In this document: positions 1-60,621 of the stretch, in pieces
Position numbering within the stretch: position 1 is the stretch's first letter
Layout: each line of letters opens with the position of its first letter
NCBI GenBank assembly: GCA_903958395.1
Contig: CAJBSZ010000346.1
Coordinates: 1 to 60,621, forward strand
Reading direction: 5' to 3'
DNA: 60,621 nt
From: an uncultured bacterium
GTDB lineage: Bacteria; Verrucomicrobiota; Kiritimatiellia; CAIKKV01; CAITUY01
Position numbers and translations under genes: made by a program
Notes under the pieces: model-generated
Told to the model about the DNA's origin: nothing
The model's database searches: none
The model's input: only the letters and a program-made list of their open reading frames with translations

Positions 1-3000
1 TCATGACATGAGGTATCACACAGGCCGAGAAGATCGTAAAATGATGTCGGCATATTCCGAACAAACATCATTTCGTGAGGAACCCTTACGGTCGGCATGT
101 GCGTATACAACATCGCCAACCTGGCGTTGCGTAATCCAAATGCCATTTCGTGGATCGGGTCTCGACTCGCCCACCTGCCGATCTCCGGGGAATAGTATCT
201 GTGGCCGTAATAATACAGCCCCGTCTCCTGATCTAAATATTTGCTAGAAAACCAAAAGTTAAAGTCATTTACCATCTGCCCGCTGGACGCGACTGTATTT
301 CCGTACGCATCATATTCCCGGTGCGCTACAACCGCGCCGCTAGCGTCAACATATTCCGAAATATTCCCGTTCGCATCGTAGCAGGGGAAATATGCAGTAC
401 CGTTCCGCATCACGGAAAGCAGGCCGCCAATACCGCCCGCACCCTGCTGTGTCCCGCTCAGGTCGAGCCCCCAGACGTAGGTATTCGTGACGCCGGCACT
501 GGAGGTTTCCTGGATTAAATTCCAGCCATCGTAAACGAAGTTATTCGTCACGCCGCTGACAATCTTCCGATAGCGGCGCGACATGTAATCGTATGAATAA
601 TTCGCGACCACAGCCTCGTTTGAAGCCCCTGTCATCCGATTCTCAGCATCCCAGGCGAAGGCGAAGCAGCCATCATTCGTGAGGTTTCCGTCGAGGTCGT
701 AAGCGGGGGCAATTTGAGATTGCTGATTTGAGATTACAAAATACTGGTTAAGGGAATTTGCCAGATATTCCGTGACGGCCCCATTATTCGTGGCCACCGT
801 CCGGTTCCCGATGGGATCATACCGGTATGAGAAATTGTTTATGCCCATGAGCGCCTCGACCAATTCACTGCGGGAATTATAGCCGAAGTTATTGGTCAGG
901 GAAGAAGAATCTACCCGTTGCGTCCGCCGTCCCACCGCATCGTTGGCATAGTCAAACTGTGAAATACGGTTCGTGCCGGAGGCGTTCAGGATTTGGGTGA
1001 GGAGGTTGCGGTTGGGCTCGAAGGAGCGGCGCACGCCATATCCTGTATTAGTTTCATTTAATGACTCATTTAAGTCGGAACCTGCTAGATATCCATAGCG
1101 GAAATTCTGAAACGGAAGAGACGCCGCCCGGAGGTCGGCGTCCACCTGGCGGAAGCGCCCCAACTCGTCATGACTGTAACGAATGGAGGACACCACGCTG
1201 GTGGAACCCGCCATCACGAGATCGTAGCCGACGGGTCGCCCTTGGGAATCATAGATGCGGACCAGTTCTGCGGCAGCATTGGTTTCAGACGCGAGTTGAA
1301 AAGCATCTGTGTAGGAAAACAGGCGGGTTCCTGTGCCGTCTGTAATAGTGGTTTGCCGGCCAAGGCGGTCGAATCCAAACGTAACGCCGGGGGTGTTGTC
1401 GCTGTAACTGATGTTCGTCAACTGACCGAGGCTGTCATAGCTATAGGCAGTCACAACACCTCGCGCCCAGGTGCGGGTGGCGAGTTTGCCGTCGGGGGTG
1501 TAGGTGTAGGAAGGGCCGTGGCCGTCCGCGTAGAGTTTGTTTGTTAACAACCCGGTTGCTTCATCATAGACCCAGCACGTACGGTCAAATGATGAAGTAT
1601 GAGTGATGAATGATGAATAGTTCGAGATGACCATGGAAGAGTCGCGAAGGGTGTACATGGCGGTCATGCGGCCGAAATCGTCGTAATCATAGGCGACGGG
1701 ATAGGTCGCGCCCCAGGTGGCGAGAACGTGCCCTTCATCATCGTAGGCGGTGAAGGTGCTATTGGTGAGGGGATCGGTCACCTGAATACGGCGCCCGAGG
1801 TCGTCAAAGACAAAACTTGTTCGATTGCTGGCGGCGTCCATGGTGGAGGTGACTTGGCCGAGAGAGTTGTAGGTGGTGTAGGAGCCGAGGGTTCGGGGTT
1901 CAGGGTTCAGGGAAACAATCTGGCGGCCGAGGGCGTCGTATGTGTAGGCGGTTTGGACTCCGGTTTTGGATGTTGAGGAGCTTAACTGGCCGTTGATGGT
2001 GACCTGCGTGGCGGCGTCTGTGGAATCGGGGTAGATCACCGTTTGGGTAAGGGTTTTGGCGGTGCGATCCACGTAGGTGCGGGAGGTAGTTTGGTTACCG
2101 AGGAGGTCGAAGGAACAGGATTCAGAAGTCAGGAGACAGGAGTCAGAAGAAACACCCAACCCTGTTAGACGAATCTTTTGAATGCTGTTGGTGATGGGGG
2201 TGGCGGAAGCGTTACCTGCATAGAGGATTGAGGCGCGGCATTGCCAGTAATCGCCTGATCCGTCCTGCTCGTACCATGTCGCGGATTCGTTGACGCGGTC
2301 GGGGCCAGCGAGGTCGAGAACGCCGTTGGTGTTCACGTCAAGGCCGGAACGGGTCTGCTCGCCCAGCTCGTTGTACTGGTAGAGCGTTGTCGAGTTGTTG
2401 GGTTGCTGGGTTGTTGAGATCAGTTGGCCCTTGGTGTTGTAGGAGTAGGTAGTGGCAACCACGGCACCGCCATAGCCGGGCTTCTCCGTCTTGACGGGAC
2501 GCCCCATCATATCGGTGGTGGTTTTCTGCCAGGCGGGAGAGTTGGTGCCAGCGGGGCCGCTAAACGATTTCGTCCAACGAAACCCGCTCGCGTCTATCCC
2601 ACTATCGTAGGCCGTCTTTACAATTTCATTTTCGGTGATGGACTTGGCTTGGCCGTCCAAATAGCGGGTGGTCGCGTTGGTCACGCCGCCCCGGATGGTG
2701 GTGCTGGCGACGCCCTCATAACGATAGGTGGTCACAATACACTGGCTGTCCAGTGACGAGATCAGGCGTCCGGCAAGGTCATATGTGTTGCTGCTAACTA
2801 ACTGGGTCAGCGGCCCGGCCGACAGGGTTTCCGTCAGGCGGCGCCCCTCGCTATCAAGGGTATAGCTCGTGATCCGATCAGCCTCGTTCGTGGTCGCTCC
2901 TTTTCTTATGATGGTGGTCAACTTGCCCAGCAAGTCATACCCGTAGAGGAACATGGTGCCGTCCCCTCCGATCTCCCATTCCTTGCCACAGCAGTTACCG

Positions 3001-4928
3001 CCCCATGACGCTTCGCTCTTCTCGCCCTTGGCATTCCTGACCAGCACGGGATGTTGCCACTCATCGAAACCCTTGGATGTCCACGCCACGCGCTCATAGT
3101 TTGGACCGCCGACGCAAACCCAGGTCTCGTCCAGCACTTCCTGGCTCATCGGGTCGAGGATGCGGGTTTCCTTTGTGGTCTTTCCTGCGATGCCTTCGGG
3201 ACTGATAGCCGTGCCATGCACAACGGTTTCGCGCCAGAAGGTTCCGGCTGGATTGGCCTCGAACGACGGGGGGATTTCGCCCACGCCAGGCTGATAGGTT
3301 CCATATTCGTAGGTGAATGTATCCATGCGGCCATCGGGGTAAGCCACGGTGGCCACGCGCCCGATTTGGCAATTAACCGTATTGGTTCCGTAATAGGTGG
3401 TGACGGTTCGCAGGTTATTGGTGTCGCCATAGGCGGCGGCCGGGGTCGTGGCCTTCTCGACAATCTCCTGCAGTTCGCCGTTGCCGCCCTGCCGGTAGCC
3501 GCGATAGGTGCGGGCGACCACCGTGCCCAGGATGGATTCCGTGACCATGCGGGGCAACTGGTCGTTCAGGCGCGGGCTGTCGGCGAGATCCACGGGCGCA
3601 TAACTGGTGAGCACCGCGTGAGCCGCAGTGACCGATGAAGTGAGCGACGAATCCTTGATGGCGGAAAGCTCATTGGTTACGCGCCCGGCGGCATCATAAC
3701 GGTGCCAGCGCCAACTTCCATCGGGATCAATGGCGGATTCCGTCAGACCGGCGGCGGTATAGGTGAAGAGGTTGGTCTGGTTTACTCCGCCGGTTTCGGT
3801 GATGCGGCGCGTAACGCCATCACCCCAGCCAAAGGACTTGATCTGCTCGACATAACGGCTTACGAGGGTGCCATCGGCCGCTTTGACGGAATGTGTGACC
3901 CATCGCTCAGTGCGGGCATCATTCCACATTGTTGCGTCCTCCTCCTGGCGCGCCACATCAAGGCCGTCGCCCGAAGTCATGATCCAGTCTTCGGCATCAG
4001 GGTTATAGGTAAAATCGTAGACCGTCGTCCGCCCCGCCATGGAACGTGTAACGATGAGTTTGCGCAATGTTCCAGGCAACGGGTTGGCGAAAGACCAAGT
4101 TTCGAAGGGAACCGCGCCCGCGTCGATGCGATAGTACCCATTGGTATCCTTGCCGCCGACCATGCTGGCAAGAGTGTAGAACTTCAGGGCATAGCGGCTC
4201 GAATCGGTGACCACGATATCCGCCAGCCGGGTTGGCAGAAGCACCTGCCGCAGGCTCTGGCTGGAATCCCGGATCACCTCGACGCCCATGTCTTGGTAGG
4301 TTTCCTCGCGACCGGCCACGGTTCGATGGCTGACCATCTGCATATATTGCGGTGATGTCTTATAGGCGTTGAAGCGGTAACGCTCCCCGTCCCCGGTGTA
4401 GAGATCATAGTAGGCGGGCTCCTTCAATACCGTCCACCCATTCGCATCCACCATAAAAAGCCGACACTTCTTGATCTGCGCATCACCAAACACGGGAACA
4501 CCAATGGATTCGTTGTCCTTGAAGTTGAAAAGGAAGGGGACACCCGCGCTCTGAATCAAGGTTACCTGGCGGGGGGCACCCGCGGCAGTCACCTCATGGG
4601 ACACCCCTTTCATGGCATAGCCAGCCACGAAGTTCAGGGTCTGGGGTGAATAAACCGCCTCGGACAACTGATTCTCGCCCATCCGGAAAAGCGCCAACTT
4701 GACGGAACTTCCCGGCCGCATCGGGCCTGCAACGATCTTCACCCAGGCGCACCCTGGTCCAGCGGCACTTGTGGTTGTCGGACAACTTGAACACGACGGG
4801 CCATACGTTCCCGCAGGGCAGGCCAAATTGGTGGCAGGGGCAACTCCCCAGATCACCGCTGGCACACAACACCACATCATGACGCCCACACACCACACCA
4901 GCGCCCTGATTGCTTTTATATTCTTCAT
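1..4928 (-). CDS. RHS/YD-repeat protein 1 with N-terminal signal peptide (3' end runs off the window; absent from ORF track)
   Basis: Manual translation from ATG at 4928: MKNIKAIRALVWCVGVMMWCCVPAVIWG...CAWVKIVAGPMRPGSS, collinear with the RHS at 12417..17642. The start frame matches the frame at the left edge, which reads the RHS core FSSKYLDQETGLYYYGHRYYSPEIGRWASRDP and the cleavage motif YDLLGL near nt 22-39. The start overlaps the upstream stop (ATGA). Confidence 0.9.
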   Translation of the reverse strand, partial: MKNIKAIRALVWCVGVMMWCCVPAVIWGVAPATNLACPAGTYGPSCSSCPTTTSAAGPGCAWVKIVAGPMRPGSSVKLALFRMGENQLSEAVYSPQTLNFVAGYAMKGVSHEVTAAGAPRQVTLIQSAGVPFLFNFKDNESIGVPVFGDAQIKKCRLFMVDANGWTVLKEPAYYDLYTGDGERYRFNAYKTSPQYMQMVSHRTVAGREETYQDMGVEVIRDSSQSLRQVLLPTRLADIVVTDSSRYALKFYTLASMVGGKDTNGYYRIDAGAVPFETWSFANPLPGTLRKLIVTRSMAGRTTVYDFTYNPDAEDWIMTSGDGLDVARQEEDATMWNDARTERWVTHSVKAADGTLVSRYVEQIKSFGWGDGVTRRITETGGVNQTNLFTYTAAGLTESAIDPDGSWRWHRYDAAGRVTNELSAIKDSSLTSSVTAAHAVLTSYAPVDLADSPRLNDQLPRMVTESILGTVVARTYRGYRQGGNGELQEIVEKATTPAAAYGDTNNLRTVTTYYGTNTVNCQIGRVATVAYPDGRMDTFTYEYGTYQPGVGEIPPSFEANPAGTFWRETVVHGTAISPEGIAGKTTKETRILDPMSQEVLDETWVCVGGPNYERVAWTSKGFDEWQHPVLVRNAKGEKSEASWGGNCCGKEWEIGGDGTMFLYGYDLLGKLTTIIRKGATTNEADRITSYTLDSEGRRLTETLSAGPLTQLVSSNTYDLAGRLISSLDSQCIVTTYRYEGVASTTIRGGVTNATTRYLDGQAKSITENEIVKTAYDSGIDASGFRWTKSFSGPAGTNSPAWQKTTTDMMGRPVKTEKPGYGGAVVATTYSYNTKGQLISTTQQPNNSTTLYQYNELGEQTRSGLDVNTNGVLDLAGPDRVNESATWYEQDGSGDYWQCRASILYAGNASATPITNSIQKIRLTGLGVSSDSCLLTSESCSFDLLGNQTTSRTYVDRTAKTLTQTVIYPDSTDAATQVTINGQLSSSTSKTGVQTAYTYDALGRQIVSLNPEPRTLGSYTTYNSLGQVTSTMDAASNRTSFVFDDLGRRIQVTDPLTNSTFTAYDDEGHVLATWGATYPVAYDYDDFGRMTAMYTLRDSSMVISNYSSFITHTSSFDRTCWVYDEATGLLTNKLYADGHGPSYTYTPDGKLATRTWARGVVTAYSYDSLGQLTNISYSDNTPGVTFGFDRLGRQTTITDGTGTRLFSYTDAFQLASETNAAAELVRIYDSQGRPVGYDLVMAGSTSVVSSIRYSHDELGRFRQVDADLRAASLPFQNFRYGYLAGSDLNESLNETNTGYGVRRSFEPNRNLLTQILNASGTNRISQFDYANDAVGRRTQRVDSSSLTNNFGYNSRSELVEALMGINNFSYRYDPIGNRTVATNNGAVTEYLANSLNQYFVISNQQSQIAPAYDLDGNLTNDGCFAFAWDAENRMTGASNEAVVANYSYDYMSRRYRKIVSGVTNNFVYDGWNLIQETSSAGVTNTYVWGLDLSGTQQGAGGIGGLLSVMRNGTAYFPCYDANGNISEYVDASGAVVAHREYDAYGNTVASSGQMVNDFNFWFSSKYLDQETGLYYYGHRYYSPEIGRWASRDPIHEMAFGLRNARLAMLYTHMPTVRVPHEMMFVRNMPTSFYDLLGLCDTSCH
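1120..1146 (-). repeat. REP-like palindrome inside RHS1 (GTGGACGCCGACCTCCGGGCGGCGTC)
   Basis: Hairpin GACGCCG..CGGCGTC; identical copy at 13843..13869 in RHS2; read in frame as VDADLRAAS. Confidence 0.65.
2116..2150. repeat. Heptamer tandem array (CAGRAGT-like x5) inside RHS1
   Basis: CAGGATT CAGAAGT CAGGAGA CAGGAGT CAGAAGA; absent at the equivalent site in RHS2. Confidence 0.75.
2386..2417. repeat. Octamer tandem array (GTTGYTGR x4) inside RHS1
   Basis: GTTGTCGA GTTGTTGG GTTGCTGG GTTGTTGA; the same family occurs at 13054, 13219, 15103 and intergenically at 52158. Confidence 0.75.
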
Positions 4929-5797
4929 TCTAAATTTCCTCTTGCATCCAATTTCAAAAACAACAACTTCGGTTGCATTATCTTTGCATTTATCTTTTTG
5001 ATGGCTGCCCGTGCGGCCGTCTTGAGCCGGATATCCGTACTAGTTACGGTGGTTCTCATAAGATCCTCATCCGATTTGTCTCCCAAGGCACCCAAACTGG
5101 CCATGGCCGAAATCCGAACCGGCACGGATCCGTTTACAGCCAGTTTACGGGCGTCTGGAAGGACACTTTGCTCACCCAGATCCGCGCAGATCTGCAACGC
5201 CGTGATTTTGGCAGGTTCGCCGTATGCCGGCGAACGCACCATCGACAGCGCCTTGGCCGCGACACGAGCCCGGTCAACCGATCCCTGCCCGCACAAATTG
5301 AAAAGCGCAATCAGTCCGGTTCCAGGAATACTGCCTTGTCGCTCGTCCACCGCTGACCAGAGAACACGCAGTACTTTTTCCCGGATACCCGCGTCCCCAA
5401 CCGTCGTGTAGATGTCTCCCAGATGCTGCACACAATAATCACGCCATGCCTCTTCATGGGAACGGTCGCCATACATCGCGATCAGATGACCCGCCAAGTC
5501 CGGGGGCATCACCTGTTGCATTTTGAGTGAATTCACGACGTCATTCTTGATCGCGCATAACTCGCCAGGTTGAGCAGGATCCTCGCCTGCCTTGCGATCC
5601 AGAAAGCCGTAGAGGGCCGTGATCTCTTCTTTGGAAACGGTTTTGCCAAGCGTCCTAGCCGCCTCGATGCGGGCCGGAAAGGCGGTTTCCGCCGCCCCCA
5701 GAATGATGGCCAAATTGGCGGGAGGTGCGGCGCAGGCCACGGGAATGCCCCAGATCGCGGAAAGAACCGTCATGATAATGAATATCCCTTTACTCAT
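4925..5797 (-). CDS. Exported HEAT/ARM-repeat protein
   Basis: Likely start ATG 5797 (MSKGIFIIMTVLSAIWGIPVACA, signal-like) overlaps the upstream stop. Helical repeats AKITALQICADLG, VRISAMASLGALG, RLKTAARAAIKKI. Confidence 0.75.
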   Translation of the reverse strand: MSKGIFIIMTVLSAIWGIPVACAAPPANLAIILGAAETAFPARIEAARTLGKTVSKEEITALYGFLDRKAGEDPAQPGELCAIKNDVVNSLKMQQVMPPDLAGHLIAMYGDRSHEEAWRDYCVQHLGDIYTTVGDAGIREKVLRVLWSAVDERQGSIPGTGLIALFNLCGQGSVDRARVAAKALSMVRSPAYGEPAKITALQICADLGEQSVLPDARKLAVNGSVPVRISAMASLGALGDKSDEDLMRTTVTSTDIRLKTAARAAIKKINAKIMQPKLLFLKLDARGNLE

Positions 5798-8700
5798 CAG
5801 TTCCCTCCTATGTACAAACCGCCCTGATAGAGCTTCGTCGTGTGGCAGGTTGATGACCGGGATGAAGCCGACTGCAGCATGCGGTAGGTGCAAACGCCCA
5901 GTTCGTTGAAATCGGCAGCCGTAAGGGTCTTATTGAGAGTGCCGTCAAGGAACGTGACGCCCCCTGCAAAGATGTGAAGAACCACAGTGAGATCGGACGG
6001 GACATAGCCCAGTTGCAAGCGAACCTCGACCATGCGGCTTCCATCGGCAAAGGTTTCGACCACCTTGAAATAAGTGCCATGGTCGCCCCTGATTGAACTG
6101 ATCTTTGCACTATCCAGAACGGGGCCATCCGCACCCAGCCGCGCCACCATATAAAAAGGGCCGTCCGTCGGGTTCATGAGGGTGAAGCGAGTGCCGCCGC
6201 CGACAAGGTTGGTGGACGAAACGCTGAGTTGGCTGTCGGCCTGCACCACGGCGTCTGTCTTGATGCCCGGACAATCCCAAGTGCGGGCCTGGCCGGTGAC
6301 GCACTCCGCCTCCTCGCCGTTGAATGAACCCGAGATAACCTGAACCGCAAGAGACCCGTTGGTGAACGTGGTTTCATTGCTGCAGGCGCCGAGGACGGTA
6401 AAGTTTCCCGCCTGGCTGAAGCAATAGGGAACAGGGCTCCCCACCATGGCGACTAGGTTCGTAACCACATTCGTTCCGGTTGAGACCATGAACGTGGCCA
6501 GGCCATTAGTGGCTTCCACAGGCCAGGCCGAGAGCCTGAGCGAACTGCCGCCCCGGATTGCCAGCCCGTTGCTGAAGGAGGCATCAAGCAGGTTGACTGC
6601 CTCCCAAATCACATTGTTGGACACCATGACGCCGCTACTCTGATCCGCCGTCACTATTTCGGTCGTGTTTGTGGGGGAGATGAAGACATTGGCAAACCAC
6701 GTGGTCCTCAAGCCGTGCTGTACCGCCACAATCTGCTGGGTTTGTCCGCCGGGCGCATAGGATGCGGCGATTGACAGCCGTTCCTGATAAACAGCGGATC
6801 CTTCCATGCAAATCGGTGACACCAGAGTGGATTCGGGCACAGGCCCGGTTTCCGACAAGGAAGCCATGCGGTGATCAAGCCAGTCGGGGATGCCATTGGT
6901 ATTGGCATCCAAGCCGCCAAAGGACTGCAACTTGAGGGAATTGACCTTCAGGAACGTGTTGGGTGTGTCATTGTTCCACCGAAGCCTGATGACATGATCT
7001 CCCGCCGCGAGTTCAGGAAGAAAGAAGGTGGCAGTACAGTTGGTTCCATACGGAGCCTTGACGGTCTGGCGGCCCGAGATCGTGCCATCAATGAACAGGC
7101 TCAAGTCAAACGTATTCAGGGCTGTGAGAACGTTCTGTTGAGTCACATTGACGGCGACGGCGAAGGTTCCGTTGCTTGGGATGGCCAGCAAGTAGTCCAG
7201 GGAACCGCTCCGTTCACGGGCAGAGATGGCGACGCCTTCGATAGCCCATGTCCCGATCCACGACGTGGCGTCACGGCCGTTCAGCACGAGAAGATCCGTC
7301 ACGGTTCCGTTGAAATCCACGACAAGCGGGTCGGCATACGCCATGATTTCAACCTTGTCGTTGACTCCATCCCCATCCGTGTCTGCCACCTTGGGTTTTG
7401 TGCCTGCAAGGTATTCCCCACTATTCAGGAGTTGATCCCCATCCGGATCGGCGGCCGCATCGTTGACAAGGGGATTTGTCCCATTATCCACCTCCCATTT
7501 ATCCGGCAGCCCATCGGAATCGGTGTCAGATTTAAGCGGACTGGTCTTATAGGTGTTGACCTCCGCGCCGTCTGACAGGCCGTCGCCATCGGTGTCCGGA
7601 TTGTGGGGATCGGAACTGGCCTGATATTCCTTAAGGTTGGAAAGGCCGTCGCTGTCAGGGTCGGCGGAGGCATCGTTGACGAGCGGATTGAGAGCGTGGT
7701 CAACCTCCCACTTGTCAGGCATGCCATCGGAATCTGTGTCAGCGGATTTTGGATTGGTGCCCAGTTGGTACTCCTGCATGTTGGTGAGGCCATCGTTATC
7801 GGGGTCAGCCCCGGAATCGGGAGTGAGGGGGGCGGTCCCCTTGGTGATCTCCCACTGATCGGGGAGCCCATCGTTGTCACTATCGCTGCTATGTGGATCG
7901 GTCCGGTTTAGAAATTCATGGCGGTTATCCACTCCATCGCCGTCCGCATCGTCGGTTGCCGCCGCCTCAAGATTCCCGAAATGAATCATCTCCCAGCCAT
8001 CACAAAGGCCGTCATTGTCAGTGTCGGTGTCATCATCAATAATCGCAATCGAGGCCGAGGCATTCGTGGGGTTGATGAAATAATTGCCTTGGGCAATGGT
8101 GACCGTTATCGTTTCCGCACCTTCGAGCCAGAGATCATCGAGGGTCGGAACCGTGAACGAAACCTGGGGGGCCCCGGAGGGGATGACGACGGTCCGAGGA
8201 ATGGCCGAGAAGTCGGCCCCTTCGGTGGCGGCGCCACCTGGAACCGCAAGGTTGACCGACAGGGCAAGGTTGGTGTCCTGCGCCAGGCGGCTGAGAGTGA
8301 ACGTGCCTGCCTGTGCTGGTTCGGCGCCATTCGCCGTACCCGCAATGGAGACCTGCTGCTCACCATAGACCAGAATCTGGTCGGTCATAGCCTTGTACTG
8401 GAAGCGGATCCATTCAGGAGACTGTGCCAGGGATTCGACACGGAGTTCGTCCAGCATGCCCACATAGCCGGAGGAACCACTTGCGGCGGCGCCAAACCAG
8501 AAAGCGGTAACGGGACTATAGGCGCGGGTTTTCCCCGTCCCGCTGTGCCAGAGTTCACCATTGACGTAGATGCGCATTATGCCGGAGGCCCGATCCTTGG
8601 TGAAGGTCCAGTGGTTCCACCCGCCCTTGAAGAGATTGGTGGTGGCCAGTTTGTTGATGCGGTCGTAATTGCCGAAGGCATCCCAATAGACGTTTGAGTC

Positions 8701-11340
8701 GCTCCACGGGACATGAGCGTTAAGTTCCCGGCCCATGACGCTGGTTCCCTCAAAACAGGTGACGCCAAGAGGTTGATTCGTGGCGCCGTATTGCCAGAAG
8801 CTGATGGAGACCGCATTGCTGATCGTGGCCAAGGCGGAGGGAGGGACGATAACGCTATCGGACCCGCGGAAGTTGCGGGCGTTGCCAAGAATACCGGTGA
8901 CACACACGGCACCGACGTTGGTGGCGGGATGAGCGGCCGGGGCGGAATCGGACAGAACGGTGTTGGTTTCGGAAAGATGCCATACGCCCAGGAAGTTCGT
9001 TGACCAAGTGGCGGAAGCATTTGAGGAATTGGTGGCCTCAGGGTTGTTGTAATGCAGCCAGAAATAACCGGTCGAGTTGGTTCCACCCGCGTCGGGGAGA
9101 CGGACCCAGAAGAGGGACTCGCCACCGGGGTTCCAGCGCTCAAGTTCAAAGGCCAGCGGCGCTCCGGTGGCGTCGGTGAAGAGGATGTCGCGGCCGGCGG
9201 CAGCACATTGGGAATAGTCCACCCGTTCCGGGGTGAGGCGGATCAAAACGGGAACATCGGCCAGGGAATTCGTGAGCACGCCGTCACGGAAGGAGAGTTT
9301 GAGGCGATTGCGCCAATGTGAGGCGGGGTGGGATTCGGCATCGGCGGGATCGGTTCCTCGCTGGACCTCGTCGGCATCCTTGAAACCATCGAGGTCGGAA
9401 TCGGAAGCCAAGGGATTGGAGTGCCAGGTATTGACCTCGGTACCGTCGAGAAGGCCATCGTTGTCGCTATCGGACTTCGCCAGGTCGGTGCCGTGCAGAT
9501 ACTCGGACGTATTAGATAGGCCGTCGAGATCGGAATCCAGCGCCCCATCCGCCGCGCTGGCGGGATTGAGCGCATGGGCGATTTCCCATCCGTCAGGCAT
9601 GGAATCATTGTCCGAATCCGGATTGGCGGGACTTGTTCCAAGGCGATATTCTTCACCATTGTTCACCCCATCATGATCAGAATCGCCGGACTCCGTCTCG
9701 TTGGTGTTCCCCATGTACTGCATCTCCCAGTCATCCGGCAAAGTGTCGCCATCCAGCGACAATCCGGCAGGCACGTTGGTGCTGACGCTGAATTGGTCCA
9801 AGCCACCCGACCCACCCTCCATGGCAAACTCGTGGAGTTCGCTTGCGGGGATGCCGAAACCCAGATCCTCAGCCACCTTCATGCCATTGAGACATATGAG
9901 CCAGCGTTGGGCGGCGAAGTCCATGCCGATAGAGAGCCGAACCCAAGACTCCAGTTTAACAGGAGGAACGTTCGTAAGAGACATCCATTTCTGGCCCGCC
10001 GGCTTGCGCCCATCCTGCACGACGAGATGGCCTTGGGGATCGAACATAAAGGCGACGGTTTGATTGGTCATGTCCTGGGGGATGTCAGCGGCCTTTGCCG
10101 CGGCATGGAAATCCACCCACGAAATCTGGCCAGGCAGTTGGGCGAAAAGACGGTGTACCTCCGATGTCACGATCCCGGAGTGGAACCGGATAGCCTGTTC
10201 GCCCTCCCAGACAACATTGGTCTGGACAAGGACCGTGTTACTCGGCGATGCGATCCACCCGTTCTGCCCGTTCACGTCGCCCACATGCACCGTGTTCGTC
10301 TCGAACCGGTCAAGAAACGGCAAACGAGTGAAATCGTTGGAGGCATAAGGGTCCAGACCCATCGCTCGTTCAGCGGCATCGCTCATCCCATCCCCGTCCA
10401 AATCCGGGTCGGTCAGGGTGATATTCACGCCACTCGTGTTGCCGGTAAGAACCAGCGAGGTGGCACCATTGGGAGCCTGATATCCGCCGCGTGGTTCCCA
10501 GTCATCTGGGATGCCATTGCCGTTCACATCCCGGAAGGCACGGGGATACCAGGTCTGCCTCAGTGGCAAACCCGACAACGTGTACACCCCTGGAATACCG
10601 AGGGTCAGGTAATGCGCCGACGCCCAATCCGCAGCATTGGTCGTAGCCAATACATGGATCACCCCCATCTGGACACCGACATAGAACACCTGGCCGGTGA
10701 TGGCGGCACAGGGCACAGACAAGGCTGAATCAAGGTCGCTCCCCCAGGCCAGTTCCTCCGAATCAGAATACCCATCGCCATCACGGTCCGAAGAAAGCAG
10801 GGTGTCGAATATCGTCATCGCGCCAGCGTCGCGCCTGAGCCGAATACCCGTCGCATTGGTATAGAGGCCAAACGGGATGGTGAAAGTCCGGCTCGTCACC
10901 CCACCCCCGCCCGAGAGCAGGTTATTGAAGAGATTTGATGTGAAAACAGGTTCGTTCGGGTCATTCGTCCCAGGAAACCCGTAGAGATCCAGCATCAGGG
11001 TGGCGTTGCTGTGATCCACATAATCCAACTGCATCAGCACATTGTTTGTCAGGTGGATTCGATCCACCTCAATGTTCAAAGCGGCTTCGTTGGTGTCCCC
11101 GGCCTCCACCACCCAGGCGGGGATATTGGTGTTCCATGCGCCGCCGATCTTGAACGCCGACACCATCCAGTCCGGCCATGGCGAAAACAGAACATCCTCA
11201 TTGCTGACACAGGTTGAATCGCCCCACGGAATCCAGGCATCGGTGACGGCATTGGTGGAGGGGTTATCAGCCCGGGAAGGCAGAACACAACCCAAGAGAA
11301 CAAAGGCGAGAACAGAGCAATATAAATAAGATATTTTCAT
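5797..11340 (-). CDS. Large secreted multidomain protein (thrombospondin type-3-like DxDxDG repeats, DUF2341, LamG-like, Calx-beta)
   Basis: 1847 aa with a signal peptide; many DxDxDGxxDxWE..GTxP repeats; DUF2341-like VPVLIRL..DILFTD..FELERW..FWVRLP; LamG-like WNHWTFT..RIYVNG..LDELRV; Calx-beta-like ATEGADF..VVIPSG..DDLWLEGAETITVTI. Confidence 0.85.
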   Translation of the reverse strand: MKISYLYCSVLAFVLLGCVLPSRADNPSTNAVTDAWIPWGDSTCVSNEDVLFSPWPDWMVSAFKIGGAWNTNIPAWVVEAGDTNEAALNIEVDRIHLTNNVLMQLDYVDHSNATLMLDLYGFPGTNDPNEPVFTSNLFNNLLSGGGGVTSRTFTIPFGLYTNATGIRLRRDAGAMTIFDTLLSSDRDGDGYSDSEELAWGSDLDSALSVPCAAITGQVFYVGVQMGVIHVLATTNAADWASAHYLTLGIPGVYTLSGLPLRQTWYPRAFRDVNGNGIPDDWEPRGGYQAPNGATSLVLTGNTSGVNITLTDPDLDGDGMSDAAERAMGLDPYASNDFTRLPFLDRFETNTVHVGDVNGQNGWIASPSNTVLVQTNVVWEGEQAIRFHSGIVTSEVHRLFAQLPGQISWVDFHAAAKAADIPQDMTNQTVAFMFDPQGHLVVQDGRKPAGQKWMSLTNVPPVKLESWVRLSIGMDFAAQRWLICLNGMKVAEDLGFGIPASELHEFAMEGGSGGLDQFSVSTNVPAGLSLDGDTLPDDWEMQYMGNTNETESGDSDHDGVNNGEEYRLGTSPANPDSDNDSMPDGWEIAHALNPASAADGALDSDLDGLSNTSEYLHGTDLAKSDSDNDGLLDGTEVNTWHSNPLASDSDLDGFKDADEVQRGTDPADAESHPASHWRNRLKLSFRDGVLTNSLADVPVLIRLTPERVDYSQCAAAGRDILFTDATGAPLAFELERWNPGGESLFWVRLPDAGGTNSTGYFWLHYNNPEATNSSNASATWSTNFLGVWHLSETNTVLSDSAPAAHPATNVGAVCVTGILGNARNFRGSDSVIVPPSALATISNAVSISFWQYGATNQPLGVTCFEGTSVMGRELNAHVPWSDSNVYWDAFGNYDRINKLATTNLFKGGWNHWTFTKDRASGIMRIYVNGELWHSGTGKTRAYSPVTAFWFGAAASGSSGYVGMLDELRVESLAQSPEWIRFQYKAMTDQILVYGEQQVSIAGTANGAEPAQAGTFTLSRLAQDTNLALSVNLAVPGGAATEGADFSAIPRTVVIPSGAPQVSFTVPTLDDLWLEGAETITVTIAQGNYFINPTNASASIAIIDDDTDTDNDGLCDGWEMIHFGNLEAAATDDADGDGVDNRHEFLNRTDPHSSDSDNDGLPDQWEITKGTAPLTPDSGADPDNDGLTNMQEYQLGTNPKSADTDSDGMPDKWEVDHALNPLVNDASADPDSDGLSNLKEYQASSDPHNPDTDGDGLSDGAEVNTYKTSPLKSDTDSDGLPDKWEVDNGTNPLVNDAAADPDGDQLLNSGEYLAGTKPKVADTDGDGVNDKVEIMAYADPLVVDFNGTVTDLLVLNGRDATSWIGTWAIEGVAISARERSGSLDYLLAIPSNGTFAVAVNVTQQNVLTALNTFDLSLFIDGTISGRQTVKAPYGTNCTATFFLPELAAGDHVIRLRWNNDTPNTFLKVNSLKLQSFGGLDANTNGIPDWLDHRMASLSETGPVPESTLVSPICMEGSAVYQERLSIAASYAPGGQTQQIVAVQHGLRTTWFANVFISPTNTTEIVTADQSSGVMVSNNVIWEAVNLLDASFSNGLAIRGGSSLRLSAWPVEATNGLATFMVSTGTNVVTNLVAMVGSPVPYCFSQAGNFTVLGACSNETTFTNGSLAVQVISGSFNGEEAECVTGQARTWDCPGIKTDAVVQADSQLSVSSTNLVGGGTRFTLMNPTDGPFYMVARLGADGPVLDSAKISSIRGDHGTYFKVVETFADGSRMVEVRLQLGYVPSDLTVVLHIFAGGVTFLDGTLNKTLTAADFNELGVCTYRMLQSASSRSSTCHTTKLYQGGLYIGGN

Positions 11341-11486
11341 ATGGATTTATTCCTACCACGCTGAAGCGATTACCCGAACCCGATTCTCGATATATCTATT
11401 CCCATCCATTCCAACTGCCTGCAGACAATCTACCCTCACAAAACTAAACCAGTAAACACCTTCCCCATCCTGATAATCCTGGCTTT

Positions 11487-11578
11487 TGTCAATTCTTGTA
11501 CTCCATATCTGTGATTTTTCGGGCACCTTGCACCGCGAGAAATGCCCAGCCAATATTTGTATTTTACAGCCCCGTCAG
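11487..11578 (-). promoter_or_regulatory. Conserved ~90-bp upstream element, copy 1 (contains TTGACA on the minus strand)
   Basis: Aligns with 17667..17762 (TGTCAATTCTTGT.CTCCA...GGCACCTTG...ATGCCCA...TTTACAG.CCCGT.AG). Confidence 0.5.
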
Positions 11579-11720
11579 AACCTCGTTAATTTGCAATTTT
11601 CGGTCTGACTCCGACTGCCCCCAGGACCCCGCATCCAGTTTAAAAAAACAACATACGATAACGCGGAAAAAGCAATAATTTTACTTTTCACGACTGTACT
11701 CTCCTTAGATGTTGACCCCG

Positions 11721-12359
11721 TCATGGCTGGCTGTTAGTGGATCCCATGAGTGTAAACATATACTGCAAACGTGAAGCTGTACAATAGCTCCATGTCACTT
11801 GCCCGCCCTGACGATCTGCATCCAAAGGAAACACGGCACTTAAATTGATTACATGAGCACCATCTCCTTTCACCGGAAACAATAAAGGAAAGGAAATATT
11901 CTCCCCTGGCCGCAGATAATGGCAAATTCTTTCTGGGTTGAACTGAAAGTTCAAACTAAACTCATCTTTTATGATGCCTCCAGCATTGAATGAAGCGGAA
12001 GACAGCTTTAACAAATATGGCTCATAAATAACGATAGGACGTTGCGATATATTATAAATAACAATCTCGGCGACGGGCGTACTAGGCTGCCGATAGAATG
12101 CTGCACCATTAGCCTTCATGGATACATCCCCGATATTAATTTTCAGCTTCTCCGCCAGTTTTTTGAGATTTCCCCGATAGAAGAGATCGCATGCGTCCTT
12201 ATGGAATTCCGCCTCAGTTGCAGAGGCACCCTCACTAGACATCGAAGTCACTTGCTCGGCAAACAGAAGAGCCTTGCGTACTGATAAACCAGTAATCACT
12301 AAATAGCAGGTTAAAAAACCCAACAGAAACGTCATTAACCGCCAAAATATTTTCCTCAT
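11721..12359 (-). CDS. Hypothetical membrane-anchored protein, candidate immunity protein for RHS2
   Basis: Directly downstream of RHS2; AT-richer than its flanks; N-terminal TM helix followed by a beta-rich domain. Confidence 0.6.
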   Translation of the reverse strand: MRKIFWRLMTFLLGFLTCYLVITGLSVRKALLFAEQVTSMSSEGASATEAEFHKDACDLFYRGNLKKLAEKLKINIGDVSMKANGAAFYRQPSTPVAEIVIYNISQRPIVIYEPYLLKLSSASFNAGGIIKDEFSLNFQFNPERICHYLRPGENISFPLLFPVKGDGAHVINLSAVFPLDADRQGGQVTWSYCTASRLQYMFTLMGSTNSQP

Positions 12360-12416
12360 ACACTTTCCTCAAGTTGGCCTTATCTGTCATTCAAAGCAGA
12401 AGCAGAAATCTCAGCA

Positions 12417-15400
12417 TCAATACCACACATATGTAGTTGTCTCCATCTTATCAAATTCGACAGCGATTAAGGGCGCAGGAAACCAGTGATAATTAGAGGC
12501 ATTGATCGTAAAATCTGTACGAAGCAATATCGCCCAAATTGAAACACACTCAGTGATCTGAATATGACTAGTTACTGTGGAAAATGACCTGGGCGAGGGT
12601 GGAGGAAGGCCAGGCGGAGTTCGAGTCGGAATTATGGGGTACCACCAGATCTCCCAATGAGTTGAAAGTATGTCTTCTGACACGACAAGTTGTTCACATC
12701 CAGAGCAATGCTTTGGTCCAAGTACAATCGTAGCAACCAAACCAAGATGATCACATACGTCAATTGGATTATTGATGCAAAAAGCAATAATATTGATATC
12801 AAATTTCTCCCCAATCGGATCCCTTGACGCCCATCTCCCGATTTCCGGTACATAGTAGCGGTAGCCGTAATAATAGAGGCCAGTCTCAGCATCCAAATAT
12901 TTCGTTGAAAATCGGAACGGATTCACATCGGCCAGCGCACCGGTCTTACTAATCGTGTTCCCGTACGGATCAAACTGATATTGCGCCAGGAATTGGCCAT
13001 TCGTTCCAAACAAATCAGTAACATTGCCGTTTGCATCGTAGCAGTAGAAAGCAGTTGTTGAGTTGCTAGGTTGCTGCGTTGTTAAGGAAAGCAGGCCGCC
13101 GATGGTGCCAGCCCCCTGGGCGGTTCCGGAAAGATCAAGCCCGTAAACGTAACTGTTTGTAGAGGATGCGGTGCTTTCGGCGATCATCGCCCAGCCCTGG
13201 TAGAGGAAGCGGGTTTCAGTTGCTGGGCTGTTGAGTTGTTGAGTTGTTTTGGAGACCCGCCGGGACATGTAGTCATAACTGTTGGAGATCACAGTGTTCG
13301 CGTTGGATGCGAGCACCAGGCGGTTCTCGGCGTCCCACACGAAAGTCCAGTCCTTGTAGCCGCCCCCTCCTTCGCCAAGGCTACGGAGGGCTACGATGTT
13401 ACCGTCGGCGTCGTAGGCGGGGAGGATTTGAGATTGCTGATTTGAGATTGCAGAATACTGGTTTAGGGAGTTGGCAGCATAACTCATGGCTTCCGCATTG
13501 TTGGTGGCTGTCCGGCGGTTGCCGATGGGGTCGTAACGATAGTTGAATGAGTTTGTGCCCATGGCTACGTCTTCCAATTCACTGCGCATATTGTAGGCGA
13601 AAAGGTTCGAGATAACGGTGGAAATGTCGACATCGGCACGCTTGACGCGGCGACCGATCTCATCATTCGCATAATCAAACCTGTGAAGCGAAACACCACC
13701 GAAACCATTAGTTATCGAGGCGATCAGGTTGCGGTTGGGCTCGTAACTGCGAACAACGTTGAAGCCTGTGTTTGTCTCCTGCACTGACTGGATTAAGTCG
13801 GAACCCGCCAGATATCCGTAGTGGAAGTTCTGCGGCGAAAGAGACGCCGCCCGGAGGTCGGCGTCCACCTGAAGGAAACGCCCCACAAGGTCATAGCCGT
13901 AGCGGACTGAGTAAGACGGCTCATCCGGAGGATTCGCCCTACCTGAAGAAAAGCCAGCGGGACGACCGAGAGTGTCGGAGGCGTAGGTTAGGATGCTTTG
14001 CGTGTTAGTTTCGGACACGAGTTGCAGGGCATCATTGTAGGTGAAGGTTCGGGTGCCGGTTCCATCGGTGATGGTGGTTTGACGGCCAAGGCGGTCGTAG
14101 GCGAAGGTTATGCACGGGGTTCCATCGCTGTAACTGATGTTGGTGAGTTGGCCAAGCGAATCGTAATTATAGGTGGTGACGACGCCACGGGCCCAGATTC
14201 GAGTGAGGAGCTTGCCGTCAGCCGTATATGTGTAAGCTGGTCCCTTGTTGTCGGAATAGAGCTTGTTGGTGAGGAGCCCTGTGGCCTGATCGTACAGCCA
14301 GGTCGTACGGTCAAAGGATGAAATATGAGTTAGGAATGATGAATAGTTCGAGATGACGAGCGAGGAGTCGCGAAGGGTGTACATGGCGGTCATGCGACCG
14401 TAGGCGTCGTAATCATAGGCCACGGGGTAAGTGGCACCCCAGGTGGCGAGAGTGCGTCCTTCAGCGTCATAGGTGGTAAAGGTTGAATTCGAGAGCGCAT
14501 CAGTGACCTGGACACGGCGGCCGAGGTCGTCAAAGATAAAACTTGTTCGATTGCTGGCGGCATCCATGGTCCAGTCGATCTGGCCATTGTCATTGTAATG
14601 GCTCACGGTCGCGACGGAGCGCGACCCTCCAGAGGATACACAAGTTTGGCGGCCTAGGGGGTCGCATGCGTAGGCGGTTTGGACGCCGGTCTTGGATGTC
14701 GAGGAGGTCAATTGGCCGTTGATAGTGACCTGGGTGGCAGCGTTGGTGGAATCGGGGTAGATCACGGTTTGCGTGACGGCCTTGTTAGCGCGGTTCACGT
14801 AGTTGCGCGAGATGGTGGAGTTGCCCAGTGTGTCCACCGCCACCATTTCAGATGCGCAATTTGAGATTTGAGAAAACCCTGTGAGGCGGGTCTTCTGCAC
14901 GCTGTTCGTTGTGGGGGTGGCGGAATTGTTTCCGGCGTAAAGAATCAAGGCGCGGCACTGCCAGTAATTACCGGCACCGTCCTGCTCGAACCAGGAGGCG
15001 GATTCGGTGACGCGGTCGGGACCGGCAAGATCGAGAACACCGTTGGTGTTAACGTCGAGACCGCTCCGGATCTGCTCGCCCAGTTCGTTGTACTCGTTGA
15101 GGGTTGTTGAGTTGTTGGGTTGCTGGGTTGTGGAGGTTAGCTGGCCCTTAGTGTTGTAGGAGTAGATTGTCGCAAGCAGGTAGTCGCCCCCTTCGACTCC
15201 GCTCAGGGCAGGAAAACCGGGCTTTTCTTCCTTCACGGTGCGGCCAAGCAAGTCTGTTGTGGTCTTGGACCACATCGGGGAGTTGGTTCCGGAGGGACCC
15301 GTGAAGGCTTTGCTCCACTGTGTGCCGTTCGTGCTGACTCCATAATCATAGGCGGTCTTGATCACACCATTTTTGAGAGTGGCCTTCCATTGGCCCGAAA

Positions 15401-17642
15401 GATAACGGACAGTGGTATTGGTGAGGCCACCCCGGATGGTGGTGCTGGCAGGACCGGCATAGGAATAGGTGGTGATAATCCCCTGCCCGTCCACTGTTGA
15501 GACCAGTCGCCCGGCCAAGTCATAGGTGTTGCTGCTGATCAGTTGCGACAAACCGCCCCCGGCGAGAGTTTCCGTGAGGCGATGGCCAGCGGCGTCATAG
15601 GTGAAACTGGTCACCAAGTCGGTATCATTGCTGGTTGCACTGCGTTTCACGCGGGTAATCATCCGGGCAAGGGAGTCATACCCGTAGGAATACATGACTC
15701 CGTCCGGCCCAATTTCCCATTCCTTCCCGCAACAGTTTTCGCCCCACGAGGCTTCAGTTCTCTCGCCATTGGACTTGAGTGTCAGGATCGGGTGCTGCCA
15801 GTCATCGAAGGTCTTTGCCACCCAGGCCACCCGTTCATAATTGGGGCCACCCTGGCAAACCCAGGTCTCGCTGAGGACTTCCTCCCCCATCGGATCCAAA
15901 ATGCGTGTTTCCTTTGTCGTTTTATCCGCAATACCAAAGGGCTCATTCACCGTTCCATGCACCACCGTCTCGCACCAGTAATTGCCGACTGGACTCGGGG
16001 TAAATGAGGGTGGGATTTCACCGATGGCGGGCTGATAGGTTCCGTACCCATAGGTGAAAGTATCCTGCCGCCCATCAGGGTAAGCCACCGTTTTGACCCG
16101 CCCGATCTGGCAGTTGGCGGTGTTCGTGCCGTAATATGTCGTCACCGTGCGCAGGCTGCTGGCATCGCCATATACCGCCGACGGATTTACGACCTTCTCC
16201 ATCACTTCCTGGTATTCCCGGTTGGCAAGCGTCCGGTAGGCCCGGTAGGTCCGGGCCACCACGGCGCCCAGCACCGATTCCGTCACTGTCCGGGGCTGCT
16301 GGTCGCTCAATCGCGGGCTGTCATTGGGGTCCACCGGCGTAAAATCATAGACTACCCCATGGGCGGCACTGACAGCGGAAGTCAGGACCGAGTCACCCAC
16401 CGGGGCGAGTTCCTTCGTGATTCGTTTCGCGGCATCGTACCCGTAATAACGCCAGCTTCCGTCCGGCTCCACGGCTGTTTCCGTCAATCCCGCTGCATTA
16501 TAGGTGAACCGGTTGGTGAGATTCGCCCCGCCCGGATCCGTCACCCGCAGCGTGACTCCATCCCCGACCGCAAGGGCCTTGATCCGCTCAGTTGTTCGAC
16601 TGACCAGTCCTCCTGAACCATCCTTGACCGAGCGGGTCACCTGCCGTTCCGTCATGGCGTCATTCCACATCGTTTCCTTCGTCTCTTCCCGCATCACATT
16701 GACCCCGTCGCCCGTCGTCATTGCCCAGGTTTGCCCTTCCGAATTGTAGGTGAAGTCATACACCTTCGTCCGGGCACCGATGATTTGCTTCACCAGAAGT
16801 TTCCTGAGCGTCCCGGGCTCCGGGTTCCCAAAGGTCCAAGTCTCGAACGGTTCCGCTTGGGCGATGAGTCGGTAACACCCGTTTGTATCCTTACCGCCAG
16901 TCAATTTGGACAACCCGTAGTATTTCACCGAAAAATGATCATTATCCTCCACCACAATATCCGCCAGCCGACTCGGCAAAAGCACCTGCCTCAGGTTCTG
17001 GCTCGCATCCCGGATCACCTCCACGCCAAGATCCTGATAGGTCTCCTCACGCCCCGAAACCGTCCGATGCAGAATAAGTTGCATGTATTGCGGGGATGCC
17101 TTGTAGGCATTGAACCGGTACAGGTCCCCCTCCTTTGTGTAAAGATCGTAATAGGCAGGTTCCTTTAGAACCGCCCAGCCGTTCGCATCCACCATGAACA
17201 GCCGCAGATTCAGAGCCCACCCCGAATCCGCCACTGGAACGCCGATCGACGCGCCATCGGAAAACTGGAAGGCAAAGGGCACGCCACCCGGATGGATCAG
17301 CGTCACCCGCCGCGGCGCCCCGTCACGGGTAATATCATGCGAGATCCCCTTCATCGCGTATCCCGCCACGAAATTTAATGCCTGCGGCGTGTACGTCGAG
17401 GCCGTCAGAACATCCTCCCCCATCCGGAAGAGAGCCGTCGAGATCGAACTCCCCGGCCGCATCGGCCCCGCCGTGATCTTCACCCAGGCACACCCCGTTC
17501 CCGCTCCGCTACTGTTCGGATCCGGACATTGGCACCCACTGGTGTCCGCCGTATTCTCCGTACACTTGTTGTTGGTGTAAAGATCAGCCCACCCCACCCG
17601 CGATAGCCCACAGCAGAGCAACACCAAGCCAACAATCCGCAT
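12417..17642 (-). CDS. RHS/YD-repeat protein 2 with signal peptide and ~105-aa variable C-terminal domain
   Basis: YD repeats; RHS core PFRFSTKYLDAETGLYYYGYRYYVPEIGRWASRDP; DHLGL motif. Likely start ATG 17642 (MRIVGLVLLCCGLSRVGWA) rather than TTG 17732. Confidence 0.92.
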   Translation of the reverse strand: MRIVGLVLLCCGLSRVGWADLYTNNKCTENTADTSGCQCPDPNSSGAGTGCAWVKITAGPMRPGSSISTALFRMGEDVLTASTYTPQALNFVAGYAMKGISHDITRDGAPRRVTLIHPGGVPFAFQFSDGASIGVPVADSGWALNLRLFMVDANGWAVLKEPAYYDLYTKEGDLYRFNAYKASPQYMQLILHRTVSGREETYQDLGVEVIRDASQNLRQVLLPSRLADIVVEDNDHFSVKYYGLSKLTGGKDTNGCYRLIAQAEPFETWTFGNPEPGTLRKLLVKQIIGARTKVYDFTYNSEGQTWAMTTGDGVNVMREETKETMWNDAMTERQVTRSVKDGSGGLVSRTTERIKALAVGDGVTLRVTDPGGANLTNRFTYNAAGLTETAVEPDGSWRYYGYDAAKRITKELAPVGDSVLTSAVSAAHGVVYDFTPVDPNDSPRLSDQQPRTVTESVLGAVVARTYRAYRTLANREYQEVMEKVVNPSAVYGDASSLRTVTTYYGTNTANCQIGRVKTVAYPDGRQDTFTYGYGTYQPAIGEIPPSFTPSPVGNYWCETVVHGTVNEPFGIADKTTKETRILDPMGEEVLSETWVCQGGPNYERVAWVAKTFDDWQHPILTLKSNGERTEASWGENCCGKEWEIGPDGVMYSYGYDSLARMITRVKRSATSNDTDLVTSFTYDAAGHRLTETLAGGGLSQLISSNTYDLAGRLVSTVDGQGIITTYSYAGPASTTIRGGLTNTTVRYLSGQWKATLKNGVIKTAYDYGVSTNGTQWSKAFTGPSGTNSPMWSKTTTDLLGRTVKEEKPGFPALSGVEGGDYLLATIYSYNTKGQLTSTTQQPNNSTTLNEYNELGEQIRSGLDVNTNGVLDLAGPDRVTESASWFEQDGAGNYWQCRALILYAGNNSATPTTNSVQKTRLTGFSQISNCASEMVAVDTLGNSTISRNYVNRANKAVTQTVIYPDSTNAATQVTINGQLTSSTSKTGVQTAYACDPLGRQTCVSSGGSRSVATVSHYNDNGQIDWTMDAASNRTSFIFDDLGRRVQVTDALSNSTFTTYDAEGRTLATWGATYPVAYDYDAYGRMTAMYTLRDSSLVISNYSSFLTHISSFDRTTWLYDQATGLLTNKLYSDNKGPAYTYTADGKLLTRIWARGVVTTYNYDSLGQLTNISYSDGTPCITFAYDRLGRQTTITDGTGTRTFTYNDALQLVSETNTQSILTYASDTLGRPAGFSSGRANPPDEPSYSVRYGYDLVGRFLQVDADLRAASLSPQNFHYGYLAGSDLIQSVQETNTGFNVVRSYEPNRNLIASITNGFGGVSLHRFDYANDEIGRRVKRADVDISTVISNLFAYNMRSELEDVAMGTNSFNYRYDPIGNRRTATNNAEAMSYAANSLNQYSAISNQQSQILPAYDADGNIVALRSLGEGGGGYKDWTFVWDAENRLVLASNANTVISNSYDYMSRRVSKTTQQLNSPATETRFLYQGWAMIAESTASSTNSYVYGLDLSGTAQGAGTIGGLLSLTTQQPSNSTTAFYCYDANGNVTDLFGTNGQFLAQYQFDPYGNTISKTGALADVNPFRFSTKYLDAETGLYYYGYRYYVPEIGRWASRDPIGEKFDINIIAFCINNPIDVCDHLGLVATIVLGPKHCSGCEQLVVSEDILSTHWEIWWYPIIPTRTPPGLPPPSPRSFSTVTSHIQITECVSIWAILLRTDFTINASNYHWFPAPLIAVEFDKMETTTYVWY
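13054..13085. repeat. Octamer array inside RHS2
   Basis: GTTGTTGA GTTGCTAG GTTGCTGC GTTGTTAA, encoding LTTQQPSNSTT. Confidence 0.7.
13365..13390. repeat. Short palindromic element inside RHS2 (CCCTCC TTCGCCAAGGCTAC GGAGGG)
   Basis: Hairpin encoding ALRSLGEGG; absent from RHS1 at the equivalent YD(L/A)DGN site. Confidence 0.65.
13915..13943 (-). repeat. GTAG-type REP-like element inside RHS2
   Basis: Minus strand GGTAGGGCGAATCCTCCGGATGAGCCGTC (GTAG tetranucleotide plus imperfect hairpin); encodes GRANPPDEP. Confidence 0.6.
14607..14630 (-). repeat. GGAG-type REP-like element inside RHS2
   Basis: GGAG GGTCGCG CTCCGT CGCGACC; same architecture as the intergenic copies at 27796..27859. Confidence 0.7.
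15189..15212. repeat. Short palindromic element inside RHS2 (CCCTTCGACTCCGCTCAGGGCAGG)
   Basis: Encodes PALSGVEG, an insertion relative to RHS1 (KPGYGGAVVAT vs KPGFPALSGVEGGDYLLAT). Confidence 0.7.
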
Positions 17643-17666
17643 CACCACCCGAAATGTCTCGTTATG

Positions 17667-17762
17667 TGTCAATTCTTGTTCTCCAACATCATTTATTTGC
17701 CAGGCACCTTGTTCGCCGAGATTTATGCCCAACGACTATTTTGCAATTTACAGTCCCGTTAG
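17667..17762 (-). promoter_or_regulatory. Conserved ~90-bp upstream element, copy 2
   Basis: Aligns with 11487..11578; lies just upstream of the RHS2 start. Confidence 0.5.
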
Positions 17763-17788
17763 GGTTTCCTCACTAAACTACGGACTTT

Positions 17789-18352
17789 TCACGGCACGAC
17801 TAGACCTGACCCTACTCCCCCAAGTTCGGCCGCACTAATTGTGTACCGGCAGGCCTTGACGCAAGCATTTGACACCAACCTCGGATCCTGCACCAAGAAA
17901 ATATCTGCGCCCGCAAAAATTACAAGGGCATCATCCACTTCTATGCTGCGGATTTGAGCGACACAGTTACTCGTAACGGCATGTCGAGCAAACTGCAGAG
18001 CCAAGCCCCGGCATGACTTGTCGGGAACATAATCTACGCTTGCCATAATCTGCAAAAAGACACGCCGATCATACCTAACGATATAGTCAACGTTACGAAT
18101 ATAGTAGTTCGTCTCACCAATTCGCCACTCGACGTTGCGGTCAACCGGAATGCGCACAGAGCTGGGCACTTTGTTGCAAGACACAATCAAACTAAAGATG
18201 GAGACAAGCCAGAGAACATTTCCAGCACTAGTGACAATCGTTGTCCAGACCCATTGTGAATGTGATCTAGGTTCCCAAAACAGATTCTTAAACCATCGTT
18301 GTGTTGTCATTTTGCCCCAAAGACATATTGGATTGATGTCTTCATTCTGCAT
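17789..18352 (-). CDS. Hypothetical membrane protein, candidate orphan immunity protein
   Basis: 187-aa ORF with one TM segment, lower GC than its flanks, located in the RHS locus just after a truncation breakpoint. Confidence 0.5.
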   Translation of the reverse strand: MQNEDINPICLWGKMTTQRWFKNLFWEPRSHSQWVWTTIVTSAGNVLWLVSIFSLIVSCNKVPSSVRIPVDRNVEWRIGETNYYIRNVDYIVRYDRRVFLQIMASVDYVPDKSCRGLALQFARHAVTSNCVAQIRSIEVDDALVIFAGADIFLVQDPRLVSNACVKACRYTISAAELGGVGSGLVVP

Positions 18353-18837
18353 CTCCGGTTATGGCGCGTGAAGGTCCGGCTCGTCACCCCGCCCCCGCCT
18401 GAAATCAGGTTGTTGAAAAGGTTTGAGGTGAAAACGGGCTCGTCCGGGGTGTTTGTCCCCGGGAACTCATAGAGATCCAGCAGCAGGGTGGCATTGCTAT
18501 GATCCACATAATCGAGCCGCATCAGGGCATTATTGGTGAGGAAGGACAGGTCCACGTCAATGTTGAGTGAGGATTCATTCGTGTCCCCCTCCTCCACCAC
18601 CCAGGCGGGAAGATTGGTATCCCAGGCGCCGCCGATCTTGAATGCCGACACCATCCAGGACGGCCACGGCGAAAACAGAACATCGTCATTGCTGACACAG
18701 GATGATTCGCCCCACGGAATCCAGGCATCGGTGACGGCATCACTGGAAAAACCTTCCGCCCTGGAGAGAGGAATGTAACTCAAGAGGAACAAGGGGAGTG
18801 TTGAGCAAATTAATCTCCAATTTTTCATGATCATCAC
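18307..18837 (-). pseudogene. Truncated paralog of the N-terminus of the 1847-aa protein
   Basis: AVTDAWIPWG..GGGGVTSRTFT is highly similar to residues ~31-153 of 5797..11340; DNA similarity ends abruptly near 18367. Confidence 0.8.
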
Positions 18838-19062
18838 TCAACAATGGTAAAAACTCGAGCCTTCATCCGCCGCCCTACAGACTACGGAAATAAGAGTCCT
18901 TTGATAGCGGAGAAACCGGGAGCATGCAAGCTTCATTGCTTAAGATAAGCTTTTTTTAACTGGCTTGACATCCGCGCCGGATTTCCCCACCTTTTGAGCT
19001 TTATTGAAGCAATCGGTCAGGTCTGATTTGTCCGGAAACCCAAGCATCACGAGGAAAAGCTA

Positions 19063-20430
19063 ATGACACCATCGTCCGCGCCCATCGTCCCGAAAGAGAA
19101 CCGTCTCGCGTTCATTCTCATCGCCTCGTGCTTCGGCTTGTGGGGTATGATGAACATGATCACGGACACGCTCGTTCCCGCCGTCCAGAAGATCTTCAGT
19201 ATTTCCACCGAACAATCCTCGTACATCCAGGTCGTCAACTACGCCTCGTATGCGTTGCTGGCCTTTCCCGCCTCCCTGCTGATCAAGCGGTTCAGCTATA
19301 AAACCGGCGTGCTGGTTGGCCTCTGCCTCCTGAGCGTCGGCGCCTTGGGATTTGTGCCCGCCGGCACCACCCAAGTGTTCTCCCCGCTCCTGCTCACCAT
19401 CGGCATTATGGCCTGCGGCCTCTCCGTGCTGGAGACCAGTTGCAACCCCTATGTGATCGCGATGGGCCCCGAAGAAACCGCCGTCCGCCGCCTCAACCTG
19501 GCCCAGACGATCAACCCCATCGGCTGTCTGCTCGGACTGTTCGTGGCCAAGTATCTCATCCTGAGCAACCTCAACCACGCCGAAGCCGCCGAGCGCGCCA
19601 CCTGGACCCTCGAGCAGAAAAGCAAGGTCCTGACGCATGAGCTGTTCTATCTCGCACTCCCCTACGCCATTCTGGTGGCGGTCGTCATCGGCATCATCGT
19701 CACATTGTTCATCCGCAAGATGCCCGAAGGCCGGGACACCGAGCACACCCCGCATGTGTGGGTCTCCATCAAGCGCCTTCTGGCCAACCGCCGTTATGCC
19801 TCGGGCGTGGTCACCCAATTCTTCTATGTCGGACTCCAGGTGGCCATCTGGACCTTCATCATCAAGTACACCCGCGAGGCGGCCATCTTCACCGTCAGCG
19901 CCGACGGAAAATCCATCATCCCCGGCATGATTGAAGCTGACGCCTGGTACAGCTTGATGATTTCCATGGTGGTCTTTACCCTGGGCCGCATGGTCTGCAC
20001 CGCGCTCATGAAGAAGATCAATCCCGCCTCCATGATGGCTACGCTGGCCGTCATCGGTATCGGGCTCACCATCGGCGCCATTCTCCTGCCCGGCTACGCA
20101 GGCGTCGCCAGCCTCATCCTCGTCTCCGCCTGCATGTCGCTGATGTTCCCTACCATCTACGGCATCGCCCTGCGCAACCTGGGCCCGGAAGTGAAGCTGG
20201 GCGCGTCCGGACTGATCATGGCCATTCTCGGCGGCTCCGCCGGCTCGTTCGCCCAGGGCAGGCTCATTGATGTCTTCCAGAACTCCGGCCTGCGTGCCGA
20301 TGTGGCCATCCGATATTCGTTCATCGTGCCCATCGTCTGCCTGGTGGTGGTGCTCATTTACGCGCTCAGCTACCGCCGCTTCTGCGCCACGGCGCCGGCG
20401 GGAAATGGCGGCCCCGTCGCCGGTCACTGA
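19063..20430 (+). CDS. fucP: L-fucose:H+ symporter family MFS permease
   Basis: FGLWG, SYKTGVLVGL, GLSVLETSCNPY, RRLNLAQTINPIG, MSLMFPTIY motifs. Confidence 0.85.
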   Translation: MTPSSAPIVPKENRLAFILIASCFGLWGMMNMITDTLVPAVQKIFSISTEQSSYIQVVNYASYALLAFPASLLIKRFSYKTGVLVGLCLLSVGALGFVPAGTTQVFSPLLLTIGIMACGLSVLETSCNPYVIAMGPEETAVRRLNLAQTINPIGCLLGLFVAKYLILSNLNHAEAAERATWTLEQKSKVLTHELFYLALPYAILVAVVIGIIVTLFIRKMPEGRDTEHTPHVWVSIKRLLANRRYASGVVTQFFYVGLQVAIWTFIIKYTREAAIFTVSADGKSIIPGMIEADAWYSLMISMVVFTLGRMVCTALMKKINPASMMATLAVIGIGLTIGAILLPGYAGVASLILVSACMSLMFPTIYGIALRNLGPEVKLGASGLIMAILGGSAGSFAQGRLIDVFQNSGLRADVAIRYSFIVPIVCLVVVLIYALSYRRFCATAPAGNGGPVAGH

Positions 20431-20468
20431 CCGACGTAGAGCCCTTATGACCACAAGGTCCCCGTGGC

Positions 20469-20789
20469 CTATTCCACAATCGTCGGGACCATGATCAGGT
20501 CGGCGCTGTGTTGGGGAGCATTCTTCAGCATGACGTCACGGTCGAGGCCGGGACGCACGATATCCTCACGAAAGACGTTGTGAATCGGAGCGGCATGGGC
20601 CATGGGCTCAACCCCCTCGACGTCCAAATCCCGGAGCTGGTTGAAATGGGCCACAATGTGATCCAACTGCCCCTGGAATTCGGCCGCTTCCGAATCTGTA
20701 ATGGCCAGGCGCGCCAGGTTGGCGACATACCGGACATCCATCTGCTTGGCTGTATTGGTTTTATCCTGACTCACAACAGTCTCCCCCAC
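20469..20789 (-). CDS. gatC: Asp/Glu-tRNA amidotransferase subunit C
   Basis: VRYVANLARL..LDVEGVEPM..NVFRED..KNAP; the true start may be later. Confidence 0.9.
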   Translation of the reverse strand: MGETVVSQDKTNTAKQMDVRYVANLARLAITDSEAAEFQGQLDHIVAHFNQLRDLDVEGVEPMAHAAPIHNVFREDIVRPGLDRDVMLKNAPQHSADLIMVPTIVE

Positions 20790-20799
20790 CCCTGTAGCC

Positions 20800-21231
20800 T
20801 CAGCAGGGCGTTACGCCCTTTTTAAGAATGATATTGCCGTACTTAGCCGTCTCGCTGGTCATCACCACAGCGAAAGCATCCTTGGCCCTGTCATAGAAGG
20901 CAAATCGATCAATCCGGGCAATGGCCGGCGTCTTCGGGGCATGCCGGTCAACCGAGGCGCGATAACCCTTCTCCACCTTGGGATCAAGTTTATCCCCCGA
21001 AACAGCCGCCATCATGACCAGGGGAGAATCCACATAACTATCTAACTCGAACACAGGCAAAATGGCATCAATCAGGTCTGCCACTTTCAAACCATCCGCC
21101 CGGATGACGCGCTTACCGAATGTTTCACCGGGGAAATGAGCATCGGCCAGGACAATTTCATCACCATGCCCCATACGGCACAGCACGGAGAGCAATTCGG
21201 GACTCAACAACGGTGACAAGCCTTTTAACAT
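20800..21231 (-). CDS. fucU: L-fucose mutarotase (RbsD/FucU family)
   Basis: [47 protein letters not shown]. Confidence 0.92.
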
Positions 21232-21299
21232 GATGATTCTCCTTCGGAATTAAAAAGTTCGGGTTTTATAAACTGATCCCGATCCCTAATCAATGGTAA

Positions 21300-22073
21300 T
21301 CAGACGGTCAATTTCAGGCCGTCGCAGGCAAGATAAACCGAGGGCGGCAGGATTTCCTGAGTTTCCTCATGATCCAGGTCGTGACAGATATGGGTCAGAT
21401 AGGATCGTTTGGCGCCAATGCGTCCCAACAAATCCAACGCCGCCTTGACCGTCAGATGGGTGGGATGGTTGCGATGCCGCAGACCGTCCAGAATCATCAC
21501 ATCCACCCCCGCCAATCGCTCTACGGTCGAGTCGGGCATCTCTTTGCAATCCGGCACATAACCAATCGAGTGCCCCTCCCATTCGAGGCGGTACCCATAG
21601 GTTTCAGTCCGCCCATGGAGAACCGGTAGGGCTTCAACCTTGACTGGCCCCGCCATGAAGACGCCAGCCATTGTGCAAAAGGTAAGTCTCGGACGGAACA
21701 CCCCGGGCTCTGGGACAGTCTGGTCGACATAGGTAAAGATCCGCTTCAAATCGGCAATAGCGCCTGCAGATCCATAAACGGGAATCATGGTGCCCTGAAT
21801 GGTGTTGAACCGGCGGATGTCATCAAGTCCGAAAATATGGTCGGCATGGGAATGGGTAATCAGAACGGCATCAATCCGGGGAACCCGGTAGGCCAGAACC
21901 TGCTCCCGAAAATCCATGGAGGTATCAATGACGATATGGAATCCACCCGCCTCAACATAAATGCTGGATCGCCGCCTGTGATTGCGGGAATCCGGGGACT
22001 GGCAAACGGTGCAGTCGCACCCGATCACCGGGATTCCCACTGAAGTTCCTGTGCCTAAAAATGTAACCTTCAT
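21300..22073 (-). CDS. MBL-fold metallo-hydrolase (PhnP-like phosphodiesterase)
   Basis: MKVTFLGTGTSVGIPVIGCDCTVC, THSHADHIFGLDD, HPTH, THICH. Confidence 0.88.
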   Translation of the reverse strand: MKVTFLGTGTSVGIPVIGCDCTVCQSPDSRNHRRRSSIYVEAGGFHIVIDTSMDFREQVLAYRVPRIDAVLITHSHADHIFGLDDIRRFNTIQGTMIPVYGSAGAIADLKRIFTYVDQTVPEPGVFRPRLTFCTMAGVFMAGPVKVEALPVLHGRTETYGYRLEWEGHSIGYVPDCKEMPDSTVERLAGVDVMILDGLRHRNHPTHLTVKAALDLLGRIGAKRSYLTHICHDLDHEETQEILPPSVYLACDGLKLTV

Positions 22074-22122
22074 ACACCCGCATGGAACCACACCCGGTTC
22101 AGGGTTGTCAATGGACACTCAG

Positions 22123-22160
22123 AAAAAAGAAACCCCGGCATGTTTCCATACCGGGGGGGT
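22123..22160 (-). terminator. Rho-independent terminator after hppA
   Basis: CCCCGG..CCGGGG stem followed by a T-rich tract on the minus strand. Confidence 0.7.
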
Positions 22161-22178
22161 GCAAGAATCAGAGGCCTA

Positions 22179-24719
22179 TTATTTCGCGGTCGCCTTGTCC
22201 TCGGGGATGCGCATGCAGTAGAAGGAGCGGTACACGAAGACCAGGGCAACCACAAAGATCACGCCGCCGATCATGTACTTCAGCTTCGCATCTGTCATCG
22301 CCACAGCGATTTCCGTCGCCAGCAGGCCGAAGAGGGTGGTGAACTTGATAACCGGGTTCATCGCCACCGAGGAGGTATCCTTGAAGGGATCACCCACGGT
22401 ATCGCCCACCACGGTCGCCGCGTGAAGATCCGTGCCCTTGGCACGCAGATCCACCTCGACGATCTTCTTGGCATTGTCCCAGGCGCCGCCGGCGTTAGCC
22501 ATAAAGATGGCCTGGTACAGCCCGAAGAAGGCGATGGAGATCAGGTAGCCGATGAAGAAGAACGGGTTGAAGAAGGCCAGCGACAGGGCGAAGCAGAAAA
22601 CGGCCACAAAGATGTTGAACATCCCCTTCTGCGCGTAGATCGTGCAGATCTTGACCACTTCCTTGCTGTCCTTGATCGAGGCCGTCGCCGCGTTCAGGTT
22701 CATGTTCTCCTTAATGTACACCACAGCCCGGTAGGATCCGGTCACCACCGCCTGCGTCGCCGCACCCGTGAACCAGTAGATCACCGCGCCGCCCATGAGA
22801 AGACCGAGGATGATCTCGGGACGTACCAGACTGAGACTGGAGATGACGGAATTGATGCCCGCCGTGGTCTGTTCACCTGTAAGGTGCGCCGTCGCAACAT
22901 CAAACGCGAGGCCCGCCTTGATTGCCGCCTCCTGTGCCAATTCCAGCGCCTTGCCCTTGCCCAGCATCAGGATGATGCCAAAGATCATGGTGGTCGCCCC
23001 AACAACGGCGGTACCGATCAGCACCGGCTTGGCTGTCGCCTTAAAGGTATTGCCAGCGCCGTCATTGCGCTCCAGGTTAAGCTTGGCGTTCTCGAAGTCG
23101 GGCTTGAACCCGAAATCCTTTTCGATCTCCTTCTCAATGCCGGGGATCGACTCAATTCGGCTGAGCTCGTACACCGACTGGGCGTTGTCCGAGACCGGCC
23201 CGAAACTGTCGACCGCAATGGTCACCGGGCCCATGCCCAGAAAACCGAACGCCACAAGACCGAACGCAAAGATCGGCGCGGCAAACTCAAGCCCCACCGG
23301 CATCAGGCTGGCAACCGCCGGGTGTGTGGCCAGTAAAGCGGCACCCAACATCAGCACCAGCATGGTCAGGCCTTCCCAGAAGGCCGAGAAATTACCCGCC
23401 ACAAAACCGGACAGGATGTTCAGGGAAGCGCCGCCCTGCTTGGAGGCGGTCACGACTTCCTTCACATGCTTGGCGTTCGTGCTGGTGAAAACCTTGGTGA
23501 ACTCGGGAATCAGCGCCCCGGCAATGGTGCCGCAGGAGATGATGGTGGCCAATACCCACCACAGGTCCTTGCTCAGGTCGGGATTGGTCGCAAGCAGGAA
23601 GTAGCTGGCGACATAGGTGACCGCGATGCAGACGAAAGAGGTCAGCCACACCAGAACCGTCAACGGATGCTCCGGGTCAAACTCCTTGGCGTTTTTAAGC
23701 TTGGCGGTGAAGTACGCATCGTTTGCGAGATACGCCACCAACGCGGCAATGATCATCAAAATACGCATGACGAAGATCCAGACGATCATCTGGGCGCAGA
23801 GGGTGCCTGACCCGAGAACGAGCGCCAGGAAGGTGATCAGGGCCACGCCAGTCACGCCATAGGTTTCGAAGCCGTCAGCCGTCGGGCCCACGCTGTCGCC
23901 GGCATTATCACCCGTACAGTCGGCGATCACGCCGGGATTCTTCGGATCATCTTCCGGAAGCTTGAAGACGATCTTCATCAGGTCGGACCCGATGTCGGCG
24001 ATCTTGGTGAAGATACCGCCGCAGATACGGAGGGCGGAGGCGCCCAGCGACTCCCCGATGGCGAACCCGATAAAGCAGGGGCCGCGCAGTTCGGCGGGCA
24101 GAAAAATCAGGATGCAGATCATGAAGAACAGCTCAACCGTGATCAGCAACATGCCGACGCTCATGCCCGAGCGCATCGGGATGGCCAAAGCCTCCCAGGG
24201 GGTTCCGCGCAGAGAGGCGAATGCCGAACGACTATTCGCGAATGTATTGATGCGCATACCGAACCAAGCCACACCATAAGAACCCAGGATCCCGAGCACC
24301 GAGGCGGCCAGAATCAACAGGACGCTCGTAGTGGGCATCTTCTGAAGGATCCAGAAGTAATACACCATACAGGCCCCGATCAGCAGCCACAGGATGGCCA
24401 GGAACTTGCCCTGCTGAGCCAGATAGCTCTTGCAGGTCTCCCAGATGATCTGGGAGACATCGCTCATGGATTTATGAACCGGGAGCTTCTCCGTCTTGAA
24501 ATACTGAATCAAGCCGAAGCCCAAACCCAGAAAACAGACGGCGATACCGATCAGCATCAGGTGCGTCCCTGAAATGCCGCCGAGGGACGAAAAGGTTACC
24601 GCGCCCAACTCAGGAAGCTTCAGCTCGGCCTCACTCGCCATGGCAGCACCAGCCCCAAAGCCCAGAACAGCCAACACCACAAACACACCCAACCAACACC
24701 GTGACCGCATACTCTTCAT
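22179..24719 (-). CDS. hppA: Membrane-bound H+-translocating pyrophosphatase, K+-independent signature
   Basis: GGIFTKIADIGSDL, EDDPKNPGVIADCTGDNAGD, GNTFKA, NAGGAWDNAKK, GDTVGDPFKDTS. Confidence 0.93.
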   Translation of the reverse strand: MKSMRSRCWLGVFVVLAVLGFGAGAAMASEAELKLPELGAVTFSSLGGISGTHLMLIGIAVCFLGLGFGLIQYFKTEKLPVHKSMSDVSQIIWETCKSYLAQQGKFLAILWLLIGACMVYYFWILQKMPTTSVLLILAASVLGILGSYGVAWFGMRINTFANSRSAFASLRGTPWEALAIPMRSGMSVGMLLITVELFFMICILIFLPAELRGPCFIGFAIGESLGASALRICGGIFTKIADIGSDLMKIVFKLPEDDPKNPGVIADCTGDNAGDSVGPTADGFETYGVTGVALITFLALVLGSGTLCAQMIVWIFVMRILMIIAALVAYLANDAYFTAKLKNAKEFDPEHPLTVLVWLTSFVCIAVTYVASYFLLATNPDLSKDLWWVLATIISCGTIAGALIPEFTKVFTSTNAKHVKEVVTASKQGGASLNILSGFVAGNFSAFWEGLTMLVLMLGAALLATHPAVASLMPVGLEFAAPIFAFGLVAFGFLGMGPVTIAVDSFGPVSDNAQSVYELSRIESIPGIEKEIEKDFGFKPDFENAKLNLERNDGAGNTFKATAKPVLIGTAVVGATTMIFGIILMLGKGKALELAQEAAIKAGLAFDVATAHLTGEQTTAGINSVISSLSLVRPEIILGLLMGGAVIYWFTGAATQAVVTGSYRAVVYIKENMNLNAATASIKDSKEVVKICTIYAQKGMFNIFVAVFCFALSLAFFNPFFFIGYLISIAFFGLYQAIFMANAGGAWDNAKKIVEVDLRAKGTDLHAATVVGDTVGDPFKDTSSVAMNPVIKFTTLFGLLATEIAVAMTDAKLKYMIGGVIFVVALVFVYRSFYCMRIPEDKATAK

Positions 24720-24855
24720 AACATCGCCCAACCTTTCTCTGCTCTTTTATCTGTTCAGATTCAACCGTTGAAAATGCAAATCAAAAACGGGGTCGTAAAC
24801 TACCTACCTCCTCTCCATAACGCAAGAAGAATGGTTTTTTATGCGGCGGGGGAAT

Positions 24856-26118
24856 TCACCGATATTGTTTGATCGTTTCAAACATCGCCAGGAGATTCTC
24901 AATTGGCGTGCAGGCCTGTACGTTATGGATCGTGCAGAAGACGAAGCCGCCGCCCGGGGCAAAGATTTCAATCCGTTCCTTGACCTGCTCCCGGACCTGA
25001 GCAGGTGTACCAAACGGAAGCGTCTTCTGGGTGTCTACCCCGCCGCCCCAGAATACCAGCTTATCGCCATACTGCTTTTTAAGCAGACGGGGATCCATCC
25101 CGCTGGCAGAGCATTGAACCGGATTGAGAATATCAAATTCAGCCTCCACAATTCCATCCAGCAGTGGAAGCACTCCGCCACAGCAATGCATGAAGGTTTT
25201 CCAGTTCGTGTGGGTATGAATCCAGCCGTTCACCCGCTTCTGGTAAGGCAGAAATAGATCACGATACTGCTCGAGCGAGCAGAATGGCCCATTCTGGGTA
25301 CCGAAGTCGGTGCCATTGGTCTGGATCACGGAAATCTTGTCGCCCACCGCCTCATGCAGGCGCTTCAAGTTTTCAACGGCGACTTCTGCCTGCCGCTCAA
25401 AGACCGCCTTGATGTAGTCGGGGCGAAGGGCCGTACTGACATACCACTCCTCAACATCACGGATCCCCTTTGGATTTTTCAGGAAGGTGGCGGGAACCAG
25501 AGCCACATCCCCAAAAGTAAGCCCGCCAAACGTGCAAAACAAGGCTCGTTCGGTTTTCTTAAAAAGCACCTCGGCCTGCCGCGCATAATGCACGAGCTCA
25601 TCGCCGGCAACCGGCCCGAATTCTTCCATGTTATCGACAGGATCAAGCCGCTCCTCGTCCAGCGGAGGTTGGCGGTTTAAGGCGTCAAAGAAGTACCCGC
25701 CCGCCGGCATCTTGCCGCTCGGCGCCACGGAGCGGTCGTTCTGCGGCCACTGGAGAATCTCACCGCCGGCATCTGGAGAAGTATTGAAATCCACCGGCAC
25801 AAGGACTGGGGTCCCGTCATGCATCCGCCATTCCTTGAATTCCTTTGCCGGGAAACCGAACATCGTCCCGGTTCCGCAGAGCGACACGGTGTCGATCCCG
25901 AGCGCATCGCGCAAATCCGGCGCGATCTCGCCCAACATCTGGTAAATCTCGACCACCTTTACCGGCGTACCGGGCGTGTCGAGTCCCAGCGCCTGACGCA
26001 GCTTGTAGACCATACTGACATGGATGCCGGTCTGAAAACCGCCCCCGAAATCAACCGCCAGTTTGTCGGGCTGCTTGTGGTTGCAGGTTGCTTCAATGCG
26101 TTCGCGTGAGGTCATCAT
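24856..26118 (-). CDS. Uroporphyrinogen decarboxylase / MtaA-like methyltransferase family protein
   Basis: MTSRER N-terminus; GTDFGTQ, FMHCCG, DILNPVQ, FWGGGVDTQ, PGGGFVFCTIHN. Confidence 0.85.
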   Translation of the reverse strand: MMTSRERIEATCNHKQPDKLAVDFGGGFQTGIHVSMVYKLRQALGLDTPGTPVKVVEIYQMLGEIAPDLRDALGIDTVSLCGTGTMFGFPAKEFKEWRMHDGTPVLVPVDFNTSPDAGGEILQWPQNDRSVAPSGKMPAGGYFFDALNRQPPLDEERLDPVDNMEEFGPVAGDELVHYARQAEVLFKKTERALFCTFGGLTFGDVALVPATFLKNPKGIRDVEEWYVSTALRPDYIKAVFERQAEVAVENLKRLHEAVGDKISVIQTNGTDFGTQNGPFCSLEQYRDLFLPYQKRVNGWIHTHTNWKTFMHCCGGVLPLLDGIVEAEFDILNPVQCSASGMDPRLLKKQYGDKLVFWGGGVDTQKTLPFGTPAQVREQVKERIEIFAPGGGFVFCTIHNVQACTPIENLLAMFETIKQYR

Positions 26119-27545
26119 CAGTCCACCAACTCCCTTTCTATCTGCTCCAACGACTTACCCTTGGTCTCCGGAACCTTTACCCAGACGAAGAAAAAGCCGG
26201 CAAAACAGATTGCCCCGTATAGCCAGAAGGTCTTCGCGGTGCCAATGGCCCCGTTGAGGATCGGAAAGGTATAAGTCAGAATAAAACAGGCAATCCACAA
26301 AGCCGAAACGGCCACGGAAATCGCCGCGCCGCGGATGCGATTGGGGAAAATTTCTGAAATCAGAACCCAGGTGATCGGGGCCAGGGACATCCCATAGCAG
26401 CCCAGCGAGCAAAGGGTAAATATCAGGACAGCGAGCCCCTTCAGTTGGAACACATAAGCGGCCCCGATGAGAAAATGAGACAACCCGATTCCCGCGCACC
26501 CGATCAGCATCAATACCCGACGCCCGGCCTTATCCACCAGGCCGATGGCCAACAGCGTGAACACCAGGTTGATGGCCCCGGTAATAACAATGTTGAACAT
26601 GATGTCATTGACCCCATAACCTGCGGAACGGTAGATTTCCTCGGCATAATTGAACAGCACATTGATCCCGCTCCACTGTTGAAGCACCGCCAGGACAACC
26701 CCCACCAGTAGAATTTTGCGCATCTTGGGCACCATCAAATCACTGAAACGCACATGATGCACCTCTTCCGTGGCAATGGTTTTCTGGATGTCGGCCACTT
26801 CCACATCCGCATAGGACTGACCCCCGATCTTCGCCAATATCCGGCGAGCGAGTTCTGACTTGCCGTTCTTGATCAGCCAGCGGGGACTCTCGGGCACCAG
26901 CAGCGCCCCGATGAAAAAGAACAGCGAGGGGGCTGTCACCGCCGTGAACATCCAGCGCCAGCCGTATTGACCATTCCACGAGTCACGAATCATATCGGCC
27001 GTCGCCCCATCCGCCACCTTGTCGGCAATTAAAAGGTTCGCAATCTGGGCACCCAGGATACCGAATACGATGGTCAACTGGTTGATGGCAACAAGCCGTC
27101 CCCTCATATGGGCCGGCGCCACTTCCGCGATATACATGGGCGAAAGATTCGACGCCATGCCTATGGCCACCCCTCCCACAATACGCCATGCCACAAAGGT
27201 ATTGAACGAGCCAGCCCAGCCCGTAAGGATGGATGACGCCGCAAACAGGAAGGCTGAAACAAGAAGCAGCTTTTTGCGCCCGAACTTGTCGCTCAAGGCG
27301 CCGGAGACCAGCGAACCGACCAAACAACCCAGCAAGGCACAGCTGTTGGCCCATCCAATTTGAGCTTCACTGGTGAGGTTGAAAAACTTTTCAAAAAACG
27401 GTTTCGCTCCACCGATAACCACCCAATCATAACCAAACAGCAACCCCCCCATGGCCGCCACAAGGGAGATCATCCAGACATAGGCAAGGTTATAGTTCGA
27501 CTTCATCCCCGGCACGGTTGATTCAACAGGCGCGACTGGTATCAT
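26118..27545 (-). CDS. Sugar porter family MFS transporter (XylE/AraE-like)
   Basis: GGLLFGYD, DKFGRK, PMYIAE, PESPRWL, QQWSGIN, SEIFP, PETKGKSLE. Confidence 0.92.
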   Translation of the reverse strand: MIPVAPVESTVPGMKSNYNLAYVWMISLVAAMGGLLFGYDWVVIGGAKPFFEKFFNLTSEAQIGWANSCALLGCLVGSLVSGALSDKFGRKKLLLVSAFLFAASSILTGWAGSFNTFVAWRIVGGVAIGMASNLSPMYIAEVAPAHMRGRLVAINQLTIVFGILGAQIANLLIADKVADGATADMIRDSWNGQYGWRWMFTAVTAPSLFFFIGALLVPESPRWLIKNGKSELARRILAKIGGQSYADVEVADIQKTIATEEVHHVRFSDLMVPKMRKILLVGVVLAVLQQWSGINVLFNYAEEIYRSAGYGVNDIMFNIVITGAINLVFTLLAIGLVDKAGRRVLMLIGCAGIGLSHFLIGAAYVFQLKGLAVLIFTLCSLGCYGMSLAPITWVLISEIFPNRIRGAAISVAVSALWIACFILTYTFPILNGAIGTAKTFWLYGAICFAGFFFVWVKVPETKGKSLEQIERELVD

Positions 27546-27795
27546 GGATCAGGTCCCTTTCCGGCATGGTTCACAAACACACTTCAGAACATGCATAAAC
27601 GCGTAATATAATCAATCCCCCGCATCGGCGGAATAGATAATCCTCCGAAAATGATGGACGATTATCTTATGACGATCCTACGGCGGGGAAGGATATACAA
27701 GACGCTGAAGCCGGAAGCGCCGAAAAAAGGATACCGCAGGCTCAAGTCAGATTCTGGAGTGTTTAGGCGCCGGCCGACGCGTGTGGAGACTCTCT

Positions 27796-27859
27796 GGAGG
27801 GACGCGCTTTGTCGCGTCCTGGGCAGTTGAAAGGCGGCCACGACGTAGCATGGCCCTCC
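27796..27859. repeat. Intergenic inverted pair of GGAG-type REP-like elements (REPIN-like)
   Basis: GGAGGGACGCGCTTTGTCGCGTCC on the plus strand and GGAGGGCCATGCTACGTCGTGGCC on the minus strand. Confidence 0.7.
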
Positions 27860-27968
27860 AGAATTTTAAAGCCCCCTCGTCAGTAAGCCATGCAACGTTT
27901 CTCGGCTTCGGCTTGCCTTATGCCCCGTGGTTATGCGAGAAAGGACAACCATTTGGGAGGAAAGACGT

Positions 27969-28622
27969 ATGATCAGCGATATGTTGGCGCAACTGTTCCA
28001 GTTGAATGTGGATATTATTGAACGCTTGGGGTATCCGGGAATTGTTTTCCTGATGACCCTTGAAAGCTCCGTATTCCCGATTCCCAGCGAATTGGTCATG
28101 CCGCAGGCCGGGTACCTGGTCTTCGAGGGCAAGATGAGCATGGCCGCCGTCATCACGCTCGGCGTCGTCGGCAGCTGGCTTGGCGCCCTGCTGAATTATG
28201 TCGTAGCCATGTGGCTGGGCCGTCCCTTCTTCCTGAAATTCGGAAAATACTTCTTCTGTCCGGCAGACAAATTCGCAATGGTTGAACGTTTCTTCCACGC
28301 CCACGGCGAAATCAGCACATTCACCGGGCGACTGATCCCGGTGGTACGGCATCTCATCTCGATTCCCGCCGGGCTCACCCGCATGAAAATGTCCCATTTC
28401 CTGCTGTACACCGGGATCGGCTCCGCCATCTGGGTCTCCATTCTCGCCTACATCGGCTTCCTCTGCGGGCGCAATCTTGACCTCATCAAACAGTACTCCC
28501 ATATCTGCACCCTCGGCGTGATCGTGGCGTGCGCCATCATCATCACCGTCTATGTCTGGCTTCACAAGCGCCGCAAGGCCCGTTATGCCCAGACTCATGA
28601 CTCTGCGACGGACACCCCATGA
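27969..28622 (+). CDS. DedA family membrane protein
   Basis: LESSVFPIPSELVMPQAG, GRLIPVVRHLISIPAG; GGGAGG RBS before ATG 27969. Confidence 0.9.
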   Translation: MISDMLAQLFQLNVDIIERLGYPGIVFLMTLESSVFPIPSELVMPQAGYLVFEGKMSMAAVITLGVVGSWLGALLNYVVAMWLGRPFFLKFGKYFFCPADKFAMVERFFHAHGEISTFTGRLIPVVRHLISIPAGLTRMKMSHFLLYTGIGSAIWVSILAYIGFLCGRNLDLIKQYSHICTLGVIVACAIIITVYVWLHKRRKARYAQTHDSATDTP

Positions 28623-30616
28623 CGCCCATGATTCCGGAAACGCCCTGCAGGGATCCCCGCGTATCACTCCGACATGAGTGGCTCGACACCAATGGGATCG
28701 GGGGCTACGCCTCCAGCACGATTCTCCATTGCAACACACGGAAATATCACGGCCTGCTGGTGGCGGCACTCTCCGAACCCGCCGGGCGCTTCACACTTCT
28801 TTCTAAATTCGAGGATACCCTCATCACTCGAAAAGGGGACATCGCGCTCTCCTGCAACCAGTACCCCGGCGTCATGCATCCCGACGGCTATCGCCACCTG
28901 CATGAATTCCGCCTTGAGGAGGGACCTGTTTCCATTTACCAGGCCGAGGGCTACACGCTCACCAAAAGCATCCTGATGGTTCAGGGTGAAAATACGGTTC
29001 TGGTTCGCTACAGCCTGACCACAGGAAAGTCGCCCGTGACCCTCCGTATCAACCCCCTGCTCGCCTTCCGACGCCACCACGAACTGAAGCGGGAAGACGC
29101 CTATTTGCGCCCCACCCCCTCGCCCGTTTTCCAGGGTTTCCTAATCCAGCCCTACCAGGGCCTTCCCGTGCTCTTCATCCAGACGAGTCGGAAGCCAGCC
29201 TTCCAGACCGCCCCGGACTGGTACCGCAACTTCGAGTATTCAGCAGAAGCGGAACGGGGCTACGACCACCATGAAGACTGCTTCTGTCCCGGCCGGTTGG
29301 AAATCCGCCTCAGTCCCGGCGAAAAGGTCATCGTCTCCGCGTCCCTGACGGAACAGAGCGATCTGACCGGCGCGTGGGAGAAGGAAATGATTCTCCGGAA
29401 ATCCCATGCCCACAGCGCGGAAGCGGTTGCCCTGGCCGCCGGAGGTAACGATTTCACGGCACCGCTCCCCGCCCTGATCCGGAGCGGACGCCACTTCCCG
29501 ATCCGCACTCCGGGTTCCGGACGGGCTACCATCATTGCCGGCTATCCATGGTTCGACGACTGGGGCCGCGACACCCTCATCAGCCTGCCCGGCCTGACCT
29601 TCTACTCGGGGCGCCCGGAACTGGGTGCCGAAATCCTCAAGGCGGTGGCACCTCATGAACGTGACGGACTCATCCCGAACTGTTTCGCCGCAGACCCCGC
29701 TCAGCATGCCTATAATTCTGTCGACGCCTCACTCCTGTATTTCTGGGCCGTCCAGCAATTCCTTGACTGCACCGGCGACCGGGCGATGGTGCGCGTCCAT
29801 CTCTGGCCGGTCTTGAAACGGATTCTTGCGAAATTCATGGCCGGAACCCGTTTTGAAACATATATGACTTCCGATGGCCTGCTTCATGCGGGCAACCGGC
29901 ACACCCAGCTCACCTGGATGGATGCCACCTCGCACGGGGAACCCGTCACGCCCCGTCATGGATTCGCCGTTGACTTGAATGCACTGTGGTACAACGCCAT
30001 CCGGTTCGCCGACGAGTTTGCCGGAAGCCTCGGCGAAACCCCGCCCTGGCCCCCGGATCTTGCCGCCCGAATCCAGAAAGCCTTCCGCAAAACATTCTGG
30101 ATGAGAAAGGAGGGCTACCTAGGGGATTCTTGTTCCGACGGGACCCTTGACCGGTCCATCCGGCCCAATCAGATTTTTGCCGTCTCCCTGCCCTTTTCTC
30201 CATTAACAAAGGCTCAACAAAAGCAAGTGGTCGAGGTGGTCCGGCGTGAGTTATTCACCCCGTTCGGCCTACGCACCCTCGCTCCCAGTGATCCGGCCTA
30301 CCGGGGTCGCTATGAAGGCGACCAGCCAACCCGTGATGCCGCCTACCATCAGGGAACTGTCTGGCCCTGGCTTCTGGGTCCGTTTGGCGAGGCGGTTCTG
30401 CGAGTGGCAAATGACAAAAAGGCCGCCGCACGCGAACTGGCCGGAGCACTCCGCCCCCTTCTCGAATACAGCCTGACCGGCCCGGGCCTGATCAATGTTC
30501 CGGAAATATTCGACGGGGATGCTCCGCAGCGCCCCAATGGCTGCACGGCTCAGGCTTGGAGCAGCGCGGAACTGATCCGACTCTTTACGCTTTGCGCGCG
30601 GACCATTTCCGATTAG
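28619..30616 (+). CDS. Glycogen debranching enzyme (amylo-alpha-1,6-glucosidase family)
   Basis: EWLDTNGIGGYASST, TRKYHGLL, AGYPWFDDWGRDT, QLTWMDA, IRPNQ, YHQGTVWPW, AQAWS. Confidence 0.92.
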   Translation: MTPMIPETPCRDPRVSLRHEWLDTNGIGGYASSTILHCNTRKYHGLLVAALSEPAGRFTLLSKFEDTLITRKGDIALSCNQYPGVMHPDGYRHLHEFRLEEGPVSIYQAEGYTLTKSILMVQGENTVLVRYSLTTGKSPVTLRINPLLAFRRHHELKREDAYLRPTPSPVFQGFLIQPYQGLPVLFIQTSRKPAFQTAPDWYRNFEYSAEAERGYDHHEDCFCPGRLEIRLSPGEKVIVSASLTEQSDLTGAWEKEMILRKSHAHSAEAVALAAGGNDFTAPLPALIRSGRHFPIRTPGSGRATIIAGYPWFDDWGRDTLISLPGLTFYSGRPELGAEILKAVAPHERDGLIPNCFAADPAQHAYNSVDASLLYFWAVQQFLDCTGDRAMVRVHLWPVLKRILAKFMAGTRFETYMTSDGLLHAGNRHTQLTWMDATSHGEPVTPRHGFAVDLNALWYNAIRFADEFAGSLGETPPWPPDLAARIQKAFRKTFWMRKEGYLGDSCSDGTLDRSIRPNQIFAVSLPFSPLTKAQQKQVVEVVRRELFTPFGLRTLAPSDPAYRGRYEGDQPTRDAAYHQGTVWPWLLGPFGEAVLRVANDKKAAARELAGALRPLLEYSLTGPGLINVPEIFDGDAPQRPNGCTAQAWSSAELIRLFTLCARTISD

Positions 30617-30653
30617 TATTCCGACAGCACTACAACCAATGGAGGATCGCTCG

Positions 30654-30833
30654 ATGAAAGTGGCTGACATAAAAGAGATAGCAAAGAAACACGGCATCAA
30701 CCCCGGCAAATTTAAAAAAGCTGAACTCATTATCGCCATCCAGAAGGCGGAGAAGAATACTCCCTGTTTTGGGACCGGCACGGAAGCCTGTCCCTACACC
30801 ACGTGCTGCTGGCGTGAAGACTGCATCGCATGA
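30654..30833 (+). CDS. Small Rho-N/SAP-like domain protein with C-terminal Cys cluster
   Basis: IKEIAKKHGI..KKAELIIAIQ..PCFGT..C....CCWREDC; GGAGG RBS. Confidence 0.75.
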   Translation: MKVADIKEIAKKHGINPGKFKKAELIIAIQKAEKNTPCFGTGTEACPYTTCCWREDCIA

Positions 30834-30847
30834 GGATTTCTTAACCC

Positions 30848-32119
30848 ATGCGGATTCTCATGTTCGGCTGGGAGTTCCCCCCGCACATCAGCGGAGGGCT
30901 GGGAACGGCGTGTTATGAGCTGACACGAACGCTTTCCCGCCACGGCAATATCATCACCTTCGTGGTTCCCCGGGCAGAAAAACAGGCGAAAAAATCACCC
31001 GTTCACCTCGTGGCCGCCGCCGGGGTTCCACTCCCCCACTCCTCCAGCGTCGAGGAGTTTTTCCAGTCCCTGAACCTCAAGACGGCCGATTCCATCCTGC
31101 GCCCCTATCTGACGGATGAGGAATACCCGCTGGTACTCCGTGATGCGACCGGCGGCGAAACAAATAAAGACCAACCCGGCGCCACGCCCCCCACCAGCCT
31201 CTATGGCAAAAACCTCATGGCCGAAGTGGCCCGGTACAGCGAAATCGGAGAGGAACTTGCGCTCAAGGAGGAGTTTGACCTCATTCACGCCCACGACTGG
31301 ATGACGTTCCTGGCCGCCATCCGGGCCAAGCGCGCAACCGGAAAACCCATGGTGGCGCATATCCATGCGCTGGAATACGACCGTAGTGGCGACTCCATCA
31401 ACGGCGGCATTTTTGAGATCGAGAAAATGGGCATGGAGGCGGCGGATCATGTCATTGCCGTCAGCCACTACACACGGAACCTCATCATCAGCCACTATGG
31501 AATCCGCGCCGAAAAAATCTCGGTTGTACACAACGCCGTTTCCCGTCACCAGGCCCCCCGAGTGTATCATGTGCCCCATGACCGGAAAAAAAAGACGGTC
31601 CTATTCCTGGGCCGGATCACCTCCCAGAAGGGCCCGGACTATTTTATCGAGGCGGCGGCACGCGTGCTTGAAAAGACGCAGAACGTGATGTTTGTGATGG
31701 CCGGAGCCGGAGACATGCTGCCCCGGATGATTGAGCGCGTCGGAGAACTTCGTCTCGGAATGCACTTCCACTTCACCGGATTCCTTCAGGGGCACGATGT
31801 CGAACGAATGTACGCCATGAGCGACCTCTATGTCATGCCCAGCGTCTCCGAGCCGTTCGGCCTGTCGCCACTGGAAGCCATGATTTACGATGTGCCGGTG
31901 ATCCTCTCCAAACAGGCGGGTGTCACTGAAGTCATGCCCCACGCACTGACCGTTGATTTCTGGAATGTGGACGACATCGCCAATAAAATCCTGGCCATTC
32001 TCAAGTATCCCGCGCTGTCGCGGGAACTTCTCCGGAACGGCCGCAAGGCCCTTCGCTCCATCCGCTGGGAAGTGGCGGCGGAACGAATCCAACTGATCTA
32101 CAACAAACTTGCTGTGTGA
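30848..32119 (+). CDS. GT4 glycosyltransferase (glycogen-synthase-like)
   Basis: MFGWEFPPHISGGLG, IHAHDW, FLGRITSQKG, MPSVSEPFGLSPLEA. Confidence 0.92.
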   Translation: MRILMFGWEFPPHISGGLGTACYELTRTLSRHGNIITFVVPRAEKQAKKSPVHLVAAAGVPLPHSSSVEEFFQSLNLKTADSILRPYLTDEEYPLVLRDATGGETNKDQPGATPPTSLYGKNLMAEVARYSEIGEELALKEEFDLIHAHDWMTFLAAIRAKRATGKPMVAHIHALEYDRSGDSINGGIFEIEKMGMEAADHVIAVSHYTRNLIISHYGIRAEKISVVHNAVSRHQAPRVYHVPHDRKKKTVLFLGRITSQKGPDYFIEAAARVLEKTQNVMFVMAGAGDMLPRMIERVGELRLGMHFHFTGFLQGHDVERMYAMSDLYVMPSVSEPFGLSPLEAMIYDVPVILSKQAGVTEVMPHALTVDFWNVDDIANKILAILKYPALSRELLRNGRKALRSIRWEVAAERIQLIYNKLAV

Positions 32120-32126
32120 GTCCCCC

Positions 32127-33308
32127 ATGCCCTCCCTTTGCCTGACTCTTACCCTCCATCATCCCGCCCATCTGAAGCATTATTCGTTCTTCGACATTGG
32201 AAACTCGGCAACGTATGAGGACGAATCCAAAACAGCTGAAGCCGTGAACCAGTTTGCGTCCGAATGCGTTCTGCCGGCCACCCGCATCGTACTGAAACAA
32301 TTAAGGGAGTATGACGGTGATTTCAGAATCGCCCTTTCAATTTCAGGGTGCCTCATCGACCAGTTTGAACGCTACCGGCCCGAAGTTATCGACACCTTCA
32401 AGGCATTATCAGATACCGGGCATGTTGAATTTCTTGCCGCTCCCTATTACCATTCCCTGGCTTCCGCTTTTTCCATCCAGGAGTTCAGGGAACAAACCCT
32501 TTTACACCATACACGAATCCAGGCATTAACCGGAACCGCGCCCACGGCCTTCCGGAACACCGCCCTCATCTACCGGGATGATCTGGCCTGCGAAGTGGAA
32601 GCCCTCGGTTATCAGGTCATGCTGACCCCGGGTGGCGACCGGTTCCCGGGAAAACGAAACGTGTGCGGCGTTTACCGGCCGACACAAGGCTCCCTCCTGA
32701 AACTTCTGGCGAATCACGACCGCCTCTCGGACGACATGGCTCGCCGGTTTACCCATTCCGATTCCCCCGAGACTCCCCCAACCTCGACCGGATTTGCCCG
32801 CTGGCTGCACCAGGTCCACCCGGCCCGCGGTGGCGTAATCCCCCTGTCCCTTGACCTGGGCGCCTTCGCCCGGTTAAGTCCTGATGACACCGGCCTTTTT
32901 CTGTTTTTGAACCAACTCCCCGAAACCGTCCTCCTTCACCAAGAAGGAACCTTCATAACCCCCTCCCAAGCCGCATCCCCACGCCCTGCCCCACCGCTCT
33001 CATCGAAAGAGTTCATCACGGGGGAAAATCCCGGCCATGACCTGTCGCCCTGGATGGGCAACGAAATGCAGCAGGATGCCCTCAACGCCCTGTACCTTCT
33101 GGAATCCCGGGTCAAGGGGTGCCCTGATCAGACTCTTCTGAAGACCTGGCGGCTCCTTCAAGTATCGGACTATTTTCTTTACATGAACACCCATAACGAA
33201 GCCTTCCCAGGCCCGGCTCATCCCGCCATGCCCGGCGACTCGCCCTACGACGCCTATATCAACTACATGAACATCCTGACCGACTTCTCCGAACGTATTC
33301 CGGGATAG
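32127..33308 (+). CDS. GH57 family alpha-amylase-like protein, catalytic motifs degenerate
   Basis: FRIALSISG, GHVEFLA.PYYHSL, FRNTALIY, LSDD, W.GNEMQQ, WRLLQVSDYFLYM, SPYDAYINYMNILTDF. Confidence 0.85.
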   Translation: MPSLCLTLTLHHPAHLKHYSFFDIGNSATYEDESKTAEAVNQFASECVLPATRIVLKQLREYDGDFRIALSISGCLIDQFERYRPEVIDTFKALSDTGHVEFLAAPYYHSLASAFSIQEFREQTLLHHTRIQALTGTAPTAFRNTALIYRDDLACEVEALGYQVMLTPGGDRFPGKRNVCGVYRPTQGSLLKLLANHDRLSDDMARRFTHSDSPETPPTSTGFARWLHQVHPARGGVIPLSLDLGAFARLSPDDTGLFLFLNQLPETVLLHQEGTFITPSQAASPRPAPPLSSKEFITGENPGHDLSPWMGNEMQQDALNALYLLESRVKGCPDQTLLKTWRLLQVSDYFLYMNTHNEAFPGPAHPAMPGDSPYDAYINYMNILTDFSERIPG

Positions 33309-33363
33309 TCATCGTCACCGGACTGTGTTACAAACCGGACGCCAATGATGAACGAGGAGCCCT

Positions 33364-34362
33364 ATGATTGATATTTCCGTGGTAGTGCCAATATTTAACG
33401 AGGAAGACAGCATTGAGTTACTGGTCTCCCGTCTTGAAGCAGCCCTGATGTCCACCGGCCGGACCTATGAGGTGGTGCTTGTGGATGACGGAAGCACGGA
33501 TAATTCATGGGGCAAAATGGTGGCATTGTCCGGAAATCATCCCGGGCTGCACCTCATCCGCTTCCGCCGGAATTTCGGCCAGACCGCCGCCATGAGCGCC
33601 GGGTTTCATGAGTCGCGTGGCGACATCATTATTACCATGGACGCGGATCTCCAGAATGATCCGGCGGATATTCCCCTATTGCTGACCGAAGTCGACAAGG
33701 GATTCGACGTGGTTAGCGGCTGGCGGCGTAACCGGAAGGACACCTTCATCAACCGTCGGCTTCCCTCCATCATCGCCAATTCATTGATCAGCAATATCAC
33801 CGGGGTTCATCTCCATGATTATGGGTGTACCCTGAAGGCCTATCGCAAGGAAATCGTCCAGAACATCCAGCTTTATGGCGAACTCCACCGCTTTATACCC
33901 GCGCTCGCCAGTTGGGTCGGGGGCCAGATTTCAGAAGTCGAGGTATCCCATCATCCCCGCCGGTTCGGTAAATCAAAATACGGAATCGGCCGGACCGTCA
34001 AGGTCATCCTGGATCTCGTCACGGTCAAATTCCTGCTTCGGTACAGCACCCGGCCGATTCATATTTTCGGGAAATGGGGCCTGAATTTCGGGGTACTCGG
34101 CATCCTGATGCTGATGTTCATGGCGGGCGCCAACCTCTCGCACCGGTTCTTCGACACTGAATTCTGCGCCGAACTCATCAAGCGTCCGTTCTGGGTGATC
34201 ACGCCTTTCATGCTGTTATTTTTCGGACTCCAGTTCATCTCAATCGGCCTTCTGGCCGAAATCCAGATCCGGACCTATCATGAAGCCCAGGAGAAGCCGA
34301 TTTATATAATCCGGGAAACCGTTGAGCCAACTGAAATTCCCAAGGGCACCCTAAAATCCTGA
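33364..34362 (+). CDS. GT2 polyprenyl-phosphate glycosyltransferase (ArnC/DPM-like)
   Basis: VDDGSTD, RNFGQTAA, MDADLQNDP, HDYGCTLKAY; two C-terminal TMs. Confidence 0.9.
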   Translation: MIDISVVVPIFNEEDSIELLVSRLEAALMSTGRTYEVVLVDDGSTDNSWGKMVALSGNHPGLHLIRFRRNFGQTAAMSAGFHESRGDIIITMDADLQNDPADIPLLLTEVDKGFDVVSGWRRNRKDTFINRRLPSIIANSLISNITGVHLHDYGCTLKAYRKEIVQNIQLYGELHRFIPALASWVGGQISEVEVSHHPRRFGKSKYGIGRTVKVILDLVTVKFLLRYSTRPIHIFGKWGLNFGVLGILMLMFMAGANLSHRFFDTEFCAELIKRPFWVITPFMLLFFGLQFISIGLLAEIQIRTYHEAQEKPIYIIRETVEPTEIPKGTLKS

Positions 34363-34367
34363 GGATT

Positions 34368-35216
34368 ATGGTCGCCGAGCGCCTTCTTTTTGAATCCGCA
34401 TCCCCTGCAACGGCTGCCGGGGTAGCTGCATTGTACTTCACACTGCTTCTGACAGGCACCTTCGTGGCCATCGCCCTGATCGTCCGGACACTCCGCAGTC
34501 CCATCGACTGGGCTCCGCGACTCCTCATCGTCCGGATGCGTCCCTGGACCTGGCGGGAGGGGTTGGCGGTGTCCGCCATAGTAGGGCTATTAATCTGTTT
34601 AGGAATGTCCGTGGCCGCACTTTTGAAACATCCAGGAGAAACCACCCTCATCCTCCTGCAGGGTCTTCTTCTGGATCTCGCGGGTATCCTTGCGATCACG
34701 GGCCTGATCTTCCGGAGTGGCTGGACCTGGACACAGGCGTTCGGCATGGATAGAATTCCCTTCCGCCACCTGACGACGGCCCTCCTGTTTTATCTGGCCA
34801 TGCTACCCTTCCTGTTTTTTTCAGCCCTGGTTTATCAGGGCGTGCTTTCCCTGAATGGAATACCCCCGAGCCTTCAGGAGATCGCCCTGCTTCTTTCGGG
34901 CAATCACCCGCTCTGGATGCGCATCACCCTGGTGATTCTGGCCGTTGCCGTGGCGCCATTTTTCGAGGAATGTCTTTTTCGGGGAATCCTGCTACCCGTA
35001 TTGGTCCGGCGCCTCGGACTGGGCGGCGGCATTTTTCTAACCTCCCTGCTTTTCGCCTCCATCCACTTTCACCTGCCCTCGCTGATTCCCCTGATCGTGG
35101 TGGCTTCAGGCTTTTCTCTTGCCTATGTGTATTCAGGATCCCTCTGGGTTTCCATCCTGATGCACGGGATATTCAACGGAGTGAATCTTGCCCTCTTACT
35201 GGCTATACGCCCATGA
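34368..35216 (+). CDS. CPBP (Abi/CAAX) intramembrane metalloprotease
   Basis: APFFEECLFRG, FASIH, HGIFN motifs; multiple TMs. Confidence 0.88.
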   Translation: MVAERLLFESASPATAAGVAALYFTLLLTGTFVAIALIVRTLRSPIDWAPRLLIVRMRPWTWREGLAVSAIVGLLICLGMSVAALLKHPGETTLILLQGLLLDLAGILAITGLIFRSGWTWTQAFGMDRIPFRHLTTALLFYLAMLPFLFFSALVYQGVLSLNGIPPSLQEIALLLSGNHPLWMRITLVILAVAVAPFFEECLFRGILLPVLVRRLGLGGGIFLTSLLFASIHFHLPSLIPLIVVASGFSLAYVYSGSLWVSILMHGIFNGVNLALLLAIRP

Positions 35217-35231
35217 CAAGGAAAACCGACC

Positions 35232-36296
35232 ATGATCATTCGAACCATTGAATGGAGTCCTGACACCCCTGCCCATCTCACCCCGGGAAGCGTGGTAATG
35301 GTGGATCAAACCCTCCTTCCGGGAGAACTGACCTACTTGAGGATCCGTGATGTTCAATCCGTATGGCGGGCCATACAAACCCTTCAGGTTCGAGGGGCCC
35401 CGGCGATCGGCATTGCGGCGGCCATGGGAGTGACTGTCGCCATCCAAGCCCTTCCGGAAACCACCACGGGGGAATTGACCTCCGCCGCCCTTCAGGCCGC
35501 TGACTATCTGGCCACGTCGCGTCCCACCGCCGTCAACCTGTTCTGGGCGCTCGACCGGATGCGCGGCGTCATCCGCGCTTCCGGCGCGCTCCCACCCCAC
35601 GAATTCAAGAATCGGCTGGCCCGGGAATCCATGACGATCCGGGATGAGGATGCGGCCATGTGCCGGGCCATTGGCCGGCATGGTGCCGAGCTCCTCCGGG
35701 ATGGCGACACCGTTTTGACCCATTGCAATGCGGGTGGCCTGGCAACCGCCGAGTACGGCACCGCGCTGGCACCGATCTATGTGGCAACCTCGCAGAACAA
35801 ACACATCCACGTCTATGCTGACGAAACCCGACCCCTCCTCCAGGGGGCGCGGCTCACCGCCTGGGAACTGATGCAGGCGGGCGTCGACGTCACCCTCATC
35901 TGCGACAACATGGCAGCGCATGTGATGAAAACAAAAACCATCAACGCCGTCATGGTCGGGGCCGATCGCATCGCCGCAAACGGCGACACAGCGAACAAAA
36001 TCGGAACCTACGGGCTCGCCGTGCTGGCAAAGGCCCATGGCATTCCCTTTTATGTGCTGGCCCCCAGTTCAACCTTCGATCTCTCACTGGACTCGGGGGC
36101 CCGAATCCCCATTGAAGAGCGTGCCGCCGAGGAAATCACCATGGGATTTGGAAAGCGAACCGCGCCCGAGGGAGTCAAAACCTATTCACCCGCCTTTGAT
36201 GTAACACCCGGCGGACTGATCACGGCTATCGTCTGCGAAAAGGGCATTCTCGCCCCCCCCTTCCAGACGACCCTTCAGAGTCTATTGCTGATCTGA
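35232..36296 (+). CDS. mtnA: S-methyl-5-thioribose-1-phosphate isomerase
   Basis: VRGAPAIG, SRPTAVNL, THCNAGGLAT, DETRPLLQGARLTAWE, GDTANKIGTY. Confidence 0.95.
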   Translation: MIIRTIEWSPDTPAHLTPGSVVMVDQTLLPGELTYLRIRDVQSVWRAIQTLQVRGAPAIGIAAAMGVTVAIQALPETTTGELTSAALQAADYLATSRPTAVNLFWALDRMRGVIRASGALPPHEFKNRLARESMTIRDEDAAMCRAIGRHGAELLRDGDTVLTHCNAGGLATAEYGTALAPIYVATSQNKHIHVYADETRPLLQGARLTAWELMQAGVDVTLICDNMAAHVMKTKTINAVMVGADRIAANGDTANKIGTYGLAVLAKAHGIPFYVLAPSSTFDLSLDSGARIPIEERAAEEITMGFGKRTAPEGVKTYSPAFDVTPGGLITAIVCEKGILAPPFQTTLQSLLLI

Positions 36297-38411
36297 TTCC
36301 AGGGAAATGCCACAGGCCTTTTGAAGGGTCAGAATAAGCCCGGGATTTTTTTCGACGAATGAGGACTGGCCATGCAGCATGAGAAAAGCATCCAGGCCAC
36401 GATCCACCCGCCCCGCCACCGGGGATGGCATCCGCCGTCCATCGAGATCATGTCGCCACCGCGGAATATCCACCGGGACCGCTTGAATCCCCGTCTGTTC
36501 CACGAGTTTTAAAAAGGCCATGCAGGCGGGATCAGACAACAACTCCTCCTGAATCTGTTTTGCAACAGCTTCCCGGACCGCACCCGTCAAAAGGGGTCCC
36601 AGTACCGGCCCCGTTTTTTCCAGGCACTTCAACGCCGCGTCCGTCTGCTTGTCATTATAAGCCGCCACCCCCAGTGCCAGGGAAACCTCGGGGGTGTCAA
36701 GCCGGCTCAACCGGGTCATCCGCTCCTCCTTGGAAAGATCCTCAAGCTGAATATCCACCTGCGCCATCCCATCCGGGGTTTTGCAGACCACCTTGCGATC
36801 CCGAATCTCGACAACTTTCCCTATGAATTTGCCACGCGATAAACTGATCGTGACCACTTTTCCGATATCCGTCGAAAAAGTGTCGAGAATTTTATCAGTC
36901 AAGGATCCCACTCCCGCCAGGATGCGCGCCATATCCGCCAGCTCAGCGGTGTGCTTCGGGTACTTCGCCTCCTTGATAACAGGCTCCACCTGAAGACGGA
37001 CAGCCGTGTACTTTCCGGCCAGTATCAGGGCGGCAACCTCTTTTGTCAGGGCAATCCATTCTTTTTCATCCTGCCGCTCACTTACTTTGCTCCTGAGTTC
37101 CGCAACAAAGGCCATCCGGTTTGAGACGGTCTCAAGAACCCATTTTCCCGAGTAATTCTCAAGCCATCGGATGCCTTCTTCAAAGGCACCGTCATCCTCA
37201 TAATCTTTCACGGCCCGCTTCATCTCATTAAGTTCCTGGGCAATGCTCGCCTGGTCGTTTTTAGCCTTCCGCAACGCCTGATGTTGAGAAGGCAACGACG
37301 AACCGTCCTCGGCAGATTTAACGCTTTCCGGAAGCGGTGTTTCGGAATGAACGGGGAGGACGGGAATGACCGGATTAGCCTTCTCCTGGTTCTTTCCACA
37401 GGCTCTAAAATACAGAAGCCCTGCCGCAGTCACCCCGGCCAGAACGAGCAGGATCAGCGTCATCCACGAAAATCTCCGCCGGTCACCCATCTCCGGGCTG
37501 TCGTTAGTCAAATCGCTGGCTCCTCCTTTTGAAGCCATCCTCCGCTGCATCGTGCTCTCGCCGGCCAGGGGGTGAGCCCCGGCGGGCATCAGCCCCTTAT
37601 GAACACGCCGAAGATCGCTAAGGACAGTCTGCCAGTCTTTCAAGCGCTTATCGGGATCCTTCACCAGCATCCGCTCAATCAGACAACAGACGGGTGCGGG
37701 AACACTAGCCACCCTGTCACGGGGATCGGGAATCTGAGAGGTCACCTGCGCCTCCATCGCCTCATGATCGGAAAGTTCCACAAACGGCCGCTTCCCCGTC
37801 ACCATCTGGTACAGACAGCACCCCAGGGCATAAATATCGGTGCGACAATCCAGCTTTCCAAGACCCTGCACCTGTTCCGGGGAAATATACCCGGGCGTCC
37901 CGGCCACTTCATCAGACGGCGTTGAAAGATCGGAATCCCGAGTCAGTGACAGGCCCAGATCGGCAACCTTAATGGTGCCATCCTGATCCACCATGATGTT
38001 TTCAGGCTTGATGTCGCAATGAATAAGCCCCGCCGTGCGCCAGGCATAATCCAAGGCGGCCACAACCGATTCAACCACCACGAGGGCATCATACACGGGC
38101 AGGATGGCCTTGCGCTTGATCCATTGGCCGACATTATACCCGTCGACAAACTCCATGACGAAGTAGTAGTTCCCGCTCTCTTCACTGGCATCATAGACTT
38201 GAACAATTCCAGGATGCTTCAGTTTTGCCGCCGTACGGGCTTCCTGCACAATCTGCCGGACGCTTTCGGGATCCCTGCTATAGCGGGAGGGCAGCAATTT
38301 GATCGCGACAATCCGATCCAGGGAGAGTTGCCGGGCTTTCCAGACATGGCCCATCCCTCCCTCGCCGATTTTTTCGATCAGCTCAAATCCTGTCAAATGA
38401 ATGTCGCTCAT
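36282..38411 (-). CDS. Hanks-type Ser/Thr protein kinase with TM and C-terminal domain
   Basis: IGEGGMG, VAIK, HCDIKPEN, DLG, GTPGYISPE; central TM helix. Confidence 0.92.
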   Translation of the reverse strand: MSDIHLTGFELIEKIGEGGMGHVWKARQLSLDRIVAIKLLPSRYSRDPESVRQIVQEARTAAKLKHPGIVQVYDASEESGNYYFVMEFVDGYNVGQWIKRKAILPVYDALVVVESVVAALDYAWRTAGLIHCDIKPENIMVDQDGTIKVADLGLSLTRDSDLSTPSDEVAGTPGYISPEQVQGLGKLDCRTDIYALGCCLYQMVTGKRPFVELSDHEAMEAQVTSQIPDPRDRVASVPAPVCCLIERMLVKDPDKRLKDWQTVLSDLRRVHKGLMPAGAHPLAGESTMQRRMASKGGASDLTNDSPEMGDRRRFSWMTLILLVLAGVTAAGLLYFRACGKNQEKANPVIPVLPVHSETPLPESVKSAEDGSSLPSQHQALRKAKNDQASIAQELNEMKRAVKDYEDDGAFEEGIRWLENYSGKWVLETVSNRMAFVAELRSKVSERQDEKEWIALTKEVAALILAGKYTAVRLQVEPVIKEAKYPKHTAELADMARILAGVGSLTDKILDTFSTDIGKVVTISLSRGKFIGKVVEIRDRKVVCKTPDGMAQVDIQLEDLSKEERMTRLSRLDTPEVSLALGVAAYNDKQTDAALKCLEKTGPVLGPLLTGAVREAVAKQIQEELLSDPACMAFLKLVEQTGIQAVPVDIPRWRHDLDGRRMPSPVAGRVDRGLDAFLMLHGQSSFVEKNPGLILTLQKACGISLESDQQ

Positions 38412-38420
38412 AGAGACCCA

Positions 38421-38597
38421 TTACTTCAGAAGAACGCCAATCGTCACTCCCAAACAGATAAAGAACAGATACACCAGTGAGGCCGCCGCCCTGATCTCGG
38501 TAAAAATAAGGCTGACCGTCACCCGATCCCGGCTGAAAATCAAAACAAGGGTGGCCAACGCAATGAGAATTAACGCAATCAATACATTCTTGGACAT
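38421..38597 (-). CDS. Small two-TM membrane protein (58 aa, LapA/DUF1049-like); not in ORF track
   Basis: AAAGGAG RBS; MSKNVLIALILIALATLVLIFSRDRVTVSLIFTEIRAAASLVYLFFICLGVTIGVLLK*; fills the operon gap between the flavoprotein and kinase genes. Confidence 0.75.
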   Translation of the reverse strand: MSKNVLIALILIALATLVLIFSRDRVTVSLIFTEIRAAASLVYLFFICLGVTIGVLLK

Positions 38598-38610
38598 GGC
38601 AGGACTCCTT

Positions 38611-39189
38611 TCAAATCAAACTCACTTTACTCTTTAAAATAGACTCGGCCCTTTTCACAATAACATCCAACTCAGCCAACCGGCCCGCTCCTTCCGTCCC
38701 GCAGGCAAGGTCACCTAATCCGACATCCACAAAGGATACGCCCCGCTCTCGGAGAAGCGCCACATTCGCCCGGGTGGCGGGATGAATCCACATCCCCTCG
38801 TTCATGGCGGGAGCCACAAGCACCGGCGCCCGGGTTGCCAACGCAGTACAGGTCAGCAAATCATCGGCCAGTCCATGAGCCAATTTTGCAATCACATTGG
38901 CAGTGCAGGGGGCGATCACCAGAAGGTCAGCCCGGTCGGCATAGGAAATATGTTCGGGATGCCATCCGTCTTTTTCATCAAAAAGACCCGTTCCAACCGC
39001 ATTACGGGACAAGGTCTGAAAGGTGAGCGGAGTCACAAATTCCCTCGCGCAAGAGGTCATGACAACGGAAACCTGCCATTCCTTTCGCATCATCAGCCGA
39101 ACCAGTTCAGCGGCCTTATAGGCCGCAATGGAGCCTGTGACCCCCAGAACAATATTTGGCTTTCTCGGTTGTTTTGAACCCGGTGACAT
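38611..39189 (-). CDS. coaC: Phosphopantothenoylcysteine decarboxylase (standalone CoaC flavoprotein domain)
   Basis: GVTGSIAAYKA, APCTANVIAK, PAMN, LACG.EG.GRL. Confidence 0.85.
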   Translation of the reverse strand: MSPGSKQPRKPNIVLGVTGSIAAYKAAELVRLMMRKEWQVSVVMTSCAREFVTPLTFQTLSRNAVGTGLFDEKDGWHPEHISYADRADLLVIAPCTANVIAKLAHGLADDLLTCTALATRAPVLVAPAMNEGMWIHPATRANVALLRERGVSFVDVGLGDLACGTEGAGRLAELDVIVKRAESILKSKVSLI

Positions 39190-39257
39190 AACAGGGATTC
39201 ACAGTGCCAGTTTTAACGCGTCTTGTCAATTTAGCCTGCGCAGTTTATTGACATATC

Positions 39258-40082
39258 ATGCCCATTGGTGTTTTCCTTACCCCCATGCAATATTCCGCAT
39301 CAATTCTGGCAACGATGCTCCTCTTCATCATGACGGCGCGGGGGGATGTTGATACCAATTGCCTCCCGGGCTGCTCCTGGCCGGTGGGCGAAAAATTGAC
39401 CTACCAAATCTATTGGGGGTTTATTCCCGTGGGAACGGCCGTCATCTGGACGGAGTGGGCCGAGAGCGACGGGCGCAAACTGCTGGCCATTCGGATGCGA
39501 ACCTTTTCCAACAAGGTGATTGAAAAAATCTACCCCGTGAACGACACCATCGAAAGCCTGGTCGATCCAGGCCCCTTCCTTCCCGTCCAATTCAGCAAGA
39601 ACATGAGCGAGGGCTCGCACCGGTATCATGAGGTCACGGTTTTTGACAGGACGAATCTGGTTGCCCGATGGGAATCGAAACTCACCGGCAAAAAGCGTGT
39701 TTTTAAAATTGAACCCACAACTCGCGATATCCCGACCTTTATGTTTGCCATGCGAGGCCAACCATTCTCCCCCGGGAAACGGGAACATTTCCGGGTCATG
39801 GCAGACGAAAAAATCTATGATTTATGGCTGAATATCCTGAAAAATGAAAAAGTTGACCTGGATGCGTACGATTCCGTTCCCTGCGTTAAAACGGAACCGG
39901 AAGCCGCCTTTAACGGTCTTTTTGTGAGAAAGGGGAAAGTCTGGGCCTGGATTTCAAAAGATCCACGCGGCCTGGCCACCCGGTTGGAGGCAAGTATCCC
40001 GGTCGCCAATGTTCACGCGCTCCTGATGAAGGTGGAGGGGCCGGGTACAGACTTCTGGATCAAACCAGGCGGTCAAAAATAA
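39258..40082 (+). CDS. DUF3108 family exported protein
   Basis: GEKLTYQIYWGFIPVG, IYPVND.IES, RDIPT, W.S.D pattern; start uncertain. Confidence 0.7.
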   Translation: MPIGVFLTPMQYSASILATMLLFIMTARGDVDTNCLPGCSWPVGEKLTYQIYWGFIPVGTAVIWTEWAESDGRKLLAIRMRTFSNKVIEKIYPVNDTIESLVDPGPFLPVQFSKNMSEGSHRYHEVTVFDRTNLVARWESKLTGKKRVFKIEPTTRDIPTFMFAMRGQPFSPGKREHFRVMADEKIYDLWLNILKNEKVDLDAYDSVPCVKTEPEAAFNGLFVRKGKVWAWISKDPRGLATRLEASIPVANVHALLMKVEGPGTDFWIKPGGQK

Positions 40083-40259
40083 TTTATATTGCAGGGTTGG
40101 GGCAGGTTCTATAGTGTTGATCCGTTTTAGACCGGATGTTCGGTCTGATGATTGACGGAGGTGAAGGGGCAGGCTGGAGACCGAAATTTAAGTTGTGAAG
40201 AGGTTGGAATCAGGTGTTTTTGAAATAGTTTTGAAGAAGTTATTAGGAGTATAGACAAA

Positions 40260-40553
40260 GTGAATATCTACGTTGGAAATCTGCCGTATCAAACAACTCA
40301 GGACGATCTGCGCGTACAATTCGAACAGTATGGCGTGGTGGAGTCCGTCAATATCATTCAGGATCGTGAAACAGGCCGCTCGAAAGGGTTCGGCTTCGTG
40401 GTCATGCCTGATAGCACAGGGGCACAGAAGGCCATCGACTCCCTGAACGATGTCGACATGGGCGGTCGCAAAATGAAGGTAAACGAAGCCCGTCCCCGCG
40501 CTGAAGGCGGCTCCGGTGGTGGTGGTGGCGGCGGCGGCGAACGTCGCTGGTAA
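40260..40553 (+). CDS. RRM RNA-binding protein
   Basis: IYVGNL (RNP2), RSKGFGFV (RNP1), Gly-rich tail. Confidence 0.95.
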   Translation: MNIYVGNLPYQTTQDDLRVQFEQYGVVESVNIIQDRETGRSKGFGFVVMPDSTGAQKAIDSLNDVDMGGRKMKVNEARPRAEGGSGGGGGGGGERRW

Positions 40554-40577
40554 CTGACCGCTTTTCTGAAAGTGATC

Positions 40578-40609
40578 AAAAGACCGGGGTGAAAACCCCG
40601 GTCTTTTTT
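40578..40609. terminator. Bidirectional Rho-independent terminator
   Basis: AAAAGACCGGGGT-GAAA-ACCCCGGTCTTTTTT between convergent genes. Confidence 0.9.
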
Positions 40610-40612
40610 GTT

Positions 40613-43113
40613 TTATCCGAACAGGGATAGTTGCCCGGCATCCCGGGTTTTGCGCTTGTGCCGGGCCAGTCGGGGTTGTCCCGCCTCGCTGAACTCCCCC
40701 TCCTCCAGATTGGTCAGGATTTCCTTGGCACGATCGATGACCTCAAGCGGCAGTCCCGCCAGACGGGCAACCTGGATTCCGTAACTCTTGTCGGCCGCGC
40801 CGGCTACGATCTTCCGCAAAAATACAATCTGGTCGTTTCGCTCACTCACCACCACATTGTAGTTCTTCACGTCCGGCAGGGTCAGGGCCAGATCAGTCAA
40901 TTCATGATAATGGGTGGCAAAGAGTGTCTTGGCCTTTGCCTTCTCGTTATTATGCAAATATTCCGCCACCGCCCACGCAATGCTGATGCCGTCAAAGGTG
41001 CTGGTTCCCCGTCCGATTTCATCGAGAATGATCAGGCTCCGCGGCGTGGCGTTATTGAGAATGTTGGCGGTCTCCTGCATTTCAACCATGAATGTGCTGC
41101 GTCCGCGCGCCAGATCGTCACTGGCCCCGACCCGGGTAAAAACCTGATCGACCACACCAATCTCGGCCTCGGAGGCGGGTACAAACGAGCCCATCTGGGC
41201 CATGATGACAATCAAACCCACCTGCCGGATATAGGTTGATTTTCCGGCCATATTCGGCCCCGTCAGGACAATTAATTGATGATGGGTTCTGTCGAGCAGG
41301 GTGTCGTTGGGGACAAACCGCTCGGCATCCGGCATGCCCTCGACAACCGGATGCCGTCCATCCTTGATCCACACCTTCCCTCCCGCATTGATCCCGGGCC
41401 GGACATATCGCCCCATTACGGCCCGTTCCGCCAGCGCGGCAAGCACATCCAACGTTGCCAGGGCAAACGCGGTTTGCTGGATCTCGGCGGTATGCTGAAC
41501 AACCTGTTCCCGGATCCCCGAAAACAGCTCGCATTCAAGCGCCACGGCCCGCTCCTGGGCCCCCATGATCCTGCGTTCGTACTCCTTGAGTTCAGGGGTC
41601 ACAAACCGCTCTCCATTCACCAGCGTCTGCTTGCGGATATAGTCATCCGGCGCATGGGCCAGCTGCCCTTTAGAAATTTCAATGTAATAGCCGAATACCC
41701 TGTTGTGCCGGACTTTCAGCGTCTTGATTCCCGTACGAGCCTGTTCCCGGGATTGAAATTCCGCCAGCCATTGCCGCCCCTCGGACGCCGCCACGCGAAG
41801 TTCGTCGAGTTCAGCATTATATCCCTTCCGGATAATGCCGCCTTCTTTCAGCGCTACCGGAGGTTCATCTTCAATCGCGCGGCCAATCAGTTCCGCCACC
41901 TCAGGCAGGGGAACCATCTCCTGTGCCAATGTTCGAAGCATCTCACTCGGATGCTCCTTCACCAAATCCCGGATCATCGGCAAGGCGTCCAACGAGGCTC
42001 CCAGCGCGCGTAGGTCTCGGCCATTTCCACTGCCGGCACTCAGGCGGGATACAAGGCGCTCCAAGTCCCGGATTCCTGAAAAATGATCGCGGATCTCGTG
42101 AAGCAGCGTCCGGTTCAGTGTCAACGCCTCCACCGCATCCAAACGTCGTTCAATCCCCACGACCTCCGCCAGTGGCCGGAGTATCCAGTCCCGAATCAAC
42201 CGGGCGCCCATCGGGTTTTGGTTTCATCCAGAGTCCCCAGGAGTGTCACGGATCCGCGCCGCTCCTCCGAACGACGGGGAACAAGGTCCAGGTTGCCGCA
42301 GGTGGCCTGATCCAGCATCATATAATCGGCAGGATTGCTGACCTTAAGGGATCGGACATGCCTGACATCGCGCTTCAATTCCTCCTGGACATAGTACAGG
42401 ATTCCTCCGGCTGCCCCCACGGCCGCAGGCTTGCTCTCGCACCCGAATCCATCCAGCGAATGCACGGAAAAATGCCGGATGAGGCGATCCCGCGCCACAT
42501 CATACCGGAACACCCAGTCCTCCCCTCCGCTGACCACTATCCCCCCCAGTGACGCCATCAGCGACTTCACCAAGGGATCATTCATTTGCTCGGAAGGTAC
42601 GACACATTCACGGGGGCTGAATTGCCGCAGGGACTCGGCTAGCAAGGCGGCATCCCGCGACTCCTCCACCCAGAAGGCTCCAGTGGAAATATCCAGCATC
42701 GCCATCCCGAACACCTCGCCGCTCCGGCAGAATCCAGCCAGGTAATTATTCTGGACTGAATTCAGGATCGTGTCCTGCATCACCGTCCCCGGCGTGACGA
42801 TCCCCGTCACTTCGCGGCGGACAATCCCCTTGGCCGATGCGGAATCCTCGACCTGGTCGCAGATGGCCACTTTTTTTCCGGCCCGGATAAGTTTTGCCAG
42901 ATAGCCGTCCGCCGCATGGAACGGAACCCCGCACATGGGGATCCCCTGGCGTCGGGTCAGGGTGATATCCAGGAGATGGGAGGCCTCCTTGGCATCCTCG
43001 AAAAACATCTCGTAGAAATCACCCAGCCTGAAAAATAAAATGGTATTCTCGGGCAGTTTCCCGCGAATCTGCCGGTATTGCGCCATCATCGGCGTCAGGG
43101 TTTCGCCTGTCAT
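40613..43113 (-). pseudogene. mutS: DNA mismatch repair protein MutS, split by a 1-nt frameshift near 42213 (real or assembly error)
   Basis: 42196..43113 encodes the N-terminal part (TPMMAQY, FRLGDFYEMF) and 40613..42211 the rest (TGPNMAGKST, STFMVEM, DEIGRGT). The junction reads ACC CGA TGG where ACC CCG ATG (TPMG) is expected. Confidence 0.85.
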
Positions 43114-43982
43114 ATGTCAGATCTCACATTTTTAGATTTCAAAAGTCCATCCGCCAAGGCCTGCCACTGGTCCACGGTGAGCATTTCAGGACGGATTCTC
43201 GGATCCAGTCCCATTTGAAACAGAACCGACACCGCTTGCTCGGGAGTCACGCCAAAGCGGGCCGCAATCTTTGTCAGGATGGTCGCCATCTGTTTTCTCC
43301 GGAAGGCAAAAGCCTCCTTGGTCAGCCGGGCGAACATCGGCCGGTCTCCCGCCAGAATCCGCGACTCGGGAAGACGCGTCATCCGCACCACGGCCGACTT
43401 TATTTTGGGACGCGGATAAAAACAATTGGGACTGATAATTTTCACGGTTTCAACCTGATACACCCGCTGGGCCCAGACTCCCATCAGCCCGCGCTCCTCA
43501 TCGCCGGGAGCAGCCGCCAATCGTTCCCCTACTTCCAACTGAACCGTTACCGTAATACGCTTCGGGGGATGAGGCAAGGCAAAGACATTCATCAGGATCC
43601 GGCTCCCCACCGAGTACGGAAGATTAGACACAAGGGATGTAATGCCTTCCTGCTCGAAAAATGCGGCATCGAGATCCATAGCGTCCCCCCTCATCAGGGT
43701 CAGAACTGGATGATCCGGGTATTCCCGGCAGAGATAGTCATAAAGTCCGCGATCCTTCTCCACCGCCACCACCCGCCTAACCAGTCCGACCAGTTGCTCG
43801 GTCAACACGCCAAGCCCCGGTCCGACCTCCAACACCACATCCTCAGGCTGGAGATCCGCCGCCGCGATAATGATGTCCCGGATATTGGCGTCGATCAGGA
43901 AATTCTGCCCGAGCAGGCTGTTCGGCTGGAGGCCGTGTTCCTGAAGCAAAGCGGCAACTTGCGAAGGACTGGTCAGTTTCAC
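43110..43982 (-). CDS. rsmA: 16S rRNA dimethyladenosine transferase
   Basis: LGQNFLID, EVGPGLG.LT, SNLPY, QLEV, FYPRPKIKSA. Confidence 0.95.
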   Translation of the reverse strand: MKLTSPSQVAALLQEHGLQPNSLLGQNFLIDANIRDIIIAAADLQPEDVVLEVGPGLGVLTEQLVGLVRRVVAVEKDRGLYDYLCREYPDHPVLTLMRGDAMDLDAAFFEQEGITSLVSNLPYSVGSRILMNVFALPHPPKRITVTVQLEVGERLAAAPGDEERGLMGVWAQRVYQVETVKIISPNCFYPRPKIKSAVVRMTRLPESRILAGDRPMFARLTKEAFAFRRKQMATILTKIAARFGVTPEQAVSVLFQMGLDPRIRPEMLTVDQWQALADGLLKSKNVRSDI

Positions 43983-44959
43983 GGCTGGGATGATTTGATA
44001 ATTTCGATATAGGCGTCTTTACGAAGCCGAGCCATCCAGCGATCGGTCACGCGCCGGATCTCTTTCTTCCGCAAATCCTTTTCGATGGTGCTGCGGACTT
44101 CTTCAAAGGGAATCGGACCCGCCGCCAGGGAATCCTCCAACTTGATCAGGTAATAATTCCCGTCCATCCGGATCACGTCACTCACCGCATTCTTCGAGAG
44201 TCCCTTGACCGGTGTCGCCAGTTCAGGACGCAAATCACGAACATCATACCAGCCCCAGTCCCCGCCATCCTTAGCCTTGCCATCCTCCGAGACCGCCCGG
44301 GCAACGGTCGCGAAATCGGCACCCGCCCTGATTTTCAATAACGTCTCACCCGCCGACGTCTCCCGCACCACGCGGTCTGCCTCATTCGTCGCCCCCTGAA
44401 TCAGGATGACGCGGATCTTCACCTTCGCTTCACGGGTGTATTTTTTAGGATTCTCCTCGTAGATGCGGCGGACATCCCGGGGCGAAATCATCACCTGGGC
44501 GTCCACTTCACGACTTTTCATCATCCCCACAACAATACGCTCACGCATCTGGCGACGCCATTCCTCCATGGACATATGCGCGCCCCGCAGGGTTTTCAGG
44601 AATTCCTGCCGATCCCCCTCATAGCGTTCCTGGATAAAATCGCTGACTCGCTTTTCCACATACTTTTCGATTCCATCCTTGTTGAGCTTGGTATCGGCAT
44701 CGTACGCCTTCATGATCAGCTTCGCATTGATCAAATCATCCAGAATATCGGAATAAAGCTCCTGCTGCTGTGACTCCAGGTCCGCCCCCGTGTACATTTG
44801 GCGCAACTGGGGCATCATGGGCCCCATGGCCTCCCGGACCTCCCCTACCGTCACCACCCCGTCATTAACGAAGGCGGCAACACCATCGATCGTGATGGAT
44901 TCACCCACAGCCAACTCCGCGACAAACAACAGTGCCACGATAAAAATTATTCGTCTCAT
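43979..44959 (-). CDS. surA: SurA/PpiC-type peptidyl-prolyl isomerase
   Basis: Signal peptide; IDGVAAFVND.VVT; DFATVARAVSED..GGDWGW; upstream of rsmA. Confidence 0.75.
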   Translation of the reverse strand: MRRIIFIVALLFVAELAVGESITIDGVAAFVNDGVVTVGEVREAMGPMMPQLRQMYTGADLESQQQELYSDILDDLINAKLIMKAYDADTKLNKDGIEKYVEKRVSDFIQERYEGDRQEFLKTLRGAHMSMEEWRRQMRERIVVGMMKSREVDAQVMISPRDVRRIYEENPKKYTREAKVKIRVILIQGATNEADRVVRETSAGETLLKIRAGADFATVARAVSEDGKAKDGGDWGWYDVRDLRPELATPVKGLSKNAVSDVIRMDGNYYLIKLEDSLAAGPIPFEEVRSTIEKDLRKKEIRRVTDRWMARLRKDAYIEIIKSSQP

Positions 44960-45089
44960 GAATAGTGTCCTCCACAACCGGGTGTCCAAAAACCGTCACT
45001 ATGCCACAAAGAATGGCACTCCGCTATCTGCTATTTACTATTTGCCCTCAAACAGGTATCTTGAAAACCAGTTATTAGGGAGTGATGAC

Positions 45090-45773
45090 GTGAGACAAAT
45101 ATTACATGCAGTAAAAGGATGGATTCGAGGCGAATCCTCAAAAGGGCGGAAAACCGCCATGGTTTATGTGTATTCACCGGGCAAGGAAACCCAGAACGGG
45201 GAATTGGGAGCCAATGACCAGATTTCCCTGCTTCGCCGGCTTTCGACCTTCGTGAGCAAGGAAACCCTTCCCGTAACCATCATTTTTCCGGGCCGCCCGA
45301 CACGCAAAATTCCGGATGGCGCCAGCCAGAGCGGAGTTCAGGTTCGCTATGCCACCACTGACCAAATGAAAAAAGTGGTCGGCAACGCCATCGCTGAAGC
45401 CAAAAAGGAATACTCCGTAGTCCTGGCCACCAATAGCCCTGAATTGGAGAAGATTGCCCGTAGCGAGAGAATCCGCCACATCCGCGCCACCACCTTTGAG
45501 GAAGCGCTGAATGCGATTTGTGGTCCTCTCCGCCGCGACCAGCCCCAGCAGCAGCCGCAACGCCGCCAACCGCAGTCCGCACCCGCTCAAAAATCACAGC
45601 CTTCCCCTGAATCGAACGGCGACGCCGGACCGGAAGCCCCCGCGACCCAACCTCAGGCTAATCCCATTTCCCCGAAACCCGAGCCCGTGCTTCAACGACA
45701 CCGCCGAAATGAGGCTCCCTCGAAAAAAGAAGACCGGGATCAGGACATCCTGAATTTGATTGATCCGCTATAA
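45090..45773 (+). CDS. Hypothetical protein, degenerate YacP/NYN-like domain plus disordered Pro/Gln tail
   Basis: Likely GTG start after GGGAG; pattern VTIIFPG..VQVRYA..VVLATNSPEL..A..F resembles NYN topology. Confidence 0.55.
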   Translation: MRQILHAVKGWIRGESSKGRKTAMVYVYSPGKETQNGELGANDQISLLRRLSTFVSKETLPVTIIFPGRPTRKIPDGASQSGVQVRYATTDQMKKVVGNAIAEAKKEYSVVLATNSPELEKIARSERIRHIRATTFEEALNAICGPLRRDQPQQQPQRRQPQSAPAQKSQPSPESNGDAGPEAPATQPQANPISPKPEPVLQRHRRNEAPSKKEDRDQDILNLIDPL

Positions 45774-45788
45774 ATCAAGGAGCGTTCC

Positions 45789-46202
45789 ATGACAACAAAA
45801 ACCTATTCAATCATCATGAGTGGACTGATTTGCATGCTGTGCGTGATCGGCACAATCATGTGGACGGGGTGCGACACCGCAAGCGCTACCGAGGATCTTG
45901 TTGTTTCACCGTCAACGGCAACACTTTCATCCGGACAGTCACAGACATTCACCGTCAGTGGTGGCTACCATTACACATGGTCCATTAGTGGAGCCAGCAG
46001 CAGCAGTGGCACCACAAGTTCAGCGCAAGGCTCGCTTTCATCCCTGACGGGAAGCCAAGTGCTCTACACGGCGCCCTCCAGTGCTTCACTAAGCGGCTCT
46101 GTTACGCTTTCTGTCACCTCCACCATCGAGGGCAGTGGTGCGGGAATCAGTAATTCCCCGGCTTACTCAGTCACCGGAAGCGCCATCGTCACCTTTAAAT
46201 AA
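45789..46202 (+). CDS. Ser/Thr-rich lipoprotein with Ig-like beta domain
   Basis: Lipobox-like WTGC; VVSPSTATL, YTWS, LYTAP; AAGGAG RBS. Confidence 0.75.
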   Translation: MTTKTYSIIMSGLICMLCVIGTIMWTGCDTASATEDLVVSPSTATLSSGQSQTFTVSGGYHYTWSISGASSSSGTTSSAQGSLSSLTGSQVLYTAPSSASLSGSVTLSVTSTIEGSGAGISNSPAYSVTGSAIVTFK

Positions 46203-46213
46203 TCGCGGTCATC

Positions 46214-47023
46214 ATGACCAAACCGTTGCTGATCACGAGTCTTCAAAATCCCCGCATTAAGGCGGTGGTAGGATTGCGGCAACGGTCGGATCGCGATGAG
46301 CGCGGAGAAATGATCATTGAGGGGTACCGCGAGCTCAAGCGTGCCCTCGATAACCGGCATCTTCCCAAGGCGCTTTTCACCTGTGCTGATCTTTTCATGG
46401 GAACCAATGAACCGGCCCTGATCGAACGCTGCCGGCTCGCTGGCGCGGAACTGTTTGAATGCACCAAGCCGGTCTTTGAAAAAATCTCCTACCGGGACCG
46501 CCCGGAAGGCTTATTGGCCATTGCCCCACAGGTTCATTGGACCCTGGCCGATTTGAAACTCCCCGACAACCCGCTACTGGTCGTGGCCGAAGCCATTGAA
46601 AAGCCCGGGAACCTCGGCACCATCCTCCGATCTGCCGATGCCGCCGGGGTCCACGCGGTGATCGTCTGCGACCGTTGCACCGACATCAACAATCCCAACG
46701 TCGTTCGCGCCAGCACGGGAACCCTCTTCGCCCTTCCTGTTGTGGAAGCCTCCACCGATGAAGTTCTGGCCTGGCTTCGCAAAAACAAAATTCAAATCCT
46801 GGCGGCAACCCCGCATACCGACTTTGACTACACGGCCGTGGATCTCAAGAAAGGGACCGCTCTGGTCGTGGGAACCGAACAATACGGACTCTCCGAGAAG
46901 TGGATGAATGAAGCCGACCTGAAGGTGAAGATTCCCATGCTGGGCCAGGCCGACTCCCTTAATGTGGCCTCCGCCACAACAATCCTACTCTATGAAGCCG
47001 TGAGGCAGCGGCAGAGCAAATAG
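46214..47023 (+). CDS. TrmH/SpoU family RNA methyltransferase
   Basis: ITSLQNPRIK, EKPGNLGTILRSA, GTEQYGL, IPMLGQADSLNVA. Confidence 0.92.
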   Translation: MTKPLLITSLQNPRIKAVVGLRQRSDRDERGEMIIEGYRELKRALDNRHLPKALFTCADLFMGTNEPALIERCRLAGAELFECTKPVFEKISYRDRPEGLLAIAPQVHWTLADLKLPDNPLLVVAEAIEKPGNLGTILRSADAAGVHAVIVCDRCTDINNPNVVRASTGTLFALPVVEASTDEVLAWLRKNKIQILAATPHTDFDYTAVDLKKGTALVVGTEQYGLSEKWMNEADLKVKIPMLGQADSLNVASATTILLYEAVRQRQSK

Positions 47024-47040
47024 GCGCTAGGAGCCAGGGT

Positions 47041-47682
47041 TCAGGAAAACCCGGCAGCTTGCAGTTTCTCCATCGTCACGCCCTTGTTTCCCTGCATGCG
47101 CCCGAGATACCGCTGGACATATTTGCCGATAATGTCGGTCTCCAGATTAACTTCCCGCCCTGTTTTCAGAGCCTGTAACGAGGTGTGGCTCCACGTTTGC
47201 GGAATCAAATGAACGGTGAATGATTTCTGGCGAAGGTCGGCCACAGTCAGGCTGACACCGTCGATGGCGATCGAGCCTTTCAACACGATTCCGGCAAGAA
47301 ACTCATCGCCACAGGACACCTCAAGGATCCAATCGGCACCTTTCTGTTCTATCGACAGAACCTTTCCCGGACCATCGATGTGCCCGGTCACGATATGTCC
47401 GCCCAATCGTTCATCGGCGCGCAATGCCCGCTCCAGGTTCAGTTTCGCGCCCGACGAAGTCGCGCCTAGCGTTGTTTTCTTCAAGGTCTCAGCCAGAACA
47501 TCGCAAGAGAACTCCCCTGCATGAAGGGAGGTCACCGTCAGGCAAACCCCTTGAACCGCCACGCTTTCGCCCACTCCCAAAGGGGAATCCCACGGCGCAT
47601 GGCGAATCACCAGACTCATCCCGTCACTGCGCGACTTCTTGCCCGCCAACGACCCGACTTGTTGAATTAATCCGGTAAACAT
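47041..47682 (-). CDS. ribE: Riboflavin synthase alpha chain
   Basis: MFTGLI start; GVCLTV, NLERAL, GGHIVTGHIDG, KGSIAIDGVSLT. Confidence 0.95.
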   Translation of the reverse strand: MFTGLIQQVGSLAGKKSRSDGMSLVIRHAPWDSPLGVGESVAVQGVCLTVTSLHAGEFSCDVLAETLKKTTLGATSSGAKLNLERALRADERLGGHIVTGHIDGPGKVLSIEQKGADWILEVSCGDEFLAGIVLKGSIAIDGVSLTVADLRQKSFTVHLIPQTWSHTSLQALKTGREVNLETDIIGKYVQRYLGRMQGNKGVTMEKLQAAGFS

Positions 47683-48767
47683 AATGCTTTTGCCCTTATC
47701 ATGACATCGTCGCCGATCATACGGGCTTCCACGATCTTGAGTCGTGGTGCCCCCGCAAGTTTCCATCCCCTGCCCCCGATGGCACCGAGCCCATCGCTCC
47801 CGATGATCACGGGAGCCACAAACAAAACCAGTTCATCCACAAGATTTGCACGGATGAGGGAAGCAGCAAACTCGCTTCCGCCTTCGCAAAGGACATGAAG
47901 GACACCAAGGCCATGCAGGGACCTCAGCAATGCCGGCAGGAAAACACCACGCCCGACGGCGGACAATACCAAGACCTTCGCCCCTCTCACGGCATAGTCC
48001 GCCTGTCGTCGCGAGGGACACCGTTTTGTCGTAACCAGGATAGTTTGAGAAGCAAACGCATCCGAAAAAACACGTCGATTGACAGGTACTTTCCCGGCGG
48101 CATCAACAATAACCCGGAAGGGCATGCGGCCTTTTGAAGGACGCGGCAGAAGCGACGGATCGTCCTTCAGCACCGTCCCGGAACCCACCATCACGGCATC
48201 GACCCGGCGACGGAGTCCCTGCACGACCGACCGGGCCGCAGGCCCGGAAATCCACTTTGAACGGCCGGCTGAATCGGCTATCCGGCCATCCAGCGATTCG
48301 GCCAGTTTCAGGGTAACATACGGCCTCTTTTGAAATATGGCCGAGGCAAACGGGGCCAGCAACTCACGAGCCTCCTCTGCACCAACCCCGACGACCACTT
48401 CGATCCCAGCCCGGCGGAGCTGCGTGAATCCTTTTCCCGCATGGCGGGGATTCGGGTCGGAAACGGCCGCGACCACCTTCTTGATCCCAGCCCGCATAAT
48501 GGCCTCCGTACAAGGAGGAGTTCGGCCAAAGGTGCAGCAGGGTTCCAAGGTTACATAGAGTGTGGCCCCCTTGGCGCGAATCCCGGCCTGGCGAAGTGCA
48601 TATACCTCGGCATGCGGCCCGCCCGCCTTGCGATGATAGCCCCGGCCGATCATCCGTCCATGCTTGACGATCACCGCCCCCACCGGTGGATTGGGTCGCG
48701 TCAAGCCCTCTGCTAAACGGGCCAACCGAAGCGCCTCGCCCATCCATTTTGTATCATCCGTCTTCAT
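47667..48767 (-). CDS. ribD: Riboflavin biosynthesis deaminase/reductase
   Basis: PNPPVG, HAE, TLEPCC..GRTPPC, SLDGRIA, EGG. Confidence 0.95.
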   Translation of the reverse strand: MKTDDTKWMGEALRLARLAEGLTRPNPPVGAVIVKHGRMIGRGYHRKAGGPHAEVYALRQAGIRAKGATLYVTLEPCCTFGRTPPCTEAIMRAGIKKVVAAVSDPNPRHAGKGFTQLRRAGIEVVVGVGAEEARELLAPFASAIFQKRPYVTLKLAESLDGRIADSAGRSKWISGPAARSVVQGLRRRVDAVMVGSGTVLKDDPSLLPRPSKGRMPFRVIVDAAGKVPVNRRVFSDAFASQTILVTTKRCPSRRQADYAVRGAKVLVLSAVGRGVFLPALLRSLHGLGVLHVLCEGGSEFAASLIRANLVDELVLFVAPVIIGSDGLGAIGGRGWKLAGAPRLKIVEARMIGDDVMIRAKALCLPD

Positions 48768-49655
48768 CTACAATCCTAGAAACCCCTTCACGAATTCCTT
48801 CGCGTCAAACGAGGCCAAGTCCGCCTCGCTCTCACCGAGCCCGACAAAATGAACCGGCAAGTCAAGTTCCTTGCGAATGGTAAAAATGAAGCCACCCTTG
48901 GACGAGCCATCCAGTTTCGCCACAACCACACCGGTCAAGGCGACACATTCCTTGAACATTCTCGCCTGAATGACCGCGTTGTTACCCAGGGTGGCGTCCA
49001 GCACAATCCAAATCTCATGAGGAGCACCGGGCAGAGCCTTGTCGATGGATCGCCGTACCTTTTGAAGTTCATCCATCAACGGCTGCTTGGTATGCATGCG
49101 CCCTGCGGTATCGATCAGCACGACATCCGCTTTTCGCGCAAGGGCCGCCTTCACGGAATCATAGGCAACGGAGGCTGAGTCGGCCCCATGAGCCCCCACC
49201 ACGACATCCAGCTTCAGACGATCCGCCCAGAGTTTCAATTGGTGCGAACCCGCCGCCCGAAAGGTATCGGCGGCAGCCAGAAGCGGCGCCAAACCCTGCT
49301 GTTTGATTAAATAGCCAAGTTTGGCCGTGGTGGTGGTCTTGCCGGAACCATTAACGCCGACGACCAGAATAACCCTGGGCTTATGGGTACCCTTCCACTC
49401 AAAGGGCTTCTGAGGAGGAAAGACCGCTTCGAGCATGGCCTCGATTGTTGAGGTCATGTCGGCGCCCCCACCCCTTCGCTTCAACTTTCCAATCCATTCA
49501 TCCACCAAACGAGGCGCGATATCAGACTGGATGAGGGCTCGTTCCCACGCCTCCAGGGCGACCGGATCAGCTTTGGCAAGACCGGGAATCAGACTCGCCA
49601 GGCCCCCCACGATCTTGTCGCGGGTTCTTGCCAGTGCTTTGAGCCAGGACTTCAT
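48768..49655 (-). CDS. ftsY: SRP receptor GTPase
   Basis: GVNGSGKTTT, DTFRAA, DTAGR, KLDGSSKGG. Confidence 0.95.
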   Translation of the reverse strand: MKSWLKALARTRDKIVGGLASLIPGLAKADPVALEAWERALIQSDIAPRLVDEWIGKLKRRGGGADMTSTIEAMLEAVFPPQKPFEWKGTHKPRVILVVGVNGSGKTTTTAKLGYLIKQQGLAPLLAAADTFRAAGSHQLKLWADRLKLDVVVGAHGADSASVAYDSVKAALARKADVVLIDTAGRMHTKQPLMDELQKVRRSIDKALPGAPHEIWIVLDATLGNNAVIQARMFKECVALTGVVVAKLDGSSKGGFIFTIRKELDLPVHFVGLGESEADLASFDAKEFVKGFLGL

Positions 49656-50092
49656 GACGCCTTCGGAGAGGCCACAGCAGGAGTTTCGACATCCAAGTCG
49701 CGCCGGATCCGATCCAAAACTCCGTTCACAAAGCGTCCCGATCCCACATCCCCCATGGACTTGGCAATGGACACCGCCTCATCAATAGACACAGCGTGGG
49801 GAATGTCAGTCCGGCACAACATCTCATATACGGCCAGACGGATGACATTACGATCCACCCCTGCCATCCGGTGAAGGCTCCAGTTTTGCGCACATTTTTC
49901 AATAACCCCATCAACCTTGGACCGGTTTGCAAGCACACCGCGAACAAGTTCCTCGACAAACTGACGGGTTTTCGCAGAGACCTTCCGTTCCGCCCAGAAT
50001 GACACCAAAACCGGATCCAGTTCTCCGGGATTGAAATCCAACTGAAACAGAATCTGAACCGCTGATTCGCGGGCATCACGTCGTGATCCCAT
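49652..50092 (-). CDS. nusB: Transcription antitermination factor NusB
   Basis: RRDARESAVQILF, VDRNVIRLA, VSIDEAV, FVNGVLD. Confidence 0.93.
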   Translation of the reverse strand: MGSRRDARESAVQILFQLDFNPGELDPVLVSFWAERKVSAKTRQFVEELVRGVLANRSKVDGVIEKCAQNWSLHRMAGVDRNVIRLAVYEMLCRTDIPHAVSIDEAVSIAKSMGDVGSGRFVNGVLDRIRRDLDVETPAVASPKAS

Positions 50093-50094
50093 CG

Positions 50095-50574
50095 TTACGC
50101 TCCCATCTGGCGGCACAAATTGGCCATCTCAATGGCCGACTGTGCGCCATTCCATCCCTTATTACCCGCCTTGGTTCCGCACCGCTCGATCGCCTGCTCC
50201 AGATTATCCGCACACACGACGGCATTGATCACGGGGATCTGGGTCTCCAACGAAATAGCAGACAGTGAACGCGCCACCTGGGAGTTGATCAAATCCGCAT
50301 GAGGAGTGGCCCCCTGGATCACCACCCCGAGTGCAATGATCGCATCCTGTCCCCCCTTGAGCGCCAACTTCTTGACAGCAAAAGGCAGCTCATTGGCACC
50401 GGGAACCCAGACCACCGTCACATCCTTCTCGCCGATACCGTGCCGGATCAGGCAGTCAATGGCGCCACCAACCAGCTCCTTGGTAAAAAAGTCATTGAAC
50501 CGGCTTACAACAATGGCAACCTTGAGCCCCTTACCAATCAGGTTTCCAGACACTTCTTTCACATTTGCGTTCAT
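50095..50574 (-). CDS. ribH: 6,7-dimethyl-8-ribityllumazine synthase
   Basis: VVSRFN, VPGANELP, LGVVIQGATPH, EQAIER.GTKAGNKG. Confidence 0.95.
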   Translation of the reverse strand: MNANVKEVSGNLIGKGLKVAIVVSRFNDFFTKELVGGAIDCLIRHGIGEKDVTVVWVPGANELPFAVKKLALKGGQDAIIALGVVIQGATPHADLINSQVARSLSAISLETQIPVINAVVCADNLEQAIERCGTKAGNKGWNGAQSAIEMANLCRQMGA

Positions 50575-50590
50575 GGTTATCTCCCTTTCC

Positions 50591-50628
<38 letters not shown>

Positions 50629-50634
50629 TTTCTT

Positions 50635-51846
50635 TTACAGCCAGTGCCCCATTTTTTTCTTTTTTGTGGCCAGATAGCGCTGACTATGCACCGTTGCGGG
50701 CAGAACCAGCGGAATCCGTTCCGTAATGCTCAACCCATAGGCTTGCAGTCCCACAACCTTGCGGGGATTGTTGGTGATCAATCGAATCCGGCTTAACCCC
50801 AGGTCAGCCAAGATTTGTGCCCCCACCCCATAATCCCGGAGGTCGGCCTTGAATCCCAGTTTGATATTGGCCTCAACCGTATCCAAACCCTTCTCCTGAA
50901 GCGCGTAGGCATGCAGTTTGTTCGCCAGCCCGATGCCGCGGCCCTCCTGCCGCATGTAGAGAATCACACCCGCCTTCTCCTTGGCCACCATCTGCATGGC
51001 CTTGGCGAGCTGATCCCCGCAGTCGCACCGCAGGGATCCGAACACATCACCCGTCAGGCATTCACTATGAACCCGAACCAGTGCCGATTTGACTTTCCGC
51101 GGATCGCCCATGACGAGGGCAAGATGATTTTCATTTTCCACGATGGATCGGTACAGTTTCAATTTGAACAATCCGAACCGGGTCGGCATATCCACCGTCC
51201 GGATCAGTTCCACCAACCGCTCCTCTTTCCGGCGATACTCGATCAGATTGGCAATAGAGGCGATTTTTAAACCATGTTTGGCGGCGAATTTACGTAATTC
51301 AGGCAAGCGTGCCATGGTTCCGTCATCATTCATGATCTCGCAAATCACGCCCGCCGGGGTCAATCCCGCCAGCCGCGCCAGATCCACCGAGGCCTCCGTA
51401 TGCCCCGCACGACGCATCACTCCACCTTCTTTGGCTTCGAGTGGGAAGACATGTCCGGGGCTGATGAGATCCCGCCGCACCGTACCGGTTTTTACCAGAA
51501 GTTGAATGGTCAAAGCGCGGTCGTGGGCGCTAATCCCCGTGGAAATTCCATCACGGGCATCCACCGATTCCATAAAGGCGGTTCCAAAATGATCACCACC
51601 CCCGCGGTTGACCATACTCCGGATTGCTAATGTTTCCAGTCGATCCCGGGTCAGCGCCACACAAATCAGCCCCCGTCCGAATCTCGCCATGAAGTTGATA
51701 GCCCGGTCAGTAACCTTGTCGGCGGCCATGACCAGATCGCCTTCATTTTCGCGATTTTCGTCATCGGTAATGACCACCATCTTACCCCGGCGGATATCGG
51801 CAAGAACCGCTTCAATGGGGTCGAATATGTCGCTCTTTTTTTTCAT
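50635..51846 (-). CDS. ribBA: Bifunctional DHBP synthase / GTP cyclohydrolase II
   Basis: DDENRENEGD, RAGHTEA, RVHSECLTGD..RCDC, QEGRGIGL, TNNPRK. Confidence 0.96.
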   Translation of the reverse strand: MKKKSDIFDPIEAVLADIRRGKMVVITDDENRENEGDLVMAADKVTDRAINFMARFGRGLICVALTRDRLETLAIRSMVNRGGGDHFGTAFMESVDARDGISTGISAHDRALTIQLLVKTGTVRRDLISPGHVFPLEAKEGGVMRRAGHTEASVDLARLAGLTPAGVICEIMNDDGTMARLPELRKFAAKHGLKIASIANLIEYRRKEERLVELIRTVDMPTRFGLFKLKLYRSIVENENHLALVMGDPRKVKSALVRVHSECLTGDVFGSLRCDCGDQLAKAMQMVAKEKAGVILYMRQEGRGIGLANKLHAYALQEKGLDTVEANIKLGFKADLRDYGVGAQILADLGLSRIRLITNNPRKVVGLQAYGLSITERIPLVLPATVHSQRYLATKKKKMGHWL

Positions 51847-51880
51847 AAAAAATCCCGAAGACCAAAATAGTCTTCGGGAT
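51847..51880 (-). terminator. Riboswitch expression-platform terminator hairpin
   Basis: Perfect 11-bp stem ATCCCGAAGAC..GTCTTCGGGAT followed by a T run directly before the ribBA ATG. Confidence 0.8.
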
Positions 51881-51906
51881 AATAGAAGGACACACCCATG
51901 TCATTC

Positions 51907-52062
51907 TGTCTTCTCCCATCCAGACTGAGTTGCGCATCACGCGCCACCATCACTGTCGGCCACGGCATTTCACCGTGTCTGCCCTGCATTCGCAGGGCTC
52001 GCGGGCTTTAACCGCCGGTTGGGAATTCCCGCTTTTCAGCGAGTCACCCTGTCCCGAAGACA
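51907..52062 (-). promoter_or_regulatory. FMN riboswitch (RFN element)
   Basis: Minus strand TCTTCGGGACAGGGTGA..AATTCCCAACCGGCGGT..AGCCCGCGAG..CGGTGAAATGCCG..GCCGACAGT..AGTCTGGATGGGAGAAGA, upstream of ribBA. Confidence 0.93.
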
Positions 52063-52157
52063 ATCACATTAAACAAATCACACGCAACATTTCTCCGTTG
52101 CGTGTTAAAAGTAATACATCAGTAGAAACTTTTCAATTTCTTTTCAGACACCACTGA

Positions 52158-52251
52158 GTTGTCAGGTTGTTGGGTTGCTGAGTTGCTAAGGTCGAATTCC
52201 GTGTGACTCTCCGACCTCATTTAACAACTCAACAACTTGACAATCAACAAC
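52158..52251. repeat. Two inverted octamer arrays flanking a short spacer
   Basis: GTTGTCAG GTTGTTGG GTTGCTGA GTTGCTAA, then GGTCG..CGACC, then TTAACAAC TCAACAAC TTGACAA TCAACAAC. Confidence 0.75.
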
Positions 52252-52255
52252 TCTC

Positions 52256-52846
52256 TTACTTCGCGTGTTTCGCCAAATAGCTGGCTACGCCCTCGGCGGT
52301 GGGCTTCATGGCCTCATCGCCTTCCTTCCAGTTGGCCGGACACACTTCACCGTGTTCTTCGGTGAATTGGAGGGCATCCAGAGTCCGGATCGCTTCATCC
52401 ACATTCCGTCCGATCGGAAGATCGTTCACCACCTGGTGGCGTACCACTCCGTGGGTGTCGATCAAAAACAACCCTCTCAACGCCACGGCATCGTTCAGGA
52501 GAACATCGTAGGCGCGGGCAATCTTCTTATCAAGATCCGCCACCAGCGGGAATCCAATTTCGCCAATCCCCCCCTTGTTCACGGGAGTCTGCCGCCACGC
52601 GAAGTGTGAGAACTGTGAATCCACGGATACGCCCAGAAGAACCGTGTTTTTCCTGGCAAAGGTTTTGACTTCCCTGTTGAAGGCCAGAATTTCAGACGGA
52701 CAGACAAAGGTGAAATCCAGCGGATAGAAAAACAGCACCACATACTTGCCTCGATAGGACGACAAAGTGACTTCCGCCATCGAATTATCGGGCATCACCG
52801 CCTGCGCGGTAAAATCGGGAGCTTGCTTGGTAACTAATACGGACAT
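52256..52846 (-). CDS. ahpC: 2-Cys peroxiredoxin
   Basis: FFYPLDFTFVCPSE, GEVCPANW; AAGGAGG RBS. Confidence 0.93.
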   Translation of the reverse strand: MSVLVTKQAPDFTAQAVMPDNSMAEVTLSSYRGKYVVLFFYPLDFTFVCPSEILAFNREVKTFARKNTVLLGVSVDSQFSHFAWRQTPVNKGGIGEIGFPLVADLDKKIARAYDVLLNDAVALRGLFLIDTHGVVRHQVVNDLPIGRNVDEAIRTLDALQFTEEHGEVCPANWKEGDEAMKPTAEGVASYLAKHAK

Positions 52847-52910
52847 CTTCATTCCTCCTTTTTTTGTTTTATTACTCGCTTCCGGCACCATGCCGACTGA
52901 CCTTTTTAAT

Positions 52911-52937
52911 AATGATACTATTTCTGTATCATTTCAA
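52911..52937 (-). promoter_or_regulatory. Palindromic operator AATGATAC-N7-GTATCATT overlapping a putative ahpC promoter
   Basis: Perfect 8-bp inverted repeat 52911..52933; minus strand TTGAAA-17-CATTAT. Confidence 0.6.
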
Positions 52938-52947
52938 GATGTTATTT

Positions 52948-53352
52948 TTAACTCACCAAATCGGCTACACTGACCGCCTTGAGGCGTTTATCAACCTCAC
53001 CTTGAATACCCTTGAATTCACGATGGAGACGACAGAGAGTTGAGCGCAGGCAGGTTTTCGGATCGGACACACAAAAACTCAATTCGGCTCCACGTGGACC
53101 GGTGGCTTTGAGAACATCAAACAGGCTGATGTCCCCGGGCTTTCTAGCCAAAGTCACCCCACCCCCCTTTCCCCGACGGCTTTCAATCAATCCGCCCGAG
53201 ACCAATCGCTTCACCAGCTTTCGCAAAAACCGGTAGGGTATGTCCATTTCCTCCGCCACGGCAGCGGATGAGACTGAAACAATTCCCTTATTATGACGCT
53301 CCGCCAAGGCTAGCATCAGCCTCATGGAATAATCGGTTTCTCGCGTAATCAT
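52948..53352 (-). CDS. Rrf2 family transcriptional regulator with three Cys
   Basis: MITRETDYSMR, SRRGKGGG.TLA, ISLFDV, C-x6-C-x5-C. Confidence 0.9.
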   Translation of the reverse strand: MITRETDYSMRLMLALAERHNKGIVSVSSAAVAEEMDIPYRFLRKLVKRLVSGGLIESRRGKGGGVTLARKPGDISLFDVLKATGPRGAELSFCVSDPKTCLRSTLCRLHREFKGIQGEVDKRLKAVSVADLVS

Positions 53353-53409
53353 GCCCACTCCTGATATTGATACCGCAACGGTAGCATTACGCAAGAAACG
53401 ACGCAAGCA

Positions 53410-54012
53410 TCACTTTGAAACGGAAAGAAACTCTTTTGCCTGGTCGGCAAAGACATGGGGGGCCTGCTGGTTGAGAACCATAAGCATTTCCAGACAGGCA
53501 TCACGAATTTCCCATTGGGCACGACGATGACAGCGCACATCAAAAACGTGGCGCCATTCACGGAAATTGGCAGAGACAACCATTTCCGTGGTGCAGGCGT
53601 TGGGCAGAACAAAACGGGCATCCTCATTCTTCAGCCCCTTGTCCTTCCACTTCTTGTACATGGCGCGCATTACCTCCATGTCGCCATCAAACTCCGCCTT
53701 TTCACCGTCGGGTACTGAGGGCGGGGTCACCCACTCGAAATTCCCCTCAGACACATAGCGCTGACTTTTCTGGGAAACGGCGAGCAGGCGGTGACGGACA
53801 AACTGATGCGTCATGGCGCGGGAAACCCCACTGACCCGGAATGTGGCCGCAGCGTGCTCAAACGGTGATGCGTGCCCCATGGCGAGGAGCTTGGGAAGCA
53901 GTTCCCCGAGCTTTTCGGGAACCATCTTGTCCTCGCTCTGGTAGCAGGTGCGGGCTGCAATTTCAATAATCCGTTCAGGATCAGGCGTAATGGCAATCAG
54001 TTCAACTTTCAT
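53410..54012 (-). CDS. thyX: FAD-dependent thymidylate synthase
   Basis: GHASPFEH, HQFVRHR..SQKSQRY, EDARFVLP, AQWEIR. Confidence 0.95.
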   Translation of the reverse strand: MKVELIAITPDPERIIEIAARTCYQSEDKMVPEKLGELLPKLLAMGHASPFEHAAATFRVSGVSRAMTHQFVRHRLLAVSQKSQRYVSEGNFEWVTPPSVPDGEKAEFDGDMEVMRAMYKKWKDKGLKNEDARFVLPNACTTEMVVSANFREWRHVFDVRCHRRAQWEIRDACLEMLMVLNQQAPHVFADQAKEFLSVSK

Positions 54013-54022
54013 AGAGTTTCCT

Positions 54023-54625
54023 TTAGAGGGTTTGGCGTCCTTTGATCGCACGGGAAAGGGTAACGGCATCGGAATACATCACCCCGCTACCGACAGGGAT
54101 CCCCGATGCCAGGCGCGTGAGGCGAACCGCATGGGCTTTCAACAACTCGGCAATGTAATTCGCGGTGGCTTCGCTCTCAACATCGGTTCCAAGAGCCATG
54201 ATGACTTCCTGAAAACCCTCCTTTTCCACACGCTGAATCAGGGCTTGAAGCCGGAGGTCACCGGGGCCTTCCCCGTGCATTGGGGAGATGATTCCCATCA
54301 AGGCATGATACCGGCCTTTATAGGCACCGGTTCGTTCAAGGGCCACGATGTCACTGGGATCCTGAACCACGCACACCACCGAAGCGTCACGGGACGGGTT
54401 GGTACAAAGCTTACAAGGGACCTCAGCCACCGTGGTGATGCTCCCGCACTGGGAGCAGAGCCGGACATTCTCCTGGGCATCTCGAAGCGCCCCGCCCAGT
54501 TCTCGCATCACGCCATCGGGCTCCCACGCCAGACGGAACGCCATGCGCTCTGCTGAACGCCGGCCGATACCGGGCAGTTTGCCTAGCGCCGCCGCAATGC
54601 GATCCAGGTACTCGAGTCCATTCAT
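54023..54625 (-). CDS. recR: Recombination mediator RecR
   Basis: LPGIGRRSA.R, C4 zinc finger, YHALMG.ISP, RLASGIPVG. Confidence 0.95.
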   Translation of the reverse strand: MNGLEYLDRIAAALGKLPGIGRRSAERMAFRLAWEPDGVMRELGGALRDAQENVRLCSQCGSITTVAEVPCKLCTNPSRDASVVCVVQDPSDIVALERTGAYKGRYHALMGIISPMHGEGPGDLRLQALIQRVEKEGFQEVIMALGTDVESEATANYIAELLKAHAVRLTRLASGIPVGSGVMYSDAVTLSRAIKGRQTL

Positions 54626-54633
54626 GACTCCCG

Positions 54634-54948
54634 TTACCCCCCAAACATACCGGGCAGGCCCATGCCAGCCGTAACTTTCGCCATTTCAGCGGAAGCCATC
54701 TCACGGCTTTTCCGGATGGCGCCATCCACCGCCGCCAGCACCATATCCTCGAGCAAATCTTTGTCGGCCGGATTAATCACCTTGGGATCAATCTTAATGC
54801 CAACGACCCCGCCGTCGCCGGTCGCAGTTGCCGTCACCATGCCGCCGCCACTTGAAAATTCAACCCGTTTTTCAGCAAGCTGGGCCTGAATACGCTCCAT
54901 GTCCTTCTGCATCGTCTTGGCCTGCTGCATCATTTTCATCACATTCAT
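54634..54948 (-). CDS. ybaB: YbaB/EbfC nucleoid-associated protein
   Basis: MMQQAK.MQ, SGGGMV, LEDMVLAA; between dnaX and recR. Confidence 0.93.
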   Translation of the reverse strand: MNVMKMMQQAKTMQKDMERIQAQLAEKRVEFSSGGGMVTATATGDGGVVGIKIDPKVINPADKDLLEDMVLAAVDGAIRKSREMASAEMAKVTAGMGLPGMFGG

Positions 54949-54957
54949 AGCGCACTC

Positions 54958-56682
54958 CTATTCTCGAATATCCACAATGCTTCCGTTAAAAAATTCAAGG
55001 GTCTTCCGGACCACCGGCTCCTGGTGCCAGTCCTGTCTCGTCTTTGAATGAGCCGCCGCACCCGCTGAAGACTTCGGCGCCCCCGCCTTATCCACGGTAT
55101 GGTCTGCCGGAACATCCGCAGCGCCCTCCCCCGTCATCAGCACACACTCCACATTCACGGGACGTTTCAGGAATTGAACCATGACCTTCTGGACAGCGGC
55201 GTGATAGGTGGGGATTTTAATCTGCTCCAGTTTTCGGGCAAACTGCGGGTCAAACCCGATTACCACCCGGTTCTGCTCCACCGCCAGCGGCTTCGCATCC
55301 AGCAGGGCGATACCGGCCATGGTCACCTCCCGCTTCACCCGCTCAACAATCTGATCGCGCCACACTGCCGTCAGGCTGTCTAACTCATTCGCAGCCGGTG
55401 CAGGAGCCACCGGCCGCGCCGGAACAGGAGCCGGTTTCGAAACAGAAGGAACGGCCGGCCGTGGCGCATAGGCAGGGGCCGGGGACTCCCGGACCGCCTC
55501 CACACGATTGACGACGGGAGGCGGGATCATGCCGCCCCCCCCCACAGACTGGCCTAACGCTTCAAGGCGCCTGATCAAGTCATCCACCGAAACCGTCGTG
55601 GCCCGGGCACACCGGATCAGCGAGGTTTCGACCAGGGTCCTGCGCGACAGGGAATAACGCATCCGGTCCTCGGTCTGTGAAAGCACTTCGGCAATGCGCA
55701 TCAGGCGTTCCGGCTCGGCCAGTTGAGCCTGTTGTTTGAGGCTTTCCACCTGAGGGGCAATGACATCCATTGTGGGAGCCGCCTCAGGCACGCAGAGGTA
55801 GATCAACAAGGTCCGGAAATGATCCAACAGCTCCAGGACGAGACGCTGCATATCCTTGCCCGCCGAGTCGAGTTCGGCGAGGGTCCGGACAATTTCACCG
55901 ACATCCCCCTTCAGGATTGCCGTGGCCAGCAACTCGAGCGTCTGGCGCGATACCAGTCCGAAGACCGCTAACACATCCGCCTCGGCAATCGTCTCGCCCC
56001 GAAAGGCGATGAGCTGGTCCAGGGCCGATTCCGCATCACGGAGCCCGCCTTCCGCGCCCCGTGCAATGGCCAGCGCGGCGTCACTGTCCAACGACACCTT
56101 CTCTTCGACTGCGATCAGGTTGAGCCGTTCGATAATCAGAGCGACGGGAATCCGGCGCAGGTCAAACCGCTGGCAACGGGAGACAATGGTCGGCAGCACC
56201 TTATGCGCCTCCGTGGTGGCGAAGAAAAACTTCACATGGGCGGGCGGCTCTTCCAGAGTTTTCAGCAGGGCGTTGAAGGCCGCCGTGGAGAGCATATGCA
56301 CTTCGTCAATGATGTAGATCTTGTACTTCCCGTGGGTGGGGGCGAATTTCACATTATCCCGGAGTTCACGAACCTGCTCCACGCTGTTATTTGAGGCTCC
56401 GTCGATTTCCTGCACATCCAGAGAGGTACCTGCCGTAATCTCCCGGCATGAATCACAGACATCGCAAGGCGTAATGGTGGGCCCGGTCGTGCAGTTCAGT
56501 GCCTTGGCAAAAAGGCGGGCGAGAGAGGTCTTGCCTGTTCCCCGAGGGCCCACAAAAAGGTAGGCATGCGCGATCCGTTTAGCCGTGATGGCATTCTGGA
56601 GCGTCTTGGTGACATGATTCTGCCCAACCACGTCCGCAAACTGTTGCGGTCGCCATTTTCTCGCCAGCACTTCGTAGGCCAT
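54958..56682 (-). CDS. dnaX: DNA polymerase III subunit gamma/tau
   Basis: LARKWRPQQF, GPRGTGKT, EIDGASN, IIDEVHML, SRCQRF. Confidence 0.96.
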   Translation of the reverse strand: MAYEVLARKWRPQQFADVVGQNHVTKTLQNAITAKRIAHAYLFVGPRGTGKTSLARLFAKALNCTTGPTITPCDVCDSCREITAGTSLDVQEIDGASNNSVEQVRELRDNVKFAPTHGKYKIYIIDEVHMLSTAAFNALLKTLEEPPAHVKFFFATTEAHKVLPTIVSRCQRFDLRRIPVALIIERLNLIAVEEKVSLDSDAALAIARGAEGGLRDAESALDQLIAFRGETIAEADVLAVFGLVSRQTLELLATAILKGDVGEIVRTLAELDSAGKDMQRLVLELLDHFRTLLIYLCVPEAAPTMDVIAPQVESLKQQAQLAEPERLMRIAEVLSQTEDRMRYSLSRRTLVETSLIRCARATTVSVDDLIRRLEALGQSVGGGGMIPPPVVNRVEAVRESPAPAYAPRPAVPSVSKPAPVPARPVAPAPAANELDSLTAVWRDQIVERVKREVTMAGIALLDAKPLAVEQNRVVIGFDPQFARKLEQIKIPTYHAAVQKVMVQFLKRPVNVECVLMTGEGAADVPADHTVDKAGAPKSSAGAAAHSKTRQDWHQEPVVRKTLEFFNGSIVDIRE

Positions 56683-56712
56683 AAGGCAGTCTCCACCGGA
56701 ATTTCATACTGC

Positions 56713-56885
<173 letters not shown>

Positions 56886-57021
56886 CTGACACAACAGCCG
56901 CATAAGCTACCTGTCCCCGCCCCCCCGATCAAGAGGTTTATCTCTATGCTCATCGCATAAACTTCTTGCCGGAGACGCCTTGAAAGGCATAATACACGCC
57001 TTTCACCGCCCCTGAAACGGC

Positions 57022-57095
57022 GGGCCCGTAGCTCAGTTGGTCAGAGCGGAGGACTCATAATCCTTTGGTCGCAGGTTCGAGCCCTGCCGGGCCCA
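57022..57095 (+). tRNA. tRNA with CAT anticodon, probably tRNA-Ile2 (elongator Met not excluded)
   Basis: GGGCCCG/CGGGCCC acceptor stem, TAGCTCAG D-arm, CTCATAA loop, GGTTCGA T-loop; CCA not encoded. Confidence 0.92.
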
Positions 57096-57626
57096 CATCA
57101 AAAACCGGCTCTCGGACATTAAAACCCCAATAAACAAGCGTTTTAGTCAATGTTTACGGGGCTGATACGGGAATAGCGTGTCGCAACTTGTCTTCTCCTG
57201 TTCCTAACTATTCTATCTGCGGACGGCTGGCTGACGACAACTATATTTACCCATCGACGACAACTATAATTACCCATTGATAATGTGGTCGATAGACTGC
57301 GGTATTTGTGTAGGAGGCACAGGTATGGCAGTACCCCCCCGCTACGCACCTATTGCCCACTGTCCACCACGTAATCCGCCAAAGTCACCGCCCCGTTGCC
57401 CTCACGTGGCAACGAAACCGGCCATTCGACACTTACCATGGTCATTGTCGCCCGGGCTTTTTTTTTAGGGGGGGGAGGCTGGCAAGAGGGCTCGCTTCAT
57501 TCAGGCCGCCCCTGAATCCGCACCCCCACAACCGGGGTTTGCCTAAGCAAAGACGTTCGCTTCGCCGAGGACTGCTAGCGGCAAGGCAATCCAGCTTAAT
57601 TGGCCGGTAAAGGAGCAGAATAACCC

Positions 57627-57908
57627 TTAAAGTTTACCCGCAGCACGAAGAAGAACTTCGTAATCGTCCCTCTGCAAGGGGCATTCGACCAGCTTCAAGA
57701 ATTGCGCTTTGTTTATCCCGCATTGTTTCGCCATAAGCGATAACAGATTATCCGCCACATCGAATCCGCGACCGTGACTAACTTTCGTAGACGCCATCGT
57801 CTTCTTTCCGTCCAGAGATTCGTAAACAAAATAGGAGTGATCTCCCTCTCGTCGCTTAAATCCTTTTCGCGTCAGTCCTGCCTCGATATCACGCTTTGCC
57901 TTAGGCAC
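57627..57908 (-). CDS. HicA-like toxin (mRNA interferase fold)
   Basis: IEAGLTRKGF..EGDHSYF..TKVSHG..DVADNLLSLMAKQCGI; GTG start after GGAGG, overlapping the upstream stop. Confidence 0.7.
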   Translation of the reverse strand: MPKAKRDIEAGLTRKGFKRREGDHSYFVYESLDGKKTMASTKVSHGRGFDVADNLLSLMAKQCGINKAQFLKLVECPLQRDDYEVLLRAAGKL

Positions 57909-58971
57909 GGGCAACCTCCGTCCAGTCATCTCGCAGTTGCTGCTTCACTTTACGGGCAGGTTCAGAAAGAACTGCATCGTCTTCTTTGGCGTATTCAGCC
58001 CACAGCATCAATAACTGGTTTTTGAACTCTAGCAACAAATCCATTCGTGTTTCAGCGAATACATCAAGACCCCACGGGTTGTGTTCGAGGCAGACAAGTT
58101 GCTGGTCTGGGCTGAGAGTCGGAACAAGTTCCGTACGGTGGTTGGCTTTAAGGGAGAATTGCCGACCTTCCGTCTCAGCCACTACGAGCGGAGAAAGGTC
58201 CAAGCCCCATATTTGCTCAACATCAATGATCTTCCGGGGTTGGTTGTTTCCGTCCAGTACCACTATACCCGTCACTTGAATCAGTCCCCGCCGGCTTTCC
58301 AACAACTGCGCCTCGATGCTTTCGTCGTAAAAACATTCGAGTTCGCGTTGCGTCGGCATATGGAATATCGTCAATTTATGCTCGGCGAAATCAATTTCAT
58401 TCAGCGTTCCTGTCACCGTTTGCATCTGTTCCCGTGTTGCTGGAGGAGTCAACAACGCTTTGATTTCATCACGGAGCCCTGAATCATCCAGTGAGGCTTC
58501 GCCTTCACTTCCAGAAACTACGCAACGATGTCCACTCCCTAAAGTCGGGCTTAACTTTCCGATACAGGCAATCATTCTGTTTCGCAAACTACTGTCGGGA
58601 ATAATGGCACTAGCTTTTGTCGCGTCTCCAAGCGACACGGCGCAACAAAAACCAAGAACAAGCGCAGCAACGGCCGCAGATTGGACAGGCGTAAGCAGAT
58701 CTGTAACAGGGCCACGATCAACGACTCTTCCCCGCACTGAGAAACTTCCCATAACTGGAGGGGCGCATTGCAGGATATACCTATTCTTGATTTCCTCGGG
58801 GAGTCTCAGTCGCTCGCGCAGCGTTCGGCCTTCCGCGTGAAGTGCCGCCAAATAGACCATTTCTTGAAGAGCGGTTAAATTTTGCGAAAGCGTCGCGGCG
58901 GGTATTTCAGATCCACCTTCCGATGGGAATACCGTAAAGACGATCTGGTCTGGAAAAACAGGCGCTGTCAT
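57901..58971 (-). CDS. Hypothetical 356-aa protein with putative OB-fold and HicB-like C-terminus
   Basis: TVTGTLNEIDF..LECFYD..IQVTG (OB-like); C-terminal GLDVFAETRMDLLLEFKNQLLMLW (HicB-like); coupled to the HicA-like gene. Confidence 0.6.
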   Translation of the reverse strand: MTAPVFPDQIVFTVFPSEGGSEIPAATLSQNLTALQEMVYLAALHAEGRTLRERLRLPEEIKNRYILQCAPPVMGSFSVRGRVVDRGPVTDLLTPVQSAAVAALVLGFCCAVSLGDATKASAIIPDSSLRNRMIACIGKLSPTLGSGHRCVVSGSEGEASLDDSGLRDEIKALLTPPATREQMQTVTGTLNEIDFAEHKLTIFHMPTQRELECFYDESIEAQLLESRRGLIQVTGIVVLDGNNQPRKIIDVEQIWGLDLSPLVVAETEGRQFSLKANHRTELVPTLSPDQQLVCLEHNPWGLDVFAETRMDLLLEFKNQLLMLWAEYAKEDDAVLSEPARKVKQQLRDDWTEVARA

Positions 58972-59218
58972 GTGGGGCTTTATTGCACATTACCTGAAAG
59001 CGGGCAACGCTAAACAAAGAATTCTCCGGGACATCCCATGCGCGCCAAGTCAACTCGCCAGATTCCGTCGATATTCCTCCCCGTGCCCGGTGCCAACCAG
59101 CCTCTACGCGGGCAACCAACCGGTGTGGCTAAATATGAAAGTCGTCTTGTGACGCCCGTCGCCAGGGTTGCAGAGTGCAAGGGTGTATCGACCAAGTGAC
59201 GGCTTCGCACGAAGCATA

Positions 59219-60621
59219 TCATAATCGTTTGGCTCTGGGTTTTCTTCCCGTTCCGAGCCAGTCGCCAAAACCCTTCCATCCTTTGTCGGCATAGACTCCA
59301 CTCGGAAAAGCAGGGATATCTTTGGGCAACCGCCCTTTGTGAGGCATCTTACCTTTGCAGTAAGCCAACCATTCTTTAATCCCTTTGAGTTGGAGTTTAT
59401 GTGCGAATATCCGCGCTTTACCGAATGAACGGTATCGTTTGTGCTGGTTTGCAATCCTCCCAGTTCCAAGCCAGTCACCAACGCCTAACCAGCCTTTACC
59501 CCTGTAAACTCTATCAGGCTTTACGGGAATATCTTCAGGAAGTTTTCCCTTCTTAGGCATCTTGCCCTTGCAGAAGGTTATCCACTCATCTTGGTTCTTG
59601 ATTTTTAGTCCTCTGATAAACGCCCGAGCATCACGGAACGCCCGATACTTCCGGAGGCGCGGCGCAATTGTCCCTGTCCCAAGCCAATCCCCCATCCCTT
59701 TCCATCCCTTATCGGCATAGGTATTGTCGGGTTTTGAGGGAATGTCGACAGGGAGTTTCCCTTTCTTAGGCATCTCGCCTCTACAAAACTCACGCCATTC
59801 GCCTTGATTCTTGAGTTTAAGTTTGCGGGCAAACTCGCGGGCTTTGTGAAATTCGAGATACTTAATTGACCTGTATGCAACCCTTCCCGTTCCTAGCCAA
59901 TCGCCCATCCCTTTCCATCCCTTGTCGGCATAGGTCTGATTGGGGCAAGCGGGGATATCAGCGGGCAATCGGCCCTTATACAACATCTGTCCTTTGCAGA
60001 AAGCCCGCCACTCTGACTCAGCTTTGAGATTGAGTTTACGAGCGAATATTCGCGCCTCAGGGAAAGAGCGGTACCTCTTGAGGCGCGATGCTATTCTTTC
60101 CGTCCCGAGCCAATCTCCATAACCTTTCCAGCCTCGATGTGCGTAGGTATTATGCGGACCTTGAGGAATATCAGACGGGCGTGCAACATTATTTTTCAAT
60201 CTACCGTTGCAGAAAGAGAACCATTCTTTTTGTCCTTTAAGTTTGAGATTCCGTGCAAACGCCCGAGCCTCACGGAACGCCCGATACTTCCGGAGGCGCG
60301 GTGCAATTGTCCCTGTCCCAAGCCAGTCGCCGAAACCCTTCCAACCCTTTTGGGCATAAGTTTGGCTGGGAGTTGCGGGAATATCATCGGGGAGTTTCCC
60401 TTTCTTAGGCATCTTGCCTTTGCAGAAAGCTCTCCACTCCGATTCATTCTTGAGATTGAGATTCTGGGCAAAGTGCCTCGCATTTCCGAATGACCTGTAT
60501 TTCCTGAGATGCGCGGCAACTATCCCCGTTCCTAGCCAATCGCCCATCCCTTTCCATCCCTTGTCGGCATAGGTCTGATTGGGGCAAGCGGGGATATCAG
60601 CGGGCAATCGGCCCTTATGCA
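59219..60621 (-). CDS. Basic tandem-repeat protein (71-aa units resembling the 'integrase repeat unit' family); 5' end off the window
   Basis: Frame is open to the window edge (HKGRLPADIP); six full units plus a partial one of YRxFxxARxF..LK...EW..FCKG..P.DIP..P...Y...GWKG.GDWLGT. Confidence 0.85.
   Translation of the reverse strand, partial: HKGRLPADIPACPNQTYADKGWKGMGDWLGTGIVAAHLRKYRSFGNARHFAQNLNLKNESEWRAFCKGKMPKKGKLPDDIPATPSQTYAQKGWKGFGDWLGTGTIAPRLRKYRAFREARAFARNLKLKGQKEWFSFCNGRLKNNVARPSDIPQGPHNTYAHRGWKGYGDWLGTERIASRLKRYRSFPEARIFARKLNLKAESEWRAFCKGQMLYKGRLPADIPACPNQTYADKGWKGMGDWLGTGRVAYRSIKYLEFHKAREFARKLKLKNQGEWREFCRGEMPKKGKLPVDIPSKPDNTYADKGWKGMGDWLGTGTIAPRLRKYRAFRDARAFIRGLKIKNQDEWITFCKGKMPKKGKLPEDIPVKPDRVYRGKGWLGVGDWLGTGRIANQHKRYRSFGKARIFAHKLQLKGIKEWLAYCKGKMPHKGRLPKDIPAFPSGVYADKGWKGFGDWLGTGRKPRAKRL
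59257..60621. repeat. 213-bp coding tandem repeat
   Basis: The GDWL-encoding block recurs at 59257, 59470, 59683, 59896, 60109, 60322 and 60535. Confidence 0.92.

Follow-up and report, generated by a model that had tools for sequence, protein, structure and literature searches.

RHS toxins of two-membrane bacteria are understood mainly as T6SS cargo or as parts of Tc toxins. Hosts of the PVC group (Verrucomicrobiota) are taken to have two membranes. The WapA-type toxins of Gram-positives, for example Bacillus subtilis, are single proteins of one-membrane cells and are held on the wall. A WapA-type, Sec-dependent RHS toxin is described from Streptococcus suis (PMC12704120), and the classification in Zhang et al. 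2012 (PMC3482391) puts the many RHS proteins with nothing but a signal peptide into a default ‘Sec/T2SS’ class that lacks signature partner genes. Among bacterial teneurin-like proteins (TLPs), exemplified by BiTLP of Bacillus inaquosorum (PDB 9IFO), adhesion domains are described as governing display, and the main text places TLPs in six phyla, with no PVC phylum among them (Raoelijaona et al. 2026, PMC13018210). Here we describe a trio of a giant exported protein, a HEAT-repeat protein and an RHS protein, for which no description was found in literature searches and which appears to handle RHS toxins in an undescribed manner that does without a T6SS.

The window, that is, the whole 60,621-nucleotide stretch analysed, is one entire contig (C346) from a lake-water Kiritimatiellia bacterium. 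The genes for the giant, HEAT and RHS1 proteins all lie on the minus strand, from window position 11340 down to 3, and a second RHS locus lies next to them. The features are as follows.

3..4928, minus strand: RHS1, running off the contig end, with its C-terminal toxin cut away
4925..5797, minus strand: HEAT-repeat protein, 290 aa, true ATG at 5797, stop 4927..4925
5797..11340, minus strand: giant exported protein, 1847 aa (ORF, translation, Pfam)
5800..7332, minus strand: constant C-terminal module of the giant protein (giant aa 1337-1847)
11721..12359, minus strand: 212-aa ORF, N-terminal membrane helix, immediately 3' of RHS2; candidate immunity protein by position only
12417..17642, minus strand: RHS2, a complete paralog, 63% identical to RHS1
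17789..18352, minus strand: 187-aa ORF (orf187) between the giant remnant and RHS2, which may not be a gene
18307..18837, minus strand: truncated copy of the giant N-terminus, 5' of RHS2 (tblastn and translation)

Read on the minus strand, the giant/HEAT junction is ...GGAGGGAAC TGATG AGT... and the HEAT/RHS1 junction is ...GAATTTAGA ATGA AGAAT..., so the stop/start overlaps (1 nt at TGATG and 4 nt at ATGA) are exactly as first described; a purine-rich, SD-like stretch lies upstream of each. All gene junctions were bridged by contigs from two runs in an assembly check. Logan contigs of two runs lead from RHS2 across orf187 into the giant remnant, and a Logan contig extends past window position 1, beyond the RHS1 cut. 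The remnant, which comprises a leader and about 155 further aa and shares 75% identity with giant aa 1-154, is the leftover of an earlier giant gene upstream of RHS2. The RHS2 locus has no HEAT gene and only this truncated giant gene, and the RHS2 frame is intact. Neither the 212-aa ORF (Pfam and NCBIfam) nor orf187 (family profile searches) matched a family. The remaining window ORFs are housekeeping genes only, and Pfam found no T6SS, Tc or two-partner genes among them, in agreement with the initial annotation.

RHS1 consists of a leader, a 4-Cys linker (aa about 30-60), a cocoon from about aa 60 and the autoprotease motifs, and it ends at the contig end, 6 residues past the DLLGL cleavage motif. 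RHS2 agrees with it in leader, 4-Cys tip and cocoon, and a 106-aa C-terminal toxin, which matched no family, follows its cleavage motif. The double aspartyl autoprotease motif reads DPIHE...DLLGL in RHS1 and DPIGE...DHLGL in RHS2. Both proteins match Pfam RHS_repeat (E 2.5e-36 for RHS1 and 9.8e-33 for RHS2), TIGR01643 and the Rhs-associated core TIGR03696 (55 and 80 bits, respectively, against a cut-off of 32.5). RHS_repeat is the only Pfam match of either, and no PAAR, VgrG, SpvB, WXG or TPS match was found; the initial annotation had described the protein as free of the first four. It had also pointed to a Cys-rich tip, and C37 proved to be conserved in 91% of 22 homologues; in 12 of the 22, exactly four Cys precede the first strand.

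An N-terminal domain conserved in both paralogs had further been proposed for the RHS proteins. The stretch CAWVKI..AGPMRPGSS is indeed common to RHS1 and RHS2, but the model of RHS1 aa 1-700 (pLDDT 82) contains no separate trafficking domain and places the start of the cocoon there, and the N-terminus matches no known secretion adaptor. The RHS/YD beta-hairpin shell begins at about residue 60, and the leader is separated from the first cocoon strand by just a disordered linker, about 35 aa long, that contains the 4 Cys. TIP and adhesion domains N-terminal to the plug are absent, that stretch being the ~35-aa linker, and an NHL propeller was found neither by Pfam in the RHS proteins nor in the model of the first 700 aa. 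The best structural match of RHS1 aa 38-564 is 9ifo_A (Z 14.2, rmsd 3.9 Å over 346 residues, from the FN-plug position), ahead of T6SS Rhs cores (Z 11-12.6, rmsd about 8 Å, from plug regions) and TcB/TcC chains (Z 6-9); sequence matches of RHS1 include T6SS-type Rhs cocoons. On this modelling, RHS1 and RHS2 are predicted to be self-cleaving RHS/YD cocoons with no delivery domain of their own, only the short 4-Cys tip.

Two described export routes were considered for these cocoons. A T6SS effector was rejected: the RHS proteins have no PAAR, prePAAR or VgrG domain, and VipB/TssC and PAAR_motif were not found in the source genome, which is 93.5% complete, an incompleteness that cannot prove absence. 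VipB was not found in 4/5 other carrier genomes, to which, being incomplete, the same limit applies. Two-partner secretion or CDI was rejected as well, with no Pfam match to a TPS secretion domain or a CdiB/FhaC-type transporter in the trio or the other window ORFs.

A hydrophobic N-terminal leader is visible in the giant protein (MKISYLYCSVLAFVLLGCVLPSRA, followed by D), in the HEAT protein (MSKGIFIIMTVLSAIWGIPVACA, followed by AP) and in the RHS protein, and all three look Sec-like, as initially claimed. In a census by a crude hydrophobicity test, leaders were scored in 21/22 RHS, 29/36 HEAT and 30/40 giant homologues, compared with 50/136 other ORFs of the same loci. The N-termini of HEAT homologues resemble signal anchors, lipoboxes or signal peptides. 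The LLGC of the giant leader was considered as a lipobox and rejected, the paralog remnant having no Cys at that position.

The giant protein runs from the leader through a variable, adhesin-like part to a constant C-terminal module. Pfam identified TSP3_bac (8 stretches), DUF2341, Laminin_G_3 and Calx-beta in the variable part, where TSP3 repeats bind Ca, giving the protein the make-up of either a carrier or an adhesin, the two roles originally suggested for it. NCBIfam matches to CglD, the Amuc_1099 family and MtsD were rejected as family assignments, all of them falling within the TSP3-repeat region (aa 1105-1331). The C-terminal part without annotation, first put at about 480 aa, is about 510 aa long. 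It has no Pfam match, no PDB sequence match (best E 0.03, chance level) and no usable match in the ESM Atlas. A profile search at E<=1e-30 retrieved at least 1146 cluster representatives, and in almost all of the best 150 listed of the 1146 the match reaches the C-terminus or nearly so. In one representative (P0080) the module lies mid-protein; this protein was rejected as a Rosetta stone because a C25 peptidase and FG-GAP repeats, not an RHS domain, follow the module. Alignments of the module show an invariant G-V-T-F-x-D-x-T motif and an invariant Cys near the end, followed by His in at least 90%; C175 is 81% conserved, and C496 was considered as its possible pairing Cys. The constant module defines the giant-protein family.

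The model of the module (pLDDT 90, pTM 0.82) consists of a CBM6/35/36-like jelly roll and then about four Ig-like sandwiches. Module aa 10-140 match CBM structures at Z about 14, with an rmsd of 2.0-2.7 Å over 113-120 residues. With the whole module as query, Foldseek returned only generic Ig arrays at TM <0.35, and the first domain alone has a clear fold. The predicted CBM and Ig folds are uninformative about specific function.

The HEAT protein scored 27.2 bits against Pfam HEAT_2, slightly under the cut-off of 27.7, and also matches a PBS-HEAT/alphaRep-type profile. Relatives at ~30% identity adjoin DUF1573 proteins, without a giant or RHS gene. A search for longer, fused HEAT forms had no match, which is weak evidence by the tool’s own account, and an in-frame HEAT::RHS ORF (L075 9948-13472), in which a partial HEAT runs into the middle of an RHS core, resembles a deletion product and was not counted. 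Complex prediction, initially proposed for pairs of the three proteins, was run on the HEAT protein with the constant module and returned a confident interface (ipSAE 0.85, 0.85 and 0.86, with the best of 3 controls at 0.00). The pass mark was reached by 58/80 solved complexes and 2/110 mismatched pairs, counts that are only rough here because the alignments were the analysis’s own. Contacts agree between the runs to at least 86%, with a partner pLDDT of at least 86.

On the giant side, the predicted interface includes G458, V459, T460, D463 and T465 of the invariant G-V-T-F-x-D-x-T motif; on the HEAT side, it includes Y98, Q101, D97, G136, T137 and Q179. Mean conservation is 0.56 at the interface versus 0.43 elsewhere in the giant protein (reached by 12/10000 random sets) and 0.55 versus 0.38 in the HEAT protein (0/10000), although the complex score is the model’s own confidence and was computed from the alignments by which conserved residues were also defined. 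In the predicted complex, HEAT clamps the last Ig-like domain, about aa 1755-1847 of the giant protein, and the contact falls on the residues that are best conserved in each protein. The initial annotation had made HEAT an adaptor for the RHS cocoon; the behaviour is adaptor-like, but the predicted partner, from the HEAT-giant pair that was computed, is this Ig-like domain.

The same genome carries two further copies of the trio. One (C122) encodes the C-terminus of a giant protein together with HEAT and RHS, 63-66% identical to the window copies; the other (C299) encodes a 2588-aa giant, a HEAT protein and a DUF6531-type RHS. Giant aa 1-670 are 75% identical between the window and C299, whereas the C-terminal modules are 30-33%, the HEAT proteins 33% and the RHS proteins 26% identical. 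These identities show cassette-like co-divergence, in which the C-terminal module, HEAT and RHS diverge together and the giant N-terminus does not.

Searches with the constant module gave 49 loci in Kiritimatiellia, Lentisphaerae/Victivallales and Verrucomicrobiae, with Haloferula chungangensis and Luteolibacter pohnpeiensis KCTC 22041 as cultured carriers. HEAT adjoins the module in 37/49 loci (29 directly downstream, 2 further downstream and 6 upstream on the same strand) and was not seen in 12, of which 4 have <1 kb of room. An RHS gene lies downstream in 26/49 loci; among the 31 with at least 4 kb of room it was found in 21 and not found in 10. The only other recurrent family is one non-RHS third gene (5 loci). 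Five extra regions from matching genomes have giant, HEAT and RHS together in 3 cases, and at least three classes preserve the gene order, either giant-HEAT-RHS or HEAT-giant-RHS. In a sample of 401 genomes of the phylum, in which related genomes are not independent, the module occurs in 48, HEAT in 52, both in 40 and neither in 341, so that HEAT is present in 40/48 genomes with the module compared with 12/353 without it. The initial suggestion of a recurrent three-gene module is borne out by these copies, loci and genomes, in which the families do co-occur. The module is translationally coupled and independent of T6SS, Tc or TPS genes.

RHS proteins of the module loci form one family with a common N-terminal tip and plug. 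Behind the conserved cleavage motif, 12 of the 15 RHS proteins compared, namely those in which a script located the motif, have unrelated C-termini. Small separate ORFs follow each RHS gene, other loci included, and neither the C-terminal toxins nor the ORFs after them gave a convincing Pfam family. HEAT identity rises and falls with that of the RHS core and the giant module (93, 71 and 58% in L025, L026 and L033), while the C-terminal toxins of these three loci are unrelated to each other.

With moderate confidence, we read the trio as a Sec-dependent, T6SS-independent three-component RHS polymorphic-toxin module that is specific to PVC-group bacteria and combines an envelope platform with an RHS payload. 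Gene coupling, synteny, genome co-occurrence, co-divergence, cocoon anatomy, toxin polymorphism and the lack of a T6SS sheath or PAAR match are its observed basis, and giant and HEAT are a real, PVC-wide and unnamed accessory pair for Sec-type RHS toxins. In the proposed mechanism, the leaders would take all three proteins across the inner membrane. The RHS protein would be an ordinary self-cleaving cocoon, with a plug and shell from ~residue 60, a DPxxE...DxxGL autoprotease and a variable C-terminal toxin inside. The giant protein would serve as the display and targeting part, with its variable, Ca-stiffened, lectin-rich N-terminal region and its constant 510-aa module. HEAT, fixed in or on the membrane through a signal anchor, a lipid or its leader, would clamp the last Ig-like domain of that module with its concave face, and the clamp may anchor or chaperone the giant protein at the envelope. 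The cocoon would be a payload that accompanies the platform and is passed to adjacent cells upon contact. We infer the attachment of RHS to the platform, its passage across the outer membrane and its delivery into a target. Against this reading speak the loci in which RHS or HEAT was not seen, the RHS2 locus with its lost partners, the HEAT relatives next to DUF1573 proteins and the 12 genomes that have HEAT but not the module.

The alternative that survives best, which we regard as possible though doubtful, treats giant and HEAT as an independent adhesin with its anchor or chaperone. RHS genes would adjoin this pair as a landing site or through co-regulation, and the RHS protein would exit via a type II-like secretin, vesicles or lysis, with no contact with the pair. 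The loci with enough sequence but no RHS gene downstream are consistent with this, as are those with the other family in third place, and RHS2 has kept its frame after losing HEAT and most of its giant gene. The source genome has 9 secretin genes, only a hint of an outer-membrane route for a folded cocoon of ~180 kDa or a protein of 1847 aa. Table 1 of Zhang et al. 2012 (PMC3482391) gives Sec-type polymorphic toxins without signature neighbour genes, and the sole contact computed here is that of HEAT with giant. An independent pair is, however, harder to reconcile with stop/start overlaps that join all three genes, with gene orders kept in at least three classes, with RHS proteins that belong to one family with a common tip and plug, and with the co-divergence of module, HEAT and RHS to the exclusion of the giant N-terminus.

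A more far-reaching version of the platform reading, speculative and in our estimate unlikely, would make the constant module and the membrane-tethered HEAT clamp the core of an unrecognised, PVC-specific envelope display or export route. Such a route would bring large folded cargo to the surface and to neighbouring cells without T6SS, Tc, T5SS or T7SS parts. It would carry RHS cocoons for the most part and, in some loci, the other family; the conserved 4-Cys tip of the cargo and the invariant Cys close to the C-terminus of the giant protein might couple the two.

A Tc-like ABC toxin, in which the giant protein would be the target-binding, channel-forming A component and the RHS protein a fused BC cocoon, is very improbable and was rejected. 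The layout is similar, with a gene for a giant protein upstream of an RHS cocoon, and TcB/TcC chains are among the structural matches of the RHS model. TcA carries a C-terminal TcB-binding domain, which the conserved C-terminal module of the giant protein recalls by analogy. However, Pfam found no TcA, SpvB, FG-GAP or beta-propeller in any of the three proteins; the constant module is predicted to be all-beta (CBM and Ig), with no helical channel, and to pair with HEAT; TcB/TcC fit the cocoon less well than do T6SS-type Rhs cores and the teneurin-like protein of Bacillus; and all three proteins have leaders, which Tc subunits, to our knowledge, do not. Least credible of all, and rejected, is HEAT as the immunity protein of the RHS toxin: the immunity proteins listed in Zhang et al. 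2012 (PMC3482391) do include HEAT repeats, recorded with Tox-REase-7 from verrucomicrobia and planctomycetes, and HEAT follows the RHS gene in some arrays (L032/L014 and L076), but it lies upstream of RHS in most loci, bears an export leader or signal anchor, follows the RHS core and giant module in identity while the toxins are unrelated, is accompanied by separate small ORFs after each RHS gene and is predicted to bind the giant protein.

The platform-and-payload reading can be set against the described systems. T6SS Rhs effectors with VgrG or PAAR regions and Eag-type chaperones (PDB 8QJA, 8QJB and 7Q97) share with this locus a cocoon, a plug, an autoprotease and a small dedicated helper encoded upstream of the effector. 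They differ in that the proteins here have a signal peptide and no PAAR, prePAAR or VgrG region, in a genome with no T6SS sheath or PAAR match, and in that the helper here is HEAT, which is exported and has the giant protein as its predicted partner. Tc toxins likewise encode a large partner beside an RHS cocoon that encloses the toxin, but the locus has no TcA-type channel, SpvB or propeller, its proteins have leaders and the structural match is weaker. WapA-type Sec-dependent RHS toxins have the same signal peptide, RHS repeats and polymorphic C-terminal toxin and no T6SS or T7SS leader, whereas here two conserved accessory genes go with the toxin, and the host is a PVC bacterium. MafA/MafB of Neisseria, as treated in PMC3482391, is an analogy only: a Sec-type polymorphic toxin, with a constant N-terminal region and a variable C-terminus, is encoded with a surface-anchored protein proposed to hold the toxin on the surface, but the families are unrelated, the Maf toxin has no RHS cocoon and there is no HEAT partner.

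TLPs, as described in PMC13018210, are like the RHS proteins of this locus in being Sec-targeted RHS/YD cocoons with a self-cleaving C-terminal toxin, and both are thought to be displayed on the surface. TLPs hold adhesion domains, a TIP domain and an NHL propeller in one chain (PMC13018210), whereas the adhesin-like part here is a separate 1847-aa protein with a HEAT partner, and no NHL match was found by Pfam. The locus also points to a large unnamed domain family, with at least 1146 cluster representatives and no Pfam match, in abundant freshwater, soil and gut-associated lineages, together with a HEAT protein whose predicted interface is confident and testable. Since cultured carriers exist (Luteolibacter pohnpeiensis and Haloferula chungangensis), RHS display or delivery without a known injection machine can be tested at the bench. 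At least in the PVC group, this locus gives the Sec/T2SS class of RHS proteins a defined partner pair, the constant-module family and HEAT.

Our reading of this locus is a module for a Sec-dependent RHS polymorphic toxin and two partners dedicated to it, a giant Ca-repeat protein and a small HEAT protein encoded between it and the RHS protein RHS1. The source genome comprises 5.2 Mb in 559 contigs (93.5% complete), and the window is the whole of its 60.6-kb contig C346, on which the genes follow one another in this transcription order:

18837..18307, minus strand: truncated copy of the giant-protein N-terminus, first in transcription order
Between this remnant and RHS2, minus strand: 187-aa ORF (orf187) of unknown family
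17642..12417, minus strand: RHS2, complete
Between RHS2 and the giant gene, minus strand: 212-aa ORF with a membrane helix (ORF212)
11340..5797, minus strand: giant protein, 1847 aa
5797..4925, minus strand: HEAT protein, after the giant gene
4928..3, minus strand: RHS1, ended by the contig end 6 residues past the cleavage motif

The stop/start overlaps said to couple the giant, HEAT and RHS1 genes (the trio) are in place, TGATG at 5795-5799 and ATGA at 4925-4928, each with a purine-rich stretch upstream. Assembly chimerism is excluded as the source of this layout by Logan contigs from two runs of one study, one possibly the source sample: they span the RHS2-end/ORF212/giant-start junction as well as those between the giant, HEAT and RHS1 genes, and extend from RHS2 through orf187 to the remnant. 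Beyond 19 kb, the window carries housekeeping genes throughout (H+-PPase, glycogen genes, riboflavin genes, MutS, FtsY and others). MutS (40613-43113, minus strand) is divided into two overlapping ORFs, encoding domains I-II (43113..42196) and III-V (42211..40613), owing perhaps to a sequencing error or frameshift, or to a genuine break. Long ORFs overlap on opposite strands at 19060-20454; only the plus-strand ORF (19063-20430) matches a family (MFS transporter), and thus the minus-strand ORF is probably spurious.

The trio recurs within and beyond its own genome. Contig C122 of the same genome encodes a giant-protein C-terminus, HEAT protein and RHS protein at 63-66% identity, and on contig C299 the giant protein is 2588 aa long, has PATR and TSP3 repeats, and is accompanied by a HEAT protein (33% identity) and an RHS protein of the DUF6531 type (26%); same-order relatives have the identical arrangement. 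A search of one genome per species with the C-terminal ~510 aa of the giant protein (the constant module) confirmed 49 loci from 102 pattern matches, mapping to Kiritimatiellia, Lentisphaerae/Victivallales, Limisphaerales, Puniceicoccaceae, Akkermansiaceae and one MAG labelled Dongiaceae, and including the cultured Haloferula chungangensis and Luteolibacter pohnpeiensis. The HEAT gene is nearby in 37/49 loci (immediately after the giant gene in 29, farther downstream in 2, and upstream on the same strand in 6) and was not seen in 12, 4 of which have <1 kb of downstream sequence. RHS genes lie downstream of the giant gene in 26/49 loci (23 detected by phmmer or YD-motif count, two more by Pfam and one by a 47-aa N-terminal match); where there is room of 4 kb or more (31 loci), they do so in 21. 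The triplet postulated in the initial annotation is therefore recurrent in its gene neighbourhood. Among 401 evenly sampled Verrucomicrobiota genomes, in which related genomes are not independent, 48 encode the module, 52 the HEAT family, 40 both and 341 neither. Five extra regions were taken from sample genomes with matches: three encode giant, HEAT and RHS proteins together, a fourth encodes giant and RHS proteins with a HEAT frame missed by the ORF caller, and the fifth lacks a giant gene but encodes HEAT and a HEAT::RHS ORF. A 1174-aa ORF in L075 (G343:C252, 9948-13472, minus strand) joins the first ~180 aa of HEAT in frame with the mid-RHS core, and looks like a deletion product rather than a designed fusion. 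All-against-all comparison of the remaining locus ORFs recovered no secretion machinery, and only one other family recurs: a third gene, not of RHS type, present in 5 loci (L045, L059, L061, L067 and L073). This family lacks a Pfam match and occupies the cargo position after the giant or HEAT gene; its proteins begin with a leader, followed by a Cys-rich stretch in L045, L059 and L061 but not in L067 or L073.

The main rival explanation is that the giant and HEAT proteins form an adhesin-anchor pair and that RHS is a frequent yet independent neighbour. It stays viable in view of the 10/31 roomy loci in which no RHS gene was found downstream (L036, L043, L044, L045, L055, L056, L065, L067, L069 and L073) and of the loss of the partners of RHS2. 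Cassette behaviour and a predicted HEAT-module complex are evidence beyond neighbourhood. Over their first 670 aa, the giant proteins of the window and C299 share 75% identity (83% across about 1.6 kb of DNA), but identity is only 30-33% between the constant modules, 33% between the HEAT proteins and 26% between the RHS proteins, so module, HEAT and RHS change as a block.

The giant protein has TSP3_bac, DUF2341, Laminin_G_3 and Calx-beta matches in Pfam, and the N-terminal part of the family is variable, with TSP3, LamG, Calx-beta, PATR and RCC1 in differing members, while the constant module aligns as a single unit. Its high-confidence model (pLDDT 90, pTM 0.82) is a compact all-beta body in which residues 10-140 resemble CBM6/35/36 jelly rolls (Z about 14, rmsd 2.0-2.7 A over 113-120 residues); the remainder resembles Ig-like sandwiches, with no specific structural match. 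A module profile matched 2410 proteins at E<=1e-3 and 1146 at E<=1e-30 among 1.84 billion cluster representatives, and among the best 150 matches (about 460-4285 aa) the match reaches or nearly reaches the C-terminus in almost all. P0080, a 3879-aa protein of the representative library, has the module mid-protein (aa 1302-1800), followed by a gingipain-type C25 peptidase with propeptide and FG-GAP repeats. The HEAT protein is a PBS-HEAT/alphaRep-type solenoid, borderline against Pfam HEAT_2 (27.2 bits; cut-off 27.7). Three prediction runs in which the mature HEAT protein was paired with the constant module gave the confident interface sought for this pair, with ipSAE of 0.85, 0.85 and 0.86 versus 0.00 in all three controls, at least 86% of contacts shared and partner pLDDT of at least 86. 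The pass mark was attained by 58/80 solved complexes and 2/110 mismatched pairs, which is only a rough guide because our own alignments were used. On the module side, the predicted interface comprises the last Ig-like domain (residues 428-467, 486-495 and 511) and holds G458, V459, T460, D463 and T465 of the invariant positions, which also include F461 and C496; on the HEAT side it includes D97, Y98, Q101, G136, T137 and Q179, and 10 of the 25 most conserved positions. Mean conservation is higher at the interface than elsewhere in both the module (0.56 versus 0.43, attained by 12/10000 random sets) and HEAT (0.55 versus 0.38, 0/10000), where the interface score expresses model confidence and both conservation and model draw on the same alignments. 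HEAT relatives (~30-47% identity) in L016, L017 and L018 (G001, G003 and G014) adjoin DUF1573 (HYDIN/VesB-like Ig) proteins without giant or RHS genes, in L016 also near a 1100-aa DUF900 hydrolase, and HEAT proteins of this family may have several kinds of partner whose Ig-like domains they clamp.

RHS1 and RHS2 match only RHS_repeat in Pfam, in agreement with the reported lack of PAAR, VgrG, SpvB or WXG leaders, and both contain the Rhs-associated core (NCBIfam) and a double aspartyl motif. Sequences past this motif are unrelated among the 12 of 15 compared RHS proteins in which a script located it, indicating that these are polymorphic toxins; no toxin end could be placed convincingly in a Pfam family. 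Modelled over aa 1-700 (pLDDT 82, pTM 0.76), RHS1 is disordered up to ~residue 59 and a beta-hairpin shell thereafter. The model matches the Bacillus teneurin-like protein 9ifo_A (Z 14.2, rmsd 3.9 A, 346 residues, starting at the plug position), T6SS Rhs cores (Z 11-12.6, rmsd about 8 A), teneurins (Z 8-12) and TcB/TcC (Z 6-9). Because of this model and these matches, CAWVKI..AGPMRPGSS, originally proposed as an N-terminal domain, is reassigned to the first strand of the plug/cocoon rather than a trafficking domain. The Cys-rich tip is a short linker ahead of it, with C37 kept in 91% of 22 homologues and exactly four Cys in 12/22, and the N-terminal architecture is alignable from Kiritimatiellia to Akkermansiaceae. 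Third genes of L037 and L042, non-RHS at first look, encode RHS proteins with long Ig/VWA/LamG extensions; in L042 a DDE transposase gene (19100-20494) splits the RHS gene, whose repeats resume beyond it, which fits rearrangement-prone loci. Contig C99 of the same genome (L023, 2879-18501) encodes a 1970-aa protein with DUF6531 and 20 RHS repeats, then a 3237-aa protein in which an RHS core is fused to a LamG domain and to the middle module of the giant protein in four copies, and thus adhesin-type modules and cocoon within a single chain; this locus has neither HEAT gene nor constant module.

All three trio proteins open with a charged stretch and then a hydrophobic leader, in line with the initial annotation. 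By a crude hydrophobicity test, leaders occur in 21/22 RHS, 29/36 HEAT and 30/40 giant homologues versus 50/136 other ORFs. Read by eye rather than by a predictor, HEAT N-termini are uncleaved-signal-anchor-like with a Pro/Ala-rich linker in Verrucomicrobiae, lipobox-like (LLIGC) in one Kiritimatiellia relative, and leader-like in the window, ending VACA|AP. Many Verrucomicrobiae RHS and giant homologues (for example, L062, L066, L063, L068 and L054) carry an Asn-Pro motif, A-T/S-N-P-x-P-P or similar, right behind the leader, a possible lineage-specific processing or sorting signal; the window giant protein has D-N-P-S at this position (aa 25-28). VipB/TssC and PAAR were not found in the source genome (93.5% complete), nor VipB in 4 of 5 other carrier genomes; the remaining one has VipB about 1 Mb away from the trio. 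The source genome encodes 9 secretin genes, so type II-like routes exist, and nothing was found linking them to the trio locus.

In the preferred reading of a toxin module with dedicated partners, the giant protein would be an adhesin-like partner with the constant module as family signature, the HEAT protein a membrane-tethered clamp on that module, and the RHS cocoon the usual payload of this platform; we infer RHS attachment to the platform, outer-membrane passage and delivery into a target. The linked module of the initial annotation thus stands, and the roles it assigned, carrier/adhesin and periplasmic adaptor for the cocoon, are only partly borne out. HEAT as an immunity protein was rejected, since its gene lies upstream, its product is exported, its identity tracks the core and not the toxin, and its predicted binding partner is the giant protein. 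A Tc-like toxin fails on Pfam domains and fold.

The giant-HEAT accessory pair for an RHS polymorphic toxin is new and widespread, and the system is open to testing in Verrucomicrobia that are cultured and harmless. A full-text literature search found no paper on the trio, and the claim of non-publication reaches no further than that search. In the portion of Zhang et al. (2012, PMC3482391) considered here, RHS toxins with a signal peptide alone are classed as 'T2SS/Sec-dependent', no signature neighbour genes are given for this class, and HEAT repeats are one immunity type. The same portion describes MafB toxins held by the MafA surface protein, which, by analogy, would be the closest published counterpart of the trio. 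Sec-targeted teneurin-like proteins are assigned to six phyla, PVC not among them, in the excerpt considered from Raoelijaona et al. (2026, PMC13018210), where, unlike in the trio, the adhesion domains lie within the same chain.

Follow-up and report, generated by a model that had tools for sequence, protein, structure and literature searches.

Two RHS genes of an uncultured lake bacterium are studded with short elements that are read in frame and that, with one exception, belong to small repeat families dispersed through the same genome. The host is a freshwater Kiritimatiellia/PVC-group bacterium whose genome is heavily loaded with very small repeats, and the window analyzed here is the whole 60,621-nt stretch of its DNA that contains both genes. 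The reading that we favor, at a probability of about 0.58, is that small repeats, selfish or neutral, persist where hairpin tips and loops are permissive, and that short-patch gene conversion then shuffles them.

Short in-frame elements in two RHS genes

Both RHS ORFs contain RHS/YD repeats (Pfam PF05593), and they share 64% amino acid identity (1036 of 1619 aligned positions) and 66% DNA identity. We take the RHS core to end in a PxxxxDPxGL-type motif that is followed by a variable C-terminal tip; here, RWASRDPIGE in RHS2 and RWASRDPIHE in RHS1 precede unrelated tails, and their last residues deviate from this unscored motif. Across the two ORFs we found 17 short in-frame elements comprising five families of REP-like hairpins, heptamer arrays and octamer arrays (Table 1). 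Their size is 21-40 nt, encoding 7-13 amino acids, and the ORFs remain open for more than 1000 codons around them. A first-pass annotation of the window had proposed about 17 such elements, and a repeat scan and copy searches showed that they are real, as PF05593 matches did for the two ORFs. Its six REP-like hairpins (1120, 13365, 13843, 13915, 14607, and 15189) have stems of 6-8 bp and multiple genomic copies. Because the folding z-scores of these hairpins are weak (-0.7 to -2.1), the case for them as elements lies in copy number, not in stability.

In the RHS genes, Tandem Repeats Finder returned period-7 tracts at 1588, 1888, 2111, and 14859, period-8 tracts at 2386, 13053, 13218, and 15103, and the doubled 14-mer at 13425; the tracts in the RHS genes consist of 2-6 units with 72-100% matches. 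The octamer arrays annotated at 2386, 13054, 13219, and 15103 were all recovered in this way, as were the heptamer arrays at 1588, 1888, and 2111. As for the other heptamer assignments, 14317 holds a degenerate version of the 1588 array (89% over 37 nt), those at 712 and 13425 turned out to be a duplicated 14-mer, and the one at 14858 has only two units. Contigs of run X2, which as contigs cannot reveal rare variants, were identical to the window.

Table 1 RHS ORFs and short repeat elements in the 60,621-nt window.
Feature	Coordinates	Strand	Description
RHS1 ORF	3..4928	-	1642 aa visible, truncated by left contig end; PF05593, E = 2.5e-36
14-mer x2 (GATTTGAGATTGCT)	712..740	-	ISNQQSQI in two reading frames; strand-turn-strand tip; twin of 13425; 24-nt identical run between RHS paralogs
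REP a (GACGCCGCCCGGAGGTCGGCGTC)	1120..1142	-	VDADLRAAS in frame; cognate RAYT gene on contig C56
Heptamer array, AATGATG family	1588..1618	-	read as SNYSSFITHTSSF
Heptamer array, AGGGTTC/GAACCCT family	1888..1912	-	read as LNPEPRTL; hypervariable LGRQ site
Heptamer array CAGRAGT (AAGTCAG family)	2111..2150	-	read as SSDSCLLTSESCS
Octamer array (GTTGTTGG)	2386..2416	-	read as TTQQPNNSTT
RHS2 ORF	12417..17732	-	1771 aa; PF05593, E = 9.8e-33
Octamer array	13053..13081	-	read as TTQQPSNSTT; absent from RHS1; loop 4 aa above modal length
Octamer array	13218..13248	-	read as TTQQLNSPAT; TTCATCA heptamer array in G004 ortholog, 70 other letters in X8 contig
REP b (CCCTCCTTCGCCAAGGCTACGGAGGGC)	13362..13391	-	30-nt insertion read as ALRSLGEGGG; RHS2 only
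14-mer x2	13425..13451	-	read as ISNQQSQI; twin of 712
REP a	13843..13865	-	read as VDADLRAAS; twin of 1120; 33-nt identical run
REP c, GTAG-tagged (GGTAGGGCGAA..CCGGATGAGCCG, sense strand)	13915..13943	-	read as GRANPPDEP, 7-aa insertion; cognate of RAYT gene on contig C412
Heptamer array, AATGATG family, degenerate	14314..14348	-	read as SNYSSFLTHISSF; 13-aa excursion relative to two homologs without the array
REP e (GGAGGGTCGCGCTCCGTCGCGACC, sense strand)	14607..14630	-	read as SGGSRSVAT; LGRQ site; family of intergenic 27796
ATTTGAG x2	14859..14873	-	read as SQISN; weak, two units only
Octamer array	15103..15135	-	read as TTQQPNNSTT; twin of 2386
REP d (CCCTTCGACTCCGCTCAGGGC)	15189..15209	-	core of 24-nt insertion read as PALSGVEG
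REP e copy, intergenic	27796..27819	+	
(TTCATCA)x6 array, gene edge	50587..50630	.	same family as 1588
Inverted pair of octamer arrays, intergenic	52165..52253	.	hairpin form of TTQQPNNSTT family

Genome-wide repeat families and two RAYT genes

All the elements except the 14-mer duplicate at 712 and 13425 recur elsewhere in the genome, in both intergenic and intragenic positions. Copies of the hairpin and array families (the 14-mer again excepted) were found in intergenic DNA and unrelated ORFs in both orientations, and reversed-pattern controls gave 0 matches. These data agree with the proposal that the elements are genome-wide non-coding repeat families read in frame, and the relatives that had been proposed for three of the families were confirmed outside the RHS genes (Table 1, last three rows). 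REP a had 10 copies with at most 2 mismatches in G000, and REP e had 19 copies (14607 and 27796 among them); match rows numbered about 9 for REP b, 17 for REP c, and 10 for REP d. (GAACCCT)3 gave 55 genome matches against 0 for its reversed control, and its copy number ranged from 0 to 206 across 41 related genomes. Strong copies of the 14-mer were found only in the two RHS genes and thus do not identify it as a genome-wide family. In an unbiased 14-mer census with crude gene calls, 32% of 2002 elements lay in the 7% of the genome outside ORFs, and 30% lay deep in long ORFs, which make up 60% of the genome.

The genome yielded 375 period-7 rows versus 188 of period 6 and 179 of period 8, an excess that characterizes heptanucleotide long simple sequence repeats (LSSRs), and the AACCCTG family comprises 65 arrays. 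Arrays occur mainly in inverted pairs (31 of 40 neighboring pairs), and inverted heptamer arrays bracket start codons elsewhere in the genome. Cyanobacteria reportedly carry STRR heptamers and 21-27 nt mobile repeats that also lie inside genes and inside each other; these belong to a different phylum and have different sequences, and HIP1, with 130 copies, was not enriched here.

The genome has two RAYT-type Y1 transposase genes, the kind of gene that the first-pass annotation had suggested looking for, and their cognate REPs are two of the hairpin families in the RHS genes, REP a and REP c. These small HUH/Y1 genes lie at C56:152-676, with REP a on both sides, and at C412:25530-26105, with REP c on both sides; PF01797 (Y1/HUH transposase) matches them at C56:230-487 and C412:25653-25856, and HxH and Y motifs are visible in both translations. 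REP c, with the sequence GGTAGGGCGA..., and REP a, with the ending ...GGCGGCGTC, are in line with the GTAG and CGTC tags as defined in passages of PMC3733652, and REP e starts with GGAGGG and has neither tag. A RAYT gene flanked by REP b, d, or e was not found in the genome.

Filled, empty and differently filled sites

Alignment of paralogs and orthologs revealed sites that are filled, empty, or differently filled. ALRSLGEGGG was present in 1 of 16 aligned homologs and is missing from the G004 ortholog, and PALSGVEG was present in 2 of 15 and occurs in the G004 ortholog as well; of these two inserts, both taken at first as unique to RHS2, only the former is so. Between RHS1 and RHS2, all three claims of different elements at equivalent sites hold at the codon level. 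Among homologs, one site has GRANPPD, VMAGSTSVVS, or nothing, another has two different heptamer families or a loop 13 aa shorter, and one codon site has at least six different fillers. The short loop was modal in 79 further PVC homologs, a set overlapping partly with the first; for example, the REP b site is short in 75 of 87 rows and the REP d site in 49 of 66. The X8 contig, which comes from a different study, is missing 30 letters at 13360-13393, and 13194-13257 is replaced in it by 70 other letters. In a 50%-identical homolog from another genus, REP e sits at the same codon. The recurrent use of one codon by different families could mean targeting, not mere tolerance.

In a structure prediction of poor quality (mean pLDDT 55, pTM 0.31), 6 of 38 residues of the indel-defined inserts were in predicted strands versus 49% overall, which supports a position of these inserts between predicted beta-strands. 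The proposed loop placement is supported for these inserts within the limits of that model. The TTQQPNNSTT octamer cassette and the ISNQQSQI 14-mer take the place of a hairpin tip and leave its length unchanged or nearly so. Both peptides are conserved in homologs from several genera; being length-neutral and so widely shared, these cassettes are therefore not simple recent insertions.

The retention of these two peptides in many homologs at constant length, together with the 14-mer's strong copies only in the two RHS genes, would fit a view in which the loop peptides are original RHS coding sequence and their intergenic resemblance is due to chance or to RHS fragments. For the elements in general, we find this highly improbable: dozens of copies in either orientation are found between genes and within unrelated genes, the RAYT genes are flanked by the same REPs (the REPtron arrangement), most homologs have empty sites, and (GAACCCT)3 varies widely in number among related genomes. 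An ancestral origin is largely refuted for the REPs as well as the AACCCTG, AATGATG, and octamer families, though not for the 14-mer. Some observations speak against our own reading of repeats surviving at permissive positions: the insert lengths (12, 15, 21, 24, 30, and 39 nt) as a set are not whole numbers of 7- or 8-base units, and the length-neutral TTQQPNNSTT and ISNQQSQI resemble conserved coding sequence or conversion more than insertion.

Four of the six longest identical runs between RHS1 and RHS2 coincide with shared elements. Furthermore, all four shared elements lie inside the six patches of at least 87% identity, which stand out from the 66% DNA background and have third-position identities of 0.74-0.85 versus 0.47 overall; this fits the earlier idea that the elements are recombination handles. 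Cassette state tracks the immediate flanks; for instance, TLRDSS accompanies the TTCATCA array and TYRGTN the TCTSAAA array. Several cassettes also differ jointly between L009 and L010, which are near-identical homologs. These patterns, as well as fillers that swap the ancestral tip at equal length, would also be produced by mosaic recombination without transposition, in which cassettes move by homologous or microhomology-mediated exchange among paralogs, orthologs, and dispersed copies (ectopic gene conversion) and arrays grow in place by replication slippage. Since elements would then move by exchange only, the apparent insertions would be conversion tracts. This account is possible but rather unlikely; it leaves unexplained how REP a and REP c, for which cognate RAYT genes exist, first arrived, why there are clean 24- and 30-nt insertions that match one REP exactly in size and have unchanged flanks, and why the same elements occur in unrelated genes such as PriA.

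Elements in other genes

The claim that core genes are free of these elements was correct for the window, but not for the genome, in which such elements, heptamer hairpin arrays among them, also lie in frame in PriA, an AddB-like nuclease, a histidine kinase, a dehydratase, and a radical-SAM gene. Two sites in PriA carry heptamer hairpins (G000 and G004) or REP-type peptides (G015, G009, and G007) and are empty in all genomes outside the genus. This RHS subfamily was enriched about 11-fold over other long ORFs, a figure that counts paralogs with common ancestral arrays and uses crude (longest-ORF greedy) gene calls. The expected enrichment did not extend to six other RHS-type ORFs, which had 2 arrays in 35.9 kb and were not above background, and the neighboring 1847-aa surface protein likewise carries few or no elements. 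The phenomenon is not special to RHS genes, and the suggestion that RHS shells as such are special did not survive.

An adaptive or programmed role could take the form of loop diversification, in-frame recombination handles, or frameshift on/off switching or mRNA structure. The confinement of the 11-fold enrichment to one RHS subfamily, the variety of fillers at one codon site, and the arrays around start codons would accord with such a role, as would the single reading frame shared by RHS2's three octamer arrays, between which recombination would therefore stay in frame. It nevertheless seems improbable, given that the arrays are short and imperfect, that housekeeping genes without need for variation have the same elements, and that other RHS-type genes and the surface protein have so few.

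It also appears quite improbable that an active, site-directed cassette exchange targets the loop codons in this RHS subfamily, amounting to programmed diversification of the toxin shell and not passive tolerance. In that scenario, the hairpin-forming 7- and 8-base arrays and the REPs would be micro-elements of a class not described before, carried by Kiritimatiellia and related PVC bacteria, and fixed positions at hairpin tips would be where they are copied in and displace one another. Cases that touch on this idea are a site where two distinct heptamer families yield nearly the same excursion of 12 or 13 aa, the exchange of an octamer array for a heptamer array in orthologs that are 81-94% identical, and a REP that recurs at the same codon in homologs sharing only 50% identity.

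Discussion

In the account based on tolerance and gene conversion, the genome's small repeats comprise REP hairpins, with RAYT (Y1/HUH) genes of their own for two of the families, and 7- and 8-base arrays, mostly as inverted pairs forming long hairpins. Copies landing in or copied into coding DNA would persist only if they are in frame, stop-free, and at tolerant positions, which in this RHS subfamily are probably the beta-hairpin tips of the YD repeats and the inter-strand loops. Such positions would tolerate extra or altered residues, so that elements would have accumulated there and made them hypervariable. Elements may then spread and be exchanged between RHS paralogs by short-patch gene conversion, and a dedicated function would be unnecessary. 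We infer that the REPs arrived by transposition, that the elements are neutral, and that they seeded the conversion tracts.

Passages of Di Nocera et al. 2013 (PMC3733652) describe GTAG- and CGTC-tagged REPs as palindromes of 20-40 nt, mostly intergenic and often inverted dimers, some of which are mobilized by RAYTs whose genes they flank and a minority of which are translated in frame within genes, many of which act in replication and repair. The REPs studied here are likewise short, RAYT-flanking palindromes that are in part translated in frame; however, several REP families and 7- and 8-base arrays crowd one RHS subfamily here, and the family found at a given codon can differ from one homolog to the next. 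These passages make no mention of RHS genes as hosts of tagged REPs. According to parts of a review (PMC10969869), Rickettsia palindromic elements (Ogata et al. 2000, 2002) are selfish elements of about 100-150 bp that lie in frame in unrelated genes and encode a conserved peptide, thought to be fold-compatible. Like them, our elements are inserted in frame in functional ORFs, with empty sites in homologs, but at 21-40 nt and 7-13 aa they are far shorter than those modules of 30-50 aa, and several are tandem arrays instead of single palindromes. REPIN/RAYT systems, as portrayed by Bertels and Rainey 2011 (PMC3116915), combine inverted REP doublets, described as extragenic, with a single-copy Y1 transposase gene flanked by REPs; the C56 and C412 genes are similarly flanked by their own REPs, whereas single REP units are translated here. 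Mrazek et al. 2007, cited in parts of MacGregor 2015 (PMC4679880), found 7-base units to be the commonest class of long SSR in many prokaryotes. The same parts present heptanucleotide LSSRs as mainly intergenic direct repeats with a patchy phylogenetic distribution, often just upstream of start codons, with units other than multiples of three being rare in genes, and treat the TAACTGA repeats of Beggiatoaceae as 7-base repeats. Unlike these, the arrays here are mostly inverted pairs, and many are translated.

In-frame intragenic REPs have already been described in the verrucomicrobium Opitutus terrae. In-frame intragenic repeats (Rickettsia, O. terrae) and heptanucleotide repeats are already known. 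The RHS case is a clear natural example, one in which selfish repeats would remodel protein loops, and it does not point to a new toxin mechanism. Annotators should be aware that in these PVC-group genomes, low-complexity peptides that look out of place in good genes, like NPEPRTL, FNVQCSMFNV, TTQQPNNSTT, and LRSLGEGGG, are translated repeats. The genes also offer a compact natural experiment, with one fold and about ten permissive positions that are empty, filled, or differently filled across paralogs, species, and lake populations, and with the donor repeat families and two candidate transposases in the same genome. Because site states, donors, and candidate transposases come together in one system, two questions become testable: by which route very small repeats enter genes, and how much sequence load a beta-hairpin tip can absorb.

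In-frame repeat elements in the two RHS genes

The window is one complete contig (C346) of a 5.2-Mb assembly (G000) that comprises 559 contigs with 57% G+C. Two long minus-strand ORFs in its left 18 kb, RHS1 (3-4928) and RHS2 (12417-17732), match the RHS repeat family (E = 2.5e-36 and 9.8e-33, respectively), and their proteins show 64% identity (1036 of 1619 aligned residues). The first-pass annotation held that small non-coding repeats of the genome lie in frame inside both ORFs. Tandem arrays in the window were called with Tandem Repeats Finder (see the table), and the REP-like hairpins were assigned to the families REP a (1120 and 13843), REP b (13365), REP c (13915), REP d (15189), and REP e (14607). 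The six in-gene hairpins have stems of 6-8 bp, and shuffled controls folded nearly as well as they did; with z-scores of only -0.7 to -2.1, fold stability was dropped as proof of hairpin elements, and the hairpins were counted as elements because they recur in the genome, that is, by copy number. REP a was present in 10 copies at up to two mismatches and REP e in 19, one of them intergenic (27796), while REP b, REP c, and REP d had about 9, 17, and 10 copies, respectively. Similarly, (GAACCCT)3 occurred 55 times in the genome, compared with 0 occurrences of a reversed control. The presence of in-frame small elements in both ORFs was thus borne out, with families that recur in the genome and have intergenic copies.

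The 14-mer at 712 and 13425 was the only element for which no strong copy was found outside RHS1 and RHS2; the genome-wide mapping gave other copies for all the rest. Ancestral coding sequence, which we consider very improbable as an explanation of the elements, survives for this 14-mer only. Elsewhere in the window, CCATCCCTTT x2 occurs three times in less than 900 nt near the right contig end (59692-59710, 59905-59923, and 60544-60562), and two copies of a 23-nt unit lie at 57233-57277.

RHS1 and RHS2 are separated by a HEAT-repeat ORF and a 1847-aa TSP3/LamG/DUF2341/Calx-beta protein (5797-11340, minus strand), which, like RHS proteins, is probably exported; it contained 0 multi-copy elements despite its similar length. 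A 212-aa ORF without a Pfam match (11721-12359, minus strand) lies directly downstream of RHS2, a place that is the usual site of the immunity gene in RHS systems. The closest public relatives of the RHS genes were MAGs labelled Kiritimatiellia, Verrucomicrobia, PVC group, and Lentisphaerae, and the runs bearing the sequence were lake and freshwater metagenomes. A test for cyanobacterial origin was negative, as HIP1 (130 copies) was not enriched, and for this reason the HEAT_PBS match of the neighbouring ORF was not taken as a taxon marker.

Table. Repeat arrays in the window, Y1_Tnp paralogs in the genome, and array density in long ORFs
Feature	Position or contig	Arrays	ORF length (kb)	Arrays per kb	Remark
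Period-7 arrays	1588, 1888, 2111, 14859				Tandem Repeats Finder
Period-8 arrays	2386, 13053, 13218, 15103				Tandem Repeats Finder
14-mer duplicate	13425				Tandem Repeats Finder; twin at 712, 100% identity over 24 nt
Intergenic relatives	50587; 52165/52223				Tandem Repeats Finder
Seven Y1_Tnp paralogs	C134, C122, C225, C329, C59, C317, C144				G000 contigs
Four ORFs of RHS1/RHS2 subfamily		14	16.4	0.85	
All other long ORFs		234	3082	0.076	
Six other RHS-type ORFs		2	35.9	0.056	

Transposase genes flanked by the same repeats

Nine Y1_Tnp matches were found in the genome. Two of them are small HUH/Y1 genes with REPs on both sides, namely REP a on contig C56 and a GTAG-tagged REP c on contig C412, which is the classical RAYT arrangement. 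The search for RAYT-type transposases flanked by repeats that also lie in the RHS genes was thus successful for two families. These REPtrons (C56:1-900 and C412:25340-26120) contain RAYT-like genes that are 36% identical, each with its own REP family. The other seven matches are divergent 340-360-aa paralogs with an N-terminal Y1_Tnp domain; a link between them and the heptamer arrays was rejected, since their mutual identity is only 20-65% and flanking repeats are absent. One of these copies (C144:7351-8430), which abuts unrelated sequence, is the immediate neighbour of a truncated RHS homolog, and another (C122:5049-6065) is a few kb from a further RHS paralog.

Empty, filled, and differently filled sites

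To compare the sites, 19 RHS homologs from G000 and nine relatives were aligned. Of 15 rows, two had PALSGVEG, which corresponds to one REP d (24 nt), namely RHS2 and its ortholog in the related genome G004 (94% identity). ALRSLGEGGG, one REP b (30 nt), was present in 1 of 16 and missing from the 81%-identical C-terminal ortholog in G004. At the REP c site, two rows had GRANPPDEP, four had a VMAGSTSVVS-type peptide, and most were empty; at another site, the loop either held an array of the TTCATCA or the TCTSAAA family or was shorter by 13 aa. The LGRQ site had at least six fillers, including REP e, a GAACCCT array, a CTCTCCC..GGGGAGAG palindrome, and an AACCATC-type array, with nothing after LGRQ in the shortest homolog; REP e also sits at the LGRQ codon in a G022 homolog whose identity to RHS2 is only 50%. 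The G004 ortholog carries a heptamer array at the RRVSK site, and RHS2 an octamer array. With 79 further PVC-group homologs, which partly overlap the first set, the short loop was the modal state at the REP d (49 of 66 rows), REP b (75 of 87), and REP c (54 of 93) sites. Hence, empty, filled, and differently filled states all exist among paralogs and orthologs.

Environmental contigs independently support these states. A contig of metagenome run X8, from a different study, lacked 30 letters at 13360-13393, with 13194-13257 replaced by 70 other letters, and an X5 contig had 96 letters versus 126 in the window (13363-13488). Contigs of X2 were identical to the window and merely broke at repeats, contigs being blind to rare variants; some RHS2 stretches had no coverage in X5, X6, and X8. 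At the REP a copy at 13842-13871, contigs of all four runs broke or piled up (X8 depth up to 147), and X2 contigs ended at 13250, 13868, and 15245, beside repeats. Short-read assemblies of the two genes are fragmented by these repeats.

The DNA of RHS1 and RHS2 is 66% identical, and their longest identical runs were 33 (REP a), 32, 24 (14-mer), 24 (heptamer array), 24, and 23 nt (octamer array), with about 18 expected. Six patches had at least 87% identity, with a third-position identity of 0.71-0.85 versus 0.47 overall, and all four elements common to both genes lie inside such patches. Either gene conversion in short patches on or near the elements or DNA-level constraint would fit this pattern. 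Arrival of the elements through conversion and slippage alone would account for the equal-length replacements, but it leaves both the clean single-REP insertions and the RAYT pairing unexplained, and we regard it as rather unlikely.

The first-pass annotation placed the insertions in loops of the RHS shell. RHS2 residues 800-1690 were modelled with AlphaFold2 from a 14-sequence alignment; the model was poor (mean pLDDT 55, pTM 0.31) and showed the expected ladder with short strands, and only its strand/loop pattern was used. In this poor model, 6 of the 38 residues of the four indel-defined inserts were in strands versus 49% overall, and the cassettes made of octamers or the 14-mer extended across strand-turn-strand tips, which weakly supports loop placement. 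An adaptive role of the elements, by loop diversification, as recombination handles, or in switching, seems distinctly improbable to us.

Elements are not specific to RHS genes

Array density was calculated from non-redundant arrays of period 7, 8, 14, or 16 lying well within ORFs that have 300 or more codons. The RHS1/RHS2 subfamily was enriched 11-fold over the other long ORFs (Poisson p ~8e-11), a figure that is overstated because arrays are common to paralogs. Enrichment in RHS genes therefore held for this one subfamily, but not for the six other RHS-type ORFs, which did not exceed background; two non-RHS genes, encoding a GH106 rhamnosidase and an AddB-like nuclease, were denser than the subfamily. 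The first-pass annotation noticed none in the ~40 core genes, which holds for the window but not for the genome: translations showed in-frame arrays in several housekeeping genes, encoding PriA, the AddB-like nuclease, a histidine kinase, a sugar dehydratase, and a radical-SAM protein. In PriA (C229:84-2636; loci L043-L066), the arrays are read as PRTPNPEPRTLNPS and twice as EHRTFNIEHSTSN..FNVQCSMFNV, from both hairpin arms. One insertion hotspot follows FKEQLFV, and a second immediately precedes the Walker A motif. These two sites hold heptamer hairpins (G000 and G004), REP-type peptides (SPLAGEDRGEG..PHPNPLPQGEREK; G015, G009, and G007), or nothing within the genus, and both were empty in all genomes examined outside it. 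The elements are not RHS-specific.

Repeat families in the genome and its relatives

Tandem rows of period 7 (375) outnumbered those of periods 6 (188) and 8 (179), and the heptamer arrays fell into few families (AACCCTG 65, AATGATG 17, AACATTG 13, and ACCCCTG 12). Neighbouring heptamer arrays were inverted in 31 of 40 pairs, so the commonest form is a hairpin with a stem made of 7-base units; the octamer pair at 52165-52253 shares this form. In an unbiased census of small elements, defined by 14-mers with at least six copies (n = 2002), 32% fell in the 7% of the genome that lies outside crude ORFs, and long ORFs, which make up 60%, had 30% deep inside them. Genes are thus poor in elements, yet by no means free of them. 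Avoidance of stop codons was abandoned as evidence for coding selection on (GAACCCT)n, because the CCCCGAA variant, which removes the in-frame TGA, was also common intergenically and in other genomes.

(GAACCCT)3 was found in 28 of 41 related genomes. Its copy number ranged from 0 to 206 within one order, with high counts spread over several families, a pattern that resembles bursts, or horizontal spread, of an array-making agent. REP a occurred almost exclusively in the genus (11 of its 16 genomes, one elsewhere), and several copies of REP e were present in both G004 and G022. In two genes of G000 (C532:1175-1298 and C88:2107-2210), one radical-SAM and one other, the ribosome-binding region and the start codon lie between inverted (AGGGTTC)n/(GAACCCT)n arrays, with the downstream arm read as NPEPRTL; such a hairpin would sequester the translation start.

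Relation to known systems

In-frame intragenic REPs are described in PMC3733652, in which intragenic GTAG repeats are most numerous in Opitutus terrae and the hosts include many replication and repair genes; the REPs in the RHS genes are like those repeats in being translated in frame. A review (PMC10969869) presents Rickettsia palindromic elements as classic in-frame selfish repeats. In many prokaryotes, no class of long SSR is more common than heptanucleotide repeats, which would be expected to occur only rarely within genes (Mrazek 2007, as cited in PMC4679880). A literature search of incomplete coverage, in which RHS was not a search term, found no account of elements of this kind from RHS genes or from Kiritimatiellia, and among the matches listed for repeats in Kiritimatiellia, none was relevant.

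Overall, the first-pass observation was confirmed, and its interpretation, that RHS loops tolerate or attract insertion, stood in part only. Best supported, at a probability of about 0.58, is a passive process, in which abundant small repeats would get into genes, copies that break the frame, bring in a stop, or lie away from tolerant loop positions would be lost, and the tolerant positions would then turn over through more insertion and conversion.
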